Source: Patescibacteria group bacterium (GTDB taxonomy: Bacteria; Patescibacteriota; Minisyncoccia; Minisyncoccales; Staskawiczbacteraceae). Taken from it: a stretch of 64,000 bases of DNA. The translations under genes were made by a program, and so were the position numbers. The DNA lies in contig JBBTQL010000004.1 of NCBI GenBank assembly GCA_038065715.1, positions 35,693-99,692 on the forward strand. The letters are read 5' to 3'. Each line of letters begins with the position of its first letter. Within the stretch, counting starts at the first letter, position 1. This document shows positions 1 through 64,000 of the stretch, in pieces. Below the pieces are notes generated by a model. The model worked only from the letters and a program-made list of their open reading frames with translations, was not told the origin of the DNA and ran no database searches.

Positions 1-1
1 A

Positions 2-364
2 CCTAAAAAATTTAAAACGCAGGTTATACTAAAAAGAGATGAGTTTTTAAACCAAATTAAAACAGCATCTCTATTTTCTGGAAAAATCAACGAAGTAAAA
101 ATTACCATAAATGTTGAAAAAAAAGAAATAGAAATATTTGCTCAAAGCCCGGATCTTGGCGAAAATAAATCTATTATTATAGGAAAAATAGACGGAGAAT
201 CAATAGAAGCTTCTTTTAATCACAGGTTTTTAACAGATGGTCTATTAAATATAAAAAGCTCAGAAGTAATGTTTAATTTAAGCAAAGAAGAGGGGGCGTG
301 CATTTTAAGGCCGGTCGGCGACGCGAGTTATATTTATGTGGTAATGCCAATTAAATCAACATAG
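2..364 (+). CDS. dnaN: DNA polymerase III beta sliding clamp, C-terminal part (5' end lies outside the window)
   Basis: The frame is open from the window edge. The translation ends ...NHRFLTDGLLNIKSSEVMFNLSKEEGACILRPVGDASYIYVVMPIKST*, a typical DnaN domain III C-terminus. TAG stop at 362-364. Confidence 0.8.
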   Translation, partial: PKKFKTQVILKRDEFLNQIKTASLFSGKINEVKITINVEKKEIEIFAQSPDLGENKSIIIGKIDGESIEASFNHRFLTDGLLNIKSSEVMFNLSKEEGACILRPVGDASYIYVVMPIKST

Positions 365-367
365 GTT

Positions 368-2497
368 TTATCTTCCGGCAGCCAGCCAATTATTAATTCC
401 TTGTTGCCAATAATTATATTGCGCGTCTGTGTTTGGATTTTGTGGAGGAGGGCCCAAAGGATCATCTTTATTTATATAATATAAAATAGTGTTAGTGTCA
501 TTAGAATTTAACTGGCCCAATAAAACAGGGCTTTTATTTATTATATTGTCTGGCGGATTAAAATTTTCAACAGCATGATTTTTAATTATTTTTTCTATAA
601 CTTTTCTCCATATTGGAGCCGCTAATCCAACGCCAACATCTTTTGTTGGAGAATTATCGCTGTTTCCAACCCACACCCCCACAACCGTGAAGGGAGAATA
701 TCCCATTGTCCAGCCGTCTTTTAAATTTGATGTCGTTCCTGTTTTAGCCGCAACCTGATAGTCTGGAAAATAAAGAGCGGAATTTGCGCCGAAAACAGGC
801 GCCCTTAAATTATTGTCTGATAAAATATTATTTATTTGCCTTGCGGTCTGCGTGTCTAAAACCTTAGTAGATTGTTTGTTTTTTTGTTCAATAATATTGC
901 CGCCGCTGTCTTCTATTTTTAATATACTAGACGGAGAGGTCAGTAAACCTTCTGTCGCAAAAACACCATAAGCAGAGGTTAATTCTAATAAATTTACTTC
1001 TCCTCCGCCCAACACCAAGGATAAGCCATAACGATCCGGATTATTTAAAGTTGTCATTCCAAAATCTTGCGCTGTTTTTAAAGCGTCTTTAAGCCCCGAC
1101 AAATATAATAATTTTACCGATGGAAGGTTTAAAGATTGCGCTAAAGATTGCCTTATAGTAACCTTTCCTCTATAAGCGCCGTCATAATTTTGAGGATGAT
1201 AACATTCTAACCCATACATGTCTTTTTGCTGGCCTCCGTTAGGGCTGCAATTAGGGTTAAATTCAGTTTTTGCGTCCCATAACACTGTATCTGGGGTAAA
1301 ACCTTTTTTAAGCGCTGTAGCATAAACAAATGGCTTAAACGATGATCCTGGCTGTCTTTGCCCCATAGTTGCCACATCATATTTTGGATCAAATAAACAA
1401 CTTCCTGCGGGCTTTTCATCACATCCTGAAGGATAGGGTTTTTCAAAATAATTTTTTGATCCAATTAGCGCTAAAATTTCGCCGGTTTTTGGGTCAAGAA
1501 CCACCACGGCTGCATTATTCGCCCCGCGGCTTTTATTTGTTTTTTCTGCGTCTTTTAAAATTTTCTCTGCATATTGCTGAATATCCCAGTCTATCGTTGT
1601 ATAAACCCTTAATCCTTTTTCCTTTAAAAAATCTTCGCCGTATTTTTTATTTAAATATTTTTGTACATACATTACAAAATGCGGAGCTTTTATATTTGTT
1701 CTGTCTTCTGAAAAAACTATTTTTTCTGCCTTTGATTTTTCCATTTGGTCTTTTGTTATATACCCCGCTTTCTGTACTTTTTCTAAAACATAATCTTTTC
1801 TTTTTAAAAGTTCGTTTTTATTAGAACCGTATGGAGAAAGATAACTTGGAGCCGGAAGCAGCGCCGTTAAAGTTGCGGCCTCTGCCACAGAAATATCAGA
1901 CGCCGGCTTATTAAAATATGTTTGGCTGGCAGACTCAACCCCATAAGTATTTTGTCCGAAAGGAACTGCGTTTAAATACCAATTAAAAATTTGGTCTTTT
2001 GAATATTTTCTTTCTAATTCTATGCTTAAAACAATTTCCCTGACTTTTCTTGATATGCTTTTTTGGCCAGTTAAATAAACAGACCTTATTAGTTGCTGGG
2101 TTATTGTAGATCCGCCCTGGCTGGCAGATTGCAGTTTTAAGTCAATTAGTATGGCTCTGAATATTCCTTCAAAATCTATTCCGCCATGCTGGTAAAACCT
2201 TGCATCCTCTGAAGCTAAAACGGCATGTTTTAAATTATCTGAGATTTTATCAAACGCAACAATTTCCCTTTTTTCTTCGCCATAAATATCATATAAAAGA
2301 ACCTTTCCTGTCCTGTCATAAATTTTAGTGGATTGTATAAATGGAGTTTCAGTGAATTTTTCGGGCTGGGGCAGATTATAAGTGTAATAAAAAAACAGCA
2401 ATAAAATAAAACCTAAGAAAGCCAAAAACAAATAAGACAGGTATTCCCCTATCTTAATTACTATTTTTAATCTTTTATCTTTAATATTTTTAAACAT
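368..2497 (-). CDS. mrcA: Class A penicillin-binding protein (PBP1a; transglycosylase + transpeptidase)
   Basis: 709 aa with an N-terminal TM helix. GT51 motif EDARFYQHGGIDFEGIFRA. Transpeptidase motifs SSFKPFVYATAL (SxxK) and KTGTT. Confidence 0.85.
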   Translation of the reverse strand: MFKNIKDKRLKIVIKIGEYLSYLFLAFLGFILLLFFYYTYNLPQPEKFTETPFIQSTKIYDRTGKVLLYDIYGEEKREIVAFDKISDNLKHAVLASEDARFYQHGGIDFEGIFRAILIDLKLQSASQGGSTITQQLIRSVYLTGQKSISRKVREIVLSIELERKYSKDQIFNWYLNAVPFGQNTYGVESASQTYFNKPASDISVAEAATLTALLPAPSYLSPYGSNKNELLKRKDYVLEKVQKAGYITKDQMEKSKAEKIVFSEDRTNIKAPHFVMYVQKYLNKKYGEDFLKEKGLRVYTTIDWDIQQYAEKILKDAEKTNKSRGANNAAVVVLDPKTGEILALIGSKNYFEKPYPSGCDEKPAGSCLFDPKYDVATMGQRQPGSSFKPFVYATALKKGFTPDTVLWDAKTEFNPNCSPNGGQQKDMYGLECYHPQNYDGAYRGKVTIRQSLAQSLNLPSVKLLYLSGLKDALKTAQDFGMTTLNNPDRYGLSLVLGGGEVNLLELTSAYGVFATEGLLTSPSSILKIEDSGGNIIEQKNKQSTKVLDTQTARQINNILSDNNLRAPVFGANSALYFPDYQVAAKTGTTSNLKDGWTMGYSPFTVVGVWVGNSDNSPTKDVGVGLAAPIWRKVIEKIIKNHAVENFNPPDNIINKSPVLLGQLNSNDTNTILYYINKDDPLGPPPQNPNTDAQYNYWQQGINNWLAAGR

Positions 2498-2544
2498 ATA
2501 TTTTTGAATATAATTTAAGAATATAATACCACAAAACCCCTATT

Positions 2545-2587
2545 TTTACAAAAAACAAAAACTCCGCTTAAATTCCACGGAGTTTTT
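2545..2587 (-). terminator. Intrinsic terminator (9-bp stem aaaactccg/cggagtttt) downstream of the ruvC operon
   Basis: Perfect 9-bp stem at 2558-2566 and 2578-2586, followed on the minus strand by a T-run. Confidence 0.5.
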
Positions 2588-2602
2588 GTTTTGTTGTTGT
2601 TA

Positions 2603-2788
2603 TTATTCTTCTTCCTCTACCATTGTATCATCATCGTCGTCAACCACTTCTTCGGCTTTTTCATCGTCGCCGTCATCATCCCAATTATCTTCATCAAAGT
2701 CATCTTCTTGATTTATAAGCCTATTTAAAAATTCTTCTTCCATTTTTTTTATTTTTTTAATTCTATTGTCCTTATTATATTTTTTCAT
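2603..2788 (-). CDS. Small highly acidic hypothetical protein
   Basis: 61-aa ORF directly downstream of ruvC. DE-rich tail (DDDGDDEKAEEVVDDDDD). No obvious SD sequence. Confidence 0.3.
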   Translation of the reverse strand: MKKYNKDNRIKKIKKMEEEFLNRLINQEDDFDEDNWDDDGDDEKAEEVVDDDDDTMVEEEE

Positions 2789-2833
2789 AAACTATTGTCA
2801 ACCCCGTTAAAAGCCTACTCTGTGGAAAACTTT

Positions 2834-3331
2834 TTAAGTCCAATAATTTTTTAACGAAGCGCAAATAGCCAGCCCCAAAGCATCAAAAGCATCGTCCTTT
2901 TTTCTATTGTTTTTTTTAAAATCAAACCCGTTTAAATCCAATGTTTTTTTTAGCATCTCTTGCATTTGTTTTTTTTCTGCCCTGCCATACCCAGTGATAG
3001 CCATTTTCACTTGCAAAGGAGTAAATTCTACAACTGGCAATTTTTTTTCTTCAGCCGCAAGCAGTATTACTCCCTTTGTTTGGCTTACGGGAATTGCTGT
3101 TTTTAAATTTTTAAAGAAAAATAAATTTTCAACAGCCATTATTTCAGGTTTATGCTTTGCAATCAGTTTTTCTGTTTCTTTGTATATTTTTTTTAATCTT
3201 TCTCCAGTGGTTGCAAACTGCTCTGTTATTATGCATCCAAAATCAATAACCTCAACGCGGCAGTCTTTATGCTTTTTGATAATAGAATAGCCAACCACCA
3301 CAGACCCCGGATCTATGCCTAAGATTATCAT
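2834..3331 (-). CDS. ruvC: Holliday junction resolvase RuvC
   Basis: MIILGIDPGSVVVGYSII... RuvC N-terminus with catalytic Asp. 165 aa. Confidence 0.85.
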   Translation of the reverse strand: MIILGIDPGSVVVGYSIIKKHKDCRVEVIDFGCIITEQFATTGERLKKIYKETEKLIAKHKPEIMAVENLFFFKNLKTAIPVSQTKGVILLAAEEKKLPVVEFTPLQVKMAITGYGRAEKKQMQEMLKKTLDLNGFDFKKNNRKKDDAFDALGLAICASLKNYWT

Positions 3332-4057
3332 TTAGTTTTTTAGGTTAGAGTAAATATCGTTTACTGCATCGTTTTCGTCTAAGGCTTCAAAGAGTTTTTG
3401 CGCTTGTTGTTTTTCTTTTTCTGAAATTTCAACTTCTTCTTTAGCAACATAATCCAAAGACGCAGATTCAATTTTAATCCCCTTTTCTTCTAAGGATTTT
3501 TTTACGCTATCTAAATCTTCTATTTTTGTATAAATTTCAAGTTCGTCTCCGCGCCACTTTACATCATCTGCGCCAGCTTCTATGGCTAAAAGCTCCAGTT
3601 CTTCTTTTGTTTTATTGTTTCCGCTAACAGATATAGCTCCTTTTCTCTCAAACATCCATCTCACAGCTCCTTCGCCTGCCATTTTTCCGTTATTTTGGTT
3701 TAAAATAGATTTTATTTCTCCCAAAGTCCTGTTTGTATTGTCTGTAATGCCGTTAATTATTAAAGCGATTCCTCCTGGCCCAAATCCCTCAAAAGACACC
3801 TCTTCTAAAGTTTCTCCTGCCAATTCTCCGGTACCTTTTTTAATTGCCCGTTCAATATTTTCTTTGGGCATATTCATATTTTTAGCCTGTTCTATCACAG
3901 CCTTAAGTTTGGCGTTTTTAAATGGGTCTCCCGATCCCCCTCCTTCTTTGACGGCTATTGTAATTAACCGGCCATATTTAGAATATATTTTTCCTTTTTT
4001 GGCATCATTGGCCATCTTTGTGGCCATAATTGTTTTTGCATGACTATGTCCCGACAT
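3332..4057 (-). CDS. yebC: YebC/PmpR family DNA-binding transcriptional regulator
   Basis: MSGHSHAKTIMATKMANDAKKGKIYSKYGRLITIAVKEGGG... signature of the YebC family. Forms the common ruvC-yebC arrangement. Confidence 0.85.
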   Translation of the reverse strand: MSGHSHAKTIMATKMANDAKKGKIYSKYGRLITIAVKEGGGSGDPFKNAKLKAVIEQAKNMNMPKENIERAIKKGTGELAGETLEEVSFEGFGPGGIALIINGITDNTNRTLGEIKSILNQNNGKMAGEGAVRWMFERKGAISVSGNNKTKEELELLAIEAGADDVKWRGDELEIYTKIEDLDSVKKSLEEKGIKIESASLDYVAKEEVEISEKEKQQAQKLFEALDENDAVNDIYSNLKN

Positions 4058-5057
4058 ATTTTTTAAAAAGTTTTAATTTAATTAATAATACAATTGCGGC
4101 TGAAATTATAGTTATAATTAAGGCTGTTAAAAATAAAAACCAAGGATTTGCCCCGCTAAAACTTTCGTTGGCAGTTTGGCTTATTGCGTCATTAATGCTT
4201 GCTGTTTTTAAATTTTCATCAACTTTATTACTATTACCAGATTTTTTAGAATTAGACAATATCTCTAAAACAATAATATTTGCAGTTCCCGGGGTAAGGG
4301 TCTTACTCCATTGCCAGCCTGCCTGCGCGGGCAGGCCATTATTCGTTTTATTGTAAGATTGGCCGAGAGGCGCCTTTGTGAGAGAAACTAAATCAATGGT
4401 TTTGCCATCGGGAGTTAACAAATTTAAGCCGTCCCCATCATTGTTCAGTATTATTTTAGTGTCTTGTCTTTTAAAAACTAAATATCCATTGGCAGATATT
4501 TTTACCTGCCTGCCTTCAGGCAGGTATTTAGAAATTGTAAAAGCCGTAATTGTGCCTGCTGTATCTTTTATTTGCCAGTTTGATAAATCAACTTCAAAGT
4601 TATTTGCGTTATATAATTCAATCCATTCGTTTGTTTCGTCTGCGCCTTCTGGTGAAGGCAAAATCTCATTTATAAAAATTCCGCTCGGATAAATTATCGC
4701 GCGTGTTGCCTCTGTCGTGTTTTGTGTATTTAAATTTTGAGAATTAGGATTTGTTTCGGATTTAGAATTTTGAATTTCGGATTTTTCGCCTACATAGGCG
4801 AGCCCCTGGTCTTTTATTTTTTGTAAAGTTTTTTCTCCTATTCCTTTAACTTTTATCAAATCGTCAACAGATAAAAATGGTCTTGCCTCTATTATTCTTT
4901 GCGCCAATACCGGCCCTATGCCAATTATCTCATCTAATTGCGCCAATGAGGCGGTATTTATTTCCACCTTATCTGCCCGCGCAGACAGGTCTGCCGCCAA
5001 AATAAGAGGCGGGCAAAAAGAAAAAACTAATAAAAAAATAATAAATATATTTTTCAC
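4044..5057 (-). CDS. ComEA-like helix-hairpin-helix DNA-binding protein fused to a lamin-tail domain, with a C-terminal TM anchor
   Basis: N-terminal signal/TM segment. HhH repeats INTASLAQLDEIIGIGPVLAQRIIEARPF and VKGIGEKTLQKIKDQG. Middle region INEILPSPEGADETNEWIELYNANNFEVDLSNWQIKD (lamin-tail-domain-like). C-terminal hydrophobic helix. Confidence 0.6.
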   Translation of the reverse strand: MKNIFIIFLLVFSFCPPLILAADLSARADKVEINTASLAQLDEIIGIGPVLAQRIIEARPFLSVDDLIKVKGIGEKTLQKIKDQGLAYVGEKSEIQNSKSETNPNSQNLNTQNTTEATRAIIYPSGIFINEILPSPEGADETNEWIELYNANNFEVDLSNWQIKDTAGTITAFTISKYLPEGRQVKISANGYLVFKRQDTKIILNNDGDGLNLLTPDGKTIDLVSLTKAPLGQSYNKTNNGLPAQAGWQWSKTLTPGTANIIVLEILSNSKKSGNSNKVDENLKTASINDAISQTANESFSGANPWFLFLTALIITIISAAIVLLIKLKLFKKYVGT

Positions 5058-5070
5058 AATTCAGGCATGC

Positions 5071-6084
5071 TTAAATTAATGGACTTTGATTGTTCTTTGG
5101 TTTAAGCCCAAAATGTTCATAGGCAAGTTTTGAGGCGACTCTGCCCTTTGGAGTTCTTTCAATAAAACCGCATTGCATCAAATAGGGTTCGTAAATATCT
5201 AAAATAGAATCTTCTTCTTCCATGGCAGCAGCCGACAAAGATTGAAGCCCCACTGGACCGCCGTTAAATTTTTCTATCAAAGCTTTTAATATAGATCTGT
5301 CGCTGGAATCTAACCCCATTTTATCCACTTCTAAAGAATTTAGCGCATCATTTGCAATTTCTTTTGTGATAAATCCATCACTTTTAACTTCTGCAAAATC
5401 TCTAACTCTTTTAAAAAGTCGGTTGGCAACCCTTGGAGTAAAACGAGACCTCTTTGCTATAATTTTTACGGCTTCTGGCTCAATCCCCACATTTAAAATT
5501 TTTCCTGACCTTTCAATTATTTTTTCAATATCTTCATTTGAGTAAAAATTTAATTGAAAAGTCGCGCCAAAGCGATTTCTTAAGGGCGAGGACAAAAGCC
5601 CGGGCCTTGTTGTGGCTCCAATCATTGTAAAATGAGGCAACTTTAATTCCATTGTTCTTGCCATAGGTCCTTTGCCTAAAATTAAATTAAGCTTGTACTC
5701 TTCCATGGCAGGATATAAATATTCTTCAACCGTTTTATTTATTCTATGTATTTCATCTAAAAACAAAACATCGCCTTCTGATAAATTAGTTAGAATTGCC
5801 GCCAAATCTCCGGCTCTTTCTACGGCAGGGCCCGAAGTCACCCTAATGGACTTGCCCATTTCATTGGCAACTAAATATGCCAGCGTGGTTTTTCCTAATC
5901 CAGAGTTCCCATAAAATAATAAATGGTCAGGCGACTGGCTTCTTTTTTTTGCCGCTGTTATTATTATCCTGATATTTTCTTTGATTTTTTCCTGGCCCAC
6001 ATACTCTTGCCAGTTTTTTGGTCGCAAAGCAGAATCCAGCGCGTTATCGTCATTGTTTATTTTTTCTGGTAAAACTCTTGACAT
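5071..6084 (-). CDS. ruvB: Holliday junction branch migration helicase RuvB
   Basis: LRPKNWQEYVGQEKIKENI...LLFYGNSGLGKTTLAYLVANEMG Walker A. AAA+ RuvB architecture. 337 aa. Confidence 0.9.
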   Translation of the reverse strand: MSRVLPEKINNDDNALDSALRPKNWQEYVGQEKIKENIRIIITAAKKRSQSPDHLLFYGNSGLGKTTLAYLVANEMGKSIRVTSGPAVERAGDLAAILTNLSEGDVLFLDEIHRINKTVEEYLYPAMEEYKLNLILGKGPMARTMELKLPHFTMIGATTRPGLLSSPLRNRFGATFQLNFYSNEDIEKIIERSGKILNVGIEPEAVKIIAKRSRFTPRVANRLFKRVRDFAEVKSDGFITKEIANDALNSLEVDKMGLDSSDRSILKALIEKFNGGPVGLQSLSAAAMEEEDSILDIYEPYLMQCGFIERTPKGRVASKLAYEHFGLKPKNNQSPLI

Positions 6085-6170
6085 AAGCTTTATAAGGTGA
6101 TATAATTAAATTTATTGACGCCTACAATTTATTATAACAAATTTGTTCGTATTATTTATAGGTTTTGCTA

Positions 6171-6305
6171 AAACAGCTCTGGAGTTGGAGGTTTTATATG
6201 GGTTTGTCTCAGTTTCCGGGTAATCTTGCTCCGGCTCGATTATTCCTCAGACAAACTTTTACTTATGTCCCAGACATAAAGACACCTCCAACTCCAGAGC
6301 TGTTT
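6171..6305. repeat. MITE-like unit: perfect 21-bp terminal inverted repeats flanking a 93-nt core
   Basis: aaacagctctggagttggagg at 6171-6191 is the exact reverse complement of 6285-6305. The core has internal hairpins. Confidence 0.5.
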
Positions 6306-6343
6306 TCCCCCGTTTCTAGTTCTTTGTTTTTAGGAGAAACGCC

Positions 6344-6520
6344 ATGAGAAAAATATGTATTATCGGGCATTCCATTTCCTGGGTGGCAGTTGTTCTATAT
6401 ATACTTGCTTGCACTTTTGCACCAGAGTTGGCCGGAAAGCACAACTGGGCAGCAATACTGTCTTTCGCCGCTCTTGGGATGTTCTCTTTTCTCCACTTCT
6501 CAGTTGTTGATGCTAAATAA
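6344..6520 (+). CDS. Small hydrophobic protein (58 aa, probably 2 TM helices)
   Basis: Strong SD taggagaaacgcc followed by ATG. Hydrophobic ORF MRKICIIGHSISWVAVVLYILACTFAPELAGKHNWAAILSFAALGMFSFLHFSVVDAK. Intrinsic terminator follows. Not in the ORF track (<60 aa). Confidence 0.4.
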   Translation: MRKICIIGHSISWVAVVLYILACTFAPELAGKHNWAAILSFAALGMFSFLHFSVVDAK

Positions 6521-6537
6521 ACATTCAACAACCTCAC

Positions 6538-6578
6538 AAAAGTCCTAGTAGGCTTCGCCCAACGGACTTTATTTTTTT
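6538..6578 (+). terminator. Intrinsic terminator (aagtcc...ggactt + T7)
   Basis: Hairpin at 6540-6569 followed by tattttttt. Confidence 0.5.
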
Positions 6579-6581
6579 AAA

Positions 6582-7913
6582 CTAACCAGCTGGCTGCTCT
6601 TCGTCTTCCTCGACAACCCTCAAAACTTCTTCTAATGTTGTATCTCCTAAAACAACATCAATTAAACCCGACTGGTACATTGTGACCATCCCCTTTTTGA
6701 TGGCTAATTCCCTAATTGATGAAACTGGAGGATTAGTTAAAATAAATTTTTCCATTTGCGAGTCTACTAAAAATACTTCAAATAATCCCTGCCTTCCTTT
6801 ATATCCTGTAAAGTTGCAAGCCTCGCACCCTTTTTCTTTTGTTTTTGCAATTTGTATTTTATTTAAATCAGGAAGGATAATATCGTTGGGCAGATTTTTT
6901 AACCCTTTTTTTATTTCAGATAATTCGCTTGCAGTCGGCTTTGCAAGGGTTGAGCATTTTTTGCATACTTTTCTTACCAATCTTTGGGCTACTGTCATTT
7001 TTAATCCTGATGCGATTGATGACGGTTCTGTGCCTAGGTCCACAAGCCTTGGAATGGTGCCAGCAGCGTCATTAGTATGTAAAGTTGATAATACCAAGTG
7101 GCCAGTTAAAGCCGCTTGCAGGGCTATTTTAGCGGTTTCAAGGTCTCTAATTTCACCAACCAATATAACATCGGGGTCTTGCCTTACTATTGACCTTAGC
7201 CCGTCTGAAAAGTCATATCCTTTTTCTGGAGCCACTTGTGTTTGAGAAACGCCTTTTAAGTGATATTCAATCGGGTCCTCAATTGTGATAATTTTAATTT
7301 CTGGATTTTGAATCTTCATTAAAAAAGCGTAAAGAGTAGTTGTTTTTCCAGAACCCGTAGGACCTGTAACAATTATCATTCCATTGGGCTTTTCAATTTC
7401 TTTTTGAAAAATTTTATATAAATCTTTTCTTAATCCTAAAGAATCTAACCCAATTAAATTTTTTGGATTTAAAATTCTCATTACAATTGATTCGCCATAT
7501 TCAGCCGGCAGGCTGGAAGTTCTTATTTCTATTAATGAGTCCTCAATTTCTATGGTAAACCTTCCGTCTTGCGGCTTATCTGTGATATTTAATTTAAGCC
7601 TAGAGAGAAGCTTTAATCTGGAAATTAAGCTGTGATATATTTTTTCGTCAAAAAAAACAACGTCCTGTAAGACGCCGTCTAACCTTATTCTTAACCTTGA
7701 GTTATTTTCCTGCGGCTCTATATGTATATCAGAAGTATCAAGCGCTATGGCTCCAAACAAAATAACATCTAAAAGATTTGTGGTATTTTGCGTTATGTAT
7801 TCTTCTATCTTTGCTTTAAAATTGGAAATACTTTTAACATCTTTTTTTACTTCAACTATAACATCTTTTGAAATAGCTACGGTTCCTAATAATTTTTTCT
7901 TTGTTTCATTCAT
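6582..7913 (-). CDS. pilB: Type II/IV secretion-system ATPase (PilB/GspE family)
   Basis: Walker A GPTGSGKTTTLYA. GEIRD/Asp box and His box. C-terminal CxxC. 443 aa. Confidence 0.8.
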   Translation of the reverse strand: MNETKKKLLGTVAISKDVIVEVKKDVKSISNFKAKIEEYITQNTTNLLDVILFGAIALDTSDIHIEPQENNSRLRIRLDGVLQDVVFFDEKIYHSLISRLKLLSRLKLNITDKPQDGRFTIEIEDSLIEIRTSSLPAEYGESIVMRILNPKNLIGLDSLGLRKDLYKIFQKEIEKPNGMIIVTGPTGSGKTTTLYAFLMKIQNPEIKIITIEDPIEYHLKGVSQTQVAPEKGYDFSDGLRSIVRQDPDVILVGEIRDLETAKIALQAALTGHLVLSTLHTNDAAGTIPRLVDLGTEPSSIASGLKMTVAQRLVRKVCKKCSTLAKPTASELSEIKKGLKNLPNDIILPDLNKIQIAKTKEKGCEACNFTGYKGRQGLFEVFLVDSQMEKFILTNPPVSSIRELAIKKGMVTMYQSGLIDVVLGDTTLEEVLRVVEEDEEQPAG

Positions 7914-8748
7914 TTTTATTAAAAATATTATTTTTTATTTCTTTTAAGTCGGCTCCCGTTTTCATTAAAAGCCCGGCAGTTTCAAAAATTTCCTGCGTTG
8001 TTTTTGAATTTCCAAAATTTTCTGTGTAAATTGCCAGTCCTGCCAAAAAGCAGTTGGCAGCCTGTTTTTTTACCCCGTTAGAAAGCCCATCTTTTGAGGG
8101 TTCCTTATTGGATGGGTCGTATGGCCCCGGTTGCTCAAGCTTTCTATCGGGGTTTACAAGATTTAACGCCATCTCTGACAAAGAATAATCTCTTATTATG
8201 TTTATTCTACCAAAGTTTTGGTTTTTTGTCCCGACTTCGTCGAGGATGCTCGATGGCGAAGCCATCGGCACACTTTCACTATCTATATTTAAAATAAGAG
8301 AATCCAGTAAAAACCCATAAGAGTTAAGCTTGCCAGCCAATTCAGTTTTAAAATCTTTTATTCCTAAAGTTATTGTAAGGTCTGGTTTTGTTTCTGAAAA
8401 ATAAAATAAGAGGTTTTCTTTTTTTATATTTCCCCTGTCAATCATTAAATGAATTTTTAATCCTTCTTCATTTTTTTCGTAGTAAACCTGCGAGATTTCA
8501 GCTGTTTTTTGAGGAATTGAAATCACAAAGTTTTTTGGATATGAAATATGGCCTAAGCTAGGCAATAAAAATCGAAATTTTTCTGGAAATTCTTCTATTA
8601 TTAAGTTTACATTTTTATTTAATTCTTTTAAAGTATAAAAAAGAGCCAAAGCAACTGGAATGCTTTCGCCATTTGGGTTATCATTTGGAATAATGCAGAT
8701 ATTTTTTGCTTCAGAAATTAATTGCTTTGCTTCTTGCGGTATTTCCAT
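7906..8748 (-). CDS. Hypothetical protein, possibly a degenerate DHH-family phosphoesterase, carrying a GC-palindrome insertion
   Basis: N-terminus ICIIPNDNPNGESIPVALALF resembles DHH motif I/II but lacks the catalytic His. Overlaps pilB by 8 nt. Palindromic element at 8228-8271 lies in-frame. Confidence 0.35.
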   Translation of the reverse strand: MEIPQEAKQLISEAKNICIIPNDNPNGESIPVALALFYTLKELNKNVNLIIEEFPEKFRFLLPSLGHISYPKNFVISIPQKTAEISQVYYEKNEEGLKIHLMIDRGNIKKENLLFYFSETKPDLTITLGIKDFKTELAGKLNSYGFLLDSLILNIDSESVPMASPSSILDEVGTKNQNFGRINIIRDYSLSEMALNLVNPDRKLEQPGPYDPSNKEPSKDGLSNGVKKQAANCFLAGLAIYTENFGNSKTTQEIFETAGLLMKTGADLKEIKNNIFNKNE

Positions 8749-8796
8749 AAAATTTAAGATTTAATATACCCTATTCGATTTTAAAAAATAAGTCAA

Positions 8797-9312
8797 TTGT
8801 GGATTATGAGAAATAAAATTATAACAAAAAGTTTTAAAGAAACTCAAAAAATTGGCGAGAAATTGGCAGATGAAATTTTGAAATTACTGCCGCAAAAAAG
8901 CGCAATAATTTTAGGTTTGAACGGAAACCTTGGGGGAGGCAAAACAACCTTCTTGCAAGGTTTTGCAAAAGGGCTGGGAATTAAAGAAAAAATATTAAGC
9001 CCCACCTTTGTAATTTACAAAAAGTTTATTATTTCACCAATACTTATAAATAAGCGTACGCAGAATTTGGAGTATCGCCAATTTTATCACTTTGATTGCT
9101 ATCGCATAAAAAATTACAAAGACTTTTTGGCGATAGGATTTTCCGCCCAAGGCGGACCAGCCTCGGGCTGGAAAGAAATAATTTCAAACCCAAAAAATAT
9201 TGTGGCAATTGAATGGCCAGAAAAAATTAAAAAGATTTTTCCAAAAACTGCCGTAAAGATAAATTTTAAATTTATCAACGAAAGCGCAAGAGAGTTGACA
9301 ATTAATAAATAA
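8797..9312 (+). CDS. tsaE: tRNA threonylcarbamoyladenosine biosynthesis ATPase TsaE
   Basis: P-loop LGLNGNLGGGKTTFLQGF. SPTF and HFDCYRI motifs of the YjeE/TsaE family. In-frame GC insert at 9143-9171. Confidence 0.75.
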   Translation: MWIMRNKIITKSFKETQKIGEKLADEILKLLPQKSAIILGLNGNLGGGKTTFLQGFAKGLGIKEKILSPTFVIYKKFIISPILINKRTQNLEYRQFYHFDCYRIKNYKDFLAIGFSAQGGPASGWKEIISNPKNIVAIEWPEKIKKIFPKTAVKINFKFINESARELTINK

Positions 9313-9344
9313 TATGATAAACTCTAAATTAGTTCCTGAAAAAA

Positions 9345-9580
9345 CGTTTAGTTAGCGGCAAGGCGCCTTTTTTACCAACGGGGAAAGATGGAGCAATACC
9401 CATCTGAAAGCGCGTTGGATTGCTGAGATAATCTTTGTCACCCTGACACAAAGAAACGATTTTTGGCAAAGAGGCGCGCTGGAAAAGAAATGCCAGCCGA
9501 ATCTATTGGAGTCGATTCGGCGCCGCTAACCTTAAAGCCCCTTGTTTTGCAACTCGCAGAACAAGGGGCTGATTTTTTGA
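9345..9580 (+). ncRNA. Candidate structured RNA of unknown family with a closing helix and an intrinsic terminator
   Basis: Long-range helix gttagcggc (9351-9359) pairing with gccgctaac (9522-9530). Several internal hairpins (ccaacg..cgttgg, agatgg..ccatct, ccgaatc..gattcgg). Strong terminator agccccttgtt..aacaaggggct + T6 at 9536-9579. No plausible ORF on the plus strand. Confidence 0.4.
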
Positions 9581-9632
9581 ATAATTTGACATTATTATTA
9601 GTATAATAGTATTATAAATAATAATTAAATAT

Positions 9633-9845
9633 ATGTCTAAAAAAGTAATTTTATTAAAATCAACAGTAAGAAGGGAAAAAGGCGTGGTGGTTTTACCTTT
9701 GGAAAAATGGCAGAAACTGGAAAAAGAAAAATATGAACTTAAAGAGGTGGTAAAAGCGGTTTTAGAGGGAGAATTAGCGCTGAGGTCAGGGAAAACCAGG
9801 TCTTTTAGAGATTTTATAAAAGACAAATATGCCAAAGATTTTTAA
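9633..9845 (+). CDS. Type II antitoxin (Phd/YefM- or RelB-like)
   Basis: 70-aa protein with VVLPLEKWQKLEKE. Overlaps the downstream toxin start by 17 nt. Confidence 0.5.
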   Translation: MSKKVILLKSTVRREKGVVVLPLEKWQKLEKEKYELKEVVKAVLEGELALRSGKTRSFRDFIKDKYAKDF

Positions 9846-10101
9846 ATCGCATTCTACCCCTCATTTTGAAAGCAAATTTGATAAACTTCCGGAAGATATT
9901 AAAAAAATCGCGCTTAGAAAAATTTTACTTTTTGAAAGTAATTTTCTTCATCCCAGCTTAAATACGCACAAATTAAAAGGGCCCCTTTCTAACTTTTGGG
10001 CTTTTTATATTACTAAAAACTATAGAGTTCTTTTTCAGTTTTTAAAGAATAAAGAAGTCATCTATTATGATATTGATACCCACGATATTTATAAAAAATA
10101 A
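9829..10101 (+). CDS. RelE/ParE-family type II toxin
   Basis: 90 aa. THKLKGPLSNFWAFYITKNYRVLFQF...IYYDIDTHDIYK matches the RelE/ParE fold signature and resembles the second toxin at 42414. Confidence 0.6.
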   Translation: MPKIFKSHSTPHFESKFDKLPEDIKKIALRKILLFESNFLHPSLNTHKLKGPLSNFWAFYITKNYRVLFQFLKNKEVIYYDIDTHDIYKK

Positions 10102-10998
10102 ATGGAAACAAAACGGCTTATAATAATTGATTCTAATGCCCTGTTACATAGGGCATTTCATGCTTTGCCGCCTTTAACCAATAAAAAAGGCGAACCAACT
10201 GGAGCTGTTTACGGGTATCTGCTGATTTTATTTAAGGCAATAAAAGATTTAAAAGCAAATTACGTGGTTGCCTGTTTTGACACAAAGGCAAAAACTTTCC
10301 GCCACGAAGAATTTAAAGAATATAAGGCGCATAGAGTTGCCACGCCAGACGGCATAATCTCGCAAATACCAATAGCAAAAAAAGTCCTTCAGGCTTTCAG
10401 GATTCCTGTTTTTGCAAAAGATGGATTTGAAGCAGACGATTTAATTGCAACCATTGCTACAGAAGTCGCTAAAAAAGATAACTTAGAAGTTTATATTTTA
10501 AGCGGCGACTTAGATAATTTACAGCTTGTTTCAAATAATATAAAGGTTTATACTTTAGGTAAGGGCATAAAAGATACCGTGGTTTATGACAAAAATAAAG
10601 TTGTAGAACGTTTTGGAGTGGAGCCTTTGCAGATGAATGATTTTAAAGCGTTAACAGGAGACGCTTCAGATAATATTCCTGGGGTTCCCGGCATTGGCAA
10701 AACAACAGCGGCAGATTTAATACAAAGATACGGCAATATAAAAAATATTTATGACGAGCTTTCAACAGACACAGCTGTTTTAAAACCAAAAATAAAAGAA
10801 GCTTTGAAAAACAATAAAGAGTCAGCTTTTCTTTCTCTCAAGCTAGTAGAAACAAAAAAAAATGTTGATATAGATTTTAAAATTGATGATTGCGAGTTTG
10901 GCAAATTTGATTTTAAAGAAGTTGAAAATATTTTTAGAGAATTAGATTTTAATACTTTAATTGATCGTTTAAAATCAATAACAAACAGTAATTATTAA
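10102..10998 (+). CDS. Stand-alone 5'-3' exonuclease (Pol I N-terminal/FEN-like domain)
   Basis: LIIIDSNALLHRAFHALPPL...GEPTGAVYGY plus an HhH2 region. 298 aa with no polymerase domain. Confidence 0.8.
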   Translation: METKRLIIIDSNALLHRAFHALPPLTNKKGEPTGAVYGYLLILFKAIKDLKANYVVACFDTKAKTFRHEEFKEYKAHRVATPDGIISQIPIAKKVLQAFRIPVFAKDGFEADDLIATIATEVAKKDNLEVYILSGDLDNLQLVSNNIKVYTLGKGIKDTVVYDKNKVVERFGVEPLQMNDFKALTGDASDNIPGVPGIGKTTAADLIQRYGNIKNIYDELSTDTAVLKPKIKEALKNNKESAFLSLKLVETKKNVDIDFKIDDCEFGKFDFKEVENIFRELDFNTLIDRLKSITNSNY

Positions 10999-11013
10999 TT
11001 ACATAAATAAATT

Positions 11014-11610
11014 ATGATGAAAATTACATCAAGGATAGCTTTGCCAATAATACTTGCAGGATTATTTGCGATTGTCTCTTTGATAGCCATAGAATACGAT
11101 AGATTAGATACTAGTTTTTATATAGTATTTTTATTTCTTGCAATATATTTGTTTTTATTTGGTTTTGCTATAGGAGAAAGGGTTTCTCTTCCCGTAAAAA
11201 AAATATTACAAAGGGCAACTGAATTAAGCAAAGGAGATTTAAAATCAAGAATTTATTTAGGGGATAAAGACGAGCTTGGCGAGCTTGCAAAAGTTTTTAA
11301 TAAAATAGCAGAAGAACTTGAAAATAGCCGCCTTGAAGCTGGAAAAACAGAAAATTCGGTTAATATAAAAGTGAAAGCCAGAACAGAATCTTTAGAAGAA
11401 ACAATAAAAGCGTTAGAACAAAAAGTCGGGAATAGGGCTTTAGAGCTTGATAAAATAATAAATGAATCTAAAAAAATGCAGGAGATAGCGGCTAAAAAAG
11501 AGATGGAGGCTTTAGAATTAAAAAATGAGCTTTTATTTTTAAAAGAAAAAGCAAAAAGATATAAATCTAAGAAATGTCCGGTTCCGGTAAATGAGGATAA
11601 CGGACAATAA
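11014..11610 (+). CDS. Membrane protein with HAMP-like and coiled-coil regions
   Basis: Two N-terminal TM helices, then LPVKKILQRATELSKGDLKSRIYLGDKDELGELAKVFNKIAEELE (HAMP-like) and a coiled coil. Confidence 0.4.
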   Translation: MMKITSRIALPIILAGLFAIVSLIAIEYDRLDTSFYIVFLFLAIYLFLFGFAIGERVSLPVKKILQRATELSKGDLKSRIYLGDKDELGELAKVFNKIAEELENSRLEAGKTENSVNIKVKARTESLEETIKALEQKVGNRALELDKIINESKKMQEIAAKKEMEALELKNELLFLKEKAKRYKSKKCPVPVNEDNGQ

Positions 11611-11619
11611 TAAAAAAAG

Positions 11620-12513
11620 ATGCCAGAGCTTCCAGAAGTAGAAACAACGGTGCGCGGTTTAAATTCAAAGGTCCTAAAAAGGGCCTTTGTTGATGTGTGG
11701 TCAGATTGGGAAAGAATAATTAAAAAACCAGACAATTTTGAAGTTTTTAAAAAAAATATAAAAGGTAAAAAAATAGAAAAAATATGGCGCCGCGCTAAAA
11801 ATATTATTTTTGATTTATCTGAAGAAAGTTCTCTTTTAATCCACCAAAAAATGACAGGCCATCTTTTGCATGGAACATGGAACATAAAACATGAAACATG
11901 GACGCCGGCTGAAAAAGGTCCATTGAATGACCCGATGAATCGTTTTATTCATTTAATATTTTTTTTAGACAATGGAAAAATGCTCGCTTTGTCTGATGCA
12001 AGAAAATTTGCCAAAGTTGAATTATGGAAAACAGAAGAATTATTAAAAGAATTTGATAATTTAGGGCCAGAACCGCTGGACAAAAATTTTACTTTTGAAA
12101 AGTTTAAAGAAAGATTGTTGCGGCAAAACCCGCCTTCGCCAAGGCTTCGGCGGGGCAAAGTAAAACAGGTTTTAATGAATCCAGAAATAATTGCAGGCAT
12201 TGGAAATATTTATTCTTCAGAGGCATTGTGGCATGCAAAAATACATCCAGAAAAAGAAATCCAAAAATTAAATGGCAAAGAACTAAAAAATATTTATAAT
12301 TCTATTAAAAAAGTTTTAGAGTTGGGGGTGAAATTGGGAGGAGAAAGTTTCTCAGACTACAGAAAACCAGACGGCAGCAAAGGAAATTTTGACACAGAAA
12401 GAAGGGCTTATAAAAGGGAGGGGCAAAAATGCCATAGATGCGGGACAAAAATAAAAAGAATAAAATTTGGCGGCAGAAGCGCATTTTTTTGCCCCCACTG
12501 CCAAAAACTATGA
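11620..12513 (+). CDS. mutM: Formamidopyrimidine-DNA glycosylase (Fpg/MutM)
   Basis: MPELPEVETTVRGL N-terminus with catalytic Pro2/Glu3. C-terminal zinc finger CHRCGTKIKRIKFGGRSAFFCPHCQ. GC insert at 12129-12155. Confidence 0.85.
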   Translation: MPELPEVETTVRGLNSKVLKRAFVDVWSDWERIIKKPDNFEVFKKNIKGKKIEKIWRRAKNIIFDLSEESSLLIHQKMTGHLLHGTWNIKHETWTPAEKGPLNDPMNRFIHLIFFLDNGKMLALSDARKFAKVELWKTEELLKEFDNLGPEPLDKNFTFEKFKERLLRQNPPSPRLRRGKVKQVLMNPEIIAGIGNIYSSEALWHAKIHPEKEIQKLNGKELKNIYNSIKKVLELGVKLGGESFSDYRKPDGSKGNFDTERRAYKREGQKCHRCGTKIKRIKFGGRSAFFCPHCQKL

Positions 12514-12526
12514 TAAAAGCAAAAAA

Positions 12527-13331
12527 TAGAGACCCGATCTCGCACAACTCACACAAAAAAATACTATGCCATATAGAAAAGAACAATTTGTGAACGGAGA
12601 TATTTATCACATTACCAATAGAGCAATTGATGATAACTTAATTTTTAAAGATAAAAACGATTATTATCGCGGTATTTTTTCTATTTATGAATTTAATAAT
12701 GAAAAACCTGTGAATATATCTAATAGAAGACGAGATCGGATTGTCGAAAAAGAAAGAGAAAAACCGTGTGAGACCGGGTCTCATGCGAAGCTTTCTTCGG
12801 ATGAAAGGGAAAAGTTGGTGGATATTTTTGCATTTTGTTTTATGCCAAATCATATTCATCTTTTGGTAAAACAGCTGGAAGATAATGGAATAACTAATTT
12901 TATGAAAAAAGTCGGCATAGGATATGGAGGTTATTTTAATAGAAAATATCAGCGCAAAGGTTATGTTTTCCAAAACAGATTTAAATCAGTTCACATAGAG
13001 AATGACAATCAATTTATGGTGGTTGTGCCGTACATATTTACAAATCCCACCGCATTAATAGAGCCAGGGTGGAAAGGACAGGGGATCAAAAATCACTCCA
13101 CCAAAGAGGTGCTTAAATTTTTAGAAGAATACAAGTGGTCAAGTTATCAAGATTGTATTGGAATTAAGAATTTTGATTCTGTCACACAAAGAGATTTTTT
13201 ATTAGAAATGATGGCAGGCAAACAAGGTTGTAAAGACGCAGTTGAAAATTGGATAAAAAATAAAGTCGAAATTGGACAGCACGCAAATATTTTATTAGAT
13301 TAAAAACCGTGTGAGATCGGGTCTCACACAG
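12527..13331 (+). mobile_element. IS200/IS605-like (REP/RAYT-like) element: Y1 HUH transposase flanked by subterminal hairpins
   Basis: Left hairpin-forming end tagagacccgatctcgcacaactcacaca (12527-12555). Right end ccgtgtgagatcgggtctcacacag (13307-13331). Hairpin ends rather than classical inverted repeats fit IS200/IS605. A third copy of the right-end hairpin lies inside the transposase ORF at 12764-12787. Confidence 0.5.
12566..13303 (+). CDS. tnpA: IS200-like Y1 (HUH) transposase
   Basis: HUH motif MPNHIHLLV. Tyr region GYGGYFNRKYQRKGYVFQNRF. DIYHITNRA N-terminal motif. 245 aa. Confidence 0.6.
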   Translation: MPYRKEQFVNGDIYHITNRAIDDNLIFKDKNDYYRGIFSIYEFNNEKPVNISNRRRDRIVEKEREKPCETGSHAKLSSDEREKLVDIFAFCFMPNHIHLLVKQLEDNGITNFMKKVGIGYGGYFNRKYQRKGYVFQNRFKSVHIENDNQFMVVVPYIFTNPTALIEPGWKGQGIKNHSTKEVLKFLEEYKWSSYQDCIGIKNFDSVTQRDFLLEMMAGKQGCKDAVENWIKNKVEIGQHANILLD

Positions 13332-13341
13332 CTTGCTAAAA

Positions 13342-14316
13342 ATGATTTATTTTATTTACGGGGAAGATTCTTACAGGTCAAAAAAGAAATTAGAAGAGAT
13401 AATTTTAGGTTACAAAAAAGTCCATAAATCAGGATTAAATTTGGTTTATGTTGATGCTGGTAAAACAGACTTTAATGATTTTTACAGCAATTTTAAAATT
13501 ACCTCAATGTTTGCTGAAAAAAAACTGATAGTTTTAAAAAATGTTTTTTCTCGCCCTGAACGCGCCGAAGGGCCAAGTCAAAAGTTTCAGGAGGAGTTTT
13601 TAGAAAATTTTAAAAATTTAGAAAAAATTGAAGATATAATTATTGTTTTTGAATATGATGCGGTTGATGAAAGAAAAAAGCTTTTTAAAATTTTAAAAAA
13701 AGAAACAAAATGCCAGGAGCTCTCTTTTCTTTTTGGGCTAAGCCTAAAAAAATGGGCAAAAGAGGAGTTCGAAAAAAACAAAACAAAAATTAATCCTGAC
13801 GCAGAAGACTTGCTTTTGGCTTTTACGGGAAACGATCTCTGGCAATTAGCAAATGAGATAAATAAATTATCAAATTATAAAAGAGAGGGGTACTCGCTGC
13901 CAGGTCTTATAAAAAAAGAAGATGTTGAGCTTTTAGTAAGGCCTAAGTTAGAAAATGATATTTTTAAAACAATTGAAGCCATGGCTCAAAAAAATAAAAA
14001 AGAAGCTTTTTCTTTATTGCATAAGCATATTGAAAATGGAGACAACGCCCTTTATCTGCTTTCAATGATTGCCTACCAGTTTAAAAATCTTTTAATAATA
14101 AAAGAACTTATTGAAAAACGCCTGCCCTATGCTGTTGTTTCAAAAAACAGCGGGCTTCACCCGTTTGTTGTTAAAAAAACATATTATTTGTGCGGCCAGT
14201 TTTCATTTAACGAACTAAAAAAAATCTACCAAAAAATTTTTCAGGCAGATTTAGATATTAAAACAGGTAAGATTGATCCAGAACTCACCTTAGATTTATT
14301 AGTTTCAGAAGTATAG
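13342..14316 (+). CDS. holA: DNA polymerase III delta subunit HolA
   Basis: MIYFIYGEDSYRSKKKLEEI... typical HolA N-terminus. The ORF track starts at an upstream TTG (13333); the ATG at 13342 is preferred. Confidence 0.7.
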   Translation: MIYFIYGEDSYRSKKKLEEIILGYKKVHKSGLNLVYVDAGKTDFNDFYSNFKITSMFAEKKLIVLKNVFSRPERAEGPSQKFQEEFLENFKNLEKIEDIIIVFEYDAVDERKKLFKILKKETKCQELSFLFGLSLKKWAKEEFEKNKTKINPDAEDLLLAFTGNDLWQLANEINKLSNYKREGYSLPGLIKKEDVELLVRPKLENDIFKTIEAMAQKNKKEAFSLLHKHIENGDNALYLLSMIAYQFKNLLIIKELIEKRLPYAVVSKNSGLHPFVVKKTYYLCGQFSFNELKKIYQKIFQADLDIKTGKIDPELTLDLLVSEV

Positions 14317-14322
14317 TTATTT

Positions 14323-14583
14323 TTATTTTTTTTCTATCAATCTTGTTAATCTGGATTTTTTTCTTGACGCGGCATTCTTTTTTATAACCCCCTTTTTTGC
14401 CGCTTTATCTAAAATAGAATAAACCTCTGATAATAGTTTTTTTACTTCAACAGATTTTTTTTCTAAAACCAAACTGCGGGCCTCTTTAATGAGGCTTTTC
14501 ATTTTGTTTTTATAAACAAGATTTTGCTCTTTTCGCCTTGCGTTTTGGCGAATAGCTTTTTTAGCTGATTTTGTTATAGCCAT
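14323..14583 (-). CDS. rpsT: 30S ribosomal protein S20
   Basis: MAITKSAKKAIRQNARRKEQN... bS20. Confidence 0.85.
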   Translation of the reverse strand: MAITKSAKKAIRQNARRKEQNLVYKNKMKSLIKEARSLVLEKKSVEVKKLLSEVYSILDKAAKKGVIKKNAASRKKSRLTRLIEKK

Positions 14584-14724
14584 AATTTTTTATTTTATAT
14601 AAAAAAAGCATATCACATAATTATTATTTTTGCAATAGTTGAAGCTTTGTGCTATATTGTAAAAACAGTTTTTTACTTGCCCGTGTGGGCAGGTTTCGCA
14701 CATTGACATTAAGGGAGCTCAGAA

Positions 14725-16302
14725 ATGATTAGCAAACAAAAAAACAACGATTGGCGGTTGATAAGGATTATTGTTCCTGCGTCTAAGAGAGAAACTATAT
14801 ATAGCAGACCATTAAAGATTACTACATCTTTGGCGGCTGTGATTTTAGCAACTATTATCAATAAGATTTGGGGATGGAGGGTTGAGATAATAGATGAAAA
14901 CAATTTTAGGAGCGGTCCTTTAGATAAAAACGGTTTGCCAGACCATGCAGTTTTGCAAAGAGAAAATCCAGCTGTATTGGTTGGATTTTACTGCGGTTTA
15001 AGCAGCCAGATTGACAGAGTTTGGGATTTGGCCAAACTTTATAAAGAACAAGGAGTGGCCACTGTAGCAGGCTCTTGGCATTCTCACTATTTGCCAGAAG
15101 AAACCTTACGCCACGATATTGATTTAGTTGTGCACGGCGATGGAGAACCTGTGATAAAAAGAATTATCTCTAACTTCAGCGACGGAAAGCCTTTGTGGCA
15201 ATCTGTTCCAGGAGTTTCTTTTTTGAGAGATGGTAAAGTTTATCACAACTCTTTAAGCTTGCAAGAAATTCAAGGTATTCCAGATGAAGATGAATTTTTG
15301 AATGGCTTAATGAATAAGGCTTTTGACTTAAGCGACCAGCCCTATCCAGACTTTGGTTTAGTAAAACTTGCAAAAATCAAAATATACCCGATAGGTCGCA
15401 TTAGGGGGTGCAGTTTTAGATGCGAGTTTTGCAGTGTTAGGGGTTCTGCTAGATGGGCAAGCCCAGAATATTTATTTGGAACAGTTAATTGGCTGGTTCA
15501 AACAAGAAAAGCAAAAGAGTTTTTTATTGTTGACGACAGGCTTGAAGAAGATATTGAAGGCACAATAAGGTTTTTTGAAATGATTGCTAAAAAGTACGGC
15601 AACAAACTCAGTTTTATTGTGCAAGTTCGTCTTGGAGCCGCAGAAAATACAAGGCTCTTAGAGGTAATGGAAAAAGCAGGAGTTAGAGTTGTTTGTATTG
15701 GGTATGAATCTCCGATTCAAGAAGAATTGAAGGCAATGCGCAAAGGAGTGGCGGCAGAGAAAATGCTTGAACTAACTAGAATCTGGCGGAAACATTTTAG
15801 GATTCACGGAATGTTTATAGTTGGTTTTCCTCTGCAAGACAACCAACCGTCTCCGCCAGCAAAGAAAATTTACAAAGTCTACAAGGATTTTGTAAGAAAA
15901 GCTGGCATAGACAGCGTTCAGTTTCTTGTGGCAGGGCCGGTGCCGGGGTCTGACCTTAAAAAAAGGTTGAAAAAAGATCAAAGACTGCCCTTTTCTGACC
16001 AAGAAATGTCGTTGGCTGGCGATGGAAATTTTGTTTTGTTCAAACCAATTGGCATAACTGCAACAGAGCTTCAAAATACTACCATGCGGCTAATGAGATG
16101 GTTTTACGGGCCTCTGAACATTCCCAGATTTGTTTTTAGGCTCTTGTCTTTTCCATTTGATTGGCTGATAAGAGGATGGCAAAATTGGTACAAAGACTGG
16201 TGTAGAGACAAAATAAAACTTGGAGGCCATTATTTGTTAAGAAAATGGCAAAGAAGAAAAGAAGTAGCAGAGCTTTTGGAAGAGATTAAAAAGCGATGCT
16301 AA
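14725..16302 (+). CDS. B12-binding-domain radical SAM protein
   Basis: N-terminal B12-binding-like region. CxxxCxxC cluster GCSFRCEFCS. 525 aa with a long C-terminal extension. SD aagggag. Confidence 0.7.
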   Translation: MISKQKNNDWRLIRIIVPASKRETIYSRPLKITTSLAAVILATIINKIWGWRVEIIDENNFRSGPLDKNGLPDHAVLQRENPAVLVGFYCGLSSQIDRVWDLAKLYKEQGVATVAGSWHSHYLPEETLRHDIDLVVHGDGEPVIKRIISNFSDGKPLWQSVPGVSFLRDGKVYHNSLSLQEIQGIPDEDEFLNGLMNKAFDLSDQPYPDFGLVKLAKIKIYPIGRIRGCSFRCEFCSVRGSARWASPEYLFGTVNWLVQTRKAKEFFIVDDRLEEDIEGTIRFFEMIAKKYGNKLSFIVQVRLGAAENTRLLEVMEKAGVRVVCIGYESPIQEELKAMRKGVAAEKMLELTRIWRKHFRIHGMFIVGFPLQDNQPSPPAKKIYKVYKDFVRKAGIDSVQFLVAGPVPGSDLKKRLKKDQRLPFSDQEMSLAGDGNFVLFKPIGITATELQNTTMRLMRWFYGPLNIPRFVFRLLSFPFDWLIRGWQNWYKDWCRDKIKLGGHYLLRKWQRRKEVAELLEEIKKRC

Positions 16303-16308
16303 TAATTG

Positions 16309-16338
16309 CAGACGAACGAAAGTTCGTCTTTTTTTTGA
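16309..16338 (+). terminator. Intrinsic terminator (agacgaac/gttcgtct + T8)
   Basis: 8-bp stem followed by tttttttt directly after the radical SAM stop. Confidence 0.6.
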
Positions 16339-16419
16339 GTGGCTTGTTAGAAGTTTGACGTAATATGTGGCAAGTGGTAAAATTAAGTAAACTTTTTAAA
16401 AATAAAAAATAAAAAAAAT

Positions 16420-18360
16420 ATGGGAGAAAAACCAAACAGAGGAGAAAATGCCAAAAATATACAAATGGTAAAAAATATGGCCGAACAAGCCAAAGCACTT
16501 GAAGATAGTCAAGCTTCAACTAATCCAGAAATAACTCCACCGCAACTTCCACCAAAACCAGACGGAAGTCCAATACCTCCAGAAATTTTTGCTGGAGGTT
16601 TAAAAGGAGTAAAAGCGCCAGCGGAAGAGCTTGTTGGACAGGGAAAATTAGAAAATGTAATTAAACCCAACGAGTCTTTTATCGAAAGTGAAAAAAAATA
16701 TTTTCAAACAAAAGCATATTTTGAAAGATTGATAGAAGCTACTAATGACAAATTAGAAGAATTAAGTTTTAATTTGAAAGAAGGAAAAGGCGCGAAAGAA
16801 GACACAAAAAATGAAATAGCCGATGTAAAAAAAGATTATAAAAAAGTCTCGGATTTGCTTCACGATTTAGAAAACGGAAAAACCGAACAAGTAAAGGTAT
16901 TTATTGCCGACAGGCTGGAATTGGCAAAAAAACAAATTGAGATAGGAGAAATAAAAGAAGATGACGATAAATATACTCATCTTTTAGAGCTTGCTGAAGA
17001 GCTTGGTATACAGAAGGAGGCAGAAAAAGAAAATAAACCTCAAGTTACAGAAAAATTAATTCAGCCAAATGGAAATATAGAAGATGACAGCACAAAAAAA
17101 GTTTTAGATGCGGCAAAAGAAAAATTAGAAAAACAAAGACAAATTTTAGAGTCAGCTTATGGTTCTGGAGATAACACAATAGATGTTGGTGCAGAAGCGA
17201 AGCTAATTGTCAGCCAATTTGAAACGCCCCTGCTAGAGGAAATACCAGTTCCAAAAACAGAGGTTGAGCCGCTTGTTACAGAATCAAGTTTAGAAGAAGA
17301 AAAAGAACAGGGAGAAGCTGTTGTTAGTCCTGATGGCAAATTTATTTACATTAATGGAGAAAAAGAAAAGCCAGCCGTAGAAGAAAAGGTTAGAGTGGAA
17401 TCTGAAGAAGACAGAGAAAAAAGAGAAAAAGCAGAAGCACAGCTGGCTGAAGAAATGCGCTTGCAAAAAATCAAAGAAGCAAAAGAAGAATTAATAAAAA
17501 CAGCAGAGCAGATAAAAACTGCAGTTGCAGAAAAAAATAAAAGCAGTGAGGCGTTGTTATTAGAATCTGCCAAGGGGCCTTTTGAAACAGCAACTGGAGA
17601 AAATTTAGAAAGAAAGAGCGGTGAAAGAGCAGAATTGGTGGCTAAAGAAACAATGAATTGTAAAAGAGTAACTGTGGCAGAATATCTGCAAGAAAATACA
17701 AAAAAAGAAACAGGCATTGCTGAACAAAAACAGAGATTTAAAGCATTAAAAAAATATTGGGCTAATTTATCTAAGGAAGAACAAATACAATATGTTCATG
17801 ACGGTAAAGTTGATGCAAATAAAGTCGCTGTAGATTTGGATAAAAAAATAAATGATAAAAAAGCGGAGTTAGGTAAAAAAGGAATAGAACTTTCTACAAA
17901 TGCATTTTATGCAATGATTGATAATGGATTAAGGCCAGAAGAAATCAAGATATATAAACCATGGTATTCCTCCGTGTTTAAAATAGAAATTCCGCGTTTG
18001 TCTAAAAGAGATAAAAGCGGACCGGCTAAATATTCAGAAAAAGATTTTGCGGAGGAAATTAAAGAGATAGAGGGTGTTTTTAATAAATCAATTAGAAGCG
18101 ATGCAAGAGCCCAACTCGAAAGAAAAATTATATCAGGCAAGAATATATGGAAACAAATAAAGCAAAAGTGCATGAGAAATATAATTGAAGAAACAGCTGA
18201 TGAATATAAAAAACAACAAGAGAATCTGCAGGAAGAACAGGCCGAAAACGCCACAAATAATGTTGCGCCAGAAGTTAAAGTCAGGCGAAGAAAAAATCGA
18301 TTTACTGCGCCAAAAGCTGAGGGTAGACATAAAATAATAAAGAAAAAAAGTAAAAAATAA
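16420..18360 (+). CDS. Large E/K-rich coiled-coil protein of unknown function
   Basis: 646 aa, highly charged and low complexity. No TM helix or signal peptide. Pro-rich N-terminus. Confidence 0.5.
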   Translation: MGEKPNRGENAKNIQMVKNMAEQAKALEDSQASTNPEITPPQLPPKPDGSPIPPEIFAGGLKGVKAPAEELVGQGKLENVIKPNESFIESEKKYFQTKAYFERLIEATNDKLEELSFNLKEGKGAKEDTKNEIADVKKDYKKVSDLLHDLENGKTEQVKVFIADRLELAKKQIEIGEIKEDDDKYTHLLELAEELGIQKEAEKENKPQVTEKLIQPNGNIEDDSTKKVLDAAKEKLEKQRQILESAYGSGDNTIDVGAEAKLIVSQFETPLLEEIPVPKTEVEPLVTESSLEEEKEQGEAVVSPDGKFIYINGEKEKPAVEEKVRVESEEDREKREKAEAQLAEEMRLQKIKEAKEELIKTAEQIKTAVAEKNKSSEALLLESAKGPFETATGENLERKSGERAELVAKETMNCKRVTVAEYLQENTKKETGIAEQKQRFKALKKYWANLSKEEQIQYVHDGKVDANKVAVDLDKKINDKKAELGKKGIELSTNAFYAMIDNGLRPEEIKIYKPWYSSVFKIEIPRLSKRDKSGPAKYSEKDFAEEIKEIEGVFNKSIRSDARAQLERKIISGKNIWKQIKQKCMRNIIEETADEYKKQQENLQEEQAENATNNVAPEVKVRRRKNRFTAPKAEGRHKIIKKKSKK

Positions 18361-18364
18361 TATA

Positions 18365-18412
18365 AAAAAAGAGAGCTGAGGCCAATAAATTGGCTTCAGC
18401 TCTTTGCGTTTT
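18365..18412. terminator. Bidirectional terminator hairpin between convergent genes
   Basis: agagctgaggcca / tggcttcagctct 13-bp stem with A/T runs on both sides. Confidence 0.5.
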
Positions 18413-18439
18413 CCCTATTCCCGATGATTCGGAGAACTG

Positions 18440-18904
18440 CTACTTGTTGGTTTTAGCCGGCTCTTTTGGCGCTGGGAAAAGCTCCACAAACTTTTCCTTT
18501 GCCATTACTGGCACTTCTCTGATGCCCAGAGGCTGGGAAACCTTGGCGTAGAAAACTTTGCCCGAGCTGTCTTCAACAAGCAATAAGGTTTTCTTGTCTT
18601 TTGTCTGGCCCTCCCACATCACGTGGTAGATGTCCTCTTCTTTCGGGGTGGCATCAGAGGCAGTTGTTGGCGACTTTGCAGGAGGTGCTAATCCCTTTTG
18701 CACCAACAAAAACCCCGCAAAAGCGAACATGAAACAGAAAACAACAAACACTCCCAACAGCCATGGCCGTATTTCCCATTTGATGCCGTAGCTAAACGAC
18801 ATCAAAACGAAAAACCCAGCCACGATTATTACCGTCAGGCCAAAACAAATCTGAAGCACGTCCATTTTCAGACTCCCTATAGTAGGAACTTTTTGACGCA
18901 ACAT
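18440..18904 (-). CDS. Hypothetical membrane protein (GC elevated relative to neighbours)
   Basis: Two TM helices, then a soluble C-terminal domain. Local GC is clearly above flanking DNA. Confidence 0.5.
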   Translation of the reverse strand: MLRQKVPTIGSLKMDVLQICFGLTVIIVAGFFVLMSFSYGIKWEIRPWLLGVFVVFCFMFAFAGFLLVQKGLAPPAKSPTTASDATPKEEDIYHVMWEGQTKDKKTLLLVEDSSGKVFYAKVSQPLGIREVPVMAKEKFVELFPAPKEPAKTNK

Positions 18905-19034
18905 AGTGTCGCGTTCTTTATTTATAGTATCATATTATATAATGGTTGTCAACCCTTCACCTTTCCGTCAATACTTGTTCCTAAAAATATTCAAAATTAT
19001 AAGACTTCTATACGGCTTTTAAAAATTTGATTTC

Positions 19035-21083
19035 TTAAGGTGAAGGGTCAATAGCTGGTGGATTATTTATTAAATCTCTAATTTCTGCCGCTCTTTCAAA
19101 GTCTAAATTTTTAACGGCTATTTTCATTTCTTTTTCCAGTAATTTCCTGTCGTGTACTGCCCAAAATTCTTCTGAAACAACTTCTTTTTTTGAAAAACCC
19201 CAATCGCGTATGTCTTTTATTATTGCTTTTGGATTTATTTTATTTTTTTTATTGTAAGCTATTTGTATTTTTCTTCTTCTGTTTATTTCGTCAATGGCTG
19301 ACTGCATAGAAAAAGTAGTTTTGTCTGCATATAAAATAACGCGCCCCTGAAGGTGCCTTGCGGCCCTGCCCATTGTTTGTATTAAGGTTGTTTTATTTCT
19401 TAAAAAACCTTCTTTGTCAGCGTCTAAAATTGCAACCAATGAAACTTCGGGCAGATCAATCCCCTCTCTTAGAAGATTTATTCCAACTAAAACATCGTAT
19501 TTTCCCTCTCTTAAATCTTTTAAAATTTTAGGCCTTTCCATTGTTTTTATTTCAGAATGCAGATATTGGGTTTTGATTCCTCTTTCAATTAAATAATCAG
19601 AAATTTCTTCTGCCAATCTTTTTGTTAAAGTTACAACTAAAACCCTATGTTTTTTAGCAGTTTCTTTTTTAATTTCTTTTATTAAGTCTTTAATTTGATT
19701 CTCGGTTTTTTTGATTTCAATTGATGGTTCTAATAATCCGGTTGGCCTTATAAGCTGTTCAACAATATTTTTGCCTGATTTGTGTTTTTCATAATCGGCT
19801 GGAGTTGCTGAAACATAAATTGTCTGCCCGCCTGCAACGGCTATGCCGTAGGCATTGCGGGCAGGCTTTTGCCTTTTTTCAAATTCTGCAAAAGTTAAAG
19901 GCCTGTTATCAACTGCAGAGGGCAAACGAAATCCAAAATCAATTAAAGTTTCTTTTCTTATTTTATCTTGAACCGACATAGCGCGAATTTGCGGAATTGA
20001 AATATGCGACTCATCAATAAAAATTAACGACCCTTTAGGATTGAAGTAATTAAAATAATCAACCAAAGAAAATGGAGCTTCGCCATGTTTTCTAAATTCC
20101 AAATGCCTTGAATAGTTTTCTATTCCATGGCAAAAGCCAACCTCTTGCATCATCTCTACGTCATAATTTGTTCTTTGCCCTAATCTTTCTGCTTCCAGTA
20201 ATTTTTTTTGTTCATTTAATTTTTTTAGCTGTTCGTGCAATTCTAATTTTATATTTTCTATGGCTATATTTATTTTGTCTTTTGGAGCCACCCAAAAAGT
20301 TGCGGGGAATAGACATAAATTTGAAATTTGAAATTTGAAATTTGAAATTTCGATATTTTTATCGTTAGTTTTTTTTCTGTAAATTTTTTTTATAATATCA
20401 TTGCCAAATTCAATTCTAATAATTTCTTCGCCTGTTACTAAAAATATATCTATAATATCTCCCCTGACACGAAAAGTGGCTGGCTTAAAATCCCAGCCCG
20501 CATTGCTACGCGAAGCGTTGCTGGCGGGAATATCATTTCTTTTATATTGCAAAGCTATAAGATGTGAAATAAATTCTTTGCGTTTTATTTTTTGCCCGGG
20601 GTTTATATCCAAAGAAACATTTTGATAGTTTTCAGGCGAGCCAATATTATAAATGCACGACACAGAAGCCACTACAATTACATCTTTACGCGACAGAACA
20701 TCTTGAACTGCCGAATGCCTTAACCTGTCAATTTCTTCATTTATTTTTGCATCCTTTTCTATATATGTGTCTGATTGCGGGATATAGGCTTCGGGCTGGT
20801 AATAATCATAATAAGAAACAAAGTAATGCACGGCGTTGTTTGGAAAAAATTCTTTAAATTCCTGGTAGAGCTGGGCAGCTAAAGTTTTGTTTGGAGAAAT
20901 AACTAAAGTAGGTTTTTGGATTTTTTGTATAACATTAGCTAATGTGAAAGTTTTGCCCGAGCCAGTAACGCCTAAAAGCACCTGGTCTTTTACGCCATGT
21001 TTGAGATTATTAGTCAGTTCTCTTATTGCTCGTGGCTGATCTCCGGTAGCTGAGAATTTAGATTTTAATTTAAAGTTGGTCAT
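19035..21083 (-). CDS. uvrB: Excinuclease ABC subunit B UvrB
   Basis: Helicase motifs GVTGSGKT and DESH. C-terminal UVR domain. 682 aa. Heptamer array at 20317-20351 is in-frame (NFKFQISN). Confidence 0.9.
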   Translation of the reverse strand: MTNFKLKSKFSATGDQPRAIRELTNNLKHGVKDQVLLGVTGSGKTFTLANVIQKIQKPTLVISPNKTLAAQLYQEFKEFFPNNAVHYFVSYYDYYQPEAYIPQSDTYIEKDAKINEEIDRLRHSAVQDVLSRKDVIVVASVSCIYNIGSPENYQNVSLDINPGQKIKRKEFISHLIALQYKRNDIPASNASRSNAGWDFKPATFRVRGDIIDIFLVTGEEIIRIEFGNDIIKKIYRKKTNDKNIEISNFKFQISNLCLFPATFWVAPKDKINIAIENIKLELHEQLKKLNEQKKLLEAERLGQRTNYDVEMMQEVGFCHGIENYSRHLEFRKHGEAPFSLVDYFNYFNPKGSLIFIDESHISIPQIRAMSVQDKIRKETLIDFGFRLPSAVDNRPLTFAEFEKRQKPARNAYGIAVAGGQTIYVSATPADYEKHKSGKNIVEQLIRPTGLLEPSIEIKKTENQIKDLIKEIKKETAKKHRVLVVTLTKRLAEEISDYLIERGIKTQYLHSEIKTMERPKILKDLREGKYDVLVGINLLREGIDLPEVSLVAILDADKEGFLRNKTTLIQTMGRAARHLQGRVILYADKTTFSMQSAIDEINRRRKIQIAYNKKNKINPKAIIKDIRDWGFSKKEVVSEEFWAVHDRKLLEKEMKIAVKNLDFERAAEIRDLINNPPAIDPSP

Positions 21084-21181
21084 GTTTTTGGCTGGCCTTG
21101 CCCATCCGAAGCTTTAGCGGAGGAGGGTCGCCTGTTGGTTTAAATTTTGATTTTAATTTGAATTTCATATATTATTATTTA

Positions 21182-21787
21182 ATGATAGCATTTTTATCGG
21201 GTAAAATTTTATTAAAAAAGGACAAGTTTATCATTCTTGAAGCAGCTGGCGTTGGCTACAAAGTTTTTTTAAATCAGCAAACCCTATCCCGACTCGATCG
21301 AGGATCCTCGACGACTTCGTCGTCGGGATTAAAATTATCAGAAATAGGGCAGGATGTAAAGCTATTTTGCTTCCAAAATATAAAAGAAGATGCTTCGGAT
21401 TTATATGGGTTTTTAAGTTATGACGAGCTTGATTTTTTTGAGGTGCTAAACGATATTCATGGCGTAGGGCCAAAAGCTGCTTTGGAAATTTCTGTGTTAG
21501 GCCCCTTAGAAAAAATTAAGGACAGAATTTTAGCGCAGGACGAAAAAATATTTGAAGGAATTCCCGGAATTGGTTCAAAAAGGGCGTCGTCAATTATTTT
21601 AGAATTGACCGGAAAAATAATGGCGAAGTCCGCCTTTGCTAAAGCTTCGCCAGACGAAGCAGAAACCGCTTTAACCCAGCTTGGTTTTTCAAAACAGCAA
21701 GCAAAGGATGCCCTGGCTCGCGTGCCTGTTGCTGTTAAAAATTCTGAAGACAGAATAAAATTAGCGCTTAAAAATTTAGGAAAATAA
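21182..21787 (+). CDS. ruvA: Holliday junction DNA helicase RuvA
   Basis: MIAFLSGKILLK...GVGYKVF domain I. HhH motifs DIHGVGPKAALEI / GIPGIGSKRASSIIL. 40-nt GC palindrome at 21288-21327 is in-frame. The ORF track's upstream start (21098) is probably spurious. Confidence 0.8.
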   Translation: MIAFLSGKILLKKDKFIILEAAGVGYKVFLNQQTLSRLDRGSSTTSSSGLKLSEIGQDVKLFCFQNIKEDASDLYGFLSYDELDFFEVLNDIHGVGPKAALEISVLGPLEKIKDRILAQDEKIFEGIPGIGSKRASSIILELTGKIMAKSAFAKASPDEAETALTQLGFSKQQAKDALARVPVAVKNSEDRIKLALKNLGK

Positions 21788-21791
21788 AAAT

Positions 21792-22097
21792 ATGAAAGAA
21801 ATTTATTTGTTATTAATAGGATTATTATTAGGCATAGTTTTAACATGGGTGTTTGAGTTGATTTTAAAAACTAATAAAAAATTGCGGGAGAAATATTATA
21901 GGCGCCATAAGCTTTTTTGGGGTTACCATATACACCACAGCACTTTTGGATTAGTGTTTATTGCGCTTAATGTGGTTTTATTTTTAATGGATAAAAAACC
22001 AACAGATTTAATTTATACAGCAATAGGCGTAGGAATTATTATTATGCACACTATTTCAGACGGCAGGTTTGTTTTTATAGAAAAACAAAGAAATTGA
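21792..22097 (+). CDS. Small membrane protein
   Basis: 101 aa with 3 predicted TM helices. Tightly coupled to ruvA. Confidence 0.4.
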   Translation: MKEIYLLLIGLLLGIVLTWVFELILKTNKKLREKYYRRHKLFWGYHIHHSTFGLVFIALNVVLFLMDKKPTDLIYTAIGVGIIIMHTISDGRFVFIEKQRN

Positions 22098-22100
22098 AAT

Positions 22101-22129
22101 TTGACTTATTTTTTTGTATTTGCTATATA
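22101..22129 (+). promoter_or_regulatory. Sigma70-like promoter TTGACT-N17-TATATA
   Basis: ttgact 22101-22106, 17-nt spacer, tatata 22124-22129. A terminator lies ~120 nt downstream. Confidence 0.4.
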
Positions 22130-22245
22130 TAAATATATGAACTTCCGAACAGCGGAAAACATAATTATTCTTAGTATTATTAACCTCTCTTAGAGAAGGA
22201 GCATTTTGGGAAATTAAAAAATTAGAAAACCAAGAAATTAAAAAT

Positions 22246-22276
22246 GCCTCTTCTCAAAAAGAGGTTTTTGTTTTTT
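22246..22276 (+). terminator. Intrinsic terminator (cctctt/aagagg + T-run)
   Basis: gcctcttctcaaaaagaggtttttgtttttt. Confidence 0.5.
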
Positions 22277-22343
22277 AGGGCACGGAAAGCTCTAAAATCT
22301 TTTTTTGAAGTTCGTTGACAATCTATCGGGAAAGGAAAACACT

Positions 22344-22562
22344 ATGTGTGATTTGAATGAGGCTCACGAAATAGCCAAGGTTGCATGGAAAAATTCTCCT
22401 ATGAAAAGTTCTTTGTCAAGAAAAAAATGCCCAAGATGTTTTGATAATTGGCAAAGAAATGGCTGCAAGGCAGAACAAAAGCCTCCCTATTTTCCTGCCG
22501 ATTATGAGGAAAATTGTCCTGTCTGTAAAAGCGAACTTTCTAGGCCAGGCATTCCTTTCTAA
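22344..22562 (+). CDS. Small zinc-ribbon protein (two CxxC pairs)
   Basis: SD aaaggaaaac then ATG at 22344. CPRC...CPVC. The ORF track starts at an upstream TTG. Confidence 0.45.
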   Translation: MCDLNEAHEIAKVAWKNSPMKSSLSRKKCPRCFDNWQRNGCKAEQKPPYFPADYEENCPVCKSELSRPGIPF

Positions 22563-22569
22563 AATTAAG

Positions 22570-22600
22570 CCCGCCGGCTTGTATATAGCCGGCTTTTTAT
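22570..22600 (+). terminator. Intrinsic terminator (gccggct/agccggc + T5)
   Basis: Hairpin plus ttttta after the zinc-ribbon ORF. Confidence 0.5.
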
Positions 22601-22770
22601 TTTGCTTCATTCTTAAAAATAAATAAAAGCAAAATAACCCCTCGCCAATTTTACCAATATAGCTTGAACTGCCATAAAGGCCGGCGTAGCCGATTCGCCT
22701 TTCTGTATAAATATATTTAAGAAAAGTCGTTGAAATTGGCGACGGGGTTGCTACCATTATTTAAAACTTT

Positions 22771-24039
22771 GTGTTAGATTGGGTAAATATGAGGATAAAA
22801 GAAGCAGTTAAAAAAATATTAGGCAGAAATTTGTTGGGTTTTTATCATTATGGCATGGCTTTTTTGGGAGCTGTGATTTTTGGTTTTCCATCTAAAAATT
22901 TAACTGTTATAGGGGTTACAGGCACCAGCGGTAAATCAACTACTTCTGATTTTATCACAAGAATTTTAGAAGAACCCTTCGACGGGGCCCAGGGCAGGTC
23001 TGGCAATAAGGTGGCTTCAATTTCAACAATAAGATTTAAAATTGCAGAAAAAGAATGGGAAAATAAATATAAAATGACAATGCCCGGCCGTTTTGTTATT
23101 CAAAAGTTTTTAAGGCAGGCAAAAAAAGCAGGATGCAAATTTGTGGTTTTAGAAGTTACTTCGCAAGGCATTGAACAATATCGCCATAAATTTATAAATT
23201 TTGATACAGCTGTTTTTACTAATTTGTCGCCAGAGCATATTGAAAGCCATGGCAGTTTTGAAAATTACAGAAACGCAAAACTAAAACTATTTCGAGCAAC
23301 AAAAAACATCCATATTATAAATACTGATGACGCAAATTCAAAATATTTTTGGAATATTCCGGCAAAACAAAAAATTGGATTTTCAGCCAAAGATGCGCAA
23401 AACGCTAATTTAAAATTAAATTTAATTGGAGACTTTAATATTTTAAACGCCTTAGCGGCAATTTCTGCGGCAAAGGCATATGGCATTGATTTTAGCATTT
23501 GTAAAAGGGCGCTGGAAAAGGCCAAAGGAATTTCTGGCAGAATGGAAGTGATTCAAAAAGAGCCATTCAAAGTTATTGTTGACTATGCTCATACTCCAGA
23601 ACAACTCGAAAGTGTCTATAAGGCACTTTCTCAAAACCCAAAACCTCAAACTCCAAACCCCAAACTTATTTGTGTGCTTGGAAGTTGCGGCGGGGGAAGG
23701 GATAAATGGAAAAGGACTGTTTTAGGAGAAATTGCAAATAAATATTGCGACAAAATATTTATAACCAATGAAGATCCATATGATGAAAACCCCAACCAGA
23801 TTTTATCTGAAATAAAATCTGGAATTATCAATTCTCAATTTCCAATTTCCAATTTATATGAAATTTTAGACCGTAAAGAGGCAATTAAAACTGCAATAAA
23901 ATTAGCAAAATCAGATGATATTGTTATAATCACTGGCAAGGGTTCAGAATCCTGGATGTGCATAGCAAACGGTAAAAAAATCCCCTGGGACGACAGGCAA
24001 ATCGCTAAAGATGCGTTGGGGCTCCAAACCTTGACATAG
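22771..24039 (+). CDS. Mur ligase family protein (MurE/MurF-like central and C-terminal domains)
   Basis: P-loop VIGVTGTSGKSTT. DYAHTPEQLESVY. N-terminal TM helix. Three in-frame repeat inserts (22975-23005; 23634-23665; 23829-23856). Confidence 0.7.
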   Translation: MLDWVNMRIKEAVKKILGRNLLGFYHYGMAFLGAVIFGFPSKNLTVIGVTGTSGKSTTSDFITRILEEPFDGAQGRSGNKVASISTIRFKIAEKEWENKYKMTMPGRFVIQKFLRQAKKAGCKFVVLEVTSQGIEQYRHKFINFDTAVFTNLSPEHIESHGSFENYRNAKLKLFRATKNIHIINTDDANSKYFWNIPAKQKIGFSAKDAQNANLKLNLIGDFNILNALAAISAAKAYGIDFSICKRALEKAKGISGRMEVIQKEPFKVIVDYAHTPEQLESVYKALSQNPKPQTPNPKLICVLGSCGGGRDKWKRTVLGEIANKYCDKIFITNEDPYDENPNQILSEIKSGIINSQFPISNLYEILDRKEAIKTAIKLAKSDDIVIITGKGSESWMCIANGKKIPWDDRQIAKDALGLQTLT

Positions 24040-24059
24040 ATGCTTTAATATGATATGAT
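24031..24059 (+). promoter_or_regulatory. Promoter TTGACA-N17-TATGAT of the DGR-A target gene, conserved with DGR-B
   Basis: ttgaca 24031-24036, 17-nt spacer, tatgat 24054-24059. The same hexamers and spacing occur at 61998-62025. Confidence 0.45.
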
Positions 24060-24218
24060 TAATAATATAGCTCTTTTTTATTGTTACTTGCGAAATTGGC
24101 AGTTATAGCCAAAAGCTACTGAATTATATCGGTATCTTCTGGCTATGACTGCTATGTCGGTACGTCAAGCAGAAACCAGCCTGTCATAATTGGCGGGCAA
24201 AACAGAAAGGAGATTGTC

Positions 24219-24878
24219 ATGGCTGTGCAAGTCATTGGCGATCTATATGTGGAGTTGGATGGGAAGTTGGCGGAGATTAAGCGGCAAATGAGGCAGCAGG
24301 GAGGCTATCCGTTTGACCCGGAGAAATTAAACAAGTTTCTCCAACTAGCTGTCGAGGGCAGGTTCAACGACAACCGGTGCTGGTGCGAGAAGGAAGGAGT
24401 GATCTACTTTGAGGTCACCTCTGACGGCACGACTGGACCCCAATGGATTGAGCGTCTGGAGAAGAAGGGTATCCAGCTCTCCAAGTGGGCCAAGGACGTC
24501 CTGCTGTCTCCGGACTTCAAGCCGACCAACGGCGTGACCACCGAGATCGCTGTCCTCAAGGGCGCGCTTTTTATGGACAATGATCGCATCACGTCTAAGA
24601 TCCGCGCTGAGGCCGACAAGCGCAAGCTCGTCAAGCCCGAAGCCGAACTCGGTTGCCTTATCCGCGACACGTTCACGGACGAGGAAATCGAAGCCATGGG
24701 TCTTGTGTGGATCGTGGCGTTCCACGAGCCCATCAAGGACTCTGACGGCGATCCGACGTTGCTCGGTGCGCGTCGCCTTGGCGATGGCCGTTGGCTGCGC
24801 GCGTGCTGCGGCCTGCCCGACCGCAGGTGGCTTCGCGACCGTGGCTTTGCCTTCGCCGTCTCGCAAGTATCTTCGTAA
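24219..24878 (+). CDS. DGR variable (target) protein A, with the variable region at its C-terminus
   Basis: SD aaaggagattgtc then ATG. 219 aa, ~57% GC. The C-terminal 42 codons are the VR matched by TR-A. Confidence 0.75.
   Translation: MAVQVIGDLYVELDGKLAEIKRQMRQQGGYPFDPEKLNKFLQLAVEGRFNDNRCWCEKEGVIYFEVTSDGTTGPQWIERLEKKGIQLSKWAKDVLLSPDFKPTNGVTTEIAVLKGALFMDNDRITSKIRAEADKRKLVKPEAELGCLIRDTFTDEEIEAMGLVWIVAFHEPIKDSDGDPTLLGARRLGDGRWLRACCGLPDRRWLRDRGFAFAVSQVSS
24741..24866 (+). repeat. DGR-A variable repeat (VR)
   Basis: 126 nt aligned to TR-A (25208-25333). Mismatches fall essentially only where the TR has A (e.g. TR aatcgcaatgac vs VR cgtcgccttggc). The 3' end ggctttgccttcgccgtctcgcaa is identical (IMH-like). 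Confidence 0.8.
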
Positions 24879-25207
24879 GTCCTTTGGGCTTGAGCCTTTG
24901 CTCTAGCCCTTGGATCCTCTGCCCTTTGCATTTCCTCACGGACTTGCACTGGGCAGATTTTTTTTGCTAAAATATAAATGGTAATAGGTGAATCTTGCGG
25001 GAGATCAAGGTTTCCCGCGGCCGAATCCAGTATTCGTATGCTGAGAGCGTTTGCGATTAAGGTTGCAAACGGAGGGCATACGAATTACTTTCAAAAAAGA
25101 AGATACTTGGCGTGGGAAACTAGGGCATTACGATGCCGAATTCGATACAGCCCTGTGATCGTAAAACTACTTCAAGGGGCAGTGGCATAGATGGTTTCTT
25201 GCGTATT

Positions 25208-25333
25208 TCTGACGGCGATCCGAACTTGCTCAGTGCGAATCGCAATGACGATGGCCATTGGCTGAACGCGTACTACGACAAGCCCGACAACAGGTGGAAT
25301 CGCGACAATGGCTTTGCCTTCGCCGTCTCGCAA
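25208..25333 (+). repeat. DGR-A template repeat (TR)
   Basis: Non-coding copy of the VR, rich in AAC/AAT codons (…AACGCGTACTACGACAAGCCCGACAACAGGTGGAATCGCGACAAT…). Confidence 0.8.
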
Positions 25334-25339
25334 CTCTCT

Positions 25340-25699
25340 TCATTTCTCTCCTTGCTTAGGAGAGTTTTGTTTAATAATTTGTCCCGACCAACCACCGAGC
25401 ATTTTGCCAATTTCATCTAGTTTCAATGATAGAGCAATATATTTTTTGTTATCCAATGATTTTGTTTCCCAAAGAATCATTAAAAATATTTTTAACGTAT
25501 CGACCTTTCTAATTGCTAAACGTACATAGGACAATTTTTCTGATTGCCCAAGAAAACTTGCAGTCACTATTGCCTCTATTGCTTCAACAAAAAGTTTATC
25601 AATTTTTTCACCAAGAGAATATTTATGTATTTTTGGTATAATTAAATAGTGTTGGTACCAAAAAAGATAAGCTTCTTTCAACTTTTGCAAAACAGGCAA
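25340..25699 (-). CDS. avd: DGR accessory variability determinant Avd-A (TTG start)
   Basis: 120 aa. ...KYSLGEKIDKLFVEAIEAIVTASF...KLDEIGKMLGGWSGQIIKQ matches Avd four-helix-bundle proteins (compare Bordetella bAvd ...EVGRILGSWIARVNRK). Starts at TTG 25697-25699 just downstream of the C10 tract, as in copy B. The ORF track's longer start (25834) runs through the homopolymer. Confidence 0.7.
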   Translation of the reverse strand: MPVLQKLKEAYLFWYQHYLIIPKIHKYSLGEKIDKLFVEAIEAIVTASFLGQSEKLSYVRLAIRKVDTLKIFLMILWETKSLDNKKYIALSLKLDEIGKMLGGWSGQIIKQNSPKQGEK

Positions 25700-25705
25700 C
25701 AGTCT

Positions 25706-25715
25706 GGGGGGGGGG
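25706..25715. repeat. Homopolymeric G10 (C10 on the avd strand) in the avd/RT divergent intergenic region
   Basis: agtctGGGGGGGGGGattaaaag. The equivalent position in DGR-B has G7. Confidence 0.9.
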
Positions 25716-25739
25716 ATTAAAAGCTGAGTTATTTTGATT

Positions 25740-26726
25740 ATGAAAATTACTTTGCAACATAAATACGAAGACATCATAAGCGTTGAGAATATTTTGGAAG
25801 CATGGCAAGAGTTTCTTCTCGGCAAAAGAAACAAGCCCGATGTTCAAGAATTTTCTCTCTGTCTGATGAATAATGTTTTTAATTTGCACAACGACTTATC
25901 CAATCATACCTACAAACACGGAGGCTATCAACAATTTAAAATTAACGACCCAAAGCCAAGAACAATCCACAAAGCCAGCGTAAAAGACAGATTATTGCAC
26001 CACGCAGTATATCGTATATTATACCCGTTTTTTGATAAAAAGTTTATTGCAGACTCTTTCTCTTGCAGAAACAACAAAGGCACTCATAAAGCATTAAACA
26101 AATTCAGGGAGTTCAGCTATATTGTTTCCAAAAACAACACAAACACCTGCTGGATTTTAAAATGCGACATAAAAAAGTTTTTTGCCAGCGTTGATCAGCA
26201 GATACTAATTAAAATTTTAGAAAAATATATTTCAGAAAAAGATATTATCAACTTTCTAAAAGAAATAATTTTTGGTTTTAAACCCAATGGTTTGCCTCTC
26301 GGTAATTTGACTTCCCAGTTGTTCGCAAATGTTTATCTGAATGAATTTGACCAGTTTGTAAAACACAAATTGAAAGTAAAATACTATATTAGGTATGCCG
26401 ATGACTTCGTAATTTTATCAGAGAACAAAAATTATTTAAAAAACATAATTCCAGAGCTAAAATATTATTTAAAAAACAATTTAAAACTGGAAATTCATCC
26501 AAATAAAATTTTTATTAAAACATTGAATTCTGGCGTTGATTTTTTAGGCTGGATTAATTTTACAGATCATAGAGTTTTAAGGACAAAAACTAAAAACAGA
26601 ATATTAAAGAGAATAAAAAATAATTCAAGTATTGAAACATTAAATTCTTATTCGGGTTTGTTAAAACATGGAAATATGAACAAAATGATTAAGAAATTAT
26701 TTAAGGAAACGGAGATTGCTTTTTAA
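25740..26726 (+). CDS. DGR reverse transcriptase A
   Basis: RT motifs including GLPLGNLTSQLFANVYLNEFD (DGR-type motif 4) and YIRYADDFV (YxDD). 329 aa. Nearly identical to the partial RT at 63686. Confidence 0.85.
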   Translation: MKITLQHKYEDIISVENILEAWQEFLLGKRNKPDVQEFSLCLMNNVFNLHNDLSNHTYKHGGYQQFKINDPKPRTIHKASVKDRLLHHAVYRILYPFFDKKFIADSFSCRNNKGTHKALNKFREFSYIVSKNNTNTCWILKCDIKKFFASVDQQILIKILEKYISEKDIINFLKEIIFGFKPNGLPLGNLTSQLFANVYLNEFDQFVKHKLKVKYYIRYADDFVILSENKNYLKNIIPELKYYLKNNLKLEIHPNKIFIKTLNSGVDFLGWINFTDHRVLRTKTKNRILKRIKNNSSIETLNSYSGLLKHGNMNKMIKKLFKETEIAF

Positions 26727-26734
26727 TCTATTTT

Positions 26735-27031
26735 GTGTTAGAATTAAAAATCATGAAAAATTCAAAATCTGTTAAGAAATTTATTAGGACGCAAAAGGCG
26801 CAGATTAGGCGCCAGTTTTTTGATGTGAAAAAACAAGAAGCTGAAATAGCAGAGTTATATAAAAAAGTGGCAGGAACTGTGGTGGCGAAATCCTTCGACG
26901 CGGCTCAGGACGATGCTTCTACATTGAAAGCAGAAGTTAAAAAACCTGCCCGCAATGCTTCGCATAGCGATGCAGGCGGGGAGAAATCGAGAAAAGAAAT
27001 AAAGAAACAAAAGCTAAAAGTTAAATCTTAA
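26735..27031 (+). CDS. Small basic hypothetical protein carrying GC inserts
   Basis: 98 aa, K/R-rich. CCTTCGAC-family insert at 26891-26912 encodes KSFDAAQDD. Confidence 0.4.
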   Translation: MLELKIMKNSKSVKKFIRTQKAQIRRQFFDVKKQEAEIAELYKKVAGTVVAKSFDAAQDDASTLKAEVKKPARNASHSDAGGEKSRKEIKKQKLKVKS

Positions 27032-27038
27032 AAATAAG

Positions 27039-27983
27039 ATGAAAGTTATTGATATTCAAAATTTATTTATTAAGCTTGGAATGGAAGCCGATTTTCGCGG
27101 CAAAGACGGAGTGCAGAGTTTTTTGGATAACAAAAAGAAAAAGTTTGAAAAATTATCTTTACAGGAAAAAGAAGAATTTGATAAAGACGCTTTAGAAAAT
27201 CCTTATTTGGATTCAGGCATTTATAATATTTCAGACGATAAAGAAATAAAAAAAGTTTTAGTTGGGATTGATATTTCGCCCGCAGAAATTTTAATAGCAA
27301 AAGAGCTTGGCGGCATTGATTTAATTATCGCCCACCATCCAATAGGCAAGGGTTTGGCGCAGTTGGCAGATGTTATGAGCCTGCAGTGCGATGTTTTAAG
27401 TTATTACGGAGTTCCAATAAATATATCAGAAGGCTTAATGAAAGAAAGAATTTCAGAAGTGGCGCGAGGAGTTAATGCTTCAAACCACCAAAGAACAGTT
27501 GACGCGGCGAAACTTATGAATGTTAATTTAATGAATTCCCATACTCCAGCCGATAATTCTGCGGCAAAATTTTTAAGGGGTTTAATTGAAAACAAAAAAA
27601 TAGACAGGGTTTCAGACCTGATAAATATATTAAAAGAAATACCAGAATATAAAGAAGCTATGAAAATTGGAGTTGGCCCTAAAATTTTTGTGGGCACGCC
27701 CGAAAATCATTGCGGAAAAATTGCTTTATCTGAAATAACAGGAGGCACTGAAGGCTCTCCAAAGCTTTATGAAAAAATGGCCCAGGCTGGCATTGGAACT
27801 GTTGTTGGAATGCATATTTCAGAAGAGCATAAGAAAGAAGCAGAAAACGCCCACATTAATATTGTGATAGCTGGCCACATTTCTTCAGATTCGCTTGGCA
27901 TGAATTTATTAATGGACGAGCTGGAAAAACAGGGAATTGAAATTGTGCCTTGCTCTGGGTTCGCAAGATTTTCAAGAGTTTAA
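27039..27983 (+). CDS. Nif3-family dinuclear metal-centre protein (YqfO/YbgI-like)
   Basis: IDLIIAHHPIGKG, MNSHTPADNSA and IAGHISSD correspond to the conserved His clusters of Nif3. Confidence 0.6.
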   Translation: MKVIDIQNLFIKLGMEADFRGKDGVQSFLDNKKKKFEKLSLQEKEEFDKDALENPYLDSGIYNISDDKEIKKVLVGIDISPAEILIAKELGGIDLIIAHHPIGKGLAQLADVMSLQCDVLSYYGVPINISEGLMKERISEVARGVNASNHQRTVDAAKLMNVNLMNSHTPADNSAAKFLRGLIENKKIDRVSDLINILKEIPEYKEAMKIGVGPKIFVGTPENHCGKIALSEITGGTEGSPKLYEKMAQAGIGTVVGMHISEEHKKEAENAHINIVIAGHISSDSLGMNLLMDELEKQGIEIVPCSGFARFSRV

Positions 27984-27990
27984 AAATTAC

Positions 27991-28018
27991 TTGACATTTG
28001 TTTTTTTGGGATTAAAAT
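27991..28018 (+). promoter_or_regulatory. Promoter TTGACA-N16-TAAAAT
   Basis: ttgaca 27991-27996 and taaaat 28013-28018, upstream of a 170-nt structured transcript. Confidence 0.45.
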
Positions 28019-28024
28019 GCAAAG

Positions 28025-28200
28025 TGAGGGGGTGAGAGATTTATTCTCAAGGACAGAATAGTTCTTAATGAAGGAGGTTTATGCATATGCCTAGCTTCAC
28101 ATTGTCCGAATCTAGTTTAAACAACAGGCCAAGAGCGTTGAGAATTATATACCCCCTCATCAAAAAAACCATCCTTCGATAAACTCAGGATGGTTTTTTC
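28025..28200 (+). ncRNA. Candidate small RNA / leader-peptide transcript with a closing helix and terminator
   Basis: gagggggt (28026-28033) pairs with accccctc (28151-28158). Strong SD aaggagg followed by a 33-codon ORF (28081-28182, MHMPSFTLSESSLNNRPRALRIIYPLIKKTILR). Terminator aaccatcc..ggatggtt + T6 at 28166-28200. Confidence 0.35.
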
Positions 28201-28282
28201 GATTGATAAGGCGCATCTTTTTTGTTAATATACAAATAAAGGTCGTAACTTATTTTAGCTTTAAATTATTCAAATTTATTTT

Positions 28283-28561
28283 ATGCCAAAAGAAGAAAAA
28301 GCCCTGCCTGCCGTCAGGCAGGCAATTGGCAAAATTACTCACTATTTTTCTAATATAGGCGTGGCGGTTATTGATATTTCTGGTGTTTTAAAAGAAGGCG
28401 ATAGCATTAGAATTACAGGCGGAGAGAATACAGACTTTGAGCAAGAAGTTGATTCTATGCAGGTTGACCACAAGGAAGTAAAAACTGCCAAAAAAGGAGA
28501 TTCTGTGGGATTAAAAGTAAAAGAAAAAGTCAGAGAGGGATATAGCGTTTATAAAATTTAA
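28283..28561 (+). CDS. Hypothetical protein (small beta-barrel-like)
   Basis: 92-aa ORF after the terminated sRNA. No recognisable motifs. Confidence 0.4.
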   Translation: MPKEEKALPAVRQAIGKITHYFSNIGVAVIDISGVLKEGDSIRITGGENTDFEQEVDSMQVDHKEVKTAKKGDSVGLKVKEKVREGYSVYKI

Positions 28562-28653
28562 AATTAAATTTTATAAACGAATTTTTAATTTTTAATTTAT
28601 AATTTTTAATTATAGTATCGCATAAATCGCGATAATGTTTATTTTATTTTAAA

Positions 28654-29085
28654 ATGGCAGAAAATATACAAGAAAAGATAGAAAATAAAATTATTGATTT
28701 AATAGCATTGGGAGCAGGAGGAAGGCTTATAGTTTTTAAGCCCCAAAATTCCTTCGGGCGTAGCTCGCAGCCGTTAGCTTACGAGCGAGGCCCAACGGGC
28801 GAGCCAACGGGCGAGGCGGATAAAGATTTGGTTGTAGAAAAAAAGGGCGATTATAAAAAAAAGCCGATTTTTTTAAAAATTTACGATAAAAAACTTTTTG
28901 ATAAAGTTTTAGCAGATAAGGATAAGGATAAAAACTTTTATTTAATTTTTGCGCGTTTTGACATCGTAAAGCAAGATATTGAAGACGAAATTTTTATTGT
29001 TTCATCCGTTGATTCAAAAAAGATTATAATGAGTAAAAAAGATTTTGTCAGATTTCTATTAGAAAAATTTGAAAAAAGAGAATAA
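28654..29085 (+). CDS. Hypothetical protein with a 70-nt GC-rich insert
   Basis: 143 aa. Insert at 28750-28820 encodes NSFGRSSQPLAYERGPTGEPTGEA within otherwise K/I/D-rich sequence. Confidence 0.4.
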   Translation: MAENIQEKIENKIIDLIALGAGGRLIVFKPQNSFGRSSQPLAYERGPTGEPTGEADKDLVVEKKGDYKKKPIFLKIYDKKLFDKVLADKDKDKNFYLIFARFDIVKQDIEDEIFIVSSVDSKKIIMSKKDFVRFLLEKFEKRE

Positions 29086-29087
29086 TT

Positions 29088-30386
29088 ATGAAGTTTGCAG
29101 CTGATTTTCATATACACTCAAAATATTCAAGAGCCACTTCCCCTTCAATGGACTTGGAAAATTTAGATAAATGGGCAAAAATTAAAGGCATTAAGGTTTT
29201 AGGAACAGGAGATTTTACTCATCCTGGTTGGCTTAAGAATTTAAAAGAAAAATTGAGCCCCGCTGAGCGGGGTCTTTTTTGCGCCCAAGGCGCATCCGCC
29301 TTGGGCGCAAAGCTTAATGATAATTTTGCTACTAGGTTTTTACTTACAGCTGAGATTAGCTGTATATATTCTAAGGCTGGTAAAGTTAGAAAAATCCATA
29401 TTATAATTTTTGCCCCCTCATTTGAGGCAGTAGAAAAAATTAATTTAAAACTGGGCCAAATTGGAAATTTAAAAGCAGATGGCAGGCCTATTTTAGGCCT
29501 TGATGCAAAAGAATTGGCTAAAATTATTTTTGACGCAGATGAAAATTGCATGGTTGCGCCGGCTCATATGTGGACGCCATGGTTTTCTGTTTTCGGTTCA
29601 AAATCAGGCTTTAATTCAATGGAAGAGTGTTTTGAAGAATATTCAAAATATATTTACGCTGGCGAAACTGGTTTGTCTTCTGACCCGGCAATGAACTGGC
29701 GGCTTTCACAATTAGATAAAATTACCTTGATTTCTAATAGCGACGCCCATTCCCCCAGTAAAATCGGTAGAGAAGCGAATTTTTTTGATACAGAAATGAG
29801 TTATATTGGGATAATAGACATAATAAAAAACCCCATTAGAAAGCCTTCGGCTTCTAACGGGGCAAGGTTTTTGTATACAATAGAATTTTTTCCAGAAGAA
29901 GGAAAGTATCATTATGACGGCCATAGGTCGTGCGACATAAGATTATCTCCGCAAGAATCAAAAAGATATAACAATATTTGCCCAAAATGCCAAAAACCTC
30001 TTGTTATTGGAGTTTTAAACAGAGTTGAGGAGCTGGCTGATAGGCCTGAAGGATTCCAGCCAGAAAATGCTGTACCTTTTAAAAGCTTAATTCCATTAGA
30101 AGAAATAATCGCTGAATCTATCGGCGTTACGACTGCGTCAAAACAAGTCGCTAAATTTTATAATAATTTAATAAAAAATATAGGCAGCGAGTTTAAAATT
30201 TTGTTAGAAGCAGATAAAGAAGAAATTAAAAAAATAAGTTTGCCTGCCATTGCAGAAGGTATTATAAAAGTTAGGGAAGGGAAAATTTATATTGAGCCGG
30301 GTTACGATGGAGTCTATGGAAAAATAAAAATTTTTGCAAAACCAGAGGAAAAAAAATTTTTATTTTCACAAAAAACATTATTTTAA
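29088..30386 (+). CDS. EndoQ-like PHP-domain endonuclease (TIGR00375 family)
   Basis: MKFAADFHIHSKYSRATSPSMDLENLDKWAKIKGIKVLGTGDFTHPGW closely matches the EndoQ N-terminus. C-terminal zinc finger CPKCQKP. 432 aa. Confidence 0.6.
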   Translation: MKFAADFHIHSKYSRATSPSMDLENLDKWAKIKGIKVLGTGDFTHPGWLKNLKEKLSPAERGLFCAQGASALGAKLNDNFATRFLLTAEISCIYSKAGKVRKIHIIIFAPSFEAVEKINLKLGQIGNLKADGRPILGLDAKELAKIIFDADENCMVAPAHMWTPWFSVFGSKSGFNSMEECFEEYSKYIYAGETGLSSDPAMNWRLSQLDKITLISNSDAHSPSKIGREANFFDTEMSYIGIIDIIKNPIRKPSASNGARFLYTIEFFPEEGKYHYDGHRSCDIRLSPQESKRYNNICPKCQKPLVIGVLNRVEELADRPEGFQPENAVPFKSLIPLEEIIAESIGVTTASKQVAKFYNNLIKNIGSEFKILLEADKEEIKKISLPAIAEGIIKVREGKIYIEPGYDGVYGKIKIFAKPEEKKFLFSQKTLF

Positions 30387-30486
30387 TAAAGTTATTAACC
30401 CTTGCGCTATTATGTTTGCTATTATAAAATTATTCAACGGTGTTTTTTTAGTTCATTGAAAATCAGTAGAACAAGGAGGTTTTAAT

Positions 30487-30708
30487 ATGTCTGCCTGTGC
30501 GAAAACAGAACATAAAAAAGAATTGAAGAAGAAGCTAATTTATAGCGTAATATTTGAAAACGATGGAGAAGAATCATCAAACATGACAGAAATATTTGCA
30601 TTAATAGAAGAAAAAATAAACACCGCTGAAAGGCAGGGCAAGAGAGTTAAATTGTGTATATGTTTTGTTGATGATGTAATATTAAAAATATATCCTTTTT
30701 GTGTTTAA
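30487..30708 (+). CDS. Small hypothetical protein
   Basis: 73-aa ORF with SD aaggagg. Confidence 0.25.
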   Translation: MSACAKTEHKKELKKKLIYSVIFENDGEESSNMTEIFALIEEKINTAERQGKRVKLCICFVDDVILKIYPFCV

Positions 30709-30845
30709 TATAAATATGGGTTATCATTGCGATAGCCTTTTTTTATTATAAAAACAGCTCCGAAAATTGAGGGGTTGACATTTTTAAGAAAATAAATAAG
30801 ATTAAAGAACCCTAAGGGAAAGAAAATTAAGTTTGAAGAGAAATC

Positions 30846-31322
30846 ATGGACGAAAAGAAATTTTATTTAACTAAACAAAAATTAGCAGAATTGGAAAAAG
30901 AGCATAAAAAAATGCTTGCTTTTGAAAAAAATAAGGCAACAGGAGAAGAAGCGCCCAAAATTTTTGAATCCGAGGATATAAATCCAGAATTTATCAGTTT
31001 TCAAGAGGACATGATTTTTTTGAGGTCCAGAATTAAAGAATTAGAAAATATTTTAGCCAACTATGAATTGATTAAAAATCCTACGAAAGAAAATAAAAAC
31101 ATCGTTAATTTAGGGGCTAAAGTTTTGCTGGAAATAGACGGACAAAAAGACCAATTTATAATCACTGGCACCCTTGAGGCTAATCCGTCTTTAGGGAAAA
31201 TAAGCAACGAATCTCCTGTAGGAAAGGCGCTTATGGGGCATAAAATTGGAGACGAGGTCGTTGTTTCTTCCCCTATTAAGACAACATATAAAATAAAAAA
31301 CATAAAATACGAAATTAGCTAA
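30846..31322 (+). CDS. greA: Transcription elongation factor GreA
   Basis: Coiled-coil N-terminus. C-terminal SPVGKALMGHKIGDEVVV signature. Confidence 0.85.
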   Translation: MDEKKFYLTKQKLAELEKEHKKMLAFEKNKATGEEAPKIFESEDINPEFISFQEDMIFLRSRIKELENILANYELIKNPTKENKNIVNLGAKVLLEIDGQKDQFIITGTLEANPSLGKISNESPVGKALMGHKIGDEVVVSSPIKTTYKIKNIKYEIS

Positions 31323-31326
31323 GCAT

Positions 31327-31962
31327 ATGAAAGATTTGGTTAATTTTTTTCATCAAGTCGGCAAGCTAAAAGATATGCCGAGGCGCGGCTGGGTGATAAA
31401 TGATATTAAAAATCCAGAAAGCATTGCTGAGCATATTTTTCGAGCCTCTTTAATGGTTTGGATTTTGGGCAGTAAAAAGAAGCTTAATATAGAAAGAGTT
31501 TTAAAGATGGCTTTGATCCATGATTTGTGTGAGATATATGCTGGCGACACAACTCCCTATGATTCTATTTTGCCAAAAAATCACAAAAAAAGAAAAGAGT
31601 TTATGAAGACCTGGCCAAGGTTTTCAGATAAAGAAAAAAAGAGGTTAAGCGAAAAAAAGCATAAAAAAGAAAAAATTGCTTTAGAAAAACTTCTTAAAAA
31701 TTTACCAAGAGAATTAAGCAGTGAAATTAAACATTTGTGGTATGATTATGAAAAAGGTTTGACCAAAGAGGGAAGATTTTTTAAACAAACAGATCGTCTC
31801 GAAAATTTTTTACAGGCAATGGAATATTGGAAAAAGTATAAAAAGCCGCCGCAAGGGCCTTGGTGGGAATGGGCAAGAGAATTTTTTGACGACCCCGTCT
31901 CACTTGAGTTTGTTGAAGAAATGGCTAAAAAGTTTCACCATAAAATTAAACCAAGAGCCTAA
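31327..31962 (+). CDS. HD-domain phosphohydrolase (YfbR-like)
   Basis: IAEHIFRAS...ALIHDLCEIYAGDTTPYD (H...HD...D). Confidence 0.7.
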   Translation: MKDLVNFFHQVGKLKDMPRRGWVINDIKNPESIAEHIFRASLMVWILGSKKKLNIERVLKMALIHDLCEIYAGDTTPYDSILPKNHKKRKEFMKTWPRFSDKEKKRLSEKKHKKEKIALEKLLKNLPRELSSEIKHLWYDYEKGLTKEGRFFKQTDRLENFLQAMEYWKKYKKPPQGPWWEWAREFFDDPVSLEFVEEMAKKFHHKIKPRA

Positions 31963-32048
31963 AAAAAACAAAACTCCAAAATGGGGTTTTTTGTTTTTAG
32001 TTTAATAACAGGATATAATAAATATATAATTAAAAATATTCTATTAAA

Positions 32049-32690
32049 ATGCCAAAACTTATAAACAAGATTATTAAAGTATTAATAACAAGCGATTTCT
32101 TTTTGAATTTAGGCTGGGGTCTTTTGTCGCCTATTTTTGCCTTATTTATTTTAGAAAAAATAACAATTGGAAACCCAGCGAAGGCTGCGGAGGTGGCTGG
32201 ATTTGCTGCATTATTTTATTGGATATCAAAATCATCTATAGAAATACCCATAGGCAGATTTTTAGATAAAAATAAAGGGGAAAAAGATGATTTTTGGTTT
32301 ATGGTCAGCGGACTTTTTATAGTGGGATTAGTGCCTATTGGATATTTATTTTCCACATCTCCTTGGCAAATTTATTTTTTTCAGATAATTCATGCTGTTG
32401 GCATGGCAATGACTTTGCCTTCTTGGCTGGCAATTTTTACCCGCCATATAGATAAAGGCAAGGAAGCATTTGAATGGAGTATGGAAACCACATCTATGGG
32501 AGCTGGAGCCGGAATAGCTGGAGGATTGGGGGGTATTATAGCCTCGGTTTTTGGCTTTAAAATACTTTTTATTTTTGTAAGCTCTCTTACAATATTTTCT
32601 GCATTTTTGTTATTGTTTGTAAAAAACGATATTTCTGCAAAACCAGCTGGCGTTAAAATATATGCAGAAAAACCAGTAGTAGAACCATAG
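32049..32690 (+). CDS. Polytopic membrane protein of unknown function
   Basis: 213 aa with ~6 hydrophobic helices. Confidence 0.4.
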   Translation: MPKLINKIIKVLITSDFFLNLGWGLLSPIFALFILEKITIGNPAKAAEVAGFAALFYWISKSSIEIPIGRFLDKNKGEKDDFWFMVSGLFIVGLVPIGYLFSTSPWQIYFFQIIHAVGMAMTLPSWLAIFTRHIDKGKEAFEWSMETTSMGAGAGIAGGLGGIIASVFGFKILFIFVSSLTIFSAFLLLFVKNDISAKPAGVKIYAEKPVVEP

Positions 32691-32697
32691 TATAGTT

Positions 32698-34527
32698 ATG
32701 AAGAACAAGGAAATTGCTAAAATATTTTATGAAATAGCGAAATTTTTAGAAATAGAAAGAGTGGCTTTTAAGCCCTATGCTTATGAAAGGGCTGGTAATT
32801 CCTTAGAAGCATTGAAAGAAGATGTGGGCGATATTTATAGAAAAGGCGGGGCAAAGGCTTTGCAGGAAATTTCAGGAGTCGGCAAAAATATTGCAGGGCA
32901 TATTGAAGAGTATTTAAAAAATGGAAAGGTAAAAATCTACGAACAGCTTAAAAAGAAATTGCCCCTTAAAATAGATGAGTTGATTAAAGTAGAAGGTTTG
33001 GGCCCAAGAAAAATAAAAATTCTTTATCAAAAATTAGGCGTTAAAAATTTGAAAGATTTGGAAAAGATGGCTAAGGCGCATAAAATAGCCCCGCTTTTCG
33101 GTTTTGGAGAAAAAACAGAAAATAATATTTTAGAAGGCATTGAATTTTTAAAAAGAAGCAAAGGCCGGTCTCGTTTGGGAGACATAATGCCAATAGTAGA
33201 AGAAATTTTTGAAAATTTAAAAAATTTAAAAGAGGTTGAAAAAATCAGTTTAGCTGGCTCTTTAAGAAGAAGAAAAGAAACTATTGGAGATGTTGATATT
33301 TTAGTGGTTTCCCGCCCAGCAGGGCGAGGCTCGCCTGGTGAGGCGGCTAATAAAGTAATGGATTTTTTTGTTTCTCAAGAGGGCGTAGAAAAAGTATGGG
33401 GCAAAGGAGGAACAAAAGCATCGGTTCATATGAAATATGGATTTGATATGGATTTAAGAATTGTTCCCGAAAAAAGTTATGGCTCTGCTTTGCAATACTT
33501 TACCGGGTCAAAAGACCACAATATTGTTACAAGAAAAATTGCCATAGAAAAAGGCCTAAAATTAAGCGAGTACGGAGTTTTTAAAGGAAAAAAACAGATT
33601 GCCGGTAAAACAGAAGAAGATGTTTATAAAGCAATTGGTTTGCCATTTATAGAACCAGAATTAAGAGAAAACGAAGGCGAAATTGAGGCGGCTCTTCGAC
33701 AAGCTCAGGGTAAACTTCCGGGATTGCCAAAAATAGTTGAGTTAAAAGATATAAGGGGGGACTTACATTGCCATTCAAAACCCGATGGAGTCGCCCATTT
33801 GAATGTCGGAGAAAAATCGATTGAAGAAATGGCTAAAGTGGCAATGGCTATGGGTTACGAATATATTGGAATTTCTGATCATACAAAATTTTTAAAAATT
33901 GATGATGGTTTAGACGAGAAACAATTATTAAAACAAAATGAAGCAATAAAAAAAATAAATACCCGCCTCCGCCAACCTGCGCTTCGCCAAAGGCTTCGGC
34001 AAGGCGAGGGCTTCGGCGGGCAAGAAAAATTTCGCATACTTCACGGATGCGAGGCAAATATTCTACCGGACGGTTCAATAGATATTAAAGACGAAGTTTT
34101 GGCTCAATTAGATTATGTTATAGCTGGCGTTCACAATGCTTTAAAACAAGAAAAACTAAAAATGACAGAAAGGTTAATAAGAGCAATGAAAAATCCGAAT
34201 GTTGATATTATTTCGCATCCAACGGGCAGATTAATAGGCAGCAGAGACGAATATCAAATTGATTTTGATAAAATTTTAGAAATAGCAAAAGAAACCGGAA
34301 CAATTTTGGAAATTAATTCGTCTCCTTACAGATTAGATTTAAAAGACTTATATGTCAGAAGAGCAAAAAATGAAGGCGTGAAAATGATTATAAATACCGA
34401 CAGCCACCAAAAAGAGCAATTAAATCTTATGGAATATGGAGTTTCGCAAGCCAGAAGAGGTTGGGCGGAGAGAGAGGATATTATAAACACAAATTCATTA
34501 GACGGATTATTAAAATATTTTAAATGA
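32698..34527 (+). CDS. DNA polymerase X family protein with a C-terminal PHP domain
   Basis: N-terminal HhH/Pol-beta-like region (GVGKNIAGHIEEYL, GDVDIL). PHP motifs DLHCHS and ISDH. Two in-frame GC inserts (33311-33346; 33962-34021). Confidence 0.85.
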   Translation: MKNKEIAKIFYEIAKFLEIERVAFKPYAYERAGNSLEALKEDVGDIYRKGGAKALQEISGVGKNIAGHIEEYLKNGKVKIYEQLKKKLPLKIDELIKVEGLGPRKIKILYQKLGVKNLKDLEKMAKAHKIAPLFGFGEKTENNILEGIEFLKRSKGRSRLGDIMPIVEEIFENLKNLKEVEKISLAGSLRRRKETIGDVDILVVSRPAGRGSPGEAANKVMDFFVSQEGVEKVWGKGGTKASVHMKYGFDMDLRIVPEKSYGSALQYFTGSKDHNIVTRKIAIEKGLKLSEYGVFKGKKQIAGKTEEDVYKAIGLPFIEPELRENEGEIEAALRQAQGKLPGLPKIVELKDIRGDLHCHSKPDGVAHLNVGEKSIEEMAKVAMAMGYEYIGISDHTKFLKIDDGLDEKQLLKQNEAIKKINTRLRQPALRQRLRQGEGFGGQEKFRILHGCEANILPDGSIDIKDEVLAQLDYVIAGVHNALKQEKLKMTERLIRAMKNPNVDIISHPTGRLIGSRDEYQIDFDKILEIAKETGTILEINSSPYRLDLKDLYVRRAKNEGVKMIINTDSHQKEQLNLMEYGVSQARRGWAEREDIINTNSLDGLLKYFK

Positions 34528-34538
34528 AATTTAAAAAT

Positions 34539-34567
34539 TTGACACAGAGTTGAGGGGGGGGTATTAT
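34539..34567 (+). promoter_or_regulatory. Promoter TTGACA-N17-TATTAT whose spacer holds a G8 homopolymer (candidate phase-variable promoter)
   Basis: ttgaca 34539-34544. Spacer cagagttgaGGGGGGGG (17 nt, G run 34554-34561). tattat 34562-34567. Directly upstream of the secreted protein gene at 34665. Confidence 0.5.
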
Positions 34568-34664
34568 AAGATAATATCAAAAATATCAAATTTTTAGTTT
34601 TTAATTTCTAATTTTTTAAATAATTTTTCAATTTTAGAATTTTAAAATTAAAATTTAATAGCAT

Positions 34665-36359
34665 ATGAGAATAAAATATTTTTTAATAACAGCTGTTTTA
34701 GCAACATCAATTTTAGGTTCTGGCGGTTTTGTGAAAGCGCAAACCACAGACAATTCAGCGTTAATTGCCCAACTTCAAGCGCAAATTCAGGCAATTCTGC
34801 AACAAATAGCGCAACTGCAAGCTCAGCAAGATACAAACGCGGTCCAAAACTCTGCGTCAGAAAATGCTAATTCAGACAGTTCAAAAGCAAACTGGTGCTA
34901 TAATTTCAAACAAAACTTGTGGATTGGTAAAAATGGCAGGCCTGTTGAGGCTTTACAGATTGCTTTGTCTAAAGAAGGTTTGTTTGACGCCAGTTTAATT
35001 AAGAATCCATGGAGATTTGGCCCCTCTACCTTATTGGCAGTAATCAAGTTTCAGAATAAATATAGCATAAAACCAACAGGATATGTGGGCTTCGCCACAA
35101 ACAAAAAACTAAACGAACTCTACGGCTGCAAAACCACCGAGTCATCAGTTACAGTTACTTCGCCCAACGGCGGAGAGGAGTGGGTGCGAGGGTCAACTCA
35201 TAATGTTACGTGGACGTCTCAAAATGTGGAAAGAGATGTTTATCTTACAATTAAAAACTTTGACACAAACGTCATAAAGAGCATTTCTTTAGCGCCTGTT
35301 TCGCCGGTCAGCGATTCTGCTTCTTTTAATATTCCGTCTGATTTGGCCGTGGGAAACAAATATAAGGTTAGAGTGGGAAATAGCGATGTTTCAGATTACA
35401 GCGACAATTATTTTAGCATTCTTGATACAACAACTTCTTCAAATGCGTCTATTACCGTCACTTCGCCCAACGGCGGAGAAACATGGCAAGTCGGCGGAAC
35501 GCATAATATCACATGGTTCAGTCAGGGTGCAAATGCTATAAATTATAATGTTCAAATCGGAATTATTGATAATCGCTATAGTACGGAATCAGGAGATAGA
35601 TCCGAAAAAATTATAGTAAATTCTATTCCTAATACTGGCAGTTATTCTTGGACGGTGCCTCAATCTATTGGAACAATGAATCTGAATGATACTATCCAAC
35701 CGGTTTATAAAATTGTTGTACATTCTCGAAGTGATGCGGTTACAGGAGTGGCTCTTGGAGACTCGAGCGATAATCCTTTCAGTATTGTGGCGCCGACGGT
35801 TGCCTGTACGTCATTTACCTATTCAGCTTGGGGGGCTTGCCAGTCAAACAATACCCAAACAAGAACAGTTGTATCATCCTCGCCAACTGGATGCGCAGGA
35901 GGCAGCCCAATATTATCGCAATCTTGCGGAGTAGTAAAGACTGTATTCAGCAATAGCCAAATTTATCTTGACGCCAATAGCAAAGTAGCGCCCTTGTCTT
36001 GCACTAATTATAAGTGTAACGGCTCTTTTGGCTATTGCTCTGCTTCTTGCGGAGGAGGATATTATCCAGATAATTTAACAGCCCAGAAATTGTGCCAGAA
36101 AAAAGGTTACGATGCAGCTTCAAGTTTCACCATAAAAAATGGTTTTTATGCATCTTGCAGCGATAACTATATGTGGAAATGGAATGGGGTTAGCGCTGAA
36201 TATGTTTGGTCTTGCGTTAAAAATAGCGGTATAGACACTGTCACTTGCTCAAAAACTGTTGGGACTACGGCAAGCATTGATTCTCAAGATCAATTAGCGT
36301 CTATTTCTAGCGCAATACAAAGAATAGCTCAACAAATTCAAGCATTATTTGAAAGGTAA
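34665..36359 (+). CDS. Secreted protein with a peptidoglycan-binding domain, repeated SPNGGE-W-type beta domains and a Cys-rich C-terminus
   Basis: Signal peptide MRIKYFLITAVLATSILGSGGFVKA. Q-rich coiled coil. PG_binding_1-like GKNGRPVEALQIALSKEG...IKFQNKYSIKPTGYVG. Two VTVTSPNGGEEW/ETW..G.TH.TW repeats. Many Cys in the last 150 aa. Confidence 0.65.
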   Translation: MRIKYFLITAVLATSILGSGGFVKAQTTDNSALIAQLQAQIQAILQQIAQLQAQQDTNAVQNSASENANSDSSKANWCYNFKQNLWIGKNGRPVEALQIALSKEGLFDASLIKNPWRFGPSTLLAVIKFQNKYSIKPTGYVGFATNKKLNELYGCKTTESSVTVTSPNGGEEWVRGSTHNVTWTSQNVERDVYLTIKNFDTNVIKSISLAPVSPVSDSASFNIPSDLAVGNKYKVRVGNSDVSDYSDNYFSILDTTTSSNASITVTSPNGGETWQVGGTHNITWFSQGANAINYNVQIGIIDNRYSTESGDRSEKIIVNSIPNTGSYSWTVPQSIGTMNLNDTIQPVYKIVVHSRSDAVTGVALGDSSDNPFSIVAPTVACTSFTYSAWGACQSNNTQTRTVVSSSPTGCAGGSPILSQSCGVVKTVFSNSQIYLDANSKVAPLSCTNYKCNGSFGYCSASCGGGYYPDNLTAQKLCQKKGYDAASSFTIKNGFYASCSDNYMWKWNGVSAEYVWSCVKNSGIDTVTCSKTVGTTASIDSQDQLASISSAIQRIAQQIQALFER

Positions 36360-36373
36360 TCAATTAGAGAATG

Positions 36374-36405
36374 AAACCAGCCCAATGGGCTGGTTTTGTT
36401 TTTAA
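36374..36405 (+). terminator. Intrinsic terminator (aaccagccc/gggctggtt + T-run)
   Basis: Hairpin immediately after the stop of the 34665 gene. Confidence 0.6.
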
Positions 36406-36424
36406 TAGTTGATATAATAATCCA

Positions 36425-36916
36425 ATGCCAAAAGAAAAGTCAGCTGGAGTTATAATTTTTAGACGGGAACCCTTCGACCCGGCTCAGGGTAAAAAATCTG
36501 ATATTTTTTACCTGCTTTTGCATTATGCTCCGTCTGAGCCGGGAAAACATGGACACTGGGGGTTTGCAAAAGGGCATATTGAAAAAGGCGAAACAGACGA
36601 AGAAACAGCTAAAAGAGAAGTCGCTGAAGAAACTGGCATTAAAGACCTAAAAATAATTTCTGGATTTAAAGAATTAGAAAAATATTTTTTTAGGCAGGTT
36701 TACGGGCTAAAGGGCGAAGCAAGAAAAAAAGCGCCGTGGGTTTTCAAATCAGTTGTATTTTTTTTAGCTGAAACAAAAATTAAAGATGTTAAAATTTCAG
36801 AAGAACACGCTGGTTTTTTGTGGCTGGCTTACGGAGATGCTGTTAGAAAAATAAGTTTTAAAAACTCAAAAGAGCTATTAAAAAAAGCAAATGAATTTTT
36901 AGAAGAAAACAAGTAA
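36425..36916 (+). CDS. NUDIX hydrolase
   Basis: Nudix box GHWGFAKGHIEKGETDEETAKREVAEETGI. In-frame GC insert at 36470-36490 (EPFDPAQGKK). Confidence 0.8.
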   Translation: MPKEKSAGVIIFRREPFDPAQGKKSDIFYLLLHYAPSEPGKHGHWGFAKGHIEKGETDEETAKREVAEETGIKDLKIISGFKELEKYFFRQVYGLKGEARKKAPWVFKSVVFFLAETKIKDVKISEEHAGFLWLAYGDAVRKISFKNSKELLKKANEFLEENK

Positions 36917-36917
36917 A

Positions 36918-36962
36918 ATAAAAAACCGTCCTTCGATAATCTTGGGACGGTTTTTCGTTTTT
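36918..36962. terminator. Bidirectional terminator (aaccgtcc...ggacggtt), same hairpin family as 28166-28200
   Basis: Lies between convergent nudix and rplT. T/A runs on both sides. Confidence 0.5.
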
Positions 36963-36968
36963 AAATAA

Positions 36969-37319
36969 TTATTTTGATTTGACTTTTTCTATTATTTTCA
37001 CAAAAATTTCAGGATGCTTTTTTGCCAATTCAGACAAAATTTTTCTATCAAGCTCAATTTTATTTTCTTTTAATCCGTGAATGAGCCTGCTGTAATTTAT
37101 GCCGTTTTCTCTAGCTAAAGCATTAATTTGCAATTGCCAAAGCTGCCTGAAGTCTCTTTTTTTAATTTTTCTGTCGCGATACGAATAAGTCCACGCATGC
37201 CTTAAAGCATCTTTTGCCAGCTTATATTTTGATTTTCTGCCCCACTTAAAACCTTTCGCATGTTTTAATGTGTTTTTTCTATGTTTTCTGGCTGATACTG
37301 CTCTTTTTACTCTTGCCAT
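36969..37319 (-). CDS. rplT: 50S ribosomal protein L20
   Basis: MARVKRAVSARKHRKNTLKHAKGFKWGRKSKYKLAKDAL... Confidence 0.9.
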   Translation of the reverse strand: MARVKRAVSARKHRKNTLKHAKGFKWGRKSKYKLAKDALRHAWTYSYRDRKIKKRDFRQLWQLQINALARENGINYSRLIHGLKENKIELDRKILSELAKKHPEIFVKIIEKVKSK

Positions 37320-37331
37320 ATTTTTGGATTT

Positions 37332-37547
37332 TTATATATGTAAAAATCTTTTAATTTTTTTAGTTTCGGATTTGGAAACTTGAATCCATTTACGGCCTTT
37401 TCTTTTCCTTGCGCCTGATTTTTTAGCTTGAAGATGGTTTTGCCCGGAAAGCCTTCTTAAAATTTTTCCGGTTTTTGTTATTTTAAACCTTTTTACTAAT
37501 GCTTTTTTTGTTTTATTCATATTTTTATTTTTATTCTTTTGAAACAA
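37332..37547 (-). CDS. rpmI: 50S ribosomal protein L35
   Basis: ...KTKKALVKRFKITKTGKILRRLSGQNHL... bL35. The infC-rpmI-rplT operon order is conserved. Confidence 0.85.
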   Translation of the reverse strand: MFQKNKNKNMNKTKKALVKRFKITKTGKILRRLSGQNHLQAKKSGARKRKGRKWIQVSKSETKKIKRFLHI

Positions 37548-38037
37548 TTACTGTGAATCCCTTTGGCTCTCTTTTCAATTCTCTTTCAACCTTTATTGGC
37601 ATTAATTTATCTATATTTTCTAAAAACATCAGCACTTTTTTCTTTGCAAAATCTCCCAATGCCTTTTCTCTTCCTCTTAATACCATAGACAATTTAACTT
37701 TGTCTCCGCCTTTTAAAAATTTTTCTGCCTGTTTTGCCCTAATATCCATATCATGCGGCGAAATATTAAAGGTAAGCCTTATTTCTTTTAATTCTCCGCC
37801 CTTAGGATGCGCTACTTTTTTTTCTTTCTTTTGCAAAGAGTAAAGATATTTTCCATAGTCTCCAATTCTGCAAACCGGCGGTTCAACTTTTTCTGTAACC
37901 TGGATTAAATCCAAACTCTTAGATTTTGCCAAATCAATAGCCTCAAATATACCCATTACCCCGAGCTGGTTTCCAGCCTCGTCTATAATTCTTACCTCTT
38001 TTGCCCTTATATAATTGTTTATTAAAACTTTATTCAA
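37531..38037 (-). CDS. infC: Translation initiation factor IF-3
   Basis: INNYIRAKEVRIIDEAGNQLGVM...LDLIQVTEKVEPPVCRI. A non-ATG start is likely, as usual for infC. Confidence 0.85.
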   Translation of the reverse strand: MNKVLINNYIRAKEVRIIDEAGNQLGVMGIFEAIDLAKSKSLDLIQVTEKVEPPVCRIGDYGKYLYSLQKKEKKVAHPKGGELKEIRLTFNISPHDMDIRAKQAEKFLKGGDKVKLSMVLRGREKALGDFAKKKVLMFLENIDKLMPIKVERELKREPKGFTVIVSKE

Positions 38038-38054
38038 TTGTATTTATTATTTTA

Positions 38055-38403
38055 GTGGAAGCGCCGGGGTCGAACCCGGGTCCAGAAATTTTTTAAAAAT
38101 AAATCTACAAATTTATCTTGCTTTGTTGTTTGGATATTAAATAAGAAGCAAGAAAAATGTTTAATATCCTAATTCTCGTAAATCTCGACAGTTCCCCGAG
38201 AAATAAAACTGCCTATCCTGAAAATATAACACCCTCGGTCCATTTATCAGGAGTCAATGGCGAGGATGCAGCATTAAGCTAAAGCTAGTGCTGGTTGCCT
38301 ATTAAATAAATTAGCAATTATGTTTTTTCTATAAGTTTAACCAGGTTATAGAAAACTGGATTTGCATATTTTTAATGAAACATCTGTCAAAACTTACGCT
38401 CCC
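38055..38403 (-). ncRNA. ssrA: tmRNA (SsrA)
   Basis: 3' end GGACCCGGGTTCGACCCCGGCGCTTCCA (T-arm + acceptor) at 38056-38083 on the minus strand. 5' GGGAGCG at 38397-38403 pairs with the 3' CGCUUCC to form a 7-bp acceptor stem. Candidate tag reading frame gct aat tta ttt aat agg caa cca gca cta gct tta gct taa gives (A)NLFNRQPALALA* (plus 38274-38315). Lies immediately downstream of smpB. Confidence 0.65.
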
Positions 38404-38404
38404 A

Positions 38405-38908
38405 TTATCCTCTTAATTCGCGATTAACCTCGCGCTCTGTGTCTCTTTTCTTTATTTCCTCTTTTTTGTTGTATTTTTTCTTTCCCTTAGCCAATCCGAA
38501 TTCAAGTTTTATCCTACCATTTTTCTCGTAAACTTTCAAGGGTATCAGCGAAAAACCCTTCATATTTGACTTTCCTGCAAGAAAATTTATCTCTTTTTTG
38601 TTCAAAAGCAGTTTTCTTTGCCTTTCTGGATTATATCCCTCTGGCGCGTTTTTTGGCTGATAAGCTGGAATTTTAGCTCCTATTAAAAATACCTCTTCAT
38701 TTCTTAAAACAACATAAGAAGCAGTTAGAGTAATATGCCCGCCCCGAATTGATTTTACTTCTGTGCCAATCAAAACAAGCCCCGCTTCAAACTTGTCGAG
38801 TATTTCATAATCATAGTAGGCCTTTTTGTTTTCACTGAAAATTTTCATATTTTTCTTTAAGCTTAGCAGTTGTTTTATATTACCACAACTATTGACAAAT
38901 GTAAACAA
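38405..38908 (-). CDS. smpB: SsrA-binding protein SmpB
   Basis: ...KKAYYDYEILDKFEAGLVLIGTEVKSIRGG...LLLNKKEI... The likely true start is the internal MKIFSEN (~38848). Confidence 0.85.
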   Translation of the reverse strand: MFTFVNSCGNIKQLLSLKKNMKIFSENKKAYYDYEILDKFEAGLVLIGTEVKSIRGGHITLTASYVVLRNEEVFLIGAKIPAYQPKNAPEGYNPERQRKLLLNKKEINFLAGKSNMKGFSLIPLKVYEKNGRIKLEFGLAKGKKKYNKKEEIKKRDTEREVNRELRG

Positions 38909-38951
38909 TGGGTGTATAATTAATATAATATGATCTGTTGATTTATTTCTC

Positions 38952-39101
38952 TGCCGTCCCCGGTCAGATTCGTCTGATCGAGGGCTTTTTTATTGTTTTT
39001 TTGTCCGTGTGCGGCTTTTTCACTCGAGTGAAAAAGCCGCACCTTTTGAAAATTAGAAACCCGCTTCGCCCGCGAAGCGAGGCGAGTTGAAAATTGAAAA
39101 T
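38952..39101. repeat. Intergenic cluster of three GC-rich palindromes plus a (GAAAATT)2 repeat
   Basis: Hairpin 38952-38984 + T-run. Perfect 34-nt palindrome gtgcggctttttcactcgagtgaaaaagccgcac 39008-39041. ccgcttcgcccgcgaagcgagg 39061-39082. ttgaaaattgaaaatt 39086-39101. Confidence 0.5.
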
Positions 39102-39152
39102 TAGCCCATGAGCCCTTTAAATTTTAGCTAAAATAAGGTAGACTAAGAAATA

Positions 39153-39830
39153 ATGAATAAGGAAACTATAATAATTTCACTGGGTGGGTCGCTTGTAGCG
39201 CCGGGGGAAATTGATATTGGATTTTTGAAGAATTTTAAGCACGCTTTGTTAAAATACTTAAAGTTAAAGCGTTTTTTTATTATTGTAGGCGGAGGCAAAA
39301 TTTGCAGAAATTACCAAAAAACATTATCAGAATTTGGCGCAAAAGATGTTGATAAGGACTGGATAGGAATAAATGTTTCAAAATTAAACGCAGAAGTTGT
39401 AAAACAGGTTTTTTCTAAGTTTTCTTTTTCTGAAATTATTACAAACCCTACAAAAGAAATAACAACTAAAAAAGATATTGTTGTAGCGTCTGGCTGGAAA
39501 CCTGGCCGCTCTACTGATTACTGCTCCGTTGTGATGGCAAAAAAAGCCGGTATTAAGACGATTATAAACTTAACAAATATTGATTATGTTTACGATAAAG
39601 ACCCAAAACAGTTTCCTGGAGCTAAAGCCATAAAAGAAATAAGCTGGAAAGATTTTAGAAAAATTATTGGTGATAAATGGAGCCCTGGATTGTCAGCTCC
39701 CTTTGACCCTGAGGCTTCAAAAATTGCAGAAAAATTAAAATTAAAGGTGGCAATGATTAACGGCAAAAATTTAGAACGCCTTGAAGATTTTTTAAACAGT
39801 AAGCCATTTATTGGAACTATTATTCAATGA
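39153..39830 (+). CDS. pyrH: Archaeal-type UMP kinase (amino-acid kinase family)
   Basis: IIISLGGSLVAP...FIIVGGGKICRNY...VASGWKPGRSTDYCSVVMA... matches the short (~225 aa) archaeal PyrH architecture. Confidence 0.6.
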   Translation: MNKETIIISLGGSLVAPGEIDIGFLKNFKHALLKYLKLKRFFIIVGGGKICRNYQKTLSEFGAKDVDKDWIGINVSKLNAEVVKQVFSKFSFSEIITNPTKEITTKKDIVVASGWKPGRSTDYCSVVMAKKAGIKTIINLTNIDYVYDKDPKQFPGAKAIKEISWKDFRKIIGDKWSPGLSAPFDPEASKIAEKLKLKVAMINGKNLERLEDFLNSKPFIGTIIQ

Positions 39831-41482
39831 TAAAAGAAGAAATAAAAAAAATAGTGGAAAACTCAATTAAAAACCTGCAAAAACAGGGCGCATTTTTAAA
39901 ATTAAAAATGCCAGAAATTTTAATTGAGCGGCCTAAAGAAAAAATACGCGGTGACTATTCAACCAACATTGCCTTTGTAATTGGAAAAGATGTTTTGAAA
40001 AATCCATTTGAAACGGCATTGCTTTTGAAAACAGAAATTGTCTCGCTTTGCGAGATCTCGCGCAGCGAGAAAAAACAAAAATCTGTAATAGAAAAAGTTG
40101 AGGTAGTGGGAGGGTTTATTAATTTTTTTGTTGCTGACGATTATTTTAAAAATCAGCTGCAAATTATTTTAAAACAAAAAAACAAATTTGGAGATTTAAA
40201 ACTTGGTAAAAGTCAAAAAGTAAACATAGAATTTATTTCTGCAAATCCAACAGGGCCGTTAACTTTAGGAAACGGCAGAGGAGGATTTTGTGGCGATGTT
40301 TTGGCTAATGTTTTAGAAAAAGCAGGATATAAAGTTGAAAGAGAATATTATATTAACAATACCGGAGCTCAAATTAAAAAACTTGGGCATTCTGTAATTG
40401 GAGATGCAGAAGCTGTTTACAAAGGAAAATATATTATTGATTTAAGAAACAAAGTTAAGGGAGATGACCCCGAGAAAGTTGGAGAAAAATCGGCAAAAAT
40501 TATTTTAGAAAAAATGATAAAGCCGTCTGTAAAAAAAATGGGAATTAAATTTGACACATGGTTTTCAGAAAAAACTCTCTATAAAAATAAAGAAGTAGAT
40601 AAAACAATACAAGAATTGGCTAAAAAAGGGTTCACCTATGAAAGCGAAGACGCTGTGTGGTTTAAATCTAAAGAATTGGGCGATGACAAAGACAGGGTTT
40701 TGGTGAGAGCCGACGGAATTAAAACATATTTTGCTTCAGATATTGCTTATTTTAAAAATAAATTTAAAAGAGGGTTTGGTAAACTTATTATGTTTTTGGG
40801 AGCCGACCACTATGGATATGTTCCGAGGCTAAAAGCTGCCTCGCTTGCTTTTGGTTTTAAAAAAGACAGTATTGATGCTATTGTTATGCAGTTGGTGCGG
40901 CTTTATGAAAAAGGCAAAGAAGTAAGAATGGCAAAAAGGACTGGTATTTATGTAACAATAGATGAGTTAATTGGCGAGGTTAGTTTGGATGTTGCCAGAT
41001 TTTTCTTTTTAATGATAAGCCCTAATACCCACATGAATTTTAATTTGGATTTAGCAAAAGAAAAATCAGAGAAAAATCCGGTTTTTAAAGTGCAATATGC
41101 GCATGCCCGAATTTGCTCAATTTTCCGAAAATTTGGAAATTTCAAATTTTCCCGATTTCATCGAGGATCCTCAATGGCAAAGCCATCGGGACAAATTTCA
41201 AATTTAAAATTATTAAATGAGCCGAGCGAGTTAGGGTTAATTAGAGAATTAATTAAACTTCCAGAAATTATTGAAGAGATAGCTAAAGATTATCAAGTTC
41301 AAAGACTACCGCAATACGCAATGGATTTAACTGATGCATTCCATAGATTTTATGAAAACTGTAAAGTCCTGAGCGAAGTCGAAGGATTGCGTGATGCCCG
41401 CTTGTCTCTTGTTATGGCAACAAAAATTGTTTTAAAAAATACATTAGACTTAATGGGAATATCTGCTCCTGAAAAAATGTGA
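39827..41482 (+). CDS. argS: Arginyl-tRNA synthetase
   Basis: ISANPTGPLTLGNGRGGFCGDVLANVLEKAGYKV class I signature. C-terminal anticodon-binding DALR domain. Composite heptamer + palindrome insertion at 41129-41210 is in-frame. Confidence 0.9.
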   Translation: MIKEEIKKIVENSIKNLQKQGAFLKLKMPEILIERPKEKIRGDYSTNIAFVIGKDVLKNPFETALLLKTEIVSLCEISRSEKKQKSVIEKVEVVGGFINFFVADDYFKNQLQIILKQKNKFGDLKLGKSQKVNIEFISANPTGPLTLGNGRGGFCGDVLANVLEKAGYKVEREYYINNTGAQIKKLGHSVIGDAEAVYKGKYIIDLRNKVKGDDPEKVGEKSAKIILEKMIKPSVKKMGIKFDTWFSEKTLYKNKEVDKTIQELAKKGFTYESEDAVWFKSKELGDDKDRVLVRADGIKTYFASDIAYFKNKFKRGFGKLIMFLGADHYGYVPRLKAASLAFGFKKDSIDAIVMQLVRLYEKGKEVRMAKRTGIYVTIDELIGEVSLDVARFFFLMISPNTHMNFNLDLAKEKSEKNPVFKVQYAHARICSIFRKFGNFKFSRFHRGSSMAKPSGQISNLKLLNEPSELGLIRELIKLPEIIEEIAKDYQVQRLPQYAMDLTDAFHRFYENCKVLSEVEGLRDARLSLVMATKIVLKNTLDLMGISAPEKM

Positions 41483-41536
41483 AATTTAGCTATGCTGAAT
41501 TTCATCCTGAGCTATTGCGAAGGATAAATTATTACT

Positions 41537-42106
41537 ATGAAACTAAATAATAAATACTATGTTTTACGCCATGGGGAGGCTTTGTCTAATGTTAAAAATA
41601 TTGTTTCTTGCTGGCCTGAAAAATTTGAAAATTCATTAACAAAAAATGGAATATCGCAGATTAAAATAGTTGCGCAAGAGTTAAGGAATAAAAATATAAA
41701 TTTAGTATTAGCTTCAGATTTATTAAGAACTAAACAAACAGCAGAAATCAGCGGCAATATTTTGGGAATAAAGCCGGAATATGATAAAAGGCTAAGAGAA
41801 ATTGATTTTGGGATCCTTAACGGGGGTTTGGCATCAGATTTCGAAAAATATTTTAAAAATTATTTAGAAAGAATAGACAAGGCCACGCCAGAGGGAGAAA
41901 ACTATAAAGATGTTTTTAAAAGAGTTGCTGATTTTTTTAAAGAAATAAATAATAAATATAAAGATAAAAATATCTTGATAATTAGCCACCAGGCCCCGCT
42001 TTTTCTACTGGAAGGATATATGAGGGGTTTTTCGATTGAACAAACTATCGAAAATTTTCCAGAAGAAAAAATGCTTCGCAACGGAGAATTAAGAGGATTA
42101 AATTAG
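41537..42106 (+). CDS. Histidine phosphatase family protein (phosphoglycerate mutase-like)
   Basis: YYVLRHGEALSNV RHG motif. SHQAPL near the C-terminus. Confidence 0.7.
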   Translation: MKLNNKYYVLRHGEALSNVKNIVSCWPEKFENSLTKNGISQIKIVAQELRNKNINLVLASDLLRTKQTAEISGNILGIKPEYDKRLREIDFGILNGGLASDFEKYFKNYLERIDKATPEGENYKDVFKRVADFFKEINNKYKDKNILIISHQAPLFLLEGYMRGFSIEQTIENFPEEKMLRNGELRGLN

Positions 42107-42187
42107 AAGTATTGACAGATTTTTTAAAAAAGATAAAATGAATATGTAATACAAATTATTACATATTATAATTAATATTTTAATTTT

Positions 42188-42406
42188 ATGCGCTCAATTG
42201 TTAATATATCATTATCAAAAGAACTTGTTTCTGATTTGAATAAGGCGGTAAAAAAGGGAAAATATTCAAGCAAAAGCGAATTTTTGAGAGAACTTATAAG
42301 AGAAAGAATTGAACAGGAAGATTTGTTGAGGAGGGTAAGGATAAGTCAAAAAGAAATAAAACAAGGTAAAGGAAAAATTCTTAAGTCATTAAAAGATTTA
42401 AGGTAA
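42188..42406 (+). CDS. Ribbon-helix-helix (CopG/ParD-like) antitoxin
   Basis: 72 aa. SKSEFLRELIRERIEQ RHH motif. 8 nt upstream of the toxin gene. Confidence 0.5.
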   Translation: MRSIVNISLSKELVSDLNKAVKKGKYSSKSEFLRELIRERIEQEDLLRRVRISQKEIKQGKGKILKSLKDLR

Positions 42407-42413
42407 TTTTATC

Positions 42414-42671
42414 ATGCAGATTATTTATTCTCCGCAATTTGTAAAAGATTACAAAAAAATAAACGAGCAGACAAAGAGAAAAGCGGAGGCGAAAGAAAAT
42501 ATTCTTCGCAATAATCCTTTCGACAGCCGTTTAAAAACCCATAAATTAAGCGGTAAGTTTTATGATTTTTGGTCGTTTTCCGTTGATTATAATTGCAGAA
42601 TAATTTTTGAGTTTAAAAATGAAAAAATTGTTATATTCCATGCAATTGGTAGCCATTCTATTTATAAATGA
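42414..42671 (+). CDS. RelE/ParE-family type II toxin
   Basis: 85 aa. THKLSGKFYDFWSFSVDYNCRIIFEF...IVIFHAIGSHSIYK. Confidence 0.6.
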   Translation: MQIIYSPQFVKDYKKINEQTKRKAEAKENILRNNPFDSRLKTHKLSGKFYDFWSFSVDYNCRIIFEFKNEKIVIFHAIGSHSIYK

Positions 42672-42728
42672 TGTAAAAAAAGAATTCACAAAGCAGAAAG
42701 AAGAGAATCAAATTAAATTTTAATAAAT

Positions 42729-43355
42729 ATGCTAAAAGAAAATATTTCAGAAATTGTAGAAGGACTTTTAAAACTTCAAAAAAAATATTCTTCTACTCCC
42801 AGATCTATAGTGACCTACGATAGGAATAAAAATATTATTGAATCGGGTTTATTAAAAGAATATAATTATGACTCTGAAATAATTCGCGAGCCGCTAATTG
42901 AACATGTTGGGCATCTGCCGATTATTGCATCTTATTTGCACCAATTTATTGAACATAAAAATAAAGTTGATTTAGGAAAGTCATTAATTATTTTATCAGT
43001 GCATGATATTGGGGAAACAGAAGTCGGAGACATGATAACTTATTCAAAAACAAAATCGCACGAAAAAGCAGAAGAGAAAGCCGCTTTTAAAATCCTGCCT
43101 GATTATTTGTATAAATATTTTATAGAATATGATGAGGCAAAAACCATAGATGCCAAGTTTGCCAAGTCGGTTGATTCTTTGGCGCCATTATTACACGAAT
43201 TAACATTGCCAAAAATTACAGCCGAAAGATTTAAATATCATAATTTCAGCGTTGATAAAATTGTTGTAAAGAAAAAAGTATATTTTAAATGGGATAATGT
43301 TTTATCTAAAATATTTGATTATGTGACAGACGAATTAAGAAAAATAGAAAAATAA
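42729..43355 (+). CDS. HD-domain protein (YfbR-like nucleotidase superfamily)
   Basis: EHVGHLPIIASYLH...ILSVHDIGETEVGD. Confidence 0.6.
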   Translation: MLKENISEIVEGLLKLQKKYSSTPRSIVTYDRNKNIIESGLLKEYNYDSEIIREPLIEHVGHLPIIASYLHQFIEHKNKVDLGKSLIILSVHDIGETEVGDMITYSKTKSHEKAEEKAAFKILPDYLYKYFIEYDEAKTIDAKFAKSVDSLAPLLHELTLPKITAERFKYHNFSVDKIVVKKKVYFKWDNVLSKIFDYVTDELRKIEK

Positions 43356-43364
43356 TTTTTAAAT

Positions 43365-46313
43365 ATGTATAATTTTCCAGAAGCAGAAAATAAAATCTTA
43401 AAGTTTTGGCAGGATAACAAAATTTTTGAAAAGTTAAGACAAAAAAATAAAAAGGGAAAACCATGGTCTTTTTTAGACGGGCCTATAACTGCAAACAATC
43501 CGATGGGCGCGCATCATGCATGGGGCAGAAGTTATAAAGATATTTTTCAGAGATATAAGGCGATGCAAGGTTATGACCAGCGATATCAAAATGGTTTTGA
43601 TTGCCAGGGATTGTGGGTTGAAGTTGAAGTTGAAAAAGAGCTGGGCTTTAAAAATAAAAAAGATATTGAAAAATATGGAATTGATAAATTTGTTGAAAAA
43701 TGCAAAGAAAGAGTTGAAAAATATTCAACCATACAGACGCAGCAGTCAATAAGATTGGGCCAATGGATGGATTGGGAAAATTCTTATTACACAATGTCTG
43801 ATGAAAACAATTATGCTATTTGGCATTTTTTAAAAAAATGTTGGCAAGAGGGCTATTTATATAAAGGCAGGGATTCGGTTCCTTGGTGTCCAAGATGCGG
43901 AACTGCAATTTCTCAGCATGAAATTTTAACAGAAGAATATAAAGAAATAACGCACAAAGCCATATATTTTAAGTTACCCGTGATAGAGGGCAAACTAAAA
44001 GGCAAAAAGTTTTTGGTTTGGACGACTACTCCATGGACAATTCCAGCTAACGTTGCTTTGGTCGTAAACCCAGATTTTGATTACGGAATTTATAAAAAAG
44101 ATAACGAAGAATTAATTTTATTGAAATCTTTAGCCGAAAAAGTTTTACATGCCCGCGAAGGCGGGGGTAAAGATTATATTTTAGAAAAGAAAATTAAAGG
44201 CAAAGATTTAAAGGGCATAAAATATGAAGGGCCGTTTGACAGCCTACCTAGAGTTAAAAAAATAAAAGAAGAAAAAATAGACACATTTCATACGGTTGTT
44301 TTAGATAAAGATTTAGTGACAGAAACAGAGGGAACGGGAATTGTGCACTGTGCGCCGGGCGCCGGCGAAGAAGATTTTAAAATAAGCCAAAGAGAGGGCT
44401 TAGCGGTAATTGATGTGATTGATGAAGCAGCAGTGTATTTGCCGGAAATGGAAGAATTTTCTGGAAAAAATGCAAAAAAAATTCCAGATATTATTTTTGA
44501 TTATTTAAAATCCAGTGAAAATGGAAAATTCTTTTTTAAGATAGAAGATTATACGCACCGCTATCCTACTTGCTGGAGATGTAAAACAGAATTAGTTTGG
44601 AGGGTTGTTGACGAGTGGTATATTTCTATGGATAAGTTAAGAAAAAATTTAGAAAAAATTACAAAAAAAATAAATTGGATTCCATCTTTTGGCAAAGAGC
44701 GTGAGCTTGACTGGTTAAAAAATATGCATGACTGGCTGATTTCTAAAAAAAGGTATTGGGGTTTGGCTTTGCCTATTTTTGAATGCGAATGCGGAAATTT
44801 TGAGGTTATTGGCTCAAAAGAAGAGCTAAAAAAGAGAGCGATAGAAGGTTGGGATAAATTTGAAAATAATTCTCCTCATAGGCCGTGGATAGACAATGTA
44901 AAAATAAAATGCAAAAAATGCAAAAAAATAGTTTCAAGAATTAAAGATGTGGGCAGCCCTTGGTTAGATGCTGGAATTGTTTCTTTTTCCACAATGAAAT
45001 ATTTTTCAGATAAGTCATATTGGAAAAAATGGTTTCCTATAGAATTAGTTTGTGAATCATTTCCCGGGCAATTTAAAAATTGGTTTTATAGTTTGTTAGT
45101 GATGTCAGTTGTTTTAGAAGATACAAATCCAATAAAAACAATTTTTGGTTATGCCTTAGTCCGCGATGAAAAAGGAGAGGAAATGCACAAATCAAAAGGT
45201 AATGCCATTTGGTTTGACGAGGCCGTAGAAAAAATTGGGGCTGATCCAATGCGCTGGATGTATTCAAAACAAAATCCAGCAGAAAATCTTAATTTTGGTT
45301 ATAATACAGCCGATGAAGTAAAAAGAAGACTGTTAACACTTTATAATGTTTATGCTTTTTTCAATACCTATGTTAAAAAAGAAGAATTTGAAAATATAGA
45401 TTTGAATCCAAAGCCGAAAAGTGTTTTAGATAAATGGATTTTGTCAAAAATAGACCATTTAATTGGCGCTTGTGAATTTAATCTTGAAAAATACGATGTT
45501 GCTAAAGTAGTTTTAGCCATAGAAGATTTTTTCATAAATGATTTGTCTTTATGGTATATAAGAAGGTCAAGGAAAAGATTTCATCCTTCGGCGGACTCGG
45601 GGCAAGTCAATGATAGCCAAGATAGGTCAGAGGCGATGTCAGCTCTTTATTATGCGCTTTTGAATATTACAAAGCTAATAAGTCCGATAATGCCATTTTT
45701 TGCAGAAGAAATGTATCAAAATTTAAAAACAAACAATATGCTAGAATCGGTTCATTTGTGTAGTTGGCCTCAATTAAAAAAAGAAGGTTATGTTGATTTA
45801 GAACTTGAAGGCAAAATGGACGAAGCCCGCAATATTGTTAATTTGGCCTTAGCAGAAAGGGCCGAAAAAGTAATCAAAGTAAGACAGCCAATTGCTTTGA
45901 TTAAAATAAAAAATAAGAAATTAAAAATTGAGGGCGATAAAGAAATATTAGAATTGATAAAAGACGAGGTTAATACAAAAAAAATTGTTTTTGATGTCAA
46001 AATTAAAAATGAGATAGAGCTTGATACAAAAATTACGCAAGAGTTAAAAGAAGAAGGAATGGTCAGGGAAATAATTAGGTATATTCAAAATATGAGGAAA
46101 GAGGCGGGCTTAATACCAGAAAACAAAATTTTGGTTTTCTTTTTTGGCGGACTCGGAATAAACAAGGTTTTGGAGAAAAATAAAGAGTTTTTATTGAAAG
46201 AAATTAATGCAAAAGATTTTTATTTAGATAAAAAATCAGGCCCAGCTTGCGATATGGAAAAAGAATTTTTAATTGATAACCAAAAAATATTATTAAAAAT
46301 AAAAAAAATATAA
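43365..46313 (+). CDS. ileS: Isoleucyl-tRNA synthetase
   Basis: PITANNPMGAHHAWGRSYKD (HIGH region). MHKSKGNAI (KMSKS). CP1 editing domain. WCPRCGT zinc motif. 982 aa. GC insert at 45584-45608. Confidence 0.9.
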   Translation: MYNFPEAENKILKFWQDNKIFEKLRQKNKKGKPWSFLDGPITANNPMGAHHAWGRSYKDIFQRYKAMQGYDQRYQNGFDCQGLWVEVEVEKELGFKNKKDIEKYGIDKFVEKCKERVEKYSTIQTQQSIRLGQWMDWENSYYTMSDENNYAIWHFLKKCWQEGYLYKGRDSVPWCPRCGTAISQHEILTEEYKEITHKAIYFKLPVIEGKLKGKKFLVWTTTPWTIPANVALVVNPDFDYGIYKKDNEELILLKSLAEKVLHAREGGGKDYILEKKIKGKDLKGIKYEGPFDSLPRVKKIKEEKIDTFHTVVLDKDLVTETEGTGIVHCAPGAGEEDFKISQREGLAVIDVIDEAAVYLPEMEEFSGKNAKKIPDIIFDYLKSSENGKFFFKIEDYTHRYPTCWRCKTELVWRVVDEWYISMDKLRKNLEKITKKINWIPSFGKERELDWLKNMHDWLISKKRYWGLALPIFECECGNFEVIGSKEELKKRAIEGWDKFENNSPHRPWIDNVKIKCKKCKKIVSRIKDVGSPWLDAGIVSFSTMKYFSDKSYWKKWFPIELVCESFPGQFKNWFYSLLVMSVVLEDTNPIKTIFGYALVRDEKGEEMHKSKGNAIWFDEAVEKIGADPMRWMYSKQNPAENLNFGYNTADEVKRRLLTLYNVYAFFNTYVKKEEFENIDLNPKPKSVLDKWILSKIDHLIGACEFNLEKYDVAKVVLAIEDFFINDLSLWYIRRSRKRFHPSADSGQVNDSQDRSEAMSALYYALLNITKLISPIMPFFAEEMYQNLKTNNMLESVHLCSWPQLKKEGYVDLELEGKMDEARNIVNLALAERAEKVIKVRQPIALIKIKNKKLKIEGDKEILELIKDEVNTKKIVFDVKIKNEIELDTKITQELKEEGMVREIIRYIQNMRKEAGLIPENKILVFFFGGLGINKVLEKNKEFLLKEINAKDFYLDKKSGPACDMEKEFLIDNQKILLKIKKI

Positions 46314-46314
46314 A

Positions 46315-46614
46315 ATGTCATTATTTGATAAAAAAGGGCAATTACCGAGAAAAGAATTTAGGGATATACTTAAAAGAAGCGATATAAAAACAGGACCAAC
46401 AAAGGGGCTGAATATTAAAGAAAGACTTAAAATAGAAGAAGATGTTTTTCCTAAAAAACACGGTGAAATAATATCAAAAAGTATCTTTGACAGGGGGCTT
46501 AATAATCTTAAAAAGAAAGGCGCATGGGAAGTTGATCTTATAAAGAAATCGAAAATACATAAAAAAATAAAATACTTAAAAAAATTAGAAGAAACAGGAG
46601 GCACAGATAAATAA
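46315..46614 (+). CDS. Small basic hypothetical protein
   Basis: 99-aa K-rich ORF whose start overlaps the ileS stop. Confidence 0.35.
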   Translation: MSLFDKKGQLPRKEFRDILKRSDIKTGPTKGLNIKERLKIEEDVFPKKHGEIISKSIFDRGLNNLKKKGAWEVDLIKKSKIHKKIKYLKKLEETGGTDK

Positions 46615-46615
46615 T

Positions 46616-47371
46616 ATGGCAGTTCATTATAGAACCAAAGGTTTAATCTTTAAAGAAAATAACTGGGCTGAGGCAGATAAAGTTTTTTCTATTTTTACTT
46701 GTGATTTTGGAAGGCTTGAAGTTTTTGCTAAGGCCATAAGAAAAATTACTTCAAAATTAAGAGGAGGAATTGAAATTTTTTCTTTATCTGAAATCGAGTT
46801 TATACAAGGCAAAAACCGCAAAACCTTAACCGACGCAGTTTTTATAAACAATTTTAACAATATAGCGCATGATTTGGAAAAATTAAGAATTGCCAGCAAA
46901 GTTATCCAAGCTTTAGACAACTTTGTTAAAGGCCAAGAGAAAGATGAAAAAATTTGGAATTTGATAATTGATATTTTTGAAAAAATAAATAGCCCATTAT
47001 TATCTCAAGAAAAATATCAATTAACTTATTATTATTTTATTTGGAATTTTTTTTCTATATTGGGATATAAGCCCGAAGTTTCAAAGTGCGCTATATGCCA
47101 GAAAAAGTTAAATCCCTATAATTTATATTTTTGCAATCAAGAAGGAGGAATTATTTGCAAAAATTGTTTTTCAAAAAAAAGAGATGTTAAAAAAATAAAC
47201 TCCAGTATTGTTAAAGTTTTAAGGCTGTTTTTTAAAAAAGACTGGCAAACTATACAAAAATTAAAAATTGAGTTTTCTTTAATAAATCTTTTGAAAGAAG
47301 TTTCTGAAGATTATTATCTTTATCTTTTATCATCGCATTCTTTTAAAGACAGCATAAATGATGTAATATAA
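46616..47371 (+). CDS. recO: DNA repair protein RecO
   Basis: N-terminal OB fold GLIFKENNWAEADKVFSIFTCDFGRLEVFAKAIRK. C-terminal zinc motif CAICQKK...CKNC. Confidence 0.75.
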   Translation: MAVHYRTKGLIFKENNWAEADKVFSIFTCDFGRLEVFAKAIRKITSKLRGGIEIFSLSEIEFIQGKNRKTLTDAVFINNFNNIAHDLEKLRIASKVIQALDNFVKGQEKDEKIWNLIIDIFEKINSPLLSQEKYQLTYYYFIWNFFSILGYKPEVSKCAICQKKLNPYNLYFCNQEGGIICKNCFSKKRDVKKINSSIVKVLRLFFKKDWQTIQKLKIEFSLINLLKEVSEDYYLYLLSSHSFKDSINDVI

Positions 47372-47376
47372 AAAAT

Positions 47377-49041
47377 ATGAACAAAAAAGCAACTTTTATA
47401 TTGTTATTTATCGTTATTATGTTAGGTTTTTTAGGATTTTGGTATTACAGAAATACGATTTTTTCAAAAGAAATTTTAAAATTAGAAATCCTTGGACTTG
47501 ATTCTGCTAAAATGGGAGATGAAATTAAGTACACTGTAAAATATAAAAATAACGGCAATTTTGTTTTAGAGCAGCCAAAGCTGATTTTTGAGCTTCCTGA
47601 TAATTCTTTAACCGAGGACGGAAAAACAAGATTTGAAAAGGACCTAAAAGATATTTATCCTGGAGTTGAAGAAATTGTGCAATTTAACGGCAGGCTTCTC
47701 GGAAAAGAGGGCGACTTAAAAGTAGCCAAAGCCTCTCTTTCTTATATTCCAAAAAACATAACAGCCCGCTATGAATCAAGCACTACATTTACCACAAAAA
47801 TTGATGCTGTTGCCATAACTTTAGATTTTGATTTGCCTTCAAAAATAGAAAAAGGCAAGGAAATTTCTTATTCTCTTAATTATTTTTCTAACATAGATTA
47901 TCCTTTAGAAAATCTAAGCATGAAAATTGATTCTGTAAACGGTTTTAACTTTGAGTCGGCAACTCCCTCTTCATTAGATAATTCTGAATGGAAATTACAA
48001 ACATTAAACAAGGCCCAAGGTGGCAGGATAAATGTTAAGGGAGCAATTACGGCCTCTGCTAATAGCCGCATAATATTTGGCGCAACGCTTGGCGTATGGC
48101 AAAACGGAGCATTTATCGCAATAAAACAAACCAACGCAGATATTGAGGTTATTGATCCTTTATTATTTATATCGCAGCAAATAAACGGATCTTCTAATCA
48201 CATTGCTTCTCCCGGTGAAAAGCTGCATTATAAAATATTTTTTAGAAATATCGGCTCCAGTTCTTTTGATAATTTATTTATGATAGTAAGGTTAGACGGT
48301 TTAGCTTTTGATTTGTCTACGCTTCAGTCACAGCAAGGGCAAGCAAGGCCAAATGACAATTTAATTGTTTTTGATTCAAAACAAGTTTCAGAATTAACTC
48401 ATTTAAACCCCCAACAAGAAAACAAAGTTGAATTTGATGTTAAGTTAAAAGACAGCTGGCCTCCTGTTCCAGCTGAAAAAAACAATACAGTTATAAAAAG
48501 CAAGGTTAATATTTCTGATATCAGCCAGGAATTTGATACTAAAGTTAATTCAAGATTAGAAGTTTCTCAAAAAGCATATTACTCAAATCAAGGGAATGTA
48601 GAAAATTCAGGGCCTGTCCCTCCAGAGGTTGGCAAAGCTACCACATATACTATAGTTTGGCAGATTAAAAATTATTTTAACGATGTTAAGAATGTAAAGG
48701 TAAGAGCTGTTTTGCCCCAAGGCGTTGTTTTAACCGGGAAAATACTGCCAGACAATCAAATAGCCAATTTTTCTATGGATAATGGCAGCAGGGAAATTGT
48801 TTGGTCTGCTGGAGATATTTCAGCTGGCGCAGGAATTTCAAGTTCTGGGCCGTCATTATTTTTTCAGGTTTCTTCAACTCCAAGTTCTTTCCAAAAAGGA
48901 GGGACAGCGAGCCTTATTGGCCAGGCAACAATTTTTGGCGAAGACCAATTTACTAATTCCACTGCTCAAAGCAATGCGCCAGCGGCAGATACTAATTTGC
49001 CAGATGACCAAAATAATTCTGGCGGCGGAATCGTGCAGTAA
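47377..49041 (+). CDS. Membrane-anchored protein with a large extracytoplasmic beta-rich domain, function unknown
   Basis: N-terminal TM helix ATFILLFIVIMLGFLGFWYY. 554 aa, S/T/N-rich. Confidence 0.5.
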   Translation: MNKKATFILLFIVIMLGFLGFWYYRNTIFSKEILKLEILGLDSAKMGDEIKYTVKYKNNGNFVLEQPKLIFELPDNSLTEDGKTRFEKDLKDIYPGVEEIVQFNGRLLGKEGDLKVAKASLSYIPKNITARYESSTTFTTKIDAVAITLDFDLPSKIEKGKEISYSLNYFSNIDYPLENLSMKIDSVNGFNFESATPSSLDNSEWKLQTLNKAQGGRINVKGAITASANSRIIFGATLGVWQNGAFIAIKQTNADIEVIDPLLFISQQINGSSNHIASPGEKLHYKIFFRNIGSSSFDNLFMIVRLDGLAFDLSTLQSQQGQARPNDNLIVFDSKQVSELTHLNPQQENKVEFDVKLKDSWPPVPAEKNNTVIKSKVNISDISQEFDTKVNSRLEVSQKAYYSNQGNVENSGPVPPEVGKATTYTIVWQIKNYFNDVKNVKVRAVLPQGVVLTGKILPDNQIANFSMDNGSREIVWSAGDISAGAGISSSGPSLFFQVSSTPSSFQKGGTASLIGQATIFGEDQFTNSTAQSNAPAADTNLPDDQNNSGGGIVQ

Positions 49042-49058
49042 TTAAAAAAGAAAAAATT

Positions 49059-50369
49059 ATGAAAAAAGAAGAAAATAATTTAATGGAAAAAATAGTGTCT
49101 TTATGTAAAAGAAGAGGGTTTGTATTTCCTGGTTCTGAAATTTATGGAGGCATGGCAAACAGTTATGATTACGGCCCTTTGGGCGCCGAAGTTTTTAATA
49201 ATATACGTAATTTATGGTGGAAAAAATTTGTGCATGAAAGAGACGACATGGTGGGTGTAAGGGGACCCATTATAATGAATTCAAAAGTTTGGGAAGCTTC
49301 CGGACATATTAAAAATTTTACAGACCCCTTGGTTGAATGCAAAATTTGCCATACAAGATTACGTTCAGATAAGACAATGGAAATTAAAGAACATGAAAAA
49401 TCGCATAAAGAAAAAGTTGAGTGGGCAGATCCTAAAAATTTTAATTTGCTATTTAAAACGTTTATAGGGGCAACAGAAGATAAAACATCCGAAGTTTATT
49501 TACGCGGAGAAACTGCGCAAACCATGTTTACAGATTTTAAGCTTGTTATGGATTCTATGAGGCGCAAACTTCCCTTTGGAATTGCGCAAATAGGCAGGTC
49601 GTTTAGAAATGAAATTACCACTGGAAATTTCATTTTCAGAATGAAAGAGTTTACCATTGCCGAATTTGAATATTTCGTAAAACCAGAAAGTGATGATAAA
49701 TCTTTTTCTGAACTTTTAGATTATCAGCAAGATTTTTTTATAAATAGTTTAGGCATTAAAAAGGAAAACATAAAAACTGTTGAGTTGTCAAAAGACGAAT
49801 TAGCTCATTATTCAAAACGAACAGTTGATACGTATTTTAATTTTCCTTTTGGATGGGACGAGGTTGCTGGAATAGCAAATCGCGTAGATTACGATTTAAA
49901 AAATCATATTGCGTTATCTGGCGAAAATCTTTCATATAAAGATGAAGAAACAAAAGAGGAATTCGTTCCCTATGTGATAGAGCCGACTTTTGGTTTAGAC
50001 AGATTATTGCTAGCCGTATTAACTGATGCATATAAAGAAGAAGCAAACAGGGTTGTTTTGAAATTAAAGCCGAGTTTGGCGCCATATAAGGCTGCTGTGT
50101 TTCCGCTTTTAAAAAACAAGCCAGAGTTAGTTAAAAAAGCAAAAGAAATTTACAACGTATTAAGAAAGGAATTTAATATTGCTTTTGACGACAGGGGAAA
50201 TATAGGCAAGCGTTATTATAGCCAAGACGAAATTGGCACGCCCTATTGCATTACTATTGATTTTGACACATTAAAAGATGATACAGTAACCGTCCGCGAC
50301 CGCGACACAATGAAACAAGAAAGAGTAAAAATTCCCGATTTAATAAAAAAAATATCAGAATTTTTATAA
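49059..50369 (+). CDS. glyQS: Glycyl-tRNA synthetase (alpha2 class II type)
   Basis: MEKIVSLCKRRGFVFPGSEIYGGMANSYDYGPLGAEVFNNIRNLWW N-terminus typical of GlyRS. C-terminal anticodon-binding domain. Confidence 0.85.
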   Translation: MKKEENNLMEKIVSLCKRRGFVFPGSEIYGGMANSYDYGPLGAEVFNNIRNLWWKKFVHERDDMVGVRGPIIMNSKVWEASGHIKNFTDPLVECKICHTRLRSDKTMEIKEHEKSHKEKVEWADPKNFNLLFKTFIGATEDKTSEVYLRGETAQTMFTDFKLVMDSMRRKLPFGIAQIGRSFRNEITTGNFIFRMKEFTIAEFEYFVKPESDDKSFSELLDYQQDFFINSLGIKKENIKTVELSKDELAHYSKRTVDTYFNFPFGWDEVAGIANRVDYDLKNHIALSGENLSYKDEETKEEFVPYVIEPTFGLDRLLLAVLTDAYKEEANRVVLKLKPSLAPYKAAVFPLLKNKPELVKKAKEIYNVLRKEFNIAFDDRGNIGKRYYSQDEIGTPYCITIDFDTLKDDTVTVRDRDTMKQERVKIPDLIKKISEFL

Positions 50370-50374
50370 AAATA

Positions 50375-51361
50375 ATGGAAGGAGAAAAAAGAGAATCAGA
50401 AAAAATACCAGAACAAAAAATTAATATTCCTCAAAATGAGGGTAAAATTTTAGGAATTAACTCAGAAACCACAAAAGAAAGGGAGGCTGAAGAACAAGTG
50501 GAAATTAAAGAATTAAAAAAAGAAATTGAGAAATCATTTACTGACGAAAATCCTAATACAACAGAAAAATCGGTCAATTCTCCAGAAAAAGAATTTGAAG
50601 AAAAATCAGCGCAAGGAAAGAATGAAAGTATTGCTAAAAAATTTGGCGTCTTCATTGGGAAATCATTGAGCTGGATGTTCGGTTCATTAGAAAGCAGAGT
50701 TAAAAATTTTGATGTTGAACTTTCAGGGTCTGAAAATTTAAGAGAGTTAGAGGGTAGACCGTATATATTAGCGGCTAACCATATTAAACCAAAAAACATT
50801 CTAATGCAGGCAATAGGGTTGTCTCCCGATTCTTTTGTAATTAGAAGAGTCGTTCAGGAAGAAACCCAGCGGATGCCCCATGTCATTGCAAATGTATCAA
50901 GCAAGATAAGAAAAATTCCGATTTTTGGGCAAATAGATAAGATATGGTCTCCATTTCGAGAGGGAATAATGCAGGGAGCAGGTTTTATCCCTGTAAAAAT
51001 GAGGAGAGGAGGAGAATCGACAGGATTTAATCGTAATTTCATCGAAAGGTTTCGAGAGGTAGTAGACAAAAAAGAACCGGTTATTATTTTTCCTCAAGGC
51101 CATTGGGATAAAGATTTTAATCCCGAGAGAGAATTTGAAACTGGGACAGCTACGCTTGCTAGGAACTATGGCTTGCCGATAGCACCGGTTTACATTCAAG
51201 GATGTCAATCATGGTCACCAAAGGGAAGAGCGTCGGTTAGTATTGGTCAAATTATTGATCCTGCTGAAAAAAATAAAGAAGAGATAACGGATGAAATTAA
51301 AAAAAGCATAATCTGCATGAAAGAAGTTAAAGCAGGCAGTAATGACACAACAAAAAAATGA
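50375..51361 (+). CDS. Putative acyltransferase (PlsC-like), low confidence
   Basis: AANHIKPKN (degenerate HX4D) and FPQGHWDK (motif III-like). E/K-rich N-terminal extension. Confidence 0.4.
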   Translation: MEGEKRESEKIPEQKINIPQNEGKILGINSETTKEREAEEQVEIKELKKEIEKSFTDENPNTTEKSVNSPEKEFEEKSAQGKNESIAKKFGVFIGKSLSWMFGSLESRVKNFDVELSGSENLRELEGRPYILAANHIKPKNILMQAIGLSPDSFVIRRVVQEETQRMPHVIANVSSKIRKIPIFGQIDKIWSPFREGIMQGAGFIPVKMRRGGESTGFNRNFIERFREVVDKKEPVIIFPQGHWDKDFNPEREFETGTATLARNYGLPIAPVYIQGCQSWSPKGRASVSIGQIIDPAEKNKEEITDEIKKSIICMKEVKAGSNDTTKK

Positions 51362-51921
51362 GCAGGTTTTTTAGAAACATAATACACAAAATAAAAAATA
51401 AAGGAGCAAAAGATAGGATTAAAAAGATTAGGCCATATTTAAACAAAAAAGATAAAATTTTAGATATTGGGGCCGGTTCTTGCATTGTTTGCGAAGCACT
51501 GCGAGAAGAAGGTTATCATATTACGCCGATCGATATTAAAAACTCGAGTTTTGCTAAGGATATCAAGCCGATTATATATGGCGGTGTAAAAATACCGTTT
51601 AAGAGAGATGAATTTAATACAGCTTTAATTTTAACGGTTTTGCATCATACGCCTTCTCCCAGAAAAATTTTAGAAGAAGCTAAAAGAATATCAAGGGTAA
51701 TTATTATTATAGAAGATATTTATACAAATATATTTAATAAGTATATGACCTATTTTATTGACAACCTGCTTAATTTAGAATTTATTGGTTGTTATCATAC
51801 AAATAAAAATGACAGAGAATGGAAAAAAATATTCGATAAAATGAATTTGAAATTGCTTGACACTAAATACTATAAATCCTTTTTCAGAGTTAAGCGTGCG
51901 GTATATTATCTTAAAAAATAA
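51358..51921 (+). CDS. SAM-dependent methyltransferase
   Basis: Motif I ILDIGAGSCIV. 187 aa. Confidence 0.6.
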   Translation: MSRFFRNIIHKIKNKGAKDRIKKIRPYLNKKDKILDIGAGSCIVCEALREEGYHITPIDIKNSSFAKDIKPIIYGGVKIPFKRDEFNTALILTVLHHTPSPRKILEEAKRISRVIIIIEDIYTNIFNKYMTYFIDNLLNLEFIGCYHTNKNDREWKKIFDKMNLKLLDTKYYKSFFRVKRAVYYLKK

Positions 51922-51951
51922 TCTTTTACAGGAAAATAACGACATCGGCTA

Positions 51952-52821
51952 ATGAAATTTTTGATAAATCTTTTCAAGCTTACAAGACCACTAAGCAATG
52001 TAAAAAACATTGCAATAGTTGTCCTAGCTTTTTATTTTTCAAAAAAGGGATTTGATTTATGGCTGTTTTCAGGTTCTCTGATTTCTTTATCGTTGGTCTG
52101 CTCGGCTTTTTATGCCTATAACACTTTATCTGACTTTGATTTAGATAAAGATAATAAAAATAAAAAGCATTATCTGGAGGCGGTTAATTATTTTGGAAAA
52201 AATAAAAGTTTTATTATTTTTATAACTCTTTTAATTGCGGGGCTGTTCATCGGATATTTTATAAATTTATACTTTTTTATATTTTTATTGCTTTTAGCTT
52301 TAACCGATTTTTCATACTCTTTTAAGTATACTCGGTTTAAAGAAAAATTTATTTTAGATATATTGTTTGGCGCTTCTTTTACTTTTTTATTCAGATTTCT
52401 TGCTTTTTGGTTTGTTTTTTCGTCTGCCTTTCCGCCATTGTTGGTTGTGGCAGGATTGGTTTTTGCCAAAAGCGGAGGATATTTTTTGTATAAATCATTG
52501 GATTATCAGTATTTACTAAAAGAAAACATAAAAAATTCAATAACAATTTTAAATCAAAAAACAAAAATTATTGTTTCTATTTTATTTTGGGTTATTGCCC
52601 TCATTTCTTTTATATTTTTGTGCTTTAATTCTTATTTTAAAATCGGATTGATTGGAGAGCTTCCTTTTAAGTTTTTGTTTTTAGGGCTACTTGCAGTTCC
52701 TCCACTTGCTGTAATTTATCTTTCAGTTTTCGGAAAGATTAAAATAAAAATTAAAAATTTAAGAACTGCAGGATACATTTATTGGGCGGCAGTTTTGGCC
52801 ACTACCTTAACTTTTATATGA
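51952..52821 (+). CDS. Polytopic membrane protein, possibly a UbiA-like prenyltransferase
   Basis: 8-9 TM helices. Asp-rich NTLSDFDLDKD. Confidence 0.35.
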   Translation: MKFLINLFKLTRPLSNVKNIAIVVLAFYFSKKGFDLWLFSGSLISLSLVCSAFYAYNTLSDFDLDKDNKNKKHYLEAVNYFGKNKSFIIFITLLIAGLFIGYFINLYFFIFLLLLALTDFSYSFKYTRFKEKFILDILFGASFTFLFRFLAFWFVFSSAFPPLLVVAGLVFAKSGGYFLYKSLDYQYLLKENIKNSITILNQKTKIIVSILFWVIALISFIFLCFNSYFKIGLIGELPFKFLFLGLLAVPPLAVIYLSVFGKIKIKIKNLRTAGYIYWAAVLATTLTFI

Positions 52822-53330
52822 AAAAAGGATTTATTAGAAATTTATTGCCTGACCATAGGTTTGAAAAAATTATAGATATTATGTCGGATTTTTTTTCAGG
52901 CAGTCAGCTTGTTATTTTTGATTTGGATAATACGCTGGTTTTTTCTGAAAAAACAGAATCGACAAAAGAAATTATTAATTGGATAGCTTCTATTAAAAAC
53001 AGATACAAGTGCGTATGTATATCCAACAGCAGAACTGCCAAAGATAGAGCTCAGAAAATTTCAAAAGCGCTTGACATTGATATTTTTTTAAGCAAAGAAA
53101 AAAAGCCATCAAAAAAGTTATTTGAGGAAATCAAAAAAAAATATAATTTAGGAAATGGCAAAATATTTGTTGTTGGCGACAGAGTTTTTACAGATATTTT
53201 GTTTGGCAATTTAAATGGGGCGGCAACTGTCTTAATAAAACCTTTAAGCAGGAAAGAAAATATTTTAATTAAAATTATAAGGAAAATTGAAAACGCAATT
53301 CTTTTTTTAGTCAATTTAATATATACTTAA
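52818..53330 (+). CDS. HAD-family phosphatase (YqeG-like)
   Basis: LVIFDLDNTLV motif I. VVGDRVFTDI motif. ATG overlaps the upstream stop (ATGA). Confidence 0.65.
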   Translation: MKKGFIRNLLPDHRFEKIIDIMSDFFSGSQLVIFDLDNTLVFSEKTESTKEIINWIASIKNRYKCVCISNSRTAKDRAQKISKALDIDIFLSKEKKPSKKLFEEIKKKYNLGNGKIFVVGDRVFTDILFGNLNGAATVLIKPLSRKENILIKIIRKIENAILFLVNLIYT

Positions 53331-53335
53331 AATAT

Positions 53336-54607
53336 ATGTATAAAAAAACAACATTAAAAAACGGATTAAGGGTGATAACAATTCCAATGGAAAACGCCAA
53401 TAGTGTTACTGTTTTAATCTTGGTTGGCACAGGTTCAAAATATGAAACAAAAGACATAAACGGCATTTCTCATTTTTTAGAACATATGTTTTTTAAAGGC
53501 ACTGAAAAAAGGCCAACCACTTTAAAAATTGCCGAAACCTTAGATATGGTTGGCGGCGAATATAATGCTTTCACATCAAAAGAAATTACTGGATTTTGGG
53601 CTAAAGTAGATAAAAAACACACAGATGTTGCTTTAGACTGGATATCTGATATGTTTTTAAATTCTAAATTTGACGAAAAAGAAATAGAAAGAGAAAAAGG
53701 AGTAATAATAGAAGAGGTAAATATGTATTTAGACACCCCAATGGCCTATGTTGGAGAATTATGGGAAGATTTGCTTTACAAAGACCAGCCGGCCGGCTGG
53801 CGGGTTATAGGCGAAAAAGAAAACATACTGAACTTTAACAGAAAAAAAATTATAAATTATTATAAAAATCATTATTCGCCAAAAAATACAATAATTTGCG
53901 TGTCGGGAGGCATTGAGCAAGATAAAATTGCATCAAAAATACAGAGTTATTTTTCCCCCTTCGGGGGATCCGCCGTAGGCGGAAAAGTTAAAGTAAAAGA
54001 ATACCAAAAAGAGCCTGAAATATTGTTTCACCATAAAAAAACAGACCAGACCCATTTTTGTTTAGGGGTAAGGGCATACGATATGTTTCATCAGCAAAAA
54101 TATGCTTTGGTTTTACTGGCTATTATTTTGGGGGGAAACATGAGCTCGCGTCTTTTTATTAAAGTAAGGGAAAGAAGCGGTTTGGCTTATTCTATTCACA
54201 CATCTGTTGACGCTTCTACTGACACCGGATATTTGGTCACGCAAGCTGGAATTGACCATAAAAATTTAGAAAAATCAGTAAAGCTTATTTTACAGGAATA
54301 TAAAAACATTAAAGATACAAAAATTACAGAAAGAGAATTGCAAAAGGCAAAAGATTATTTAAAGGGAACTATGTCTTTGTCTTTAGATTCGTCAGACAGC
54401 CAAGCTTCTTTTTATGCCGTGCAAGAATTGCTTGAAAAGGAAGTTTTATCTCCTGAAGAAAAGTTTAAAAAAATTGACACAGTTTCTGTAAATGATATAA
54501 AAAAGGTAGCAGAGGATATATTTTTACCAGAAAAGTTGAATTTGGCAGTTATCGGCCCGTTTGAAGAAAATAAAAAAGAAGAGTTTAAAAAAATACTAAA
54601 AATATGA
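53336..54607 (+). CDS. M16-family zinc peptidase (insulinase-like)
   Basis: HFLEHMFFKGT (HxxEH). In-frame GC insert at 53945-53972 (PFGGSAVGGK). Confidence 0.8.
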   Translation: MYKKTTLKNGLRVITIPMENANSVTVLILVGTGSKYETKDINGISHFLEHMFFKGTEKRPTTLKIAETLDMVGGEYNAFTSKEITGFWAKVDKKHTDVALDWISDMFLNSKFDEKEIEREKGVIIEEVNMYLDTPMAYVGELWEDLLYKDQPAGWRVIGEKENILNFNRKKIINYYKNHYSPKNTIICVSGGIEQDKIASKIQSYFSPFGGSAVGGKVKVKEYQKEPEILFHHKKTDQTHFCLGVRAYDMFHQQKYALVLLAIILGGNMSSRLFIKVRERSGLAYSIHTSVDASTDTGYLVTQAGIDHKNLEKSVKLILQEYKNIKDTKITERELQKAKDYLKGTMSLSLDSSDSQASFYAVQELLEKEVLSPEEKFKKIDTVSVNDIKKVAEDIFLPEKLNLAVIGPFEENKKEEFKKILKI

Positions 54608-55635
54608 GCCAAAGCCAAACATTGGACATTTCTTGGGAAGCTATAATAAAAATATTTATAGCAATTTTTGTTTTATATATGATTTATTTGGCGCGGAATA
54701 TCGTCCTTTGGTTTTTCTTTGGGCTGGCAATATCTGTTTTATTGGATCCTGCAATTAATTTTTTAAGAAAGCTATGGATACCTAAAATGCTGGCAATAGT
54801 TGTGATTTATTTTTCTATTTTTGGATTATTAGGAATTTTAATTTATTTAATGGCGCCTCTTTTTATAAGCGAGTTAAAGCAATTTTCCAGTTATTTGCCT
54901 GATTATTTTAATCAAATAAATCCGGTTTTGCAAAAATTCGGGATAGATGCCGCCCAAAGCTTTAACGAATTTATCGGTTCGCTGGTAGGCGGGTTAGAGC
55001 AAAGTTCAAGGGGAGTGATGGACGCATTATTCACATTCTTTGGAGGGTTATCTTCAACTGTTATTATTTTAACAATAGCCTTTTTTCTATCGCTGGAAGA
55101 CAGGGGCCCAGAAAAGTTTTTGGCGCTGGTTTCGCCTAAAAAATACCAGGATAAAATTGTTTTATTTTTTGAAAAAGCCCAGACTAAGGTTGCAGGATGG
55201 TTTGGCGCAAGGATAATTGCCTGTCTTTTTGTGGGAGCAGCATCTTTTATAGTATTTTATATTTTTAACATAAAATACGCCTTTTTATTGGCATTAATTG
55301 CCGGTATTTTTAATTTTGTTCCATATATAGGACCGTTAATAACCGCTATTTTGCTGATTGTATTTGTTTTTGTTTCTGCCGGATCTTGGCTTATTACAAT
55401 GTATATTTTGCTGGCTATTTGGGTTGTTCAGATAATAGAAAATAATATTTTAACTCCTTTTTTAATGAAAAAAATGATAGACATTCCGCCAGTTTTAGTT
55501 TTAATATCTTTGCTGTTTGGAGCCAAAGTTTTTGGTTTTTTGGGGACTATATTTGTAGTGCCAGTTTTTGGAATTATATATGAATTTACAAAAGAGATGC
55601 TGGAAAAGAGAAAAGAAGAAACGTTTTCTGATTAA
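54604..55635 (+). CDS. AI-2E family transporter (PerM/YhhT-like)
   Basis: 343 aa with 7-8 TM helices and typical AI-2E topology and length. Confidence 0.55.
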   Translation: MSQSQTLDISWEAIIKIFIAIFVLYMIYLARNIVLWFFFGLAISVLLDPAINFLRKLWIPKMLAIVVIYFSIFGLLGILIYLMAPLFISELKQFSSYLPDYFNQINPVLQKFGIDAAQSFNEFIGSLVGGLEQSSRGVMDALFTFFGGLSSTVIILTIAFFLSLEDRGPEKFLALVSPKKYQDKIVLFFEKAQTKVAGWFGARIIACLFVGAASFIVFYIFNIKYAFLLALIAGIFNFVPYIGPLITAILLIVFVFVSAGSWLITMYILLAIWVVQIIENNILTPFLMKKMIDIPPVLVLISLLFGAKVFGFLGTIFVVPVFGIIYEFTKEMLEKRKEETFSD

Positions 55636-56078
55636 AATTTTAATAAAATAACAGAAATAATAATTATTATAATCTGGCTTGAAATTCTCCATAAGTTGGA
55701 GATTTTTTTGTGTTTTAGAAAATGGTTTTTTTCGTGAAAATTACTATGAATTTGCAATAATCTGTTTCTAAAAATCATATTTAAAATATTAAGTATGTCG
55801 GGCAGGACGGCAAAAAAAGCCACTATAAAAATTATTGGCTGGCTGTTTGAAAATATTAAAATAAGAAGTATTCCAAGAGAAAAATCCAGGAATACTCTTA
55901 AAAAATCCGGGAAAGCTTTAAGCCATTGCCTATTTTTAATATTTTCAATAGGATATTCAATATGGGGAATAGCATCTAAAATATAATGGCTTAAAAAGCT
56001 TAAAGTTATTGATAGTGGAATATATTTTATTTTAGAAGCAATAACAGCCCCTAAAAGCAGGTGCGCAATTAAAATCAT
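55632..56078 (-). CDS. Hypothetical membrane protein
   Basis: 148 aa with 4 TM helices. Confidence 0.35.
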   Translation of the reverse strand: MILIAHLLLGAVIASKIKYIPLSITLSFLSHYILDAIPHIEYPIENIKNRQWLKAFPDFLRVFLDFSLGILLILIFSNSQPIIFIVAFFAVLPDILNILNMIFRNRLLQIHSNFHEKNHFLKHKKISNLWRISSQIIIIIISVILLKF

Positions 56079-56135
56079 ATGAAATTTAATAAAAAAATGA
56101 TAAAATCAACTTAAACCAATTAGACCTATTATACT

Positions 56136-57569
56136 ATGTTTGGCAAAAAGAAAAAGTTTTATATAACGACAACTTTGCCCTATGTTAATGCCGACCCGCA
56201 TCTCGGCCATATTTTAGAATTTGCGCAAGCAGATGTGGCTGCGCGATATCATAAGTTATTAGGCTATGATGTATTTTTTAATACAGGCGTTGACGAGCAC
56301 GGATTAAAAATTTATCAAAAAGCGCAGGAAAGAAAATTAGATCCGCAGGAATATTGCGATATTTATGCTAAAAAATTTGATAATTTAAAAAGCGCGTTTA
56401 ATCTAAGCTATAATAGTTTTATTAGAACCACAGACGAACATCACATTAAAGCCGCGCAAGAATTTTGGCGACGATGCCAAAAGAACGGGGATATTTATAA
56501 AAAAATATATAAAATAAAATATTGCATCGGCTGCGAATTAGGAAAAACTGAATCAGAAATAGTTGGCGGCAAATGCCCCATACACCCAAATTTAGAAATA
56601 GAAATTATTGAAGAAGAAAATTATTTTTTTAAGTATTCAAAATATCAAAAATCACTTTTAAATTTTTATAAAAAAAATGCAGATTTTGTTGTTCCAGAAT
56701 CAAGATTTAACGAAATAAAAGAATTTACTAAAAGAGGTTTGGAAGATTTTAGCATATCCAGACTAAAAGAAAAAATGCCATGGGGCGTTCCAGTTCCCGA
56801 TGATAACAATCATATTATGTATGTTTGGTTTGATGCCCTTGTAAATTATATTTCTGCTTTAGGCTGGCCTGAAAATTCAAAACAATTTAAAGATTTCTGG
56901 CCAGGACTCCAAATAGCAGGAAAAGACAATCTTCGCCAGCAGTCTTCAATGTGGCAAGCTATGCTTATGTCTGCTGGACTGCCAAATTCAAAACAGATTT
57001 TTATTCATGGATTCATTACGGTAAATGGGCAAAAAATGTCAAAGAGCTTGGGAAATGTAATTGACCCGTTTGAGTTAGTAAAAAAATATGGAACAGATGC
57101 CGCGCGTTATTATTTATTGAGAGAGATTTCTCCAACAGAAGACGGCGATTTTACTTATGAAAAATTTGAGCGAAGATATAATTCAGATTTAGCTGGAGGA
57201 ATAGGAAATTTAGTTGCAAGAACAATGGCTCTGTTTTTAAAACTGAATATAAAGACAAAAAAACCAAGCTTGTTTATAAAAAAGGCAGTAGAAAAGGCCA
57301 ATAAAGATTGTTTTGGCTTTTTAGAAAATTACAAATTCAGCGATTCATTAAAATCAATTTGGGAGCTTATTTCTTTTTGCGACAAATATATAAATAATGA
57401 AAAGCCGTGGGAAAACAATGGCAGTTCTTTGCAAGTTATTTCAGATGTAATTTTTGCTTTGGAAAATATTGTAGAATTATTGAGTCCATTTTTGCCAGAA
57501 ACATCAGAGAAGATTAAAAAAATAATTAAAGCCGGAAAAAATTCAGAAATTCTATTTCTAAGGATTTAA
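56136..57569 (+). CDS. metG: Methionyl-tRNA synthetase
   Basis: TTLPYVNADPHLGHILEFAQADV (HIGH). KMSKSLGN. CxxC zinc knuckle. Confidence 0.9.
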   Translation: MFGKKKKFYITTTLPYVNADPHLGHILEFAQADVAARYHKLLGYDVFFNTGVDEHGLKIYQKAQERKLDPQEYCDIYAKKFDNLKSAFNLSYNSFIRTTDEHHIKAAQEFWRRCQKNGDIYKKIYKIKYCIGCELGKTESEIVGGKCPIHPNLEIEIIEEENYFFKYSKYQKSLLNFYKKNADFVVPESRFNEIKEFTKRGLEDFSISRLKEKMPWGVPVPDDNNHIMYVWFDALVNYISALGWPENSKQFKDFWPGLQIAGKDNLRQQSSMWQAMLMSAGLPNSKQIFIHGFITVNGQKMSKSLGNVIDPFELVKKYGTDAARYYLLREISPTEDGDFTYEKFERRYNSDLAGGIGNLVARTMALFLKLNIKTKKPSLFIKKAVEKANKDCFGFLENYKFSDSLKSIWELISFCDKYINNEKPWENNGSSLQVISDVIFALENIVELLSPFLPETSEKIKKIIKAGKNSEILFLRI

Positions 57570-57600
57570 AGGTGTTTTTTAGTTGTACTTGTTGACGCTA

Positions 57601-57629
57601 TTGACTTTATTTTAGCATTATGATATCAT
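57601..57629 (+). promoter_or_regulatory. Promoter TTGACT-N17-TATCAT upstream of csrA
   Basis: ttgact 57601-57606, 17-nt spacer, tatcat 57624-57629. The leader has a 9-bp hairpin (taactcttt/aaagagtta) and a C7 tract at 57675-57681 just 5' of the SD aaaggagag. Confidence 0.45.
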
Positions 57630-57698
57630 AAAAGTAACTCTTTATTTCAGTCAAGATGACCGAAAAGAGTTAGACCCCCCCAGAAAGGAGAGTGCAAG

Positions 57699-57953
57699 AT
57701 GCTGGTTTTGTCCCGCAAGAAGAACGAGAGCATTGTCATCAACGACGATATCACGATTGTCGTGATAGAAATCCGCGGCGACAAGGTTCGCCTCGGCATT
57801 GATGCGCCAAAAGAGGTGCCTGTCCACCGGCGCGAAGTGTTTGACGCGATACGTCGCGATGATGCTTCAGCAGCTAGTACGGGGATTAAAACCTCCGAGA
57901 CCCCCGATAATCTGGAGGATCCCGCCGAGGAAAGCCCTCAAGACCCAGGTTAA
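57699..57953 (+). CDS. csrA: Carbon storage regulator CsrA (GC-rich, with an acidic C-terminal extension)
   Basis: MLVLSRKKNESIVINDDITIVVIEIRGDKVRLGIDAPKEVPVHRREVFDAI aligns along its full length with CsrA/RsmA. ~55% GC against a ~33% background. Confidence 0.8.
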   Translation: MLVLSRKKNESIVINDDITIVVIEIRGDKVRLGIDAPKEVPVHRREVFDAIRRDDASAASTGIKTSETPDNLEDPAEESPQDPG

Positions 57954-57987
57954 TTCTTGGGAACACAGCACAAGGCGCGAAAGCGCA

Positions 57988-58019
57988 TAACGGATAACCG
58001 CTGGTTATCCGTTTTTTTA
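57988..58019 (+). terminator. Intrinsic terminator (cggataacc/ggttatccg + T7)
   Basis: aacggataaccgctggttatccgtttttttat. Confidence 0.6.
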
Positions 58020-58036
58020 TTTGTTATTATAAAAAC

Positions 58037-58945
58037 ATGATTATTGATACACATTCTCATTTAAGTTTTAAGGCATATGATAGCGATAGAGATGAGGTTA
58101 TAAAACGCACTCAAAAAGAGGGTGTTGTTTGTATTGATGTTGGCACAAAATATGAAACAAGCAAAAGGGCAGTTGAATTAGCAGAAAAATATGAAAATAT
58201 ATATGCAGCCGTTGGAATGCATCCAATTCATATAAAAACAGATTTATTAAAATTAAAATTAGACAAAGAAGAGGGCGCATTTGCTCCGCTTGGCGAAGAG
58301 TTTGATAAAGCGAAATACAGAGAACTTGTTATAAATAGTGAAAAAAAAGCCGAAGGTCCTAACTCGAGAAGGACCGAAGGCTCTGAGGAGCTAAAGCGAC
58401 GAAGAGTGGTAGCGGTTGGTGAAATTGGATTAGACTATTATTATAAGCCAAAAGGAACAGCTAAAAAAGAACAATTTAAAGAAAAACAAAAACAAGTTTT
58501 TTTACAGCAATTAGAATTGGCAGAAGAATTAAATTTACCGGTAATTGTTCATTGCAGAATGGCGCATCAGGATGTTATAGAAATTTTGAAAAATAAAAAT
58601 GTTGAAGGAGTTATTCATTGTTTCACAGGAAATTGGGAAGAAGCGCAAAAATATATAGATTTAGGATTTTATATTGGCTTAAACGGAATTATTTTTTCTG
58701 CCCTAGGCAGACCCGCCTCGGGCGGGAAATTACCGCTAGATGATGTTGTTACGCAGTGTCCCCTAGATAAAATTTTAACAGAAACAGATTGCCCATATTT
58801 AACACCCTTGCAGGAAAACGGAAAAAGAAACGAACCGATTTTTGTAAAACACGTTATTCAAAAAATCGCTGACTTAAAAAGTGTTAGTTTCGCCGAAGTT
58901 GCCGACAAAACTACCCAAAACGCCAAAAAATTATTTAATATTTAA
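58037..58945 (+). CDS. tatD: TatD-family metal-dependent hydrolase
   Basis: MIIDTHSHL start. Conserved His/Glu/Asp positions. Two in-frame GC inserts (58349-58381; 58698-58726). Confidence 0.85.
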   Translation: MIIDTHSHLSFKAYDSDRDEVIKRTQKEGVVCIDVGTKYETSKRAVELAEKYENIYAAVGMHPIHIKTDLLKLKLDKEEGAFAPLGEEFDKAKYRELVINSEKKAEGPNSRRTEGSEELKRRRVVAVGEIGLDYYYKPKGTAKKEQFKEKQKQVFLQQLELAEELNLPVIVHCRMAHQDVIEILKNKNVEGVIHCFTGNWEEAQKYIDLGFYIGLNGIIFSALGRPASGGKLPLDDVVTQCPLDKILTETDCPYLTPLQENGKRNEPIFVKHVIQKIADLKSVSFAEVADKTTQNAKKLFNI

Positions 58946-58992
58946 AACAAAAAAAGACCGCCCTTAGACTTTGCTCAAGGCGGTTTTTGATT
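58945..58992. terminator. Bidirectional terminator between tatD and the convergent gene
   Basis: accgcc/ggcggt stem flanked by A-run and T-run. Confidence 0.5.
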
Positions 58993-58998
58993 CGGAGA

Positions 58999-59337
58999 TC
59001 AACGGTCCACAATGCGCGTAACACACCATTCTTTCAAAACATCTTCTGACACACTATAAACAATGGTGTATACCGTTTTTCCGTGTTCATCTTTTGATGT
59101 TAGCACGGCCATGTTTTTTTTGAAGTCGGCGAAGTATAAGTTGTATGTTACACCTGCTTTGATCATCTCGCCTTCGGAAACAGGATTTTGAGATTTGACC
59201 ATTTCCATGATTGTCAAAGAAAGTTGGTCAATTTGACGCTGTTGGTCAATAAATTGTCCCATAAGAGTGACATAAACAATCGTCACAGTTACAAGAAAAA
59301 CACCAAAATGTGTTGGGGCAGTAAGAATTCTTTTCAT
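58999..59337 (-). CDS. Hypothetical membrane-anchored protein
   Basis: 112 aa with an N-terminal TM helix and an SD ggaggtg. Confidence 0.4.
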   Translation of the reverse strand: MKRILTAPTHFGVFLVTVTIVYVTLMGQFIDQQRQIDQLSLTIMEMVKSQNPVSEGEMIKAGVTYNLYFADFKKNMAVLTSKDEHGKTVYTIVYSVSEDVLKEWCVTRIVDR

Positions 59338-59467
59338 TTCACACCTCCGATGGTTGAAAACCTTGTTTAAAGAGGCGAAATGCCTCTTTGTTTGTGCTGG
59401 TTGAAGATTATCATATTATTATATTAATGTCAAGATTTACCAGATCAAATAATTCTGTTATTATTAT

Positions 59468-62014
59468 ATGAATATGGCAAAATATAATCCTCAAAAAATT
59501 GAGAAGAAATGGCAAGAGGCTTGGTATAAATCAAGCATTTTTAAAGCTAAAAACGGGTCTAAAAATAAGAAATTTTACCTTTTAGTGGAGTTTCCTTATC
59601 CTTCGGGAGACGGGCTTCATGTCGGCCATTGCCGAAGCTATACTGCCTTAGATATTATTGCCAGAAAAAAAAGAATGCAGGGATTTAATGTTTTATTCCC
59701 AATGGGCTGGGACGCTTTTGGATTGCCAACTGAAAATTATGCCATAAAAAAGGGAGTACACCCGTCTGTTGTGACAAAAAAGAATACAGATAACTTTAGG
59801 CGGCAGATGAAAAGTTTGGGGCTTTCTTTTGACTGGAGCCGAGAAATAAATACCACAGACCCAAAATATTATAAATGGACGCAGTGGATTTTTTTGCAGT
59901 TATTTAAAAATAACTTGGCTTATAAAGATAAAATTGCAATCAACTGGTGCCCTAAAGATAAAATTGGATTGGCAAATGAAGAAGTGATAAATGGCAAATG
60001 CGAAAGATGCGGCGCAAAAGTTGAAAAAAGAGATAAAGAGCAATGGATGATAAAAATTACAAAATATGCCGACAGATTAATTGAAGATTTAAATTTAGTT
60101 GATTATTTAGAAAAAATAAAAATACAGCAGAAAGATTGGATAGGCGAGTCACATGGAGCGTTGATAAAATTTTCGTTAGAAGGAAGCGAAGAATTCATAG
60201 AAGTTTTTACAACCAGAATAGACACAATATTTTCTGGCACGTTTTTAATTTTATCTCCAGGACACAATTTTATAGATAAATATAAAAATAAAATTGAAAA
60301 CATTGATGAAGTTTTAAAATATAGAGAAACCGCAAAAAATACTTCTGATATAGATAGAACTAATCAAGATAAAGATATTACAGGAGTGGAATTAAAAGGA
60401 ATTACAGTAAAAAATCCTGCCACAAATGAAGAAATGCCAGTTTGGACAGCTGATTTTGTTTTAGAGCAATACGGAACAGGAGTCGTTTTTGCTGATGCCC
60501 ATGATAAAAGAGATTTTAAAATGGCAAAAAAATATGGGATACCTTTGCGAACTTCAATAAAACCAGAAAATGAACTATCGGCGCAAAAAGCAAAAAATTT
60601 GGAAGAATGTTTTGAGGGCGAAGGCGCTCTTTATAATTCTATGCATTTTGACGGCTTAACTTCTTCTGAAGCCCGACCTAAAATAATTTCTTGGTTAAGG
60701 GAAAAAGGATATGCGGAAAACAAAATAAGCTATAAGCTTCGAGATTGGGTTTTTTCGCGCCAGCATTATTGGGGCGAGCCAATACCAATGATTTTTTGCG
60801 TAAAATGCGGTTGGCAGGCTGTTTTAGAAAAAAATCTGCCCGTTGAATTGCCTAAGGTAAAAAAATATCAGCCAACAGATACAGGCGAATCTCCTCTTTC
60901 TGCTATTGAAAAATGGGTAAATGTAAAATGTCCAAAATGCAAAGGACCGGCAAAAAGAGAAACAGACACAATGCCTAATTGGGCAGGTTCAAACTGGTAT
61001 TACTTGGCATATACTATGCCAAAAATTTCAAATTTCAAATTTCAAATTTCAAATTCTGCGAAAGAATTTTCGCAGTGGATGCCAGTTGACTGGTATAATG
61101 GCGGAATGGAGCACACAACTTTGCATTTATTGTATTCAAGATTTATTTTTAAATTTTTATGGGATATTGGAGCTGTTCCAAAAATAATTGGGGCAGAACC
61201 ATATAAAAAAAGAACTTCGCATGGAATGATTTTAGGCGAAGGGGGAATTAAAATGTCAAAGTCAAAGGGAAATGTAATAAATCCAGATTCAGTTGTGAAA
61301 CAATATGGAGCCGACACCTTAAGAGTTTACGAAATGTTTATCGGGCCTTTTGAGCAAATGATTCCTTGGGATATAAAGGGGGTTGTTGGTTCGCGCAGGT
61401 TTTTAGAAAAAATTTACAACTTAGTTTTGAAGAAGGCAATTCCGGCAAAAATCCCGACGGTCTCGCCGTCGAGGACCCGCGACGAAGTCGGGGCAGAAGA
61501 AAATTTTAAAAAACTTTTGCATAAAACAATAAAAAAGGTTGGTGACGATATTGAGGCAATGAAATTTAACACAGCAGTGAGCTCTTTAATGGAATTTGTA
61601 AATGCATGGAGCATTGCTGAAAATAGTTTAGATAAACCAGCCTCCGATAAAGGCTACGGCTTGGCGAAGAAAGATTTGCAAGAATTTTTAAAGATTTTGT
61701 CGCCTTTTGCCCCGCATTTGTCAGAAGAGCTTTGGCAAAGAGCTGGATTTAAAGGTTTGTGCTGCGCTCAAAAATGGCCTAAGTATGACGAAAAATTAAT
61801 TGAAGAAAAAAACATATTGCTTATTGTGCAAATTAACGGTAAAGTTAGAGATAAAATAGAAGTTAACGCAGGCATTACTCAAAAACAAGCTGAAGAAATA
61901 GTTTTAAAATTAGAAAAAATTAAAAACCGTATAACTAATATTAAAGAAGTGGAAAAAGTTGTTTTTGTGCCAGGTAAGTTAATAAATTTTGTGACTATTG
62001 ACAAGGATAAGTAA
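59468..62014 (+). CDS. leuS: Leucyl-tRNA synthetase
   Basis: HVGHCRSYTALDIIARKKRMQGFNVLFPMGWDAFGLP (HIGH region). KMSKSKGN. 848 aa. Heptamer array + hairpin at 61023-61077 and palindrome at 61453-61494 are in-frame. Confidence 0.9.
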   Translation: MNMAKYNPQKIEKKWQEAWYKSSIFKAKNGSKNKKFYLLVEFPYPSGDGLHVGHCRSYTALDIIARKKRMQGFNVLFPMGWDAFGLPTENYAIKKGVHPSVVTKKNTDNFRRQMKSLGLSFDWSREINTTDPKYYKWTQWIFLQLFKNNLAYKDKIAINWCPKDKIGLANEEVINGKCERCGAKVEKRDKEQWMIKITKYADRLIEDLNLVDYLEKIKIQQKDWIGESHGALIKFSLEGSEEFIEVFTTRIDTIFSGTFLILSPGHNFIDKYKNKIENIDEVLKYRETAKNTSDIDRTNQDKDITGVELKGITVKNPATNEEMPVWTADFVLEQYGTGVVFADAHDKRDFKMAKKYGIPLRTSIKPENELSAQKAKNLEECFEGEGALYNSMHFDGLTSSEARPKIISWLREKGYAENKISYKLRDWVFSRQHYWGEPIPMIFCVKCGWQAVLEKNLPVELPKVKKYQPTDTGESPLSAIEKWVNVKCPKCKGPAKRETDTMPNWAGSNWYYLAYTMPKISNFKFQISNSAKEFSQWMPVDWYNGGMEHTTLHLLYSRFIFKFLWDIGAVPKIIGAEPYKKRTSHGMILGEGGIKMSKSKGNVINPDSVVKQYGADTLRVYEMFIGPFEQMIPWDIKGVVGSRRFLEKIYNLVLKKAIPAKIPTVSPSRTRDEVGAEENFKKLLHKTIKKVGDDIEAMKFNTAVSSLMEFVNAWSIAENSLDKPASDKGYGLAKKDLQEFLKILSPFAPHLSEELWQRAGFKGLCCAQKWPKYDEKLIEEKNILLIVQINGKVRDKIEVNAGITQKQAEEIVLKLEKIKNRITNIKEVEKVVFVPGKLINFVTIDKDK

Positions 62015-62025
62015 ATATGCTATGA
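61998..62025 (+). promoter_or_regulatory. Promoter TTGACA-N16-TATGAT of the DGR-B target gene
   Basis: ttgaca 61998-62003 (inside the leuS 3' end) and tatgat 62020-62025. Matches the DGR-A promoter. Confidence 0.45.
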
Positions 62026-62201
62026 TTAATAATACAGCTCTTTTTAAGTGAAAATACTTGCAAAAACAGCGGTTATAGCCAAAAGCGACCGAAGGTCGTC
62101 CTGAGCAGAGCCGAAGGACAACAAATCGGTATTTTCTGGCTATGACTGCTATGGTAGTAGTCAAGCGAAATGGTGAAACCCTAAAGAAAGGAAAAAGCAC
62201 C

Positions 62202-62822
62202 ATGTCGTACGACAAGCAGACAGCCGAGTTCATCGCCACTGTGGTGCAGAACATCCCCAAAATGTCAGGCGATGTTATGCAGGGTTGGATTGGGAATCCA
62301 AAAGCGCTACAGAAGCTCCTCTTGGGTCTATGCCCTTCTGTCAATGAGCCCAAGGAAGTCTCGTTGCTCCGCAAGCTCGCCAGCGTTCAGGTGGAGGGCG
62401 TTGCAAGATTCGTCGTTGACGACGATACCCTGCAGGCGGCCAACATCGGCTGGACTGGCGACAACTTCAAAAAGTTTTTCGCCAAGAAGGTTGAGGAGGA
62501 TGTTCCCGCCTGCGCTATCGCTGTTCACCGGCTGGAACGCGCGTCTTCGGATGCGCCCATTCTCACCGAACTCGGTGACCGCGCCGAAATCAGCCTCGCG
62601 CACCTGTTCGAGCTGATCAAAAAGCAGTCCAAGGGCGAAACTGGCCAGTTGTTGGTTAATGGTTATGCGAATGTCGCATATGTCCGTGGAACCGATGGCA
62701 ACCTCTGGGCTGTGCTTGCGGCCTGGCGCTCTTACTGCGGTTGCTGGGGTGTCGAGGCTGACTCGGTTGAGGATCCGGACGGGTGGCGCGGTAGCCGCCG
62801 GATTCTCTCCCGCGATTCTTGA
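62202..62822 (+). CDS. DGR variable (target) protein B, with the variable region at the extreme C-terminus
   Basis: SD aaaggaaaaagcacc then ATG at 62202. ~57% GC. Last 36 codons = VR-B. The ORF track's upstream ATG (62142) lies in the conserved leader. Confidence 0.7.
   Translation: MSYDKQTAEFIATVVQNIPKMSGDVMQGWIGNPKALQKLLLGLCPSVNEPKEVSLLRKLASVQVEGVARFVVDDDTLQAANIGWTGDNFKKFFAKKVEEDVPACAIAVHRLERASSDAPILTELGDRAEISLAHLFELIKKQSKGETGQLLVNGYANVAYVRGTDGNLWAVLAAWRSYCGCWGVEADSVEDPDGWRGSRRILSRDS
62704..62813 (+). repeat. DGR-B variable repeat (VR)
   Basis: 110 nt aligned to TR-B (63165-63274). Substitutions essentially only at TR adenines (TR tac ggt tac tgg aat ... aac vs VR tgc ggt tgc tgg ggt ... 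gac). Shared 3' attctctcccgc. Confidence 0.8.
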
Positions 62823-62867
62823 AACTTAATCCTTTTGGGATTTTGGATCTTGAATCCTTTGAATCTA

Positions 62868-62916
62868 TGGCTCTCTGAAACTTTGAAAAAAGTAGTAAGA
62901 GAGCCTTTTTGTTTTG
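62868..62916 (+). terminator. Intrinsic terminator after target B (ggctctct/agagagcc + T-run)
   Basis: 8-bp stem, 22-nt loop, ttttt gtttt. Confidence 0.5.
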
Positions 62917-63164
62917 TGAAAAAGTAATGTAGAATAAATCTAAGGAATGCTAAGTATGAAGGCTACGGCTTTCATAAAGCGCTCCGAAAATGTATATTGC
63001 AGAATTATTGCGGATACGTCTTCAATAAGAGTTGATATACATATTTCAAAAAAAGAAAAGAATCGGTGTGGCGTGCTGGCGGACTTTGAGGTCCCAAATA
63101 AGATACAGCCCCTAGAGTATTCAAAGGGCAGTGGCATTGATGGCGCGTTGCATATTAATTAGGG

Positions 63165-63274
63165 TCTGGGCTGTGAATGCGAACTGGAACTCTAACTACG
63201 GTTACTGGAATGTCGAGGCTAACTCGGTTGAGAATCCGAACAGGTGGAACGATAGCAACCAGATTCTCTCCCGC
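63165..63274 (+). repeat. DGR-B template repeat (TR)
   Basis: AAC/AAT-rich (…AACTGGAACTCTAACTACGGTTACTGGAATGTCGAGGCTAACTCG…). Encodes LWAVNANWNSNYGYWNVEANSVENPNRWNDSNQ in the VR frame. Confidence 0.8.
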
Positions 63275-63642
63275 TACTGTTTTCTTTCTTCCGCTTTTAT
63301 CGCGGAAGTTTTGCTTATTATTCCTTTTTTCCAGCCACCGATTATCTTACCAATGCCTTCTATCTCAGCGCCAAGCGAGATATATTGTTTATTAGAAACG
63401 AGTTTTGTTTCCCATAAAAGCTGAAAGAAAAAACGCAACGAATCAATTTTGTCCGATGTCGCTTCAAGCAAAACAAGTTTTTTATTTATTGGCGTATACG
63501 TAGCTTTTCTTAATAACTCAAGAAGATCTAAAAATAAAATATCTACTTTAGTCCCGATTCCGAACCGCGCGATTCGTTCAATATTGCGATGCACTTCCAT
63601 CCACTGTTTATATATCAATTTGGATTTTTGCAAAACTGGCAA
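63274..63642 (-). CDS. avd: DGR accessory variability determinant Avd-B (TTG start)
   Basis: 122 aa. ...LGAEIEGIGKIIGGWKKGIISK C-terminus. Co-linear with Avd-A. Stop codon overlaps the last 2 nt of TR-B. TTG start 6 nt from the C7 tract. Confidence 0.7.
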   Translation of the reverse strand: MPVLQKSKLIYKQWMEVHRNIERIARFGIGTKVDILFLDLLELLRKATYTPINKKLVLLEATSDKIDSLRFFFQLLWETKLVSNKQYISLGAEIEGIGKIIGGWKKGIISKTSAIKAEERKQ

Positions 63643-63648
63643 CAGTCT

Positions 63649-63655
63649 GGGGGGG
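63649..63655. repeat. Homopolymeric G7 in the avd-B/RT-B divergent intergenic region
   Basis: agtctGGGGGGGattagaag. Homologous position to the G10 tract in DGR-A. Confidence 0.9.
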
Positions 63656-63685
63656 ATTAGAAGAATAACTATTTATATTTTGATT

Positions 63686-64000
63686 ATGAAAATTGTTTTG
63701 AAACATAAATATGAATATTTAATTAGCGTTAATAATTTATTGGAAGCGTGGACAGAATTTATCAAGGGGAAGCGCAACAAAAGCGATGTTCAGATTTTTT
63801 CATTTCATTTAATGGATAATATTTTACAACTTCATTGTGATTTAAAAAATGGCACATATAAGCATGGAGGCTATCAACAATTTAAAATCAACGACCCAAA
63901 ACCAAGGATAATTCACAAAGCCAGCGTAAAAGACAGATTATTGCACCACGCAGTATATCGTATATTATACCCGTTTTTTGATAAAAAGTTCATTGCAGAC
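63686..64000 (+). CDS. DGR reverse transcriptase B (5' part; continues beyond the window)
   Basis: MKIVLKHKYEYLISVNNLLEAWTEFIKGKRNK...GGYQQFKINDPKPRIIHKASVKDRLLHHAVYRILYPFFDKKFIAD. The last ~130 nt are ~95% identical at the DNA level to RT-A 25920-26050. Confidence 0.85.
   Translation, partial: MKIVLKHKYEYLISVNNLLEAWTEFIKGKRNKSDVQIFSFHLMDNILQLHCDLKNGTYKHGGYQQFKINDPKPRIIHKASVKDRLLHHAVYRILYPFFDKKFIAD

Follow-up and report, generated by a model that had tools for sequence, protein, structure and literature searches.

A Patescibacterial diversity-generating retroelement with a predicted structured RNA domain 5' of its TR and a length-variable G tract between avd and the reverse transcriptase gene

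Diversity-generating retroelements (DGRs) of Patescibacteria (CPR) were reportedly first described by Paul et al. in 2017. DGR clade 2 is restricted to this phylum and has targets without recognisable domains (Roux et al. 2021, PMC8144416). In a survey of gene order classes, architecture B3 stands for TR-(avd)-RT; GC-rich inverted repeats followed the IMH in 34% of DGRs, and a minority had a terminator downstream of the target gene (Wu et al. 2018, PMC5758913). In Rfam, the RT-10 motif (Weinberg et al. 2017, PMC5737381) represents structured RNA next to TR; it corresponds to the spacer that separates TR from brt in BPP-1, a Bordetella phage whose DGR is ordered mtd - avd - TR - Sp - brt. Phase variation by simple sequence repeats is exemplified by the poly-G and poly-C tracts found in Neisseria genes. 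Homopolymeric tracts near promoters underlie phase variation in Bordetella pertussis (PMC1891110).

The stretch of DNA analysed here (the window, 64,000 nt) comes from a groundwater Patescibacteria MAG and holds one complete cassette, DGR-A, and a second, DGR-B, that is cut by the window end (Table 1). DGR-A is very probably a chromosomal DGR of a Patescibacteria-specific clade, ordered target/VR - TR - (avd, inverted) - RT. At the sequence level, it combines an adenine-specific TR/VR pair with an intact RT and Avd and a conserved, covarying RNA domain around TR. The cassette order is the same in 56 related loci, close relatives of the RT and target number in the thousands in CPR MAGs, and the source names and loci of relatives are all Patescibacteria. 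Because CPR-restricted DGRs and the B3 layout have already been published, DGR-A, with its host, TR-(avd)-RT order and domainless target, belongs to a known kind. With clade 2 it shares the host phylum, chromosomal location and small targets that lack both a transmembrane segment and any recognisable domain, and nothing in this comparison of host, location and targets speaks against membership (PMC8144416); with B3 it shares the order and orientation of TR, avd and RT (PMC5758913). DGR-A itself is one more example in a clade with thousands of members, and its value lies in what comparison across about 70 related loci exposed.

Table 1. Coordinates of DGR-A and DGR-B features in the window
Feature	Position	Strand	Remarks
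Target promoter (predicted)	24031..24059	+	TTGACA, 17 nt, TATGAT, TG before -10; 11/12 consensus matches, from consensus match only
Target 5' UTR hairpin	24099..24152	+	GCAGTTATAGCCAAAAG ... CTTCTGGCTATGACTGC; long; conserved between DGR-A and DGR-B and in 5 other loci
Target gene	24219..24878	+	219 aa; C-type-lectin fold in predicted model
VR	24741..24866	+	mutated part 24757-24841; IMH-like invariant part 24842-24866
CYTTGG array	24879..24935	+	degenerate, ~8-nt units; directly after target stop codon
Terminator-like hairpin	24919..24965	+	CTGCCC ... GGGCAG, then T8; long loop; would end target transcript; read from sequence
Extended -10, putative TR RNA promoter	24965..24973	+	TGCTAAAAT; TGnTAnnnT motif; predicted start near 24980
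TR RNA 5' domain	24980..25207	+	~225 nt, six helices, covariation
H1	24997-25018	+	
H2	25029-25041 with 25076-25089	+	
H3	25048-25071	+	
A-rich strand	25093-25103	+	
P1	25110-25121 with 25193-25204	+	
P2	25125-25136	+	
P3	25150-25180	+	
TR	25208..25333	+	similarity runs on to 25341; IMH*-like part 25309-25333
Pyrimidine linker	25337..25345	+	UCUUCAUUU; pairs with 25095-25103; duplex brackets TR
Stem-loop and U tract	25346..25372	+	terminator-like; directly after TR; overlaps avd 3' end on opposite strand
avd	25699 to 25340 (25340..25699)	-	119 aa; TTG start; Pfam bAvd and NCBIfam NF033474
G10 tract	25706..25715	.	in 40-nt gap between avd start and RT start; outside both ORFs
RT	25740..26726	+	328 aa; RVT_1 E = 1.1e-24; alternative TTG start 25734
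DGR-B	61998..64000	+	cut by window end
DGR-B promoter	61998-62026	+	same as DGR-A target promoter; consensus match
DGR-B target	62202-62822	+	
DGR-B VR	62704-62820	+	
DGR-B RNA domain	62955-63153	+	
DGR-B TR	63165-63281	+	
DGR-B hairpin	63288-63308	+	
DGR-B avd	63642-63274	-	
DGR-B G7 tract	63649-63655		
DGR-B RT	from 63687	+	full RT of 326 aa seen in locus L088

VR and TR align without gaps at an offset of 467 nt, exactly where the sequence-only reading had placed them. Over 126 nt they differ at 22 positions, 21 of which are TR adenines (hypergeometric P = 6.7e-16 for at least 21 of 22), in agreement with its count of more than 20 mismatches at adenines and its expectation that these would make up over 90%; a spread over all four TR bases, which it had named as evidence against a functional DGR, was looked for and is absent. 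The sole non-adenine mismatch, at TR C25225, adjoins a mutated A. Altogether 21 of the 30 TR adenines are altered in VR (A->G 10, A->C 8, A->T 3), and codon positions 1 and 2 hold 23 of the 27 differences in the whole repeat, the 3' edge counted. The proposed AAC/AAT richness of TR corresponds to seven AAY codons, and the proposed GC-rich 3' identity to a 25-nt IMH/IMH*-like segment, TGGCTTTGCCTTCGCCGTCTCGCAA (60% GC). Divergence starts at 24867/25334, with 24867 and 24869 as the first of the non-adenine differences noted at the extreme 3' edge; the 3' end of VR lies 12 nt upstream of the target stop codon.

The RT ORF contains GLPLGNLTSQLFANVYL and RYADDFVIL, and both motifs that had been read from it are present: LGNLTSQ (LGNLTSQLFANVY, motif 4 of the (I/L)GxxxSQ type) and YADD, the YxDD active site whose absence would have argued against function. 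Its best solved relative is the Bordetella DGR RT (8ub7_A, E = 7.6e-41, residues 10-294 aligned), compared with E = 2e-17 for group II RTs, and motifs and match together indicate the DGR lineage; translation most likely starts at ATG 25740 or TTG 25734. An Avd had also been proposed between TR and RT. The gene is there, is intact and exceeds the gathering score of Pfam bAvd (45.3 bits, cut-off 40), but it runs on the minus strand. It scores 65 bits against NCBIfam NF033474 (DivGenRetAVD) over positions 1-102 of 104, below the 80-bit cut-off, and a PDB sequence search with Avd gave nothing significant. The parts expected of a complete DGR (TR/VR, RT, Avd, IMH and target) are all present with intact ORFs.

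DGR-A shares with BPP-1 adenine-specific TR->VR transfer, a homologous RT (same motif-4 signature) and Avd, and a C-terminal VR in a C-type-lectin fold with an invariant GC-rich IMH-like end. In contrast to BPP-1, DGR-A resides in a cellular host, its avd is inverted and placed between TR and RT, a G tract separates avd from RT, and a CYTTGG array follows the IMH instead of a single GC-rich inverted repeat. The RNA also differs, with a large structured portion (~225 nt, six helices) 5' of TR, an upstream duplex strand that is ~100 nt away from TR instead of adjoining it, and only ~40 nt (linker, hairpin and U tract) past TR, compared with the 140-nt Sp. RT-10 (PMC5737381) is likewise a structured DGR RNA flanking TR, but on its other side, and gave no match at E up to 5.

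The 5' domain has 49 consensus pairs, 45 of them with compensatory changes, and in its P1-P3 part 96.6% of cells are paired, versus 75.5% in shuffles and 31-56% in slid controls. A covariance model of the domain finds one match per locus in 68 of 80 loci, and two in the window. Upstream, TGnTAnnnT occurs ~190-255 nt (mostly 220-235) before TR in 25 of 50 loci. The duplex predicted to bracket TR comprises eight pairs and one A-A mismatch in DGR-A; matched partners reach -7.5 kcal/mol versus -5.7 for mismatched ones (P = 7e-8), and the strands covary (GAAGC with GCUUC, AUAAAGA with UCUUUAU, ACGAAGA with UCUUCGU). A conserved A in the post-TR linker was considered as an unpaired priming nucleotide, a reading we rejected because this A shows base-pair covariation and falls on the avd stop codon. 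The stem-loop that follows occupies the place of the Avd-binding stem-loop in other DGRs, and every locus examined has a predicted hairpin within ~60 nt past TR, which varies in sequence and in most cases has a T run behind it. Terminators follow both target and TR in essentially all relatives, whereas the B3 survey covers gene order only and has terminators after target genes in a minority (PMC5758913).

These features suggest that the DGR RNA of this clade is probably permuted relative to that of Bordetella, with the protein-binding scaffold 5' of TR and a terminator directly after it. They give the largest cellular DGR clade an RNA architecture with good support, one that differs from that of the only DGR with a solved ribonucleoprotein structure while keeping the TR-bracketing duplex and post-TR stem-loop; the comparison tests which RNA elements are universal to DGR reverse transcription. 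The 5' RNA domain, the TR-bracketing duplex, the post-TR terminator, the CYTTGG array, the GC3 bias and the G tract were found neither in Rfam nor in the searchable literature, and an earlier description is possible.

In the mechanism we propose, an RNA of ~390 nt, which also presents a defined substrate for reconstitution, would be transcribed from the extended -10 and end at the post-TR hairpin and U tract. The 5' domain, duplex and 3' stem-loop would hold TR as a loop on the RT-Avd complex. RT would copy TR into cDNA, misincorporating opposite 28 mutable adenines, and the cDNA would replace VR up to the invariant IMH-like segment. By this route 21 codons could be recoded, giving ~3e16 protein variants at the putative ligand-binding face of the target. 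Hypothetically, the G tract between avd and RT might modulate expression of either gene.

The pattern could in principle stem from an ordinary duplication that diverged by chance beside an unrelated RT (group II intron, retron or defence RT). NCBIfam indeed holds no DGR-specific RT model, and its best match is a group II intron RT model, far below cut-off. This reading is nonetheless refuted to the point of having almost no probability left: 21 of 22 differences fall at TR adenines, the RT matches the Bordetella DGR RT some 23 orders of magnitude better than it does group II RTs, Avd is present, and the same arrangement recurs in at least 56 loci. Rfam searches found only tmRNA at gathering scores in the whole window, no family for any DGR RNA element (RT-1 to RT-19 included) at E up to 5 in 23990-25760, and no intron RNA in either. 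DGR-B displays the same adenine pattern (21 of 24 mismatches, P = 2.8e-13), while the two target proteins have no detectable sequence similarity; its G7 tract is unusually short. Rather unlikely, in our view, is a DGR that is intact in sequence and now silent or nearly so, with VR diversified earlier and since fixed. All contigs retrieved via the flanking ligase gene carry an identical VR, and two further assemblies have an identical DGR-B region, with its short G7; the one VR is that of consensus contigs from several samples, and consensus assemblies are blind to minor variants. Against silence, two diverged paralogous cassettes each retain every ORF, both repeats, the IMH and the RNA helices intact, implying that selection continues, and the same codons are hypervariable across the wider target family (entropy of 2.33 bits at adenine-templated codons versus 0.43 elsewhere, P = 4e-8, 120 members).

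The G tract may be a hypermutable repeat that modulates avd or RT expression. Across 67 related loci it is 6-14 nt long (mode 9-11). Other assemblies of the same population have G9, with no further difference in the 4.45 kb compared, and two sets of assembled contigs encoding identical RTs have lengths of 10-12 and 9-12; the tract is long enough to slip and polymorphic among otherwise identical contigs. A real possibility is that the tract is a fixed-function element rather than a switch (serving RT as a G-rich leader or ribosome-binding mimic, or avd as a C-rich leader, for example), its length differences reflecting sequencing or assembly slippage. Short-read data are prone to errors in homopolymers of 9-12 G, and many contigs end at the tract. 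In a sigma-70 model that uses the tract as the -35/-10 spacer, the best hexamer pairs lie 9-25 nt apart; the absence of a peak at 17 and of any consistent 17-nt spacing leaves that model unsupported. Set against a fixed function are the length variation in three independent sets of otherwise identical sequences, the concentration of G/C runs of at least 8 nt at this site (65, versus 4 elsewhere in 547 kb), and six loci with (GA)n or (GT)n where G(n) is expected, which argues for selection on repetitiveness and not on sequence. A translated tract (C10 and C7 are 3 nt apart in length) was discarded as well, since DGR-B has no start codon between the upstream stop and the TTG start, and the alignment to the NCBIfam Avd model begins at the short form's residue 1. 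As in repeat-driven phase variation (PMC1891110), a 9-12 nt G/C homopolymer occupies the short stretch separating divergent genes, its length varies among sequences that are otherwise identical, and other repeats take its place at the same site; the differences are that it lies in neither ORF and that the spacer role is unsupported. That this or another simple repeat gates the DGR machinery by stochastic DGR-on/DGR-off switching is a tentative proposal, and equally doubtful is its conjunction with the permuted RNA. Control of expression by the tract, if real, would place a targeted hypermutator itself under stochastic on/off control, with a bearing on how cells keep the cost of continuous mutagenesis in check.

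The target protein belongs to no Pfam or NCBIfam family, a PDB sequence search with its profile gave nothing significant, and no signal peptide or lipobox was found. An initial AlphaFold2 model from 38 sequences was poor (pLDDT 61.5) and had no significant Foldseek match; an alignment of 120 sequences remedied this, and the resulting model has a C-type-lectin fold, with TvpA and Mtd among its structural matches. VR would thus be displayed on a C-type-lectin or FGE-type fold. Sequence identity to Treponema denticola TvpA and other FGE-type C-type-lectin DGR variable proteins is at most 10%, and the target differs from them in being much smaller (219 aa), in lacking a signal peptide or lipobox and in its N-terminal two-helix module, which is swapped between family members. 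The family has more than 1,600 members, with this predicted fold and no signal peptide, in organisms thought to live attached to host cells. A CAA codon within the IMH is invariable across it. Upstream of the gene, 24 pairs are predicted in the 5' UTR hairpin, and 13 of them show a compensatory change in a small alignment. Target genes are GC3-rich across the clade (~70 related loci compared); a GC3 gradient towards VR, as from repair-biased conversion, is unsupported, the trend (0.64, 0.72, 0.68) being weak and non-monotonic. GC-rich hairpins with T runs, equivalent to the terminator-like hairpin of DGR-A, are present in related loci. In the 70 nt past target stop codons, CCTTGG is enriched 43-fold (50 loci), and CYTTGG cores number 3.6 per 70 nt versus a background of 0.38, spaced mostly 7-8 nt apart.

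The target gene of DGR-A, the diversity-generating retroelement (DGR) at 24031-26726, ends in a variable repeat (VR) that differs from the downstream template repeat (TR) at 22 positions in an ungapped comparison at an offset of 467 nt. The TR carries adenine at 21 of these (10 changed to G, 8 to C, and 3 to T; P = 6.7e-16 for at least 21 of 22 falling on adenines by chance), the sole exception being TR C25225, which adjoins a mutated adenine. The sequence-only reading had claimed mismatches essentially only at TR adenines and expected more than 90% of them there when tabulated by TR base, as is the case. Of the 30 adenines in the TR, 21 have a different base in the VR. The final 25 nt, TGGCTTTGCCTTCGCCGTCTCGCAA, are the same in both repeats, and the first non-adenine differences follow at 24867 and 24869; this identical 3' end with non-adenine differences beyond it is the IMH/IMH* pattern (invariant 3' segment of the VR and its TR counterpart), and its GC content of 60% bears out the GC-rich, IMH-like segment described earlier. 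The TR contains seven AAY codons. When the entire repeat is counted, 3' edge included, there are 27 differences, 23 of them at codon positions 1 and 2. A repeat finder returned VR and TR as a family of two copies only (D2), revealing no further target in the window.

The 328-aa reverse transcriptase (RT) beside the TR matches RVT_1, and its best solved relative is the 328-aa reverse transcriptase 8ub7_A (E = 7.6e-41 over residues 10-294), against about 1e-17 for group II intron RTs. We take 8ub7_A for the Bordetella DGR RT, since its residues 138, 181-182, and 215-216 agree with those of the same numbers in bRT, the RT of the Bordetella phage BPP-1 DGR, in the Handa preprint. The aligned motifs are GLPLGNLTSQLFANVY versus GIPIGSLTSQLFANVY and RYADDFVIL versus RYMDDIVVL. 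In NCBIfam, which holds no DGR RT model, the protein falls far under the group II cut-off; the protein collection contains at least 8,000 relatives. The predicted Avd homologue is indeed present between TR and RT, with its strand corrected to minus; it passes the Pfam bAvd profile (45.3 bits versus a cut-off of 40) and matches NCBIfam DivGenRetAVD over its full length at 65 bits, under the 80-bit cut-off. With the position of the VR at the end of the target gene and the DGR type of the RT likewise confirmed, the earlier observation and its interpretation stand, corrected only in the strand of avd and in the start of the RT, which is 25740 or 25734.

The target protein itself matched nothing in Pfam, NCBIfam, or PDB sequence searches. 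Its homologues, none of them named, number more than 1,600 and come from Patescibacteria; its structure model, poor from 38 sequences, reached a pLDDT of 90.4 from 120. Among target proteins, an N-terminal two-helix module of ~50 aa is swapped (target-family alignments A4 and A6; related loci L008, L010, L025, L048, and L065), and one such module (e.g., ...GQLNAIVKKLGG...FLxGEL.VSE) is found on targets of different VR types, which suggests domain shuffling onto C-type-lectin cores.

Sequence variation across the target family follows the template. In an alignment of 120 members with codons sorted by TR triplet, mean entropy is 2.33 bits at codons with a TR adenine at position 1 or 2 (2.9-3.4 at AAY codons) versus 0.43 bits at the remaining VR codons (Mann-Whitney P = 4e-8) and 0.77 bits in the non-VR core; the CAA codon within the invariant 3' segment does not vary. 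The 28 mutable adenines give a computed repertoire of about 7e16 DNA and 3e16 protein variants, with a stop possible at one codon, the AAG at 25280. Comparison of consensus contigs, which cannot show minor variants, gave no sign that the element is currently active in this population: the VR is the same in every contig retrieved via the flanking MurE-type ligase gene, and the region of DGR-B, a second cassette, is the same in two further assemblies.

Features of DGR-A, DGR-B, and other parts of the window
Feature	Position	Strand	Remark
5' UTR hairpin of target, DGR-A	24099-24152
Target ORF, DGR-A	24219-24878		VR at its end
VR, DGR-A	24741-24866
CYTTGG array, DGR-A	24879-24935		directly 3' of target stop
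Extended -10 (TGnTAnnnT)	24965-24973		just past terminator that ends target transcript
P1-P3 covariance-model match, DGR-A	25065-25218
A-rich strand	25095-25103		5' of P1
TR, DGR-A	25208-25333
Pyrimidine linker	25337-25345		between TR and stem-loop
Predicted stem-loop, DGR-A	25346-25372		3' of TR
avd	25699 to 25340	minus	119 aa; TTG start; Pfam bAvd and NCBIfam DivGenRetAVD
G10 tract	25706-25715		in 40 nt between avd and RT starts
RT start	25740 or 25734
DGR-B	61998-64000		second paralogous cassette; own VR/TR pair; runs off window end
5' UTR hairpin of target, DGR-B	62069-62149
CYTTGG array, DGR-B	62823-62880		directly 3' of target stop
P1-P3 covariance-model match, DGR-B	63022-63167
G7 tract of DGR-B	63649-63655
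GC-rich element, three copies	8226-8300; 21287-21328; 41147-41221
Promoter TTGACA-N17-TATTAT	34539-34567		spacer ends in G8; upstream of 564-aa ORF at 34665
tmRNA gene	38053-38403	minus	Rfam 112 bits
C7 run	57675-57681		5' UTR of 84-aa ORF 57699-57953

DGR-B shares the promoter, 5' UTR hairpin, RNA domain, TR, inverted avd, G tract, and RT with DGR-A, at 78% identity over 300 nt from the start of the RT region, and its full RT (326 aa) is visible in the related locus L088. Its own repeats differ at 24 positions, 21 of them at adenines (P = 2.8e-13), and its target has no sequence relationship to that of DGR-A. The 5' UTR hairpin of the target is long and nearly identical in the two cassettes and also occurs in five other loci; insertions in its apical loop are found in DGR-B and in locus L001. 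An 848-aa aminoacyl-tRNA synthetase gene of the tRNA-synt_1 family, which we take to be leucyl, lies upstream of DGR-B. DGR-A itself lies between housekeeping genes, with a Mur-type ligase on its upstream side and a gene of the NIF3 family downstream, so that it is a chromosomal, cellular element.

With the RT as query, 80 Patescibacteria loci were retrieved at 54-74% identity. The order seen in DGR-A, a ~200-aa target with C-terminal VR followed after 240-550 nt by the TR, an opposite-strand avd, and the RT, is repeated in the 56 loci with enough upstream sequence, all of which have adenine-biased mismatches. The TR-(avd)-RT layout corresponds to architecture B3 (Wu et al. 2018, PMC5758913), and DGR clade 2, with targets lacking recognisable domains, is found solely in Patescibacteria (Roux et al. 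2021, PMC8144416). By source names the host is a Patescibacteria MAG from Hainich groundwater, with DGR-A on a contig of 271,864 nt. DGR-A is intact and typical of the Patescibacteria DGR clade, and so no discovery in itself; what is worth following up are two clade-wide features, the RNA architecture and a polymorphic repeat between avd and RT.

The comparative sequence evidence strongly supports the predicted RNA architecture. Directly 5' of the TR sits a three-helix junction, P1-P3, whose 12-bp closing helix P1 ends 3 nt before the start of the repeat. Among 48 sequences, compensatory changes occur in 20 of its 23 pairs; 96.6% of alignment cells are paired, compared with 75.5% in column shuffles and 31-56% with slid partners, and double-change cells number 275 versus 81 in shuffles. 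When the alignment is widened as far as the inferred promoter, it contains six helices, placed on window coordinates, with compensatory changes in 45 of 49 pairs. A covariance model of P1-P3 finds one match per locus, at a constant place, in 68 of the 80 loci (~20 of these 68 were not in its training set), and has only two matches in the window, one in each cassette. No Rfam family matches the DGR RNA; the published RT-10 motif (PMC5737381) represents the spacer of BPP-1, which lies 3' rather than 5' of the TR.

On that 3' side, a stem-loop of variable sequence, mostly followed by a T run, is predicted in every locus examined. The pyrimidine linker before it, UCUUCAUUU, is complementary to a conserved A-rich strand 5' of P1 (consensus AAAAAUGAAGA); matched partners pair at -7.5 kcal/mol versus -5.7 for mismatched ones (P = 7e-8), and covariation is visible between the two strands. 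Of 278 Avd-containing DGRs, 207 are predicted to have both such a duplex and such a stem-loop (bioRxiv 10.1101/2023.10.23.563531). In the DGR of that study, a 140-nt spacer 3' of the TR contains the thumb-ring, RT-binding, and Avd-binding RNA elements alike; here the duplex and stem-loop are kept, most of the structured RNA is 5' of the TR, and the transcript seems to stop ~40 nt past it. An extended -10 element lies about 190-255 nt (mostly 220-235) 5' of the TR in 25 of 50 loci. In DGR-A it lies just past the target terminator. The TR is probably transcribed as a discrete RNA of ~390 nt.

The polymorphic repeat is strongly observed. A G run of 6-14 (mode 9-11), outside both ORFs, is present at the same place in 67 related loci (6 nt in one, 7 in two, 8 in eight, 9 in 17, 10 in 22, 11 in 14, 13 in one, and 14 in two), and (GA)n or (GT)n stands in its place in six loci. 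Over 547 kb of loci, 65 G/C runs of at least 8 occur at this site and four elsewhere. Other assemblies of the same population have G9 where the window has G10 and match it everywhere else over the 4.45 kb compared (from 22789). Two sets of contigs with identical RTs have tracts of 10, 10, 10, 11, 11, 11, 12, and 12, and of 9 (three times), 10 (five times), 11, and 12; their flanks are the same bar one substitution per set, and many contigs stop at the tract. The site of the tract is thus conserved and its length variable, a pattern that real slippage and sequencing slippage would both fit. A model with the tract as the spacer of a sigma-70 promoter yielded no consistent spacing and is not supported. 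Full-text literature searches of incomplete coverage returned no description linking DGRs or Patescibacteria to homopolymers or phase variation.

Similar runs occur elsewhere. The G8 at the end of a canonical promoter spacer upstream of a 564-aa ORF is a candidate for another length-variable tract in this AT-rich genome, and in locus L073 a G10 (3404-3413), downstream of the DGR RT, runs directly into TATAAT, and an ATG comes 7 nt after this hexamer. G tracts beside -10 elements may be a wider promoter feature of these genomes. A C7 run lies just upstream of the AAAGGAGAG ribosome-binding site of an 84-aa ORF, whose counterpart in locus L088 matches Pfam CsrA.

Past the target stop, a degenerate array of ~8-nt units with a CYTTGG core fills 70 nt in 50 related loci. 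Cores number 3.6 per 70 nt versus 0.38 in the background, spaced mostly 7-8 nt apart, and CCTTGG is 43-fold enriched past target stops. [quoted passage not shown] The target genes are also rich in GC3 whatever the host GC: across ~50 loci, mean GC3 is 0.68 in the non-VR target part versus 0.41 in the RT, with a flank GC of 0.435 (in DGR-A, 0.75 over 24219-24740 versus 0.33), and no clear gradient towards the VR was found within them.

Besides the tmRNA gene, which encodes the tag peptide ANLFNRQPALALA, the window contains no other Rfam family or ARAGORN match. Against its AT-rich background, a GC-rich element of ~42-75 nt (TCCCGAC...CGAGGAT...) occurs in three copies and resembles a REP or MITE-type repeat; the copy at 21287 is clearly palindromic and ends in GTCGGGA.

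Follow-up and report, generated by a model that had tools for sequence, protein, structure and literature searches.

A covarying hairpin in the 5' leaders of DGR target genes of CPR bacteria

The 64-kb stretch of DNA analysed here, hereafter the window, contains two separate DGR cassettes of identical layout (Table 1), each consisting of a promoter, a leader, a target gene of ~200 aa whose VR is C-terminal, a ~330-nt spacer, the TR, a bAvd gene on the opposite strand, and the RT gene. The two genes, described together as DGR targets in the first-pass annotation of this DNA, do not share one DGR but belong to separate DGRs, each with its own TR, bAvd and RT, and the VR/TR mismatches are located at TR adenines in 21 of 24 cases in cassette A and, likewise, in 21 of 24 in cassette B. 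Paralogy between the two cassettes extends over the RT/Avd region (78%), the 37-nt segment that precedes the TR, and the leader. The bodies of the two target genes do not match each other (blastn; BLASTP E = 5.2), in agreement with the earlier statement that target B is unrelated to target A, and the spacers between target and TR have likewise diverged beyond recognition. No further target-like genes beyond A and B were found in the 64-kb window. The target ORFs are compositionally foreign. Because terminator-like stems end each target and each TR, it appears most likely from the sequence that each target is expressed as a monocistronic mRNA that carries the leader, and that the TR resides on a separate RNA of ~400 nt.

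Table 1. Coordinates of the features of the two DGR cassettes (positions in the window)
Feature	Coordinates	Strand	Description
Promoter A	24031..24059	+	TTGACA-N17-TATGAT, TG-extended; 11/12 matches; -35 box overlaps the stop codon of the upstream Mur-ligase-like ORF
5' flanking motifs, copy A	24069..24095	+	AGCUCUUUUUUA and UACUUGCGAAA; fixed spacing before HP1 in most homologues
HP1, copy A	24099..24152	+	13-bp stem, A.C mismatch, A-U, A-U, G-C (G.U in most homologues), weak position, 6-bp apical stem, 6-nt loop
3' flanking motif, copy A	24153..24170	+	yA..yGG..GUCaAGC; conserved in the type-1 sub-type
SD-proximal part, copy A	24179..24221	+	hairpin GCCUGUCA/UGGCGGGC (24179-24198), SD GAAAGGAG (24205-24212), ATG at 24219; specific to the target sub-family
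DGR target A	24219..24878	+	219 aa, no Pfam match; VR 24741-24874
Terminator-like stem 3' of target A	24919..24965	+	CTGCCC...GGGCAG, then T8; read by eye, loop exceeds the scan definition
TR A	25208..25341	+	followed by a terminator-like hairpin, 25346-25364
bAvd-like accessory protein A	25340..25705	-	PF22296, E 1.4e-11
DGR reverse transcriptase A	25734..26726	+	RVT_1, E 1.2e-24
Promoter B	61998..62026	+	TTGACA-N17-TATGAT, TG-extended; 11/12 matches; -35 box within the 3' end of leuS
5' flanking motifs, copy B	62036..62066	+	CAGCUCUUUUUA and UACUUGCAAAAA
HP1, copy B	62069..62149	+	stems as in copy A, with a single A-U to G.U change
Apical insertion in HP1, copy B	62093..62119	+	GC-rich, 27 nt net relative to copy A; stems intact
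SD hairpin, copy B	62170..62203	+	AUGGUG...CACCAU, SD in the loop, ends at the start codon; specific to the target sub-family
DGR target B	62202..62822	+	206 aa, no Pfam match; VR 62704-62820
Terminator-like stem 3' of target B	62869..62915	+	GGCTCTC...GAGAGCC, then TTTTTGTTTT; read from the sequence, long loop
TR B	63165..63281	+	followed by a terminator-like hairpin, 63288-63308
bAvd-like accessory protein B	63274..63642	-	PF22296, E 2.9e-9
DGR reverse transcriptase B	63680..64000	+	N-terminal part; runs into the window end

Alignment of the two leaders (24031-24218 in cassette A and 61998-62202 in cassette B), a comparison recommended in the first-pass annotation, bore out their similarity: blastn detects two blocks, one between 24031-24123 and 61998-62093 (78%, E 6e-17) and the other between 24128-24175 and 62125-62170 (87.5%, E 7e-10). 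The 20-mer TTCTGGCTATGACTGCTATG occurs at exactly two sites in the window, both within the leaders, with 0 occurrences expected from shuffles. The shared promoter that had been described as TTGACA-N16/17-TATGAT is present in both copies, except that the spacer is 17 nt in each rather than 16 or 17. Among the homologues described below, a promoter with at least 10 of 12 matches lies upstream of 65 of 75 hairpins, at a median distance of 47 nt between the end of the -10 box and the hairpin, and the SD and ATG of an ORF of ~200 aa are located 32-104 nt 3' of the hairpin.

The hairpin that is conserved in both leaders, denoted HP1, is larger than originally described. Its core consists of 13 bp, an irregular AAAG/YUUU centre of 4-5 positions and a further 6 bp, and the folding z-scores of the leaders that contain it are -6.6 (A) and -3.4 (B). 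Across 91 unique hairpins, the 13-bp lower stem is paired in 93-99%, with a weaker basal closing pair (86%) and no outward extension; the centre comprises an A.C mismatch (67%), two A-U pairs, a G.U pair (82%) and a weakly paired position; and the 6-bp apical stem, where a U.G pair is conserved (71%), covaries freely. The loops of 3-7 nt are AU-rich and variable, without conserved sequence, and the conserved nucleotides of HP1, including those of the A.C mismatch and the G.U wobble, are located within the helix. RNAalifold analysis of 67 leaders (from -55 to +40) identified no common helix beyond HP1; an outer helix joining the motifs that flank the hairpin was accordingly rejected, given that this analysis yields HP1 alone.

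The apex of the hairpin accepts insertions. The 34-nt GC palindrome (62085-62118) that was reported in the loop of copy B is indeed an apical-loop insertion that leaves the stems intact, although its net length is 27 nt and there is no perfect 34-nt palindrome. The insertion folds into small hairpins of its own; a homologous insertion is found in locus L155, and unrelated ones are present in L001, L040, L147 and other loci, and ~16% of the hairpins contain apical insertions, with sizes from 27 to 130 nt. The window contains no second full copy of the copy-B insertion, the sole match being one of 11 nt at 26903-26913. For this insertion alone, an appropriate comparison is with Rickettsia palindromic elements and REP/MITE-like mini-palindromes: the likeness is that of short GC-rich palindromes dispersed in an AT-rich, reduced genome, ORFs included, whereas HP1 itself is undispersed and sited solely before DGR targets.

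Relatives of the two cassettes were selected by the RT protein alone, resulting in 80 CPR/Patescibacteria loci with RTs that are 54-74% identical, of which 51, with at least 2 kb of sequence upstream of the RT, were evaluable. Searches with the leader (blastn and nhmmer) identified 10 instances of HP1 by sequence alone, and two covariance models, R1 and R2, brought the total up to 16 of the 51 loci. All 16 instances share the strand of the RT, lie 1.4-1.7 kb upstream of it and precede a VR-bearing gene. The sequences fall into two sub-types, GCAGUCAUAGCC...GGCUAUGACUGC and UUUGCCACAGCAG...CUGCUGUGGCAAA, to which the AAAG/YUUU centre is common. The first-pass annotation had named a lack of compensatory base changes in homologues as the observation that would tell against a structured leader; such changes are abundant. 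In the first 10 sequences, they affect 14 of the 23 pairs; in all 16 sequences, 16 of the 23 pairs are compensatory, across 82 cells, 92.6% of the cells are paired compared to 33-48% in slid controls, and none of 500 shuffles equals the observed value for any measure. The models contributed six of the 16 sequences, which introduces a slight alignment bias, and the 10 seed sequences are free of the model.

The structure is also strand-specific. The folding energies of the sense and antisense strands are -29.9 and -24.6 kcal/mol, respectively, a difference of ~5; the sense strand is the more stable one in 60 of 75 hairpins (p 8e-11) and in 13 of the 16 from the RT-selected loci (p 0.0016), and the covariance-model scores are always higher on the target strand. 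Thus, the structure is selected on the mRNA strand. The covariation also refutes the possibility, scarcely credible on these data, that HP1 is a functionless remnant of a recent duplication of the cassette. The RT/Avd segments of the two cassettes are paralogous (78%), as such a duplication implies, but the target bodies and the target-TR spacers have changed beyond recognition while the leaders are still 78-87% identical, and the hairpin is maintained, with compensatory changes, across loci with RTs that are 57-74% identical.

A scan blind to DGRs, in which a hairpin-only pattern was run over metagenomes, yielded at least 120 matching stretches, many of them from groundwater sites such as Hainich and Rifle; the 80 of these that were examined all score at least 39 bits with model R1. 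Among the matches listed, 69 of the 76 evaluable ones (91%) precede validated DGR targets or their homologues: 15 are found before genes with a downstream TR that shows adenine-specific mismatches, and 54 before homologues of validated targets. The same pattern had no match in viral contigs. Altogether, HP1 with compensatory changes precedes about a hundred DGR-target genes or homologues in ultra-small CPR bacteria; these genes encode unrelated target protein families, and some loci contain tandem hairpin-target units (L103, L111, L131). Within the 64-kb window, there are two copies, both at targets. The search for additional copies of the leader in front of other genes, which had been suggested for this genome, thus found them in other genomes, many before target homologues without a nearby RT or TR. 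In particular, for ~17 target homologues that are preceded by HP1, no TR or RT is present within the 1.8-12 kb of downstream sequence available, indicating that HP1 accompanies the target gene rather than the RT; judging by their sequence context, these genes look like remote or orphan targets.

Taken together, the covariation and the association with targets support the earlier proposal that DGR target genes are associated with a non-coding leader RNA that is conserved and structured, and we consider it highly probable (roughly 0.9) that HP1 is under selection as a sense-strand RNA structure of the 5' UTR, specific to DGR targets of CPR bacteria. The extent of the conserved leader, originally put at ~170 nt, requires revision: a hairpin of ~54 nt with short flanks is widely conserved, and the remainder is specific to target sub-families.

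The distribution of HP1 among related DGRs is patchy. Within the same RT clade, 69% of the loci lack HP1 and have other leaders instead, some with a short hairpin in its place; therefore, HP1 is inessential to this DGR clade and represents one of several interchangeable leader modules. At least 9 of the loci without HP1 possess a different structured motif, GCCUGGGG-hairpin-GUGAGGGG, immediately before the SD, which is absent both from Rfam and from the window. The leader itself has no match in Rfam 15, the RT-1 to RT-19 models included, even at E<=10. Neither Rfam 15 nor the searchable DGR literature yielded a description of a target-gene leader, and we hence present HP1 as an apparently undescribed leader RNA motif of the gene-family-specific 5'-UTR kind. 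Orphan structured RNA motifs that are tied to gene families, such as RT-1 to RT-19 and the DUF3800 motifs, have been described by Weinberg et al. 2017 (PMC5737381). HP1 follows the same discovery logic: it is defined by covariation and strictly associated with one kind of gene. The DGR-linked motif of that set, RT-10, occupies the interval from TR to RT and has a proposed role in reverse transcription (PMC5737381), unlike HP1, which resides in the 5' UTR of target genes, remote ones included, and is matched by no Rfam model of the set.

Outside the hairpin, three single-stranded motifs recur, rGCwCwUUUwcA, UACUUGCGAAA and yGGyrGUCaAGC. Closer to the start codon, the SD-proximal hairpins vary between target sub-families: in copy B and its relatives, the SD is located within the loop of UGGYG...CRCC-AUG, and this hairpin also covaries (GUG/CAC against GCG/CGC in L077, L081, L109 and L131). 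Pairing between the SD and the 5' motif GCUCUUUU is seen in copy A, but anti-SD pairing was rejected as a general mechanism: over 63 leaders, the signal is weak (mean z -0.41, with 22% of the leaders below -1.64, compared to -0.12 for a coding-region control). HP1 leaves the SD unoccluded, and with the 5' segment enriched for SD pairing only to this extent, a direct translational mechanism is not apparent. Initiation at the AUG in the 3' arm of HP1 (MTAM...), as a uORF or an N-terminal extension, was discarded as well, this AUG having no SD and being rarely in frame with the target; the triplet is explained by the requirement to pair with AGUCAU, and in homologues it is ACG, AUA or GUG.

The conserved flanks bear on the possibility that the leader is the target of a trans-acting small RNA or of a CsrA-like regulator, with UACUUGCGAAA and GGyrGUCaAGC serving as the contacts and HP1 as the scaffold. 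The flanking motifs are conserved at a fixed spacing from HP1 and are not paired with each other, as such contacts would be. However, the strongest conservation and all the covariation are within the helix, no complementary RNA was identified, and the TR-containing RNA shows no excess complementarity to the leader (z -0.18 and +0.87), so that HP1 was rejected as a partner of that RNA. The CsrA/RsmA variant that was put forward in the first-pass annotation is not supported, GGA being present in or at the loop of 3 of 77 hairpins only. We accordingly regard regulation of this kind as quite unlikely. The riboswitch-like ligand sensor, the other regulatory class that had been suggested, can be all but dismissed as very improbable: the 5'-UTR location and the conserved irregularity at the centre of the helix are what one might expect of a sensor, but HP1 is a single, near-continuous helix in which the conservation resides, without a multi-helix junction or a conserved unpaired pocket, insertions of 27-130 nt are accommodated in its variable apical loop, and sequestration of the SD by alternative pairing is not general. 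Furthermore, a T-run follows the stem in none of 90 hairpins, which eliminates an intrinsic terminator or attenuator, and there is no Rfam match.

Another explanation would place the function of HP1 at the level of DNA, as a single-stranded hairpin or cruciform involved in the recombination or mobility of promoter-target cassettes, similarly to attC sites, IS200/IS605 ends or MITEs, or else as an operator. Several observations are compatible with mobility, namely, the placement of the cassettes directly at the stop codons of housekeeping genes, in genomic surroundings that are unrelated to each other, the tandem hairpin-target units, the foreign composition of the target ORFs, and locus L053, in which the arms seem to have been swapped. 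Nevertheless, we find this explanation distinctly improbable. The structure is strand-specific, with G.U pairs conserved on the coding strand; HP1 is confined to DGR targets, always between the promoter and the SD and in the orientation of the gene, which excludes an attC site or dispersed palindrome, and it is not dispersed as are the GC-rich mini-palindromes of this genome; there is no accompanying recombinase or transposase, and the attC box sequences are lacking; and the inner stem covaries without sequence conservation, unlike the half-sites of operators.

The known cis elements of DGRs, which include the IMH, the hairpin or cruciform just downstream of the VR, and the TR-spacer RNA, act in cDNA synthesis or integration, and DGR ribonucleoproteins recognise structured RNA near the TR. 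Similarly to these elements, HP1 is a nucleic-acid hairpin specifically linked to DGR targets, but they are located at the 3' end of the VR or beside the TR, whereas HP1 lies upstream of the VR, in the mRNA leader, and is missing from most loci of the same clade. An IMH or another VR-proximal recognition element was therefore rejected as an identity for HP1, the end of which is separated from the start of the downstream VR by 589 nt in cassette A and by 555 nt in cassette B. A different connection with diversification is conceivable, in which HP1, in the nascent RNA or in the mRNA, would be bound by the Avd-RT ribonucleoprotein or by an accessory factor, marking the targets, remote ones included, and coupling transcription to retrohoming into the VR ~0.65 kb downstream. 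HP1 would then be a new component of CPR DGRs, an RNA tag on target transcripts that is read by the Avd-RT complex or a partner and defines the diversification regulon. The near exclusive association of HP1 with DGR targets and their homologues, irrespective of their N-terminal domain, its presence at RT-adjacent and remote targets alike, its use by both independent DGRs of the window, and the recognition of structured RNA by DGR ribonucleoproteins all speak for such a tag. Conversely, HP1 is distant from the VR and the IMH, the site of known target recognition by DGRs, there is no copy of HP1 near the TR, complementarity between the leader and the TR-RNA is not in excess, and the 69% of the same-clade loci without HP1 nonetheless show adenine-specific VR/TR differences. 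On balance, we view both target marking of this kind and the status of HP1 as a DGR component as unlikely; if correct, the RNA tag would couple transcription of the targets to retrohoming or to co-ordinated expression, for adjacent and remote genes alike.

A helix that acts in cis and is read by a protein that acts in trans fits the data best, because the information resides in an irregular helix of two turns, the loop is dispensable, and the element is common to the targets of a genome whatever protein they encode. HP1 probably controls the expression of the target gene, and we lean, at slightly better than even odds, towards its being a protein-read regulatory helix. Under this scheme, each target would be transcribed from its own promoter of the sigma-70 type, HP1 would start roughly 25-55 nt into the transcript and would be followed by the sub-family-specific hairpins and the SD, and a terminator-like stem would close the unit. 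Recognition of the helix by the trans-acting protein would then set the fate of the mRNA, through processing, stability or translation, and the same factor would co-regulate all targets in a genome, whether adjacent to an RT or remote. Because HP1 is located away from the 5' end, stabilisation of the simple 5'-terminal type is precluded unless processing of the RNA occurs.

The leading candidate for the reader would be a double-strand-specific factor such as RNase III, to which HP1 might present a coaxial helix of ~24 positions with a conserved central irregularity. Stem-loops in 5' leaders that are processed by RNase III include those of the E. coli rncO and pnp leaders, phage T7 R1.1 and the lambda N leader. 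HP1 resembles these in being a long coaxial hairpin of ~2 turns that lies in the 5' UTR upstream of, and apart from, the SD, with a central irregularity, an unimportant loop and the function in the helix; with its 13 bp, irregular centre and further 6 bp, it reaches the ~20 or more bp of coaxial dsRNA expected of RNase III leader sites. In contrast to those leaders, the stem sequence of HP1 is strongly conserved, as are the single-stranded flanks, HP1 associates with a single gene family and not with the regulon of the RNase itself, and its cleavage is hypothetical. Recognition by RNase III alone leaves the conservation of the stem sequence and of the single-stranded flanks unexplained, and the identification of the reader as RNase III specifically, which is based on this analogy, is doubtful, if possible.

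DGRs are unusually common in CPR bacteria, and to our knowledge, almost nothing is known about the control of expression of DGR-diversified genes, least of all in these organisms. Given that HP1 is common to unrelated targets and to targets that are distant from any RT, a common layer of post-transcriptional control is indicated. The existence of at least one other structured leader in sister loci further suggests that a structured 5' UTR is typical of these target genes in general. HP1 provides concrete experimental material, and model R2 or the hairpin pattern can serve as a marker for remote or orphan DGR targets that are missed by RT-centred pipelines.

In both DGR cassettes of the window, A and B, the -35 hexamer overlaps the 3' end of the housekeeping gene that lies upstream, either its final codons or its stop codon, and the homology between the cassettes starts exactly at this hexamer. 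This arrangement hints that promoter, leader and target form a module that was inserted at gene ends. In cassette A, the RT starts at 25734, inside the longest bAvd-containing ORF of the minus strand (25340-25834), so that the two overlap by approximately 100 nt (25734-25834); the Pfam-matching bAvd core begins later, at about 25705, and therefore the 5' ends of Avd and RT are divergent and closely abutting. The TR appears to be carried on a separate RNA of about 400 nt (24966-25366 and 62920-63310). A -10-like box is positioned 3' of the terminator of the target, ahead of the TR; the 37 nt directly 5' of the TR are 81% identical between the cassettes (25171-25207 and 63120-63156), and the terminator-like hairpin immediately 3' of the TR is common to the TR and the convergent bAvd gene. 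The 5' domain of cassette A includes a nested long hairpin, CGTATGC..CGTTTGC..GCAAACG..GCATACG (~25035-25082).

HP1, the conserved hairpin of about 54 nt in the 5' leader of DGR targets, is present in two copies in several contigs, in tandem promoter-HP1-target units; in L111, a second such unit is located 3' of the RT. In a few cases (L085, 993-1037; L143; L157), the ORF that follows HP1 cannot be recognized as a DGR target, and these ORFs may be decayed or non-diversified paralogues; in L085, the ORF of 168 aa has a target-like N-terminus and a different C-terminus. In a single case (L053, ~4400-4475), the DGR target is preceded by a long hairpin with the arms CCCAGUUUUCUUUUUGCC / GGCAGAAAGAAGGCUGGG, which looks like HP1 of type 2, one of the two sequence sub-types, with the arms swapped; its apex holds a GC-palindrome. 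Dozens of short GC-rich palindromic islands stand out against the genome background of 34% GC and, with several of them located within intact ORFs, are reminiscent of the Rickettsia palindromic elements. The HP1 apex is a repeated landing site (copy B in the window, L001, L040, L147 and L155).

Two further structures were detected in target leaders. In one target sub-family, the hairpin UGGYG...CRCC-AUG places the A-rich SD region in the loop, with the stem adjoining the start codon, and shows covariation (GUG/CAC versus GCG/CGC). In sister loci, DGR targets have a second structured leader, unlike HP1, immediately 5' of the SD, with the layout GGC..GCCUGGGG-[variable hairpin]-GUGAGGGGU..GCC; it folds into three helices that stack on one another and have internal loops rich in purines, and 5 of the 13 pairs covary among the 9 sequences. 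This leader has no match in Rfam and no copy within the 64-kb window, where the tmRNA is the sole Rfam match at the gathering threshold. Because its internal loops are conserved, it resembles a motif that binds a ligand or a protein more closely than HP1 does.

Coordinates of the features (L-numbers, loci outside the window, each with its own numbering)
Feature	Sequence	Coordinates	Strand	Remark
GC-rich palindromes	window	9139-9181, 12126-12164, 19824-19870, 29257-29302, 33959-34030, 53952-53992, 58695-58744		
GC-rich palindrome	window	22969-23019		inside intact Mur-ligase-like ORF
GC-rich palindrome	window	61450-61504		inside intact leuS
GC-rich palindrome	window	62093-62119		HP1 apex, copy B
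GC-rich stretch	window	~26891-26913		inside intact 26735-27031 ORF
-35 overlap	window	24031-24039		Mur-ligase-like ORF
-35 overlap	window	61998-62014		leuS
Paired HP1 copies	L103	5-48, 1317-1360		
Paired HP1 copies	L111	5749-5819, 9120-9190		
Paired HP1 copies	L131	899-970, 2113-2182		
Paired HP1 copies	L148	4870-4939, 5050-5118		
UGGYG...CRCC-AUG hairpin	window	62170-62203		specific to target sub-family
UGGYG...CRCC-AUG hairpin	L077, L081, L109, L131, L145			specific to target sub-family
Second leader	L009	3010-3098		
Second leader	L014	4469-4557		
Second leader	L016	3262-3350		
Second leader	L030	4348-4436		
Second leader	L050	4426-4514		
Second leader	L055	4381-4469		
Second leader	L057	2116-2204		
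Second leader	L072	926-1014		
Second leader	L076	735-823		
tmRNA gene	window	38053-38403	-	Rfam RF00023, 112 bits

The target leaders are AT-rich, as is the host genome. The target ORFs are much richer in GC than their genomes, and this holds even for the part upstream of the VR: there, the GC content of the two target ORFs of the window (24219-24740 and 62202-62703) is 0.55-0.56, compared to 0.34 in the window; across 15 loci (the two in the window and 13 related ones), the mean for the target ORFs is 0.54, compared to 0.415 in their genomes, and coding-strand A is reduced as well. The GC-rich, A-poor composition of the target ORFs could reflect either foreign origin or selection against adenines.

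Follow-up and report, generated by a model that had tools for sequence, protein, structure and literature searches.

The window examined here, a 64,000-nt stretch of DNA, carries two DGR cassettes whose target genes are GC-rich and whose enzyme genes have the composition of the host. Outside the variable repeat (VR), the GC excess of the targets is purely synonymous, running from start codon to stop codon. The explanation we prefer, to which we assign an even chance, is a DGR built of two units, in which target GC3 is held by a gene-specific force and is not the residue of a single high-GC import.

Architecture of the Two Cassettes

The first cassette begins with a sigma-70-like promoter (24031-24054, + strand), with the hexamer TTGACA at 24031-24036 and TATGAT at 24049-24054 and again at 24054-24059 (17-nt spacing from the -35 box). 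A structured 5′ leader follows (24060-24218, + strand), with a long hairpin at about 24098-24156 and the Shine-Dalgarno sequence AAAGGAG at 24206-24212, and then target 1 (24219-24878, + strand), a CDS of 219 aa whose AF2 model has a pLDDT of 90. VR1 (24741-24874, + strand) lies at its end and pairs with the template repeat TR1 (25208-25341, + strand). Between the two repeats are a hairpin with a T-run (24919-24965, + strand) that has a counterpart in 14 aligned loci and appears terminator-like, and, directly 5′ of TR1 and preceded by a -10-like box, a structured RNA element (24980-25207, + strand) that probably forms the 5′ domain of the TR RNA. On the opposite strand, avd1 (accessory variability determinant; 25340-25834, - strand) matches Pfam bAvd (E=3.4e-11) over residues 50-150 of its 164-aa ORF; its true start is probably near 25708. 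The reverse transcriptase gene RT1 (25734-26726, + strand) matches Pfam RVT_1 (E=1.2e-24) and adjoins the TR; homologous RTs lie beside TRs in 31 related loci.

The second cassette repeats this plan. Comparison with the first places its promoter (TTGACA, 17 nt, TATGAT) at 61998-62026 (+ strand) and a leader at 62035-62201 (+ strand), the same structured element as that of target 1 with an insert of about 35 nt within the inner hairpin (about 62090-62125). The preliminary description had proposed a common promoter and leader 5′ of both targets, and the comparison bears this out. Target 2 (62202-62822, + strand) encodes 206 aa; the mechanical ORF begins at 62142, within the leader. VR2 (62704-62820, + strand) pairs with TR2 (63165-63281, + strand), followed by avd2 (63274-63642, - strand; bAvd E=2.9e-9, at 37.8 bits slightly below the 40-bit cutoff) and the 5′ part of a second reverse transcriptase gene (63686-64000, + strand), cut by the end of the window and recognized by eye from its likeness to the RT1 N-terminus. 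BLASTP and profile-profile comparison found no homology between targets 1 and 2, and a Pfam search placed neither in a family.

Both cassettes are confirmed as DGRs by their RT, Avd, and TR/VR pairs: 22 of the 25 mismatches between VR1 and TR1 fall at TR adenines, as does every visible mismatch between VR2 and TR2. The two RNA elements are conserved well beyond this genome. The leader motif was found 5′ of about 85 target-1 and target-2 genes, and RNAalifold predicts 21 pairs in it, 12 of which show compensatory changes; a 14-locus alignment of the pre-TR RNA shows conserved blocks and compensatory changes in stems, and the length and GC of the pre-TR spacer are almost constant from host to host. 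Searched against Rfam, neither element gave a match, a permissive threshold yielding only chance-level matches, and both are candidates for new RNA families.

Composition of the Window

The window has a GC of 0.345, and its genes have a median GC of 0.34 and a median GC3 of 0.28. A sliding-window and codon-position analysis shows that the cassettes are not uniform and that the two targets stand out, with GC3 of 0.74 and 0.66; they are the top two 600-nt segments by GC in the 64 kb (0.60 and 0.58; mean 0.345, sd 0.049). Target 1 has a GC of 0.582 (0.605, 0.405, and 0.736 at codon positions 1, 2, and 3); without its VR (24219-24730) it still has 0.559, with a GC3 of 0.741. The GC of target 2 is 0.573, or 0.559 when counted from the mechanical ORF start (62142-62822), and its GC3 is 0.656. 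The preliminary description, which had both target CDSs GC-rich beyond the VR and RT and avd host-like, was thus right on both points: GC is 0.292 in RT1 (GC3 0.33), 0.325 in avd1, and 0.358 in avd2. The region 5′ of target 1 (24040-24218) has a GC of 0.369. The TRs had been put at about 57% GC; TR1 comes near this at 0.560, and TR2 reaches only 0.496. The VRs are the richest parts, at 0.687 (VR1) and 0.658 (VR2), with an A content of merely 0.075 and 0.077 at the limits.

The GC Excess in Related Loci

Related loci were taken as the best 80 of each scan, 160 in all, in hosts of at most 0.57 GC and 0.65 GC3. Within these best 80 per scan, target GC exceeds flank GC at every target-1 locus (77 of 77) and every target-2 locus (46 of 46), by 0.13 on average, in Patescibacteria hosts of 30 to 57% GC. 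Homologues of target 1 number more than 1,600, and every named one belongs to the Patescibacteria.

A meta-profile of GC rises at the start codon, holds a plateau of +0.11-0.15, climbs to +0.22 over the VR, and drops again at the stop codon. Boundaries this sharp are the one feature that would fit an artefact, in which chimeric assembly or mis-binning had put GC-rich foreign pieces into an AT-rich contig. We regard this as having next to no probability: the same architecture occurs on more than 120 independent contigs, which stem from various studies and assemblers, five contigs of up to 272 kb carry the exact target-1 protein, and the boundaries match start and stop codons and promoters and terminators.

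Target GC responds weakly to host GC (slope 0.29-0.30); RT GC moves with the host (slopes 0.83 and 0.64), at a level 0.04 lower. In a logit regression of target GC3 on host GC3 the slope is 0.36, which is neither the 1 of a constant selection coefficient nor the 0 of host independence. At 74 of 85 loci, among them most of those in the GC-richest hosts, the target body has a higher GC3 than any flanking host gene. A few targets (L055, L079, L023, and L031) look native to their GC-rich hosts, a different CPR DGR target family, found in L081, is AT-rich, and one target clade has low GC3 (L009, L045, L067, L075, and L077). Members of this clade still have VR/TR pairs mismatched at A, so high GC is unnecessary for diversification. 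In six phage DGRs the target bodies are host-like in GC3 and the rise is limited to the VR, from which it follows that a GC excess of the whole target is not general to DGRs. High-GC targets, which the preliminary description had proposed to look for in related genomes, are a feature of the Patescibacteria relatives and not of these phage elements.

Synonymous Nature of the Excess

In the two target families, body GC3 is 0.70 and 0.68, against 0.44 and 0.40 in the hosts, an offset of +0.26 to +0.28; GC1 and GC2 are roughly host-like. The shift is thus limited to synonymous positions, as translational codon selection would have it. Relative to the host, third positions of the target body have A reduced to x0.52 and T to x0.55, and C raised x1.9. 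Four-fold sites contain A at 0.13 and T at 0.25, with C/(C+G) = 0.63.

One of two origins offered in the preliminary description was selection on A content over the whole target gene, as might arise if long cDNAs at times mutagenized the gene body. The VRs are indeed extremely A-poor (A 0.075; A3 0.04-0.05), and at four-fold body sites A is somewhat more depleted than T. Outside the VR the idea is unsupported: A3 and T3 are lowered equally, which means that the excess is not adenine avoidance and largely refutes it, and A at positions 1 and 2 is host-like (about 0.30). Further, the body of target 1 has a positive AT skew, recent changes make A or T instead of removing it, and phage DGR target bodies are undepleted. 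We consider adenine avoidance across the gene very improbable.

The targets also do not follow the usual high-expression codon set of one host checked, L081, since the translation genes for L20, L35, and IF3 there have a GC3 of only 0.19-0.22. Their codon usage in AT-rich hosts resembles the usage of Patescibacteria hosts with 50% GC or more (r=0.85). Internal mRNA segments of the targets are modestly more structured than their synonymous shuffles (z = -1.7 and -2.7; host genes -1.06). In a tight cluster of 34 targets, recent synonymous changes run 58 GC-to-AT against 4 AT-to-GC. Over the whole target-1 tree, a parsimony count gives a ratio of about 2 on internal and terminal branches alike, a figure made unreliable by saturated sites and skewed composition.

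csrA and the Persistence of High GC3

Two further genes had been described as similar GC islands. Both islands are real and both are weaker than the targets: csrA (57699-57953, + strand; Pfam CsrA), a non-DGR gene with a GC of 0.541 and a GC3 of 0.60, and a small membrane-protein gene (18440-18904, - strand) at 0.471 and 0.555. csrA is a vertically inherited comparison case for such an island. The order MetRS-csrA-TatD is syntenic in L165 and L095, where csrA has a GC3 of 0.62-0.65; third positions are saturated among these two genomes and the present one, and GC3 stays at 0.60-0.65 in four AT-rich genomes. csrA lies near targets in 3 of about 160 loci, by estimate about the chance expectation. 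The CsrA protein is too conserved for the taxonomy of its homologues to inform.

Target 2 lies at the orthologous site, 3′ of LeuRS, in L095, with a GC3 of 0.66 in one genome and 0.67 in the other; flanking proteins there are 54-80% identical, with synonymous sites near saturation. Target 1 is likewise near synonymous saturation against most homologues, yet has high GC3 in all. That csrA and target 2 are GC3-rich at orthologous sites in diverged AT-rich genomes favors gene-specific maintenance, and a force of this kind, keeping G/C-ending codons in place, is plausible. A module swapped in situ would keep synteny, so the position of target 2 does not prove vertical descent.

Module Exchange

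Two cassettes may have RTs of about 60% identity and yet share the block from leader through target and spacer RNA to TR at 92-100% identity. Target proteins share an amino acid identity of 0.94-0.99 with a pS of 0.08-0.18; the RTs paired with them share about 0.60 with a pS of 0.82-0.93, their synonymous sites being saturated, and the target is therefore incongruent with the genes linked to it. Breakpoints in sliding identity are sharp. The 5′ one lies about 80 nt ahead of the start codon; the 3′ one coincides with the end of the TR in the first of two pairs, and in the second it falls inside avd or beyond it. Stand-alone units of leader and target sit between genes that abut in relatives, in otherwise collinear blocks. 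On these identities, modules have been swapped by recombination between cassettes with deeply diverged RTs, and the exchange appears to proceed by homologous recombination, with the leader and the TR/avd sequences, both conserved, as its probable sites. Whole cassettes also move: the RT of L006, at 0.46 GC in a host of 0.36 GC, is 93% identical to that of L037.

These observations bear on the other origin offered in the preliminary description, acquisition of target-plus-TR modules from a donor of much higher GC plugged into resident machinery. Near-identical target blocks beside RTs of about 60% identity, together with the inserted stand-alone units, support the plug-in module. A donor of much higher GC is not supported: every contig in which the families were seen is of Patescibacteria type and has no more than 57% GC, target bodies exceed all flanking genes in GC3 in the 74 loci noted above, and a target-1 scan of viral contigs gave zero matches. 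Among the 160 loci (best 80 per scan), none has a matching native composition. No integrase or tRNA was seen near the island, which is no wider than the one gene.

A broader version, recurrent horizontal import with amelioration, is a contender, though we rate it clearly below our preferred explanation: modules would evolve mainly in GC-richer lineages, whether GC-rich Patescibacteria or an unsampled reservoir, recombine again and again into the DGRs resident in AT-rich hosts, and decay there, with no codon selection. The module mosaic relative to the RT and the movement of whole cassettes agree with it, and the AT-ward spectrum of recent variants is what decay after import predicts. So do the climb of target GC with host GC (slope about 0.3), the low-GC3 clade with its apparently active DGRs, the resemblance in codon usage to hosts of at least 50% GC, which fits an origin in GC-richer relatives, and the few native-looking targets in GC-rich hosts. 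However, many targets have a GC3 of 0.75-0.88, above the host maximum of 0.65, and within the best 80 loci of each scan nearly every target exceeds its host; a pool passed between hosts whose mean GC3 is 0.40-0.44 would need a GC-favoring force to stay at about 0.7. Import would also have to account for an excess limited to codon position 3 of the CDS, for the same offsets in two unrelated families, for an island that persists in the syntenic, vertically inherited csrA, and for the lack of matches in the viral-contig scan.

GC-biased gene conversion would supply a favoring force, the module acting as a recombination hotspot where biased heteroduplex repair lifts GC. Module recombination is documented as frequent, and AT-biased young variants with long-term high GC are its classic signature. 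Yet only third codon positions within the CDS carry the excess; the co-transferred leader (0.43) and spacer (0.45) lie below the body GC4 of 0.66, though both are constrained RNAs; the preference for C over G at four-fold sites would not be predicted by a strand-symmetric bias; and csrA shows the same pattern with no sign of exchange. We think conversion improbable as the cause.

Our preferred explanation, a two-unit DGR under gene-specific maintenance, would work as follows. RT and Avd would make up the first unit, following the host in composition. The second, with a history of its own, would comprise the promoter, structured leader, small target CDS, terminator-like hairpin, structured RNA, and TR. 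Two GC effects are superimposed in it. In VR and TR, adenines are retained only where variation is wanted, an ordinary DGR design seen in phage DGRs too; the rest of the target CDS uses G/C-ending, mostly C-ending, codons almost independently of host GC. This codon shift is common to at least two unrelated target families with the same leader. The likeliest force may be selection on synonymous sites at the level of translation or mRNA, and module exchange that replaced decayed copies could help to hold GC3. The AT-ward recent changes, the low-GC3 clade, the codon-usage correlation, the low GC3 of the L081 translation genes, the chance that target 2 was swapped in situ, and the modest mRNA structure are points against this explanation.

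A bolder form, which we hold only tentatively, is that leader-bearing targets and csrA share a GC-rich codon dialect kept against AT mutation, and that the target unit is autonomous and can be re-paired with distant RT and Avd.

Relation to Known Systems and Significance

DGRs of Patescibacteria (CPR) were reportedly described by Paul et al. in 2017. Like those, the present cassettes combine RT, Avd, and TR/VR pairs with adenine-specific mismatches, have small, modular target proteins with a C-terminal VR, and are chromosomal in ultra-small bacteria. The same kind of DGR is represented by DGR clade 2 of Roux et al. (2021; PMC8144416). The literature found compares only the GC of whole DGRs with that of the host, and the literature searchable here makes no mention of a GC split within the cassette, of target-plus-TR swapping relative to the RT, or of the leader and pre-TR RNAs. 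The logic of mutagenic retrohoming is shared with Bordetella phage BPP-1 and other phage DGRs, and in each of the six phage controls the VR has more GC and less A than the genome. In contrast to those controls, whose target bodies have the phage's own GC3, the whole CDS is shifted here. The cassettes also depart from phage DGRs in layout: avd is encoded on the other strand and directly adjoins the 3′ end of the TR, a conserved RNA domain belonging to the TR lies 5′ of that repeat, and a structured leader precedes the target.

Compositional islands that arise by horizontal transfer and then ameliorate are a concept of Lawrence and Ochman. The targets resemble such islands in atypical GC and codon usage, incongruence with neighboring genes, and AT-ward decay in recent variants; they differ in being one CDS wide, with no mobility genes, tRNA anchor, or identified donor, in exceeding the host in nearly every lineage, and in having a parallel in the syntenic csrA. 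By analogy only, the modules are like integron-type gene cassettes, small exchangeable units on a resident platform, but no integrase or attC was seen and the unit has its own promoter and leader.

The usual view of a DGR is a cassette of coevolving parts. In the present loci, what is exchanged is the diversified gene together with its template RNA, independently of the enzyme. Such exchange implies that RT and Avd still recognize the TR RNA after about 40% protein divergence, and that ultra-small symbiotic bacteria can reshuffle target repertoires among themselves. The GC3 contrast offers a cheap marker for targets of this type, including stand-alone ones distant from any RT. If the codon-dialect proposal is true, synonymous GC would be a functional property of the cassette, serving for example mRNA survival or translation under shared post-transcriptional control. 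The CDS-limited synonymous excess, mirrored by csrA, provides a natural case for studying synonymous selection against strong AT mutation in tiny genomes.

Composition of the Two Cassettes

The window has a GC content of 34.5% and lies on a Patescibacteria (CPR) contig; the median gene of its mechanical gene list has a GC fraction of 0.34 and a GC at codon position 3 (GC3) of 0.28. Two cassettes within it are, judged from sequence, bona fide DGRs, because mismatches between variable repeat (VR) and template repeat (TR) fall at TR adenines in both and Pfam matches bAvd and RVT_1; they belong to a known CPR DGR group. Target 1 (24219-24878, + strand), whose protein is identical to that of a MAG named 'Patescibacteria group bacterium', is 58.2% GC (GC1/2/3 = 0.605/0.405/0.736); its AF2 model is confident (pLDDT 90), with weak Foldseek matches, nearly all to C-type lectin domains. 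Target 2 (62202-62822, + strand) is 57.3% GC (55.9% for the mechanical ORF, 62142-62822), with a GC3 of 0.66.

Scanned in 600-nt windows, the 64 kb is GC-richest at these two genes, which stand about 5 standard deviations above the mean. As the preliminary description held, enrichment extends over the whole target CDS and not the VR alone (target 1 without its VR is 55.9% GC, GC3 0.74). The other components are host-like or intermediate, with GC at 29.2% in RT1 (25734-26726), 32-36% in the Avd genes, and 37% in the upstream region. VR1 (24741-24874) and VR2 (62704-62820) reach 69% and 66% GC, with A at merely 7.5%. The TRs are elevated as claimed, at 56% (TR1, 25208-25341) and 50% (TR2, 63165-63281), but are less GC-rich than had been stated.

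In both cassettes avd (25340-25834 and 63274-63642, - strand) is encoded opposite to target, TR, and RT, and its stop codon overlaps the TR 3' end, by 2 nt in cassette 1 (25340-25341) and 8 nt in cassette 2 (63274-63281). The mechanical avd1 ORF runs about 100 nt over the RT start (25709-25834), so the gene probably begins near 25708.

GC Enrichment across Patescibacteria Loci

The target-1 family comprises more than 1,600 proteins, of which the source-named members are all from Patescibacteria; 80 genome loci were fetched for it, and 80 metagenome loci for the family of target 2, which is unrelated. Target GC exceeded flank GC in every locus having enough flank (77/77 for target 1, 46/46 for target 2), by a mean of +0.13 in each family, in hosts of 30 to 57% GC. 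It depends weakly on host GC (slope 0.29-0.30); RT GC follows the host (slope 0.83, r 0.78, and slope 0.64, r 0.85) at 0.04 below it, and Avd behaves similarly. The locus-averaged profile rises at the start codon, levels off between +0.11 and +0.15, climbs to a maximum of +0.22 within the VR, and falls at the stop codon, with a small bump at the TR.

In the target body (the CDS without the VR), nearly all of the excess is at codon position 3, with GC1 and GC2 close to host values. Body GC3 is 0.70 and 0.68 in the two families versus 0.44 and 0.40 in their hosts, and in 74 of 85 loci no flanking host gene reaches it. C3 is nearly doubled and G3 is up 1.3-1.5-fold; A3, which is 0.04-0.05 in the VR, is about halved in the body, and T3 is halved alike. 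Adenine avoidance outside the VR, and with it the proposed selection on A content over the whole gene, is rejected on this ground.

A blind scan of the fetched loci found 52 strong GC3 outliers among 1,755 ORFs: target 1, target 2, a few apparent VR-bearing proteins, csrA, the window membrane protein, and a small number of ORFs that are unrelated or spurious. For one class of DGR targets in Patescibacteria, the GC excess is real and family-wide. Two other genes had been singled out as GC islands, and both are: csrA (57699-57953, + strand; L165:5001-5237, L095:4042-4212, and L021:12500-12655 in related loci) has a GC3 of 0.60-0.65 in four AT-rich Patescibacteria genomes, and the small predicted membrane protein (154 aa; 18440-18904, - strand) is a weaker island (GC 0.47, GC3 0.555).

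High-GC targets are not a general property of DGRs. Across six phage DGRs whose A-mismatched VR/TR pairs were verified, target-body GC3 is the phage's own (for example, 0.17 versus 0.23, 0.34 versus 0.38, and 0.72 versus 0.71) and enrichment is limited to the VR, whereas the entire CDS is GC-rich in the window-type targets. Another CPR target family, adjoining its RT in locus L081, is AT-rich, with a GC3 of 0.38, and has no leader of the kind described below; a stand-alone target-1 homologue on the same contig has a GC3 of 0.72. A low-GC3 clade of target-1 genes retains A-mismatched TR/VR pairs, and thus diversification does not need high body GC. An earlier study (PMC5758913) compared only whole-DGR GC with host GC and concluded that DGR parts coevolve as a cassette, and composition is not discussed by Roux et al. 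2021 (PMC8144416). In the accessible DGR literature, reviews included, this GC property is previously unremarked, and we found no description of the intra-cassette split, the module exchange, or the two RNAs presented next.

Structured RNAs and an Exchangeable Target Module

A promoter and structured leader upstream of the target are common to both window cassettes (leader at 24060-24218 and 62035-62201, + strand). The leader motif precedes about 85 target-1 and target-2 genes (for example, L012:9726-9877 and L083:8651-8780), at least two unrelated target families. RNAalifold predicts 21 pairs, 12 with compensatory changes; the parts are a long outer helix (GGTCATAGCC...GGCTATGACC), an 'AAAAG' junction, and a variable inner hairpin. 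Two small hairpins precede the Shine-Dalgarno sequence in leaders of many loci and are absent from both window cassettes. In the target-2 leader the inner hairpin is enlarged by an insert of some 35 nt (CGAAGGTCGTCCTGAGCAGAGCCGAAGGAC-like; about 62090-62125). This insert recurs in the same loop elsewhere (L078:8066-8141, L093:179-254, and L032:3809-3882) and is a candidate for either a small mobile hairpin or an expansion segment; inserts in the L107 leader are much longer.

The spacer between stop codon and TR (24919-25207, + strand; aligned with 13 other loci, e.g., L001:10508-10836) begins with a terminator-like hairpin and its T-run, continues with a -10-like box, and ends in an element, about 200 nt long, that abuts the 5' side of the TR and has conserved blocks and compensatory (covarying) stem changes. 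The spacer differs little from host to host in length (about 300-440 nt, mostly 320-350) or in GC (0.36-0.51, for the most part 0.44-0.49). The alignment indicates that the spacer is functional sequence, not filler; the 200-nt element probably makes up the 5' domain of the TR RNA. Neither the leader nor the pre-TR RNA has an Rfam match, and the only Rfam family at gathering threshold in the window is tmRNA (38053-38403, - strand; 112 bits; ARAGORN tag peptide ANLFNRQPALALA).

In many locus pairs the targets are nearly identical (amino-acid identity 0.94-0.99, synonymous divergence pS 0.08-0.18), whereas RT identity is only about 60%, with synonymous sites saturated (pS 0.82-0.93). Sliding nucleotide identity delimits a block, 92-100% identical, that begins about 80 nt ahead of the start codon and takes in CDS, spacer, and TR; beyond it identity drops to 55-60% in the RT, and upstream flanks are unrelated. 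Avd lies within the block in one pair and outside it in another. In locus L083, two leader-plus-target units separate the PepM16 and AI-2E genes, which are direct neighbours in L165 and the window. This contrast between block and RT, the shared leader and spacer elements, and the stand-alone units bear out the suggestion of a module plugged into native machinery; the module anatomy and modular exchange are well supported.

The tandem L083 units (8651-10660; compare L165:622-2933 and window 53336-55635) have no RT or TR match in the locus; one encodes a 288-aa protein (GC3 0.80) and the other a target-1 homologue, with a remnant of the pre-TR RNA motif after the second unit (L083:10763). Loci L001 and L116 have six upstream flanking genes in common (about 64% amino-acid identity), with a target-1-type gene at the corresponding position in the former and a target-2-type gene in the latter, which suggests that one target family was swapped for another at a resident DGR site. 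An N-terminal segment (MKY.DITLGQVEAVWNKLGG...FLRGE) common to members of target 1, target 2, and a third VR-bearing family (P0114, P0128, L025:4054-4638, L116:7869-8582, and L127:7899-8531) indicates domain shuffling. The RT of L006 (11347-12078), at 0.46 GC against a host GC of 0.36, shows 93% identity to that of L037 (host 0.48 GC); whole DGR cassettes therefore also pass between Patescibacteria lineages.

Cause of the Synonymous GC Excess

The cause has been narrowed down. One-off import from a much higher-GC donor, as first proposed, fits poorly: no sampled host has a matching composition, the same offsets occur in two unrelated families, and window target 1 is synonymously near-saturated relative to most homologues, all of which are still GC3-rich. 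GC-biased gene conversion is disfavoured, since the excess is confined to position 3 and the CDS and C exceeds G at four-fold sites. Excess mRNA structure has little support as a reason for the GC-rich codons, its excess over synonymous shuffles being modest.

The main rival, which we regard as rather unlikely, is that modules are imported repeatedly from GC-richer relatives and then decay. Several observations count against maintenance. Among 34 tightly clustered targets, recent rare synonymous variants number 58 GC-to-AT versus 4 AT-to-GC, which fits decay; GC-richer hosts do have GC-richer targets, the codons used by targets in AT-rich hosts resemble those of hosts of at least 50% GC (r = 0.85), whole cassettes change hosts, as in L006, and synteny would survive in-situ module replacement.

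Two controls for vertical inheritance, csrA and target 2, point towards maintenance. The MetRS-csrA-TatD block is conserved in the window, L165 (Staskawiczbacteria, 35% GC), and L095; csrA divergence is similar to that of neighbour genes, with third positions saturated between orthologues, and csrA is a vertically inherited gene retaining GC-rich codons. The window is collinear with L095 over 54.6-63.6 kb, with housekeeping proteins 54-80% identical and same-codon fractions near shuffle expectation; in each of the two genomes target 2 lies downstream of LeuRS (58% identical, GC3 0.66 and 0.67), and the Avd proteins at this site are 84% identical. A gene-specific GC-favouring force on synonymous sites, combined with module turnover, would account for the GC-rich bodies, a reading to which we assign roughly an even chance.
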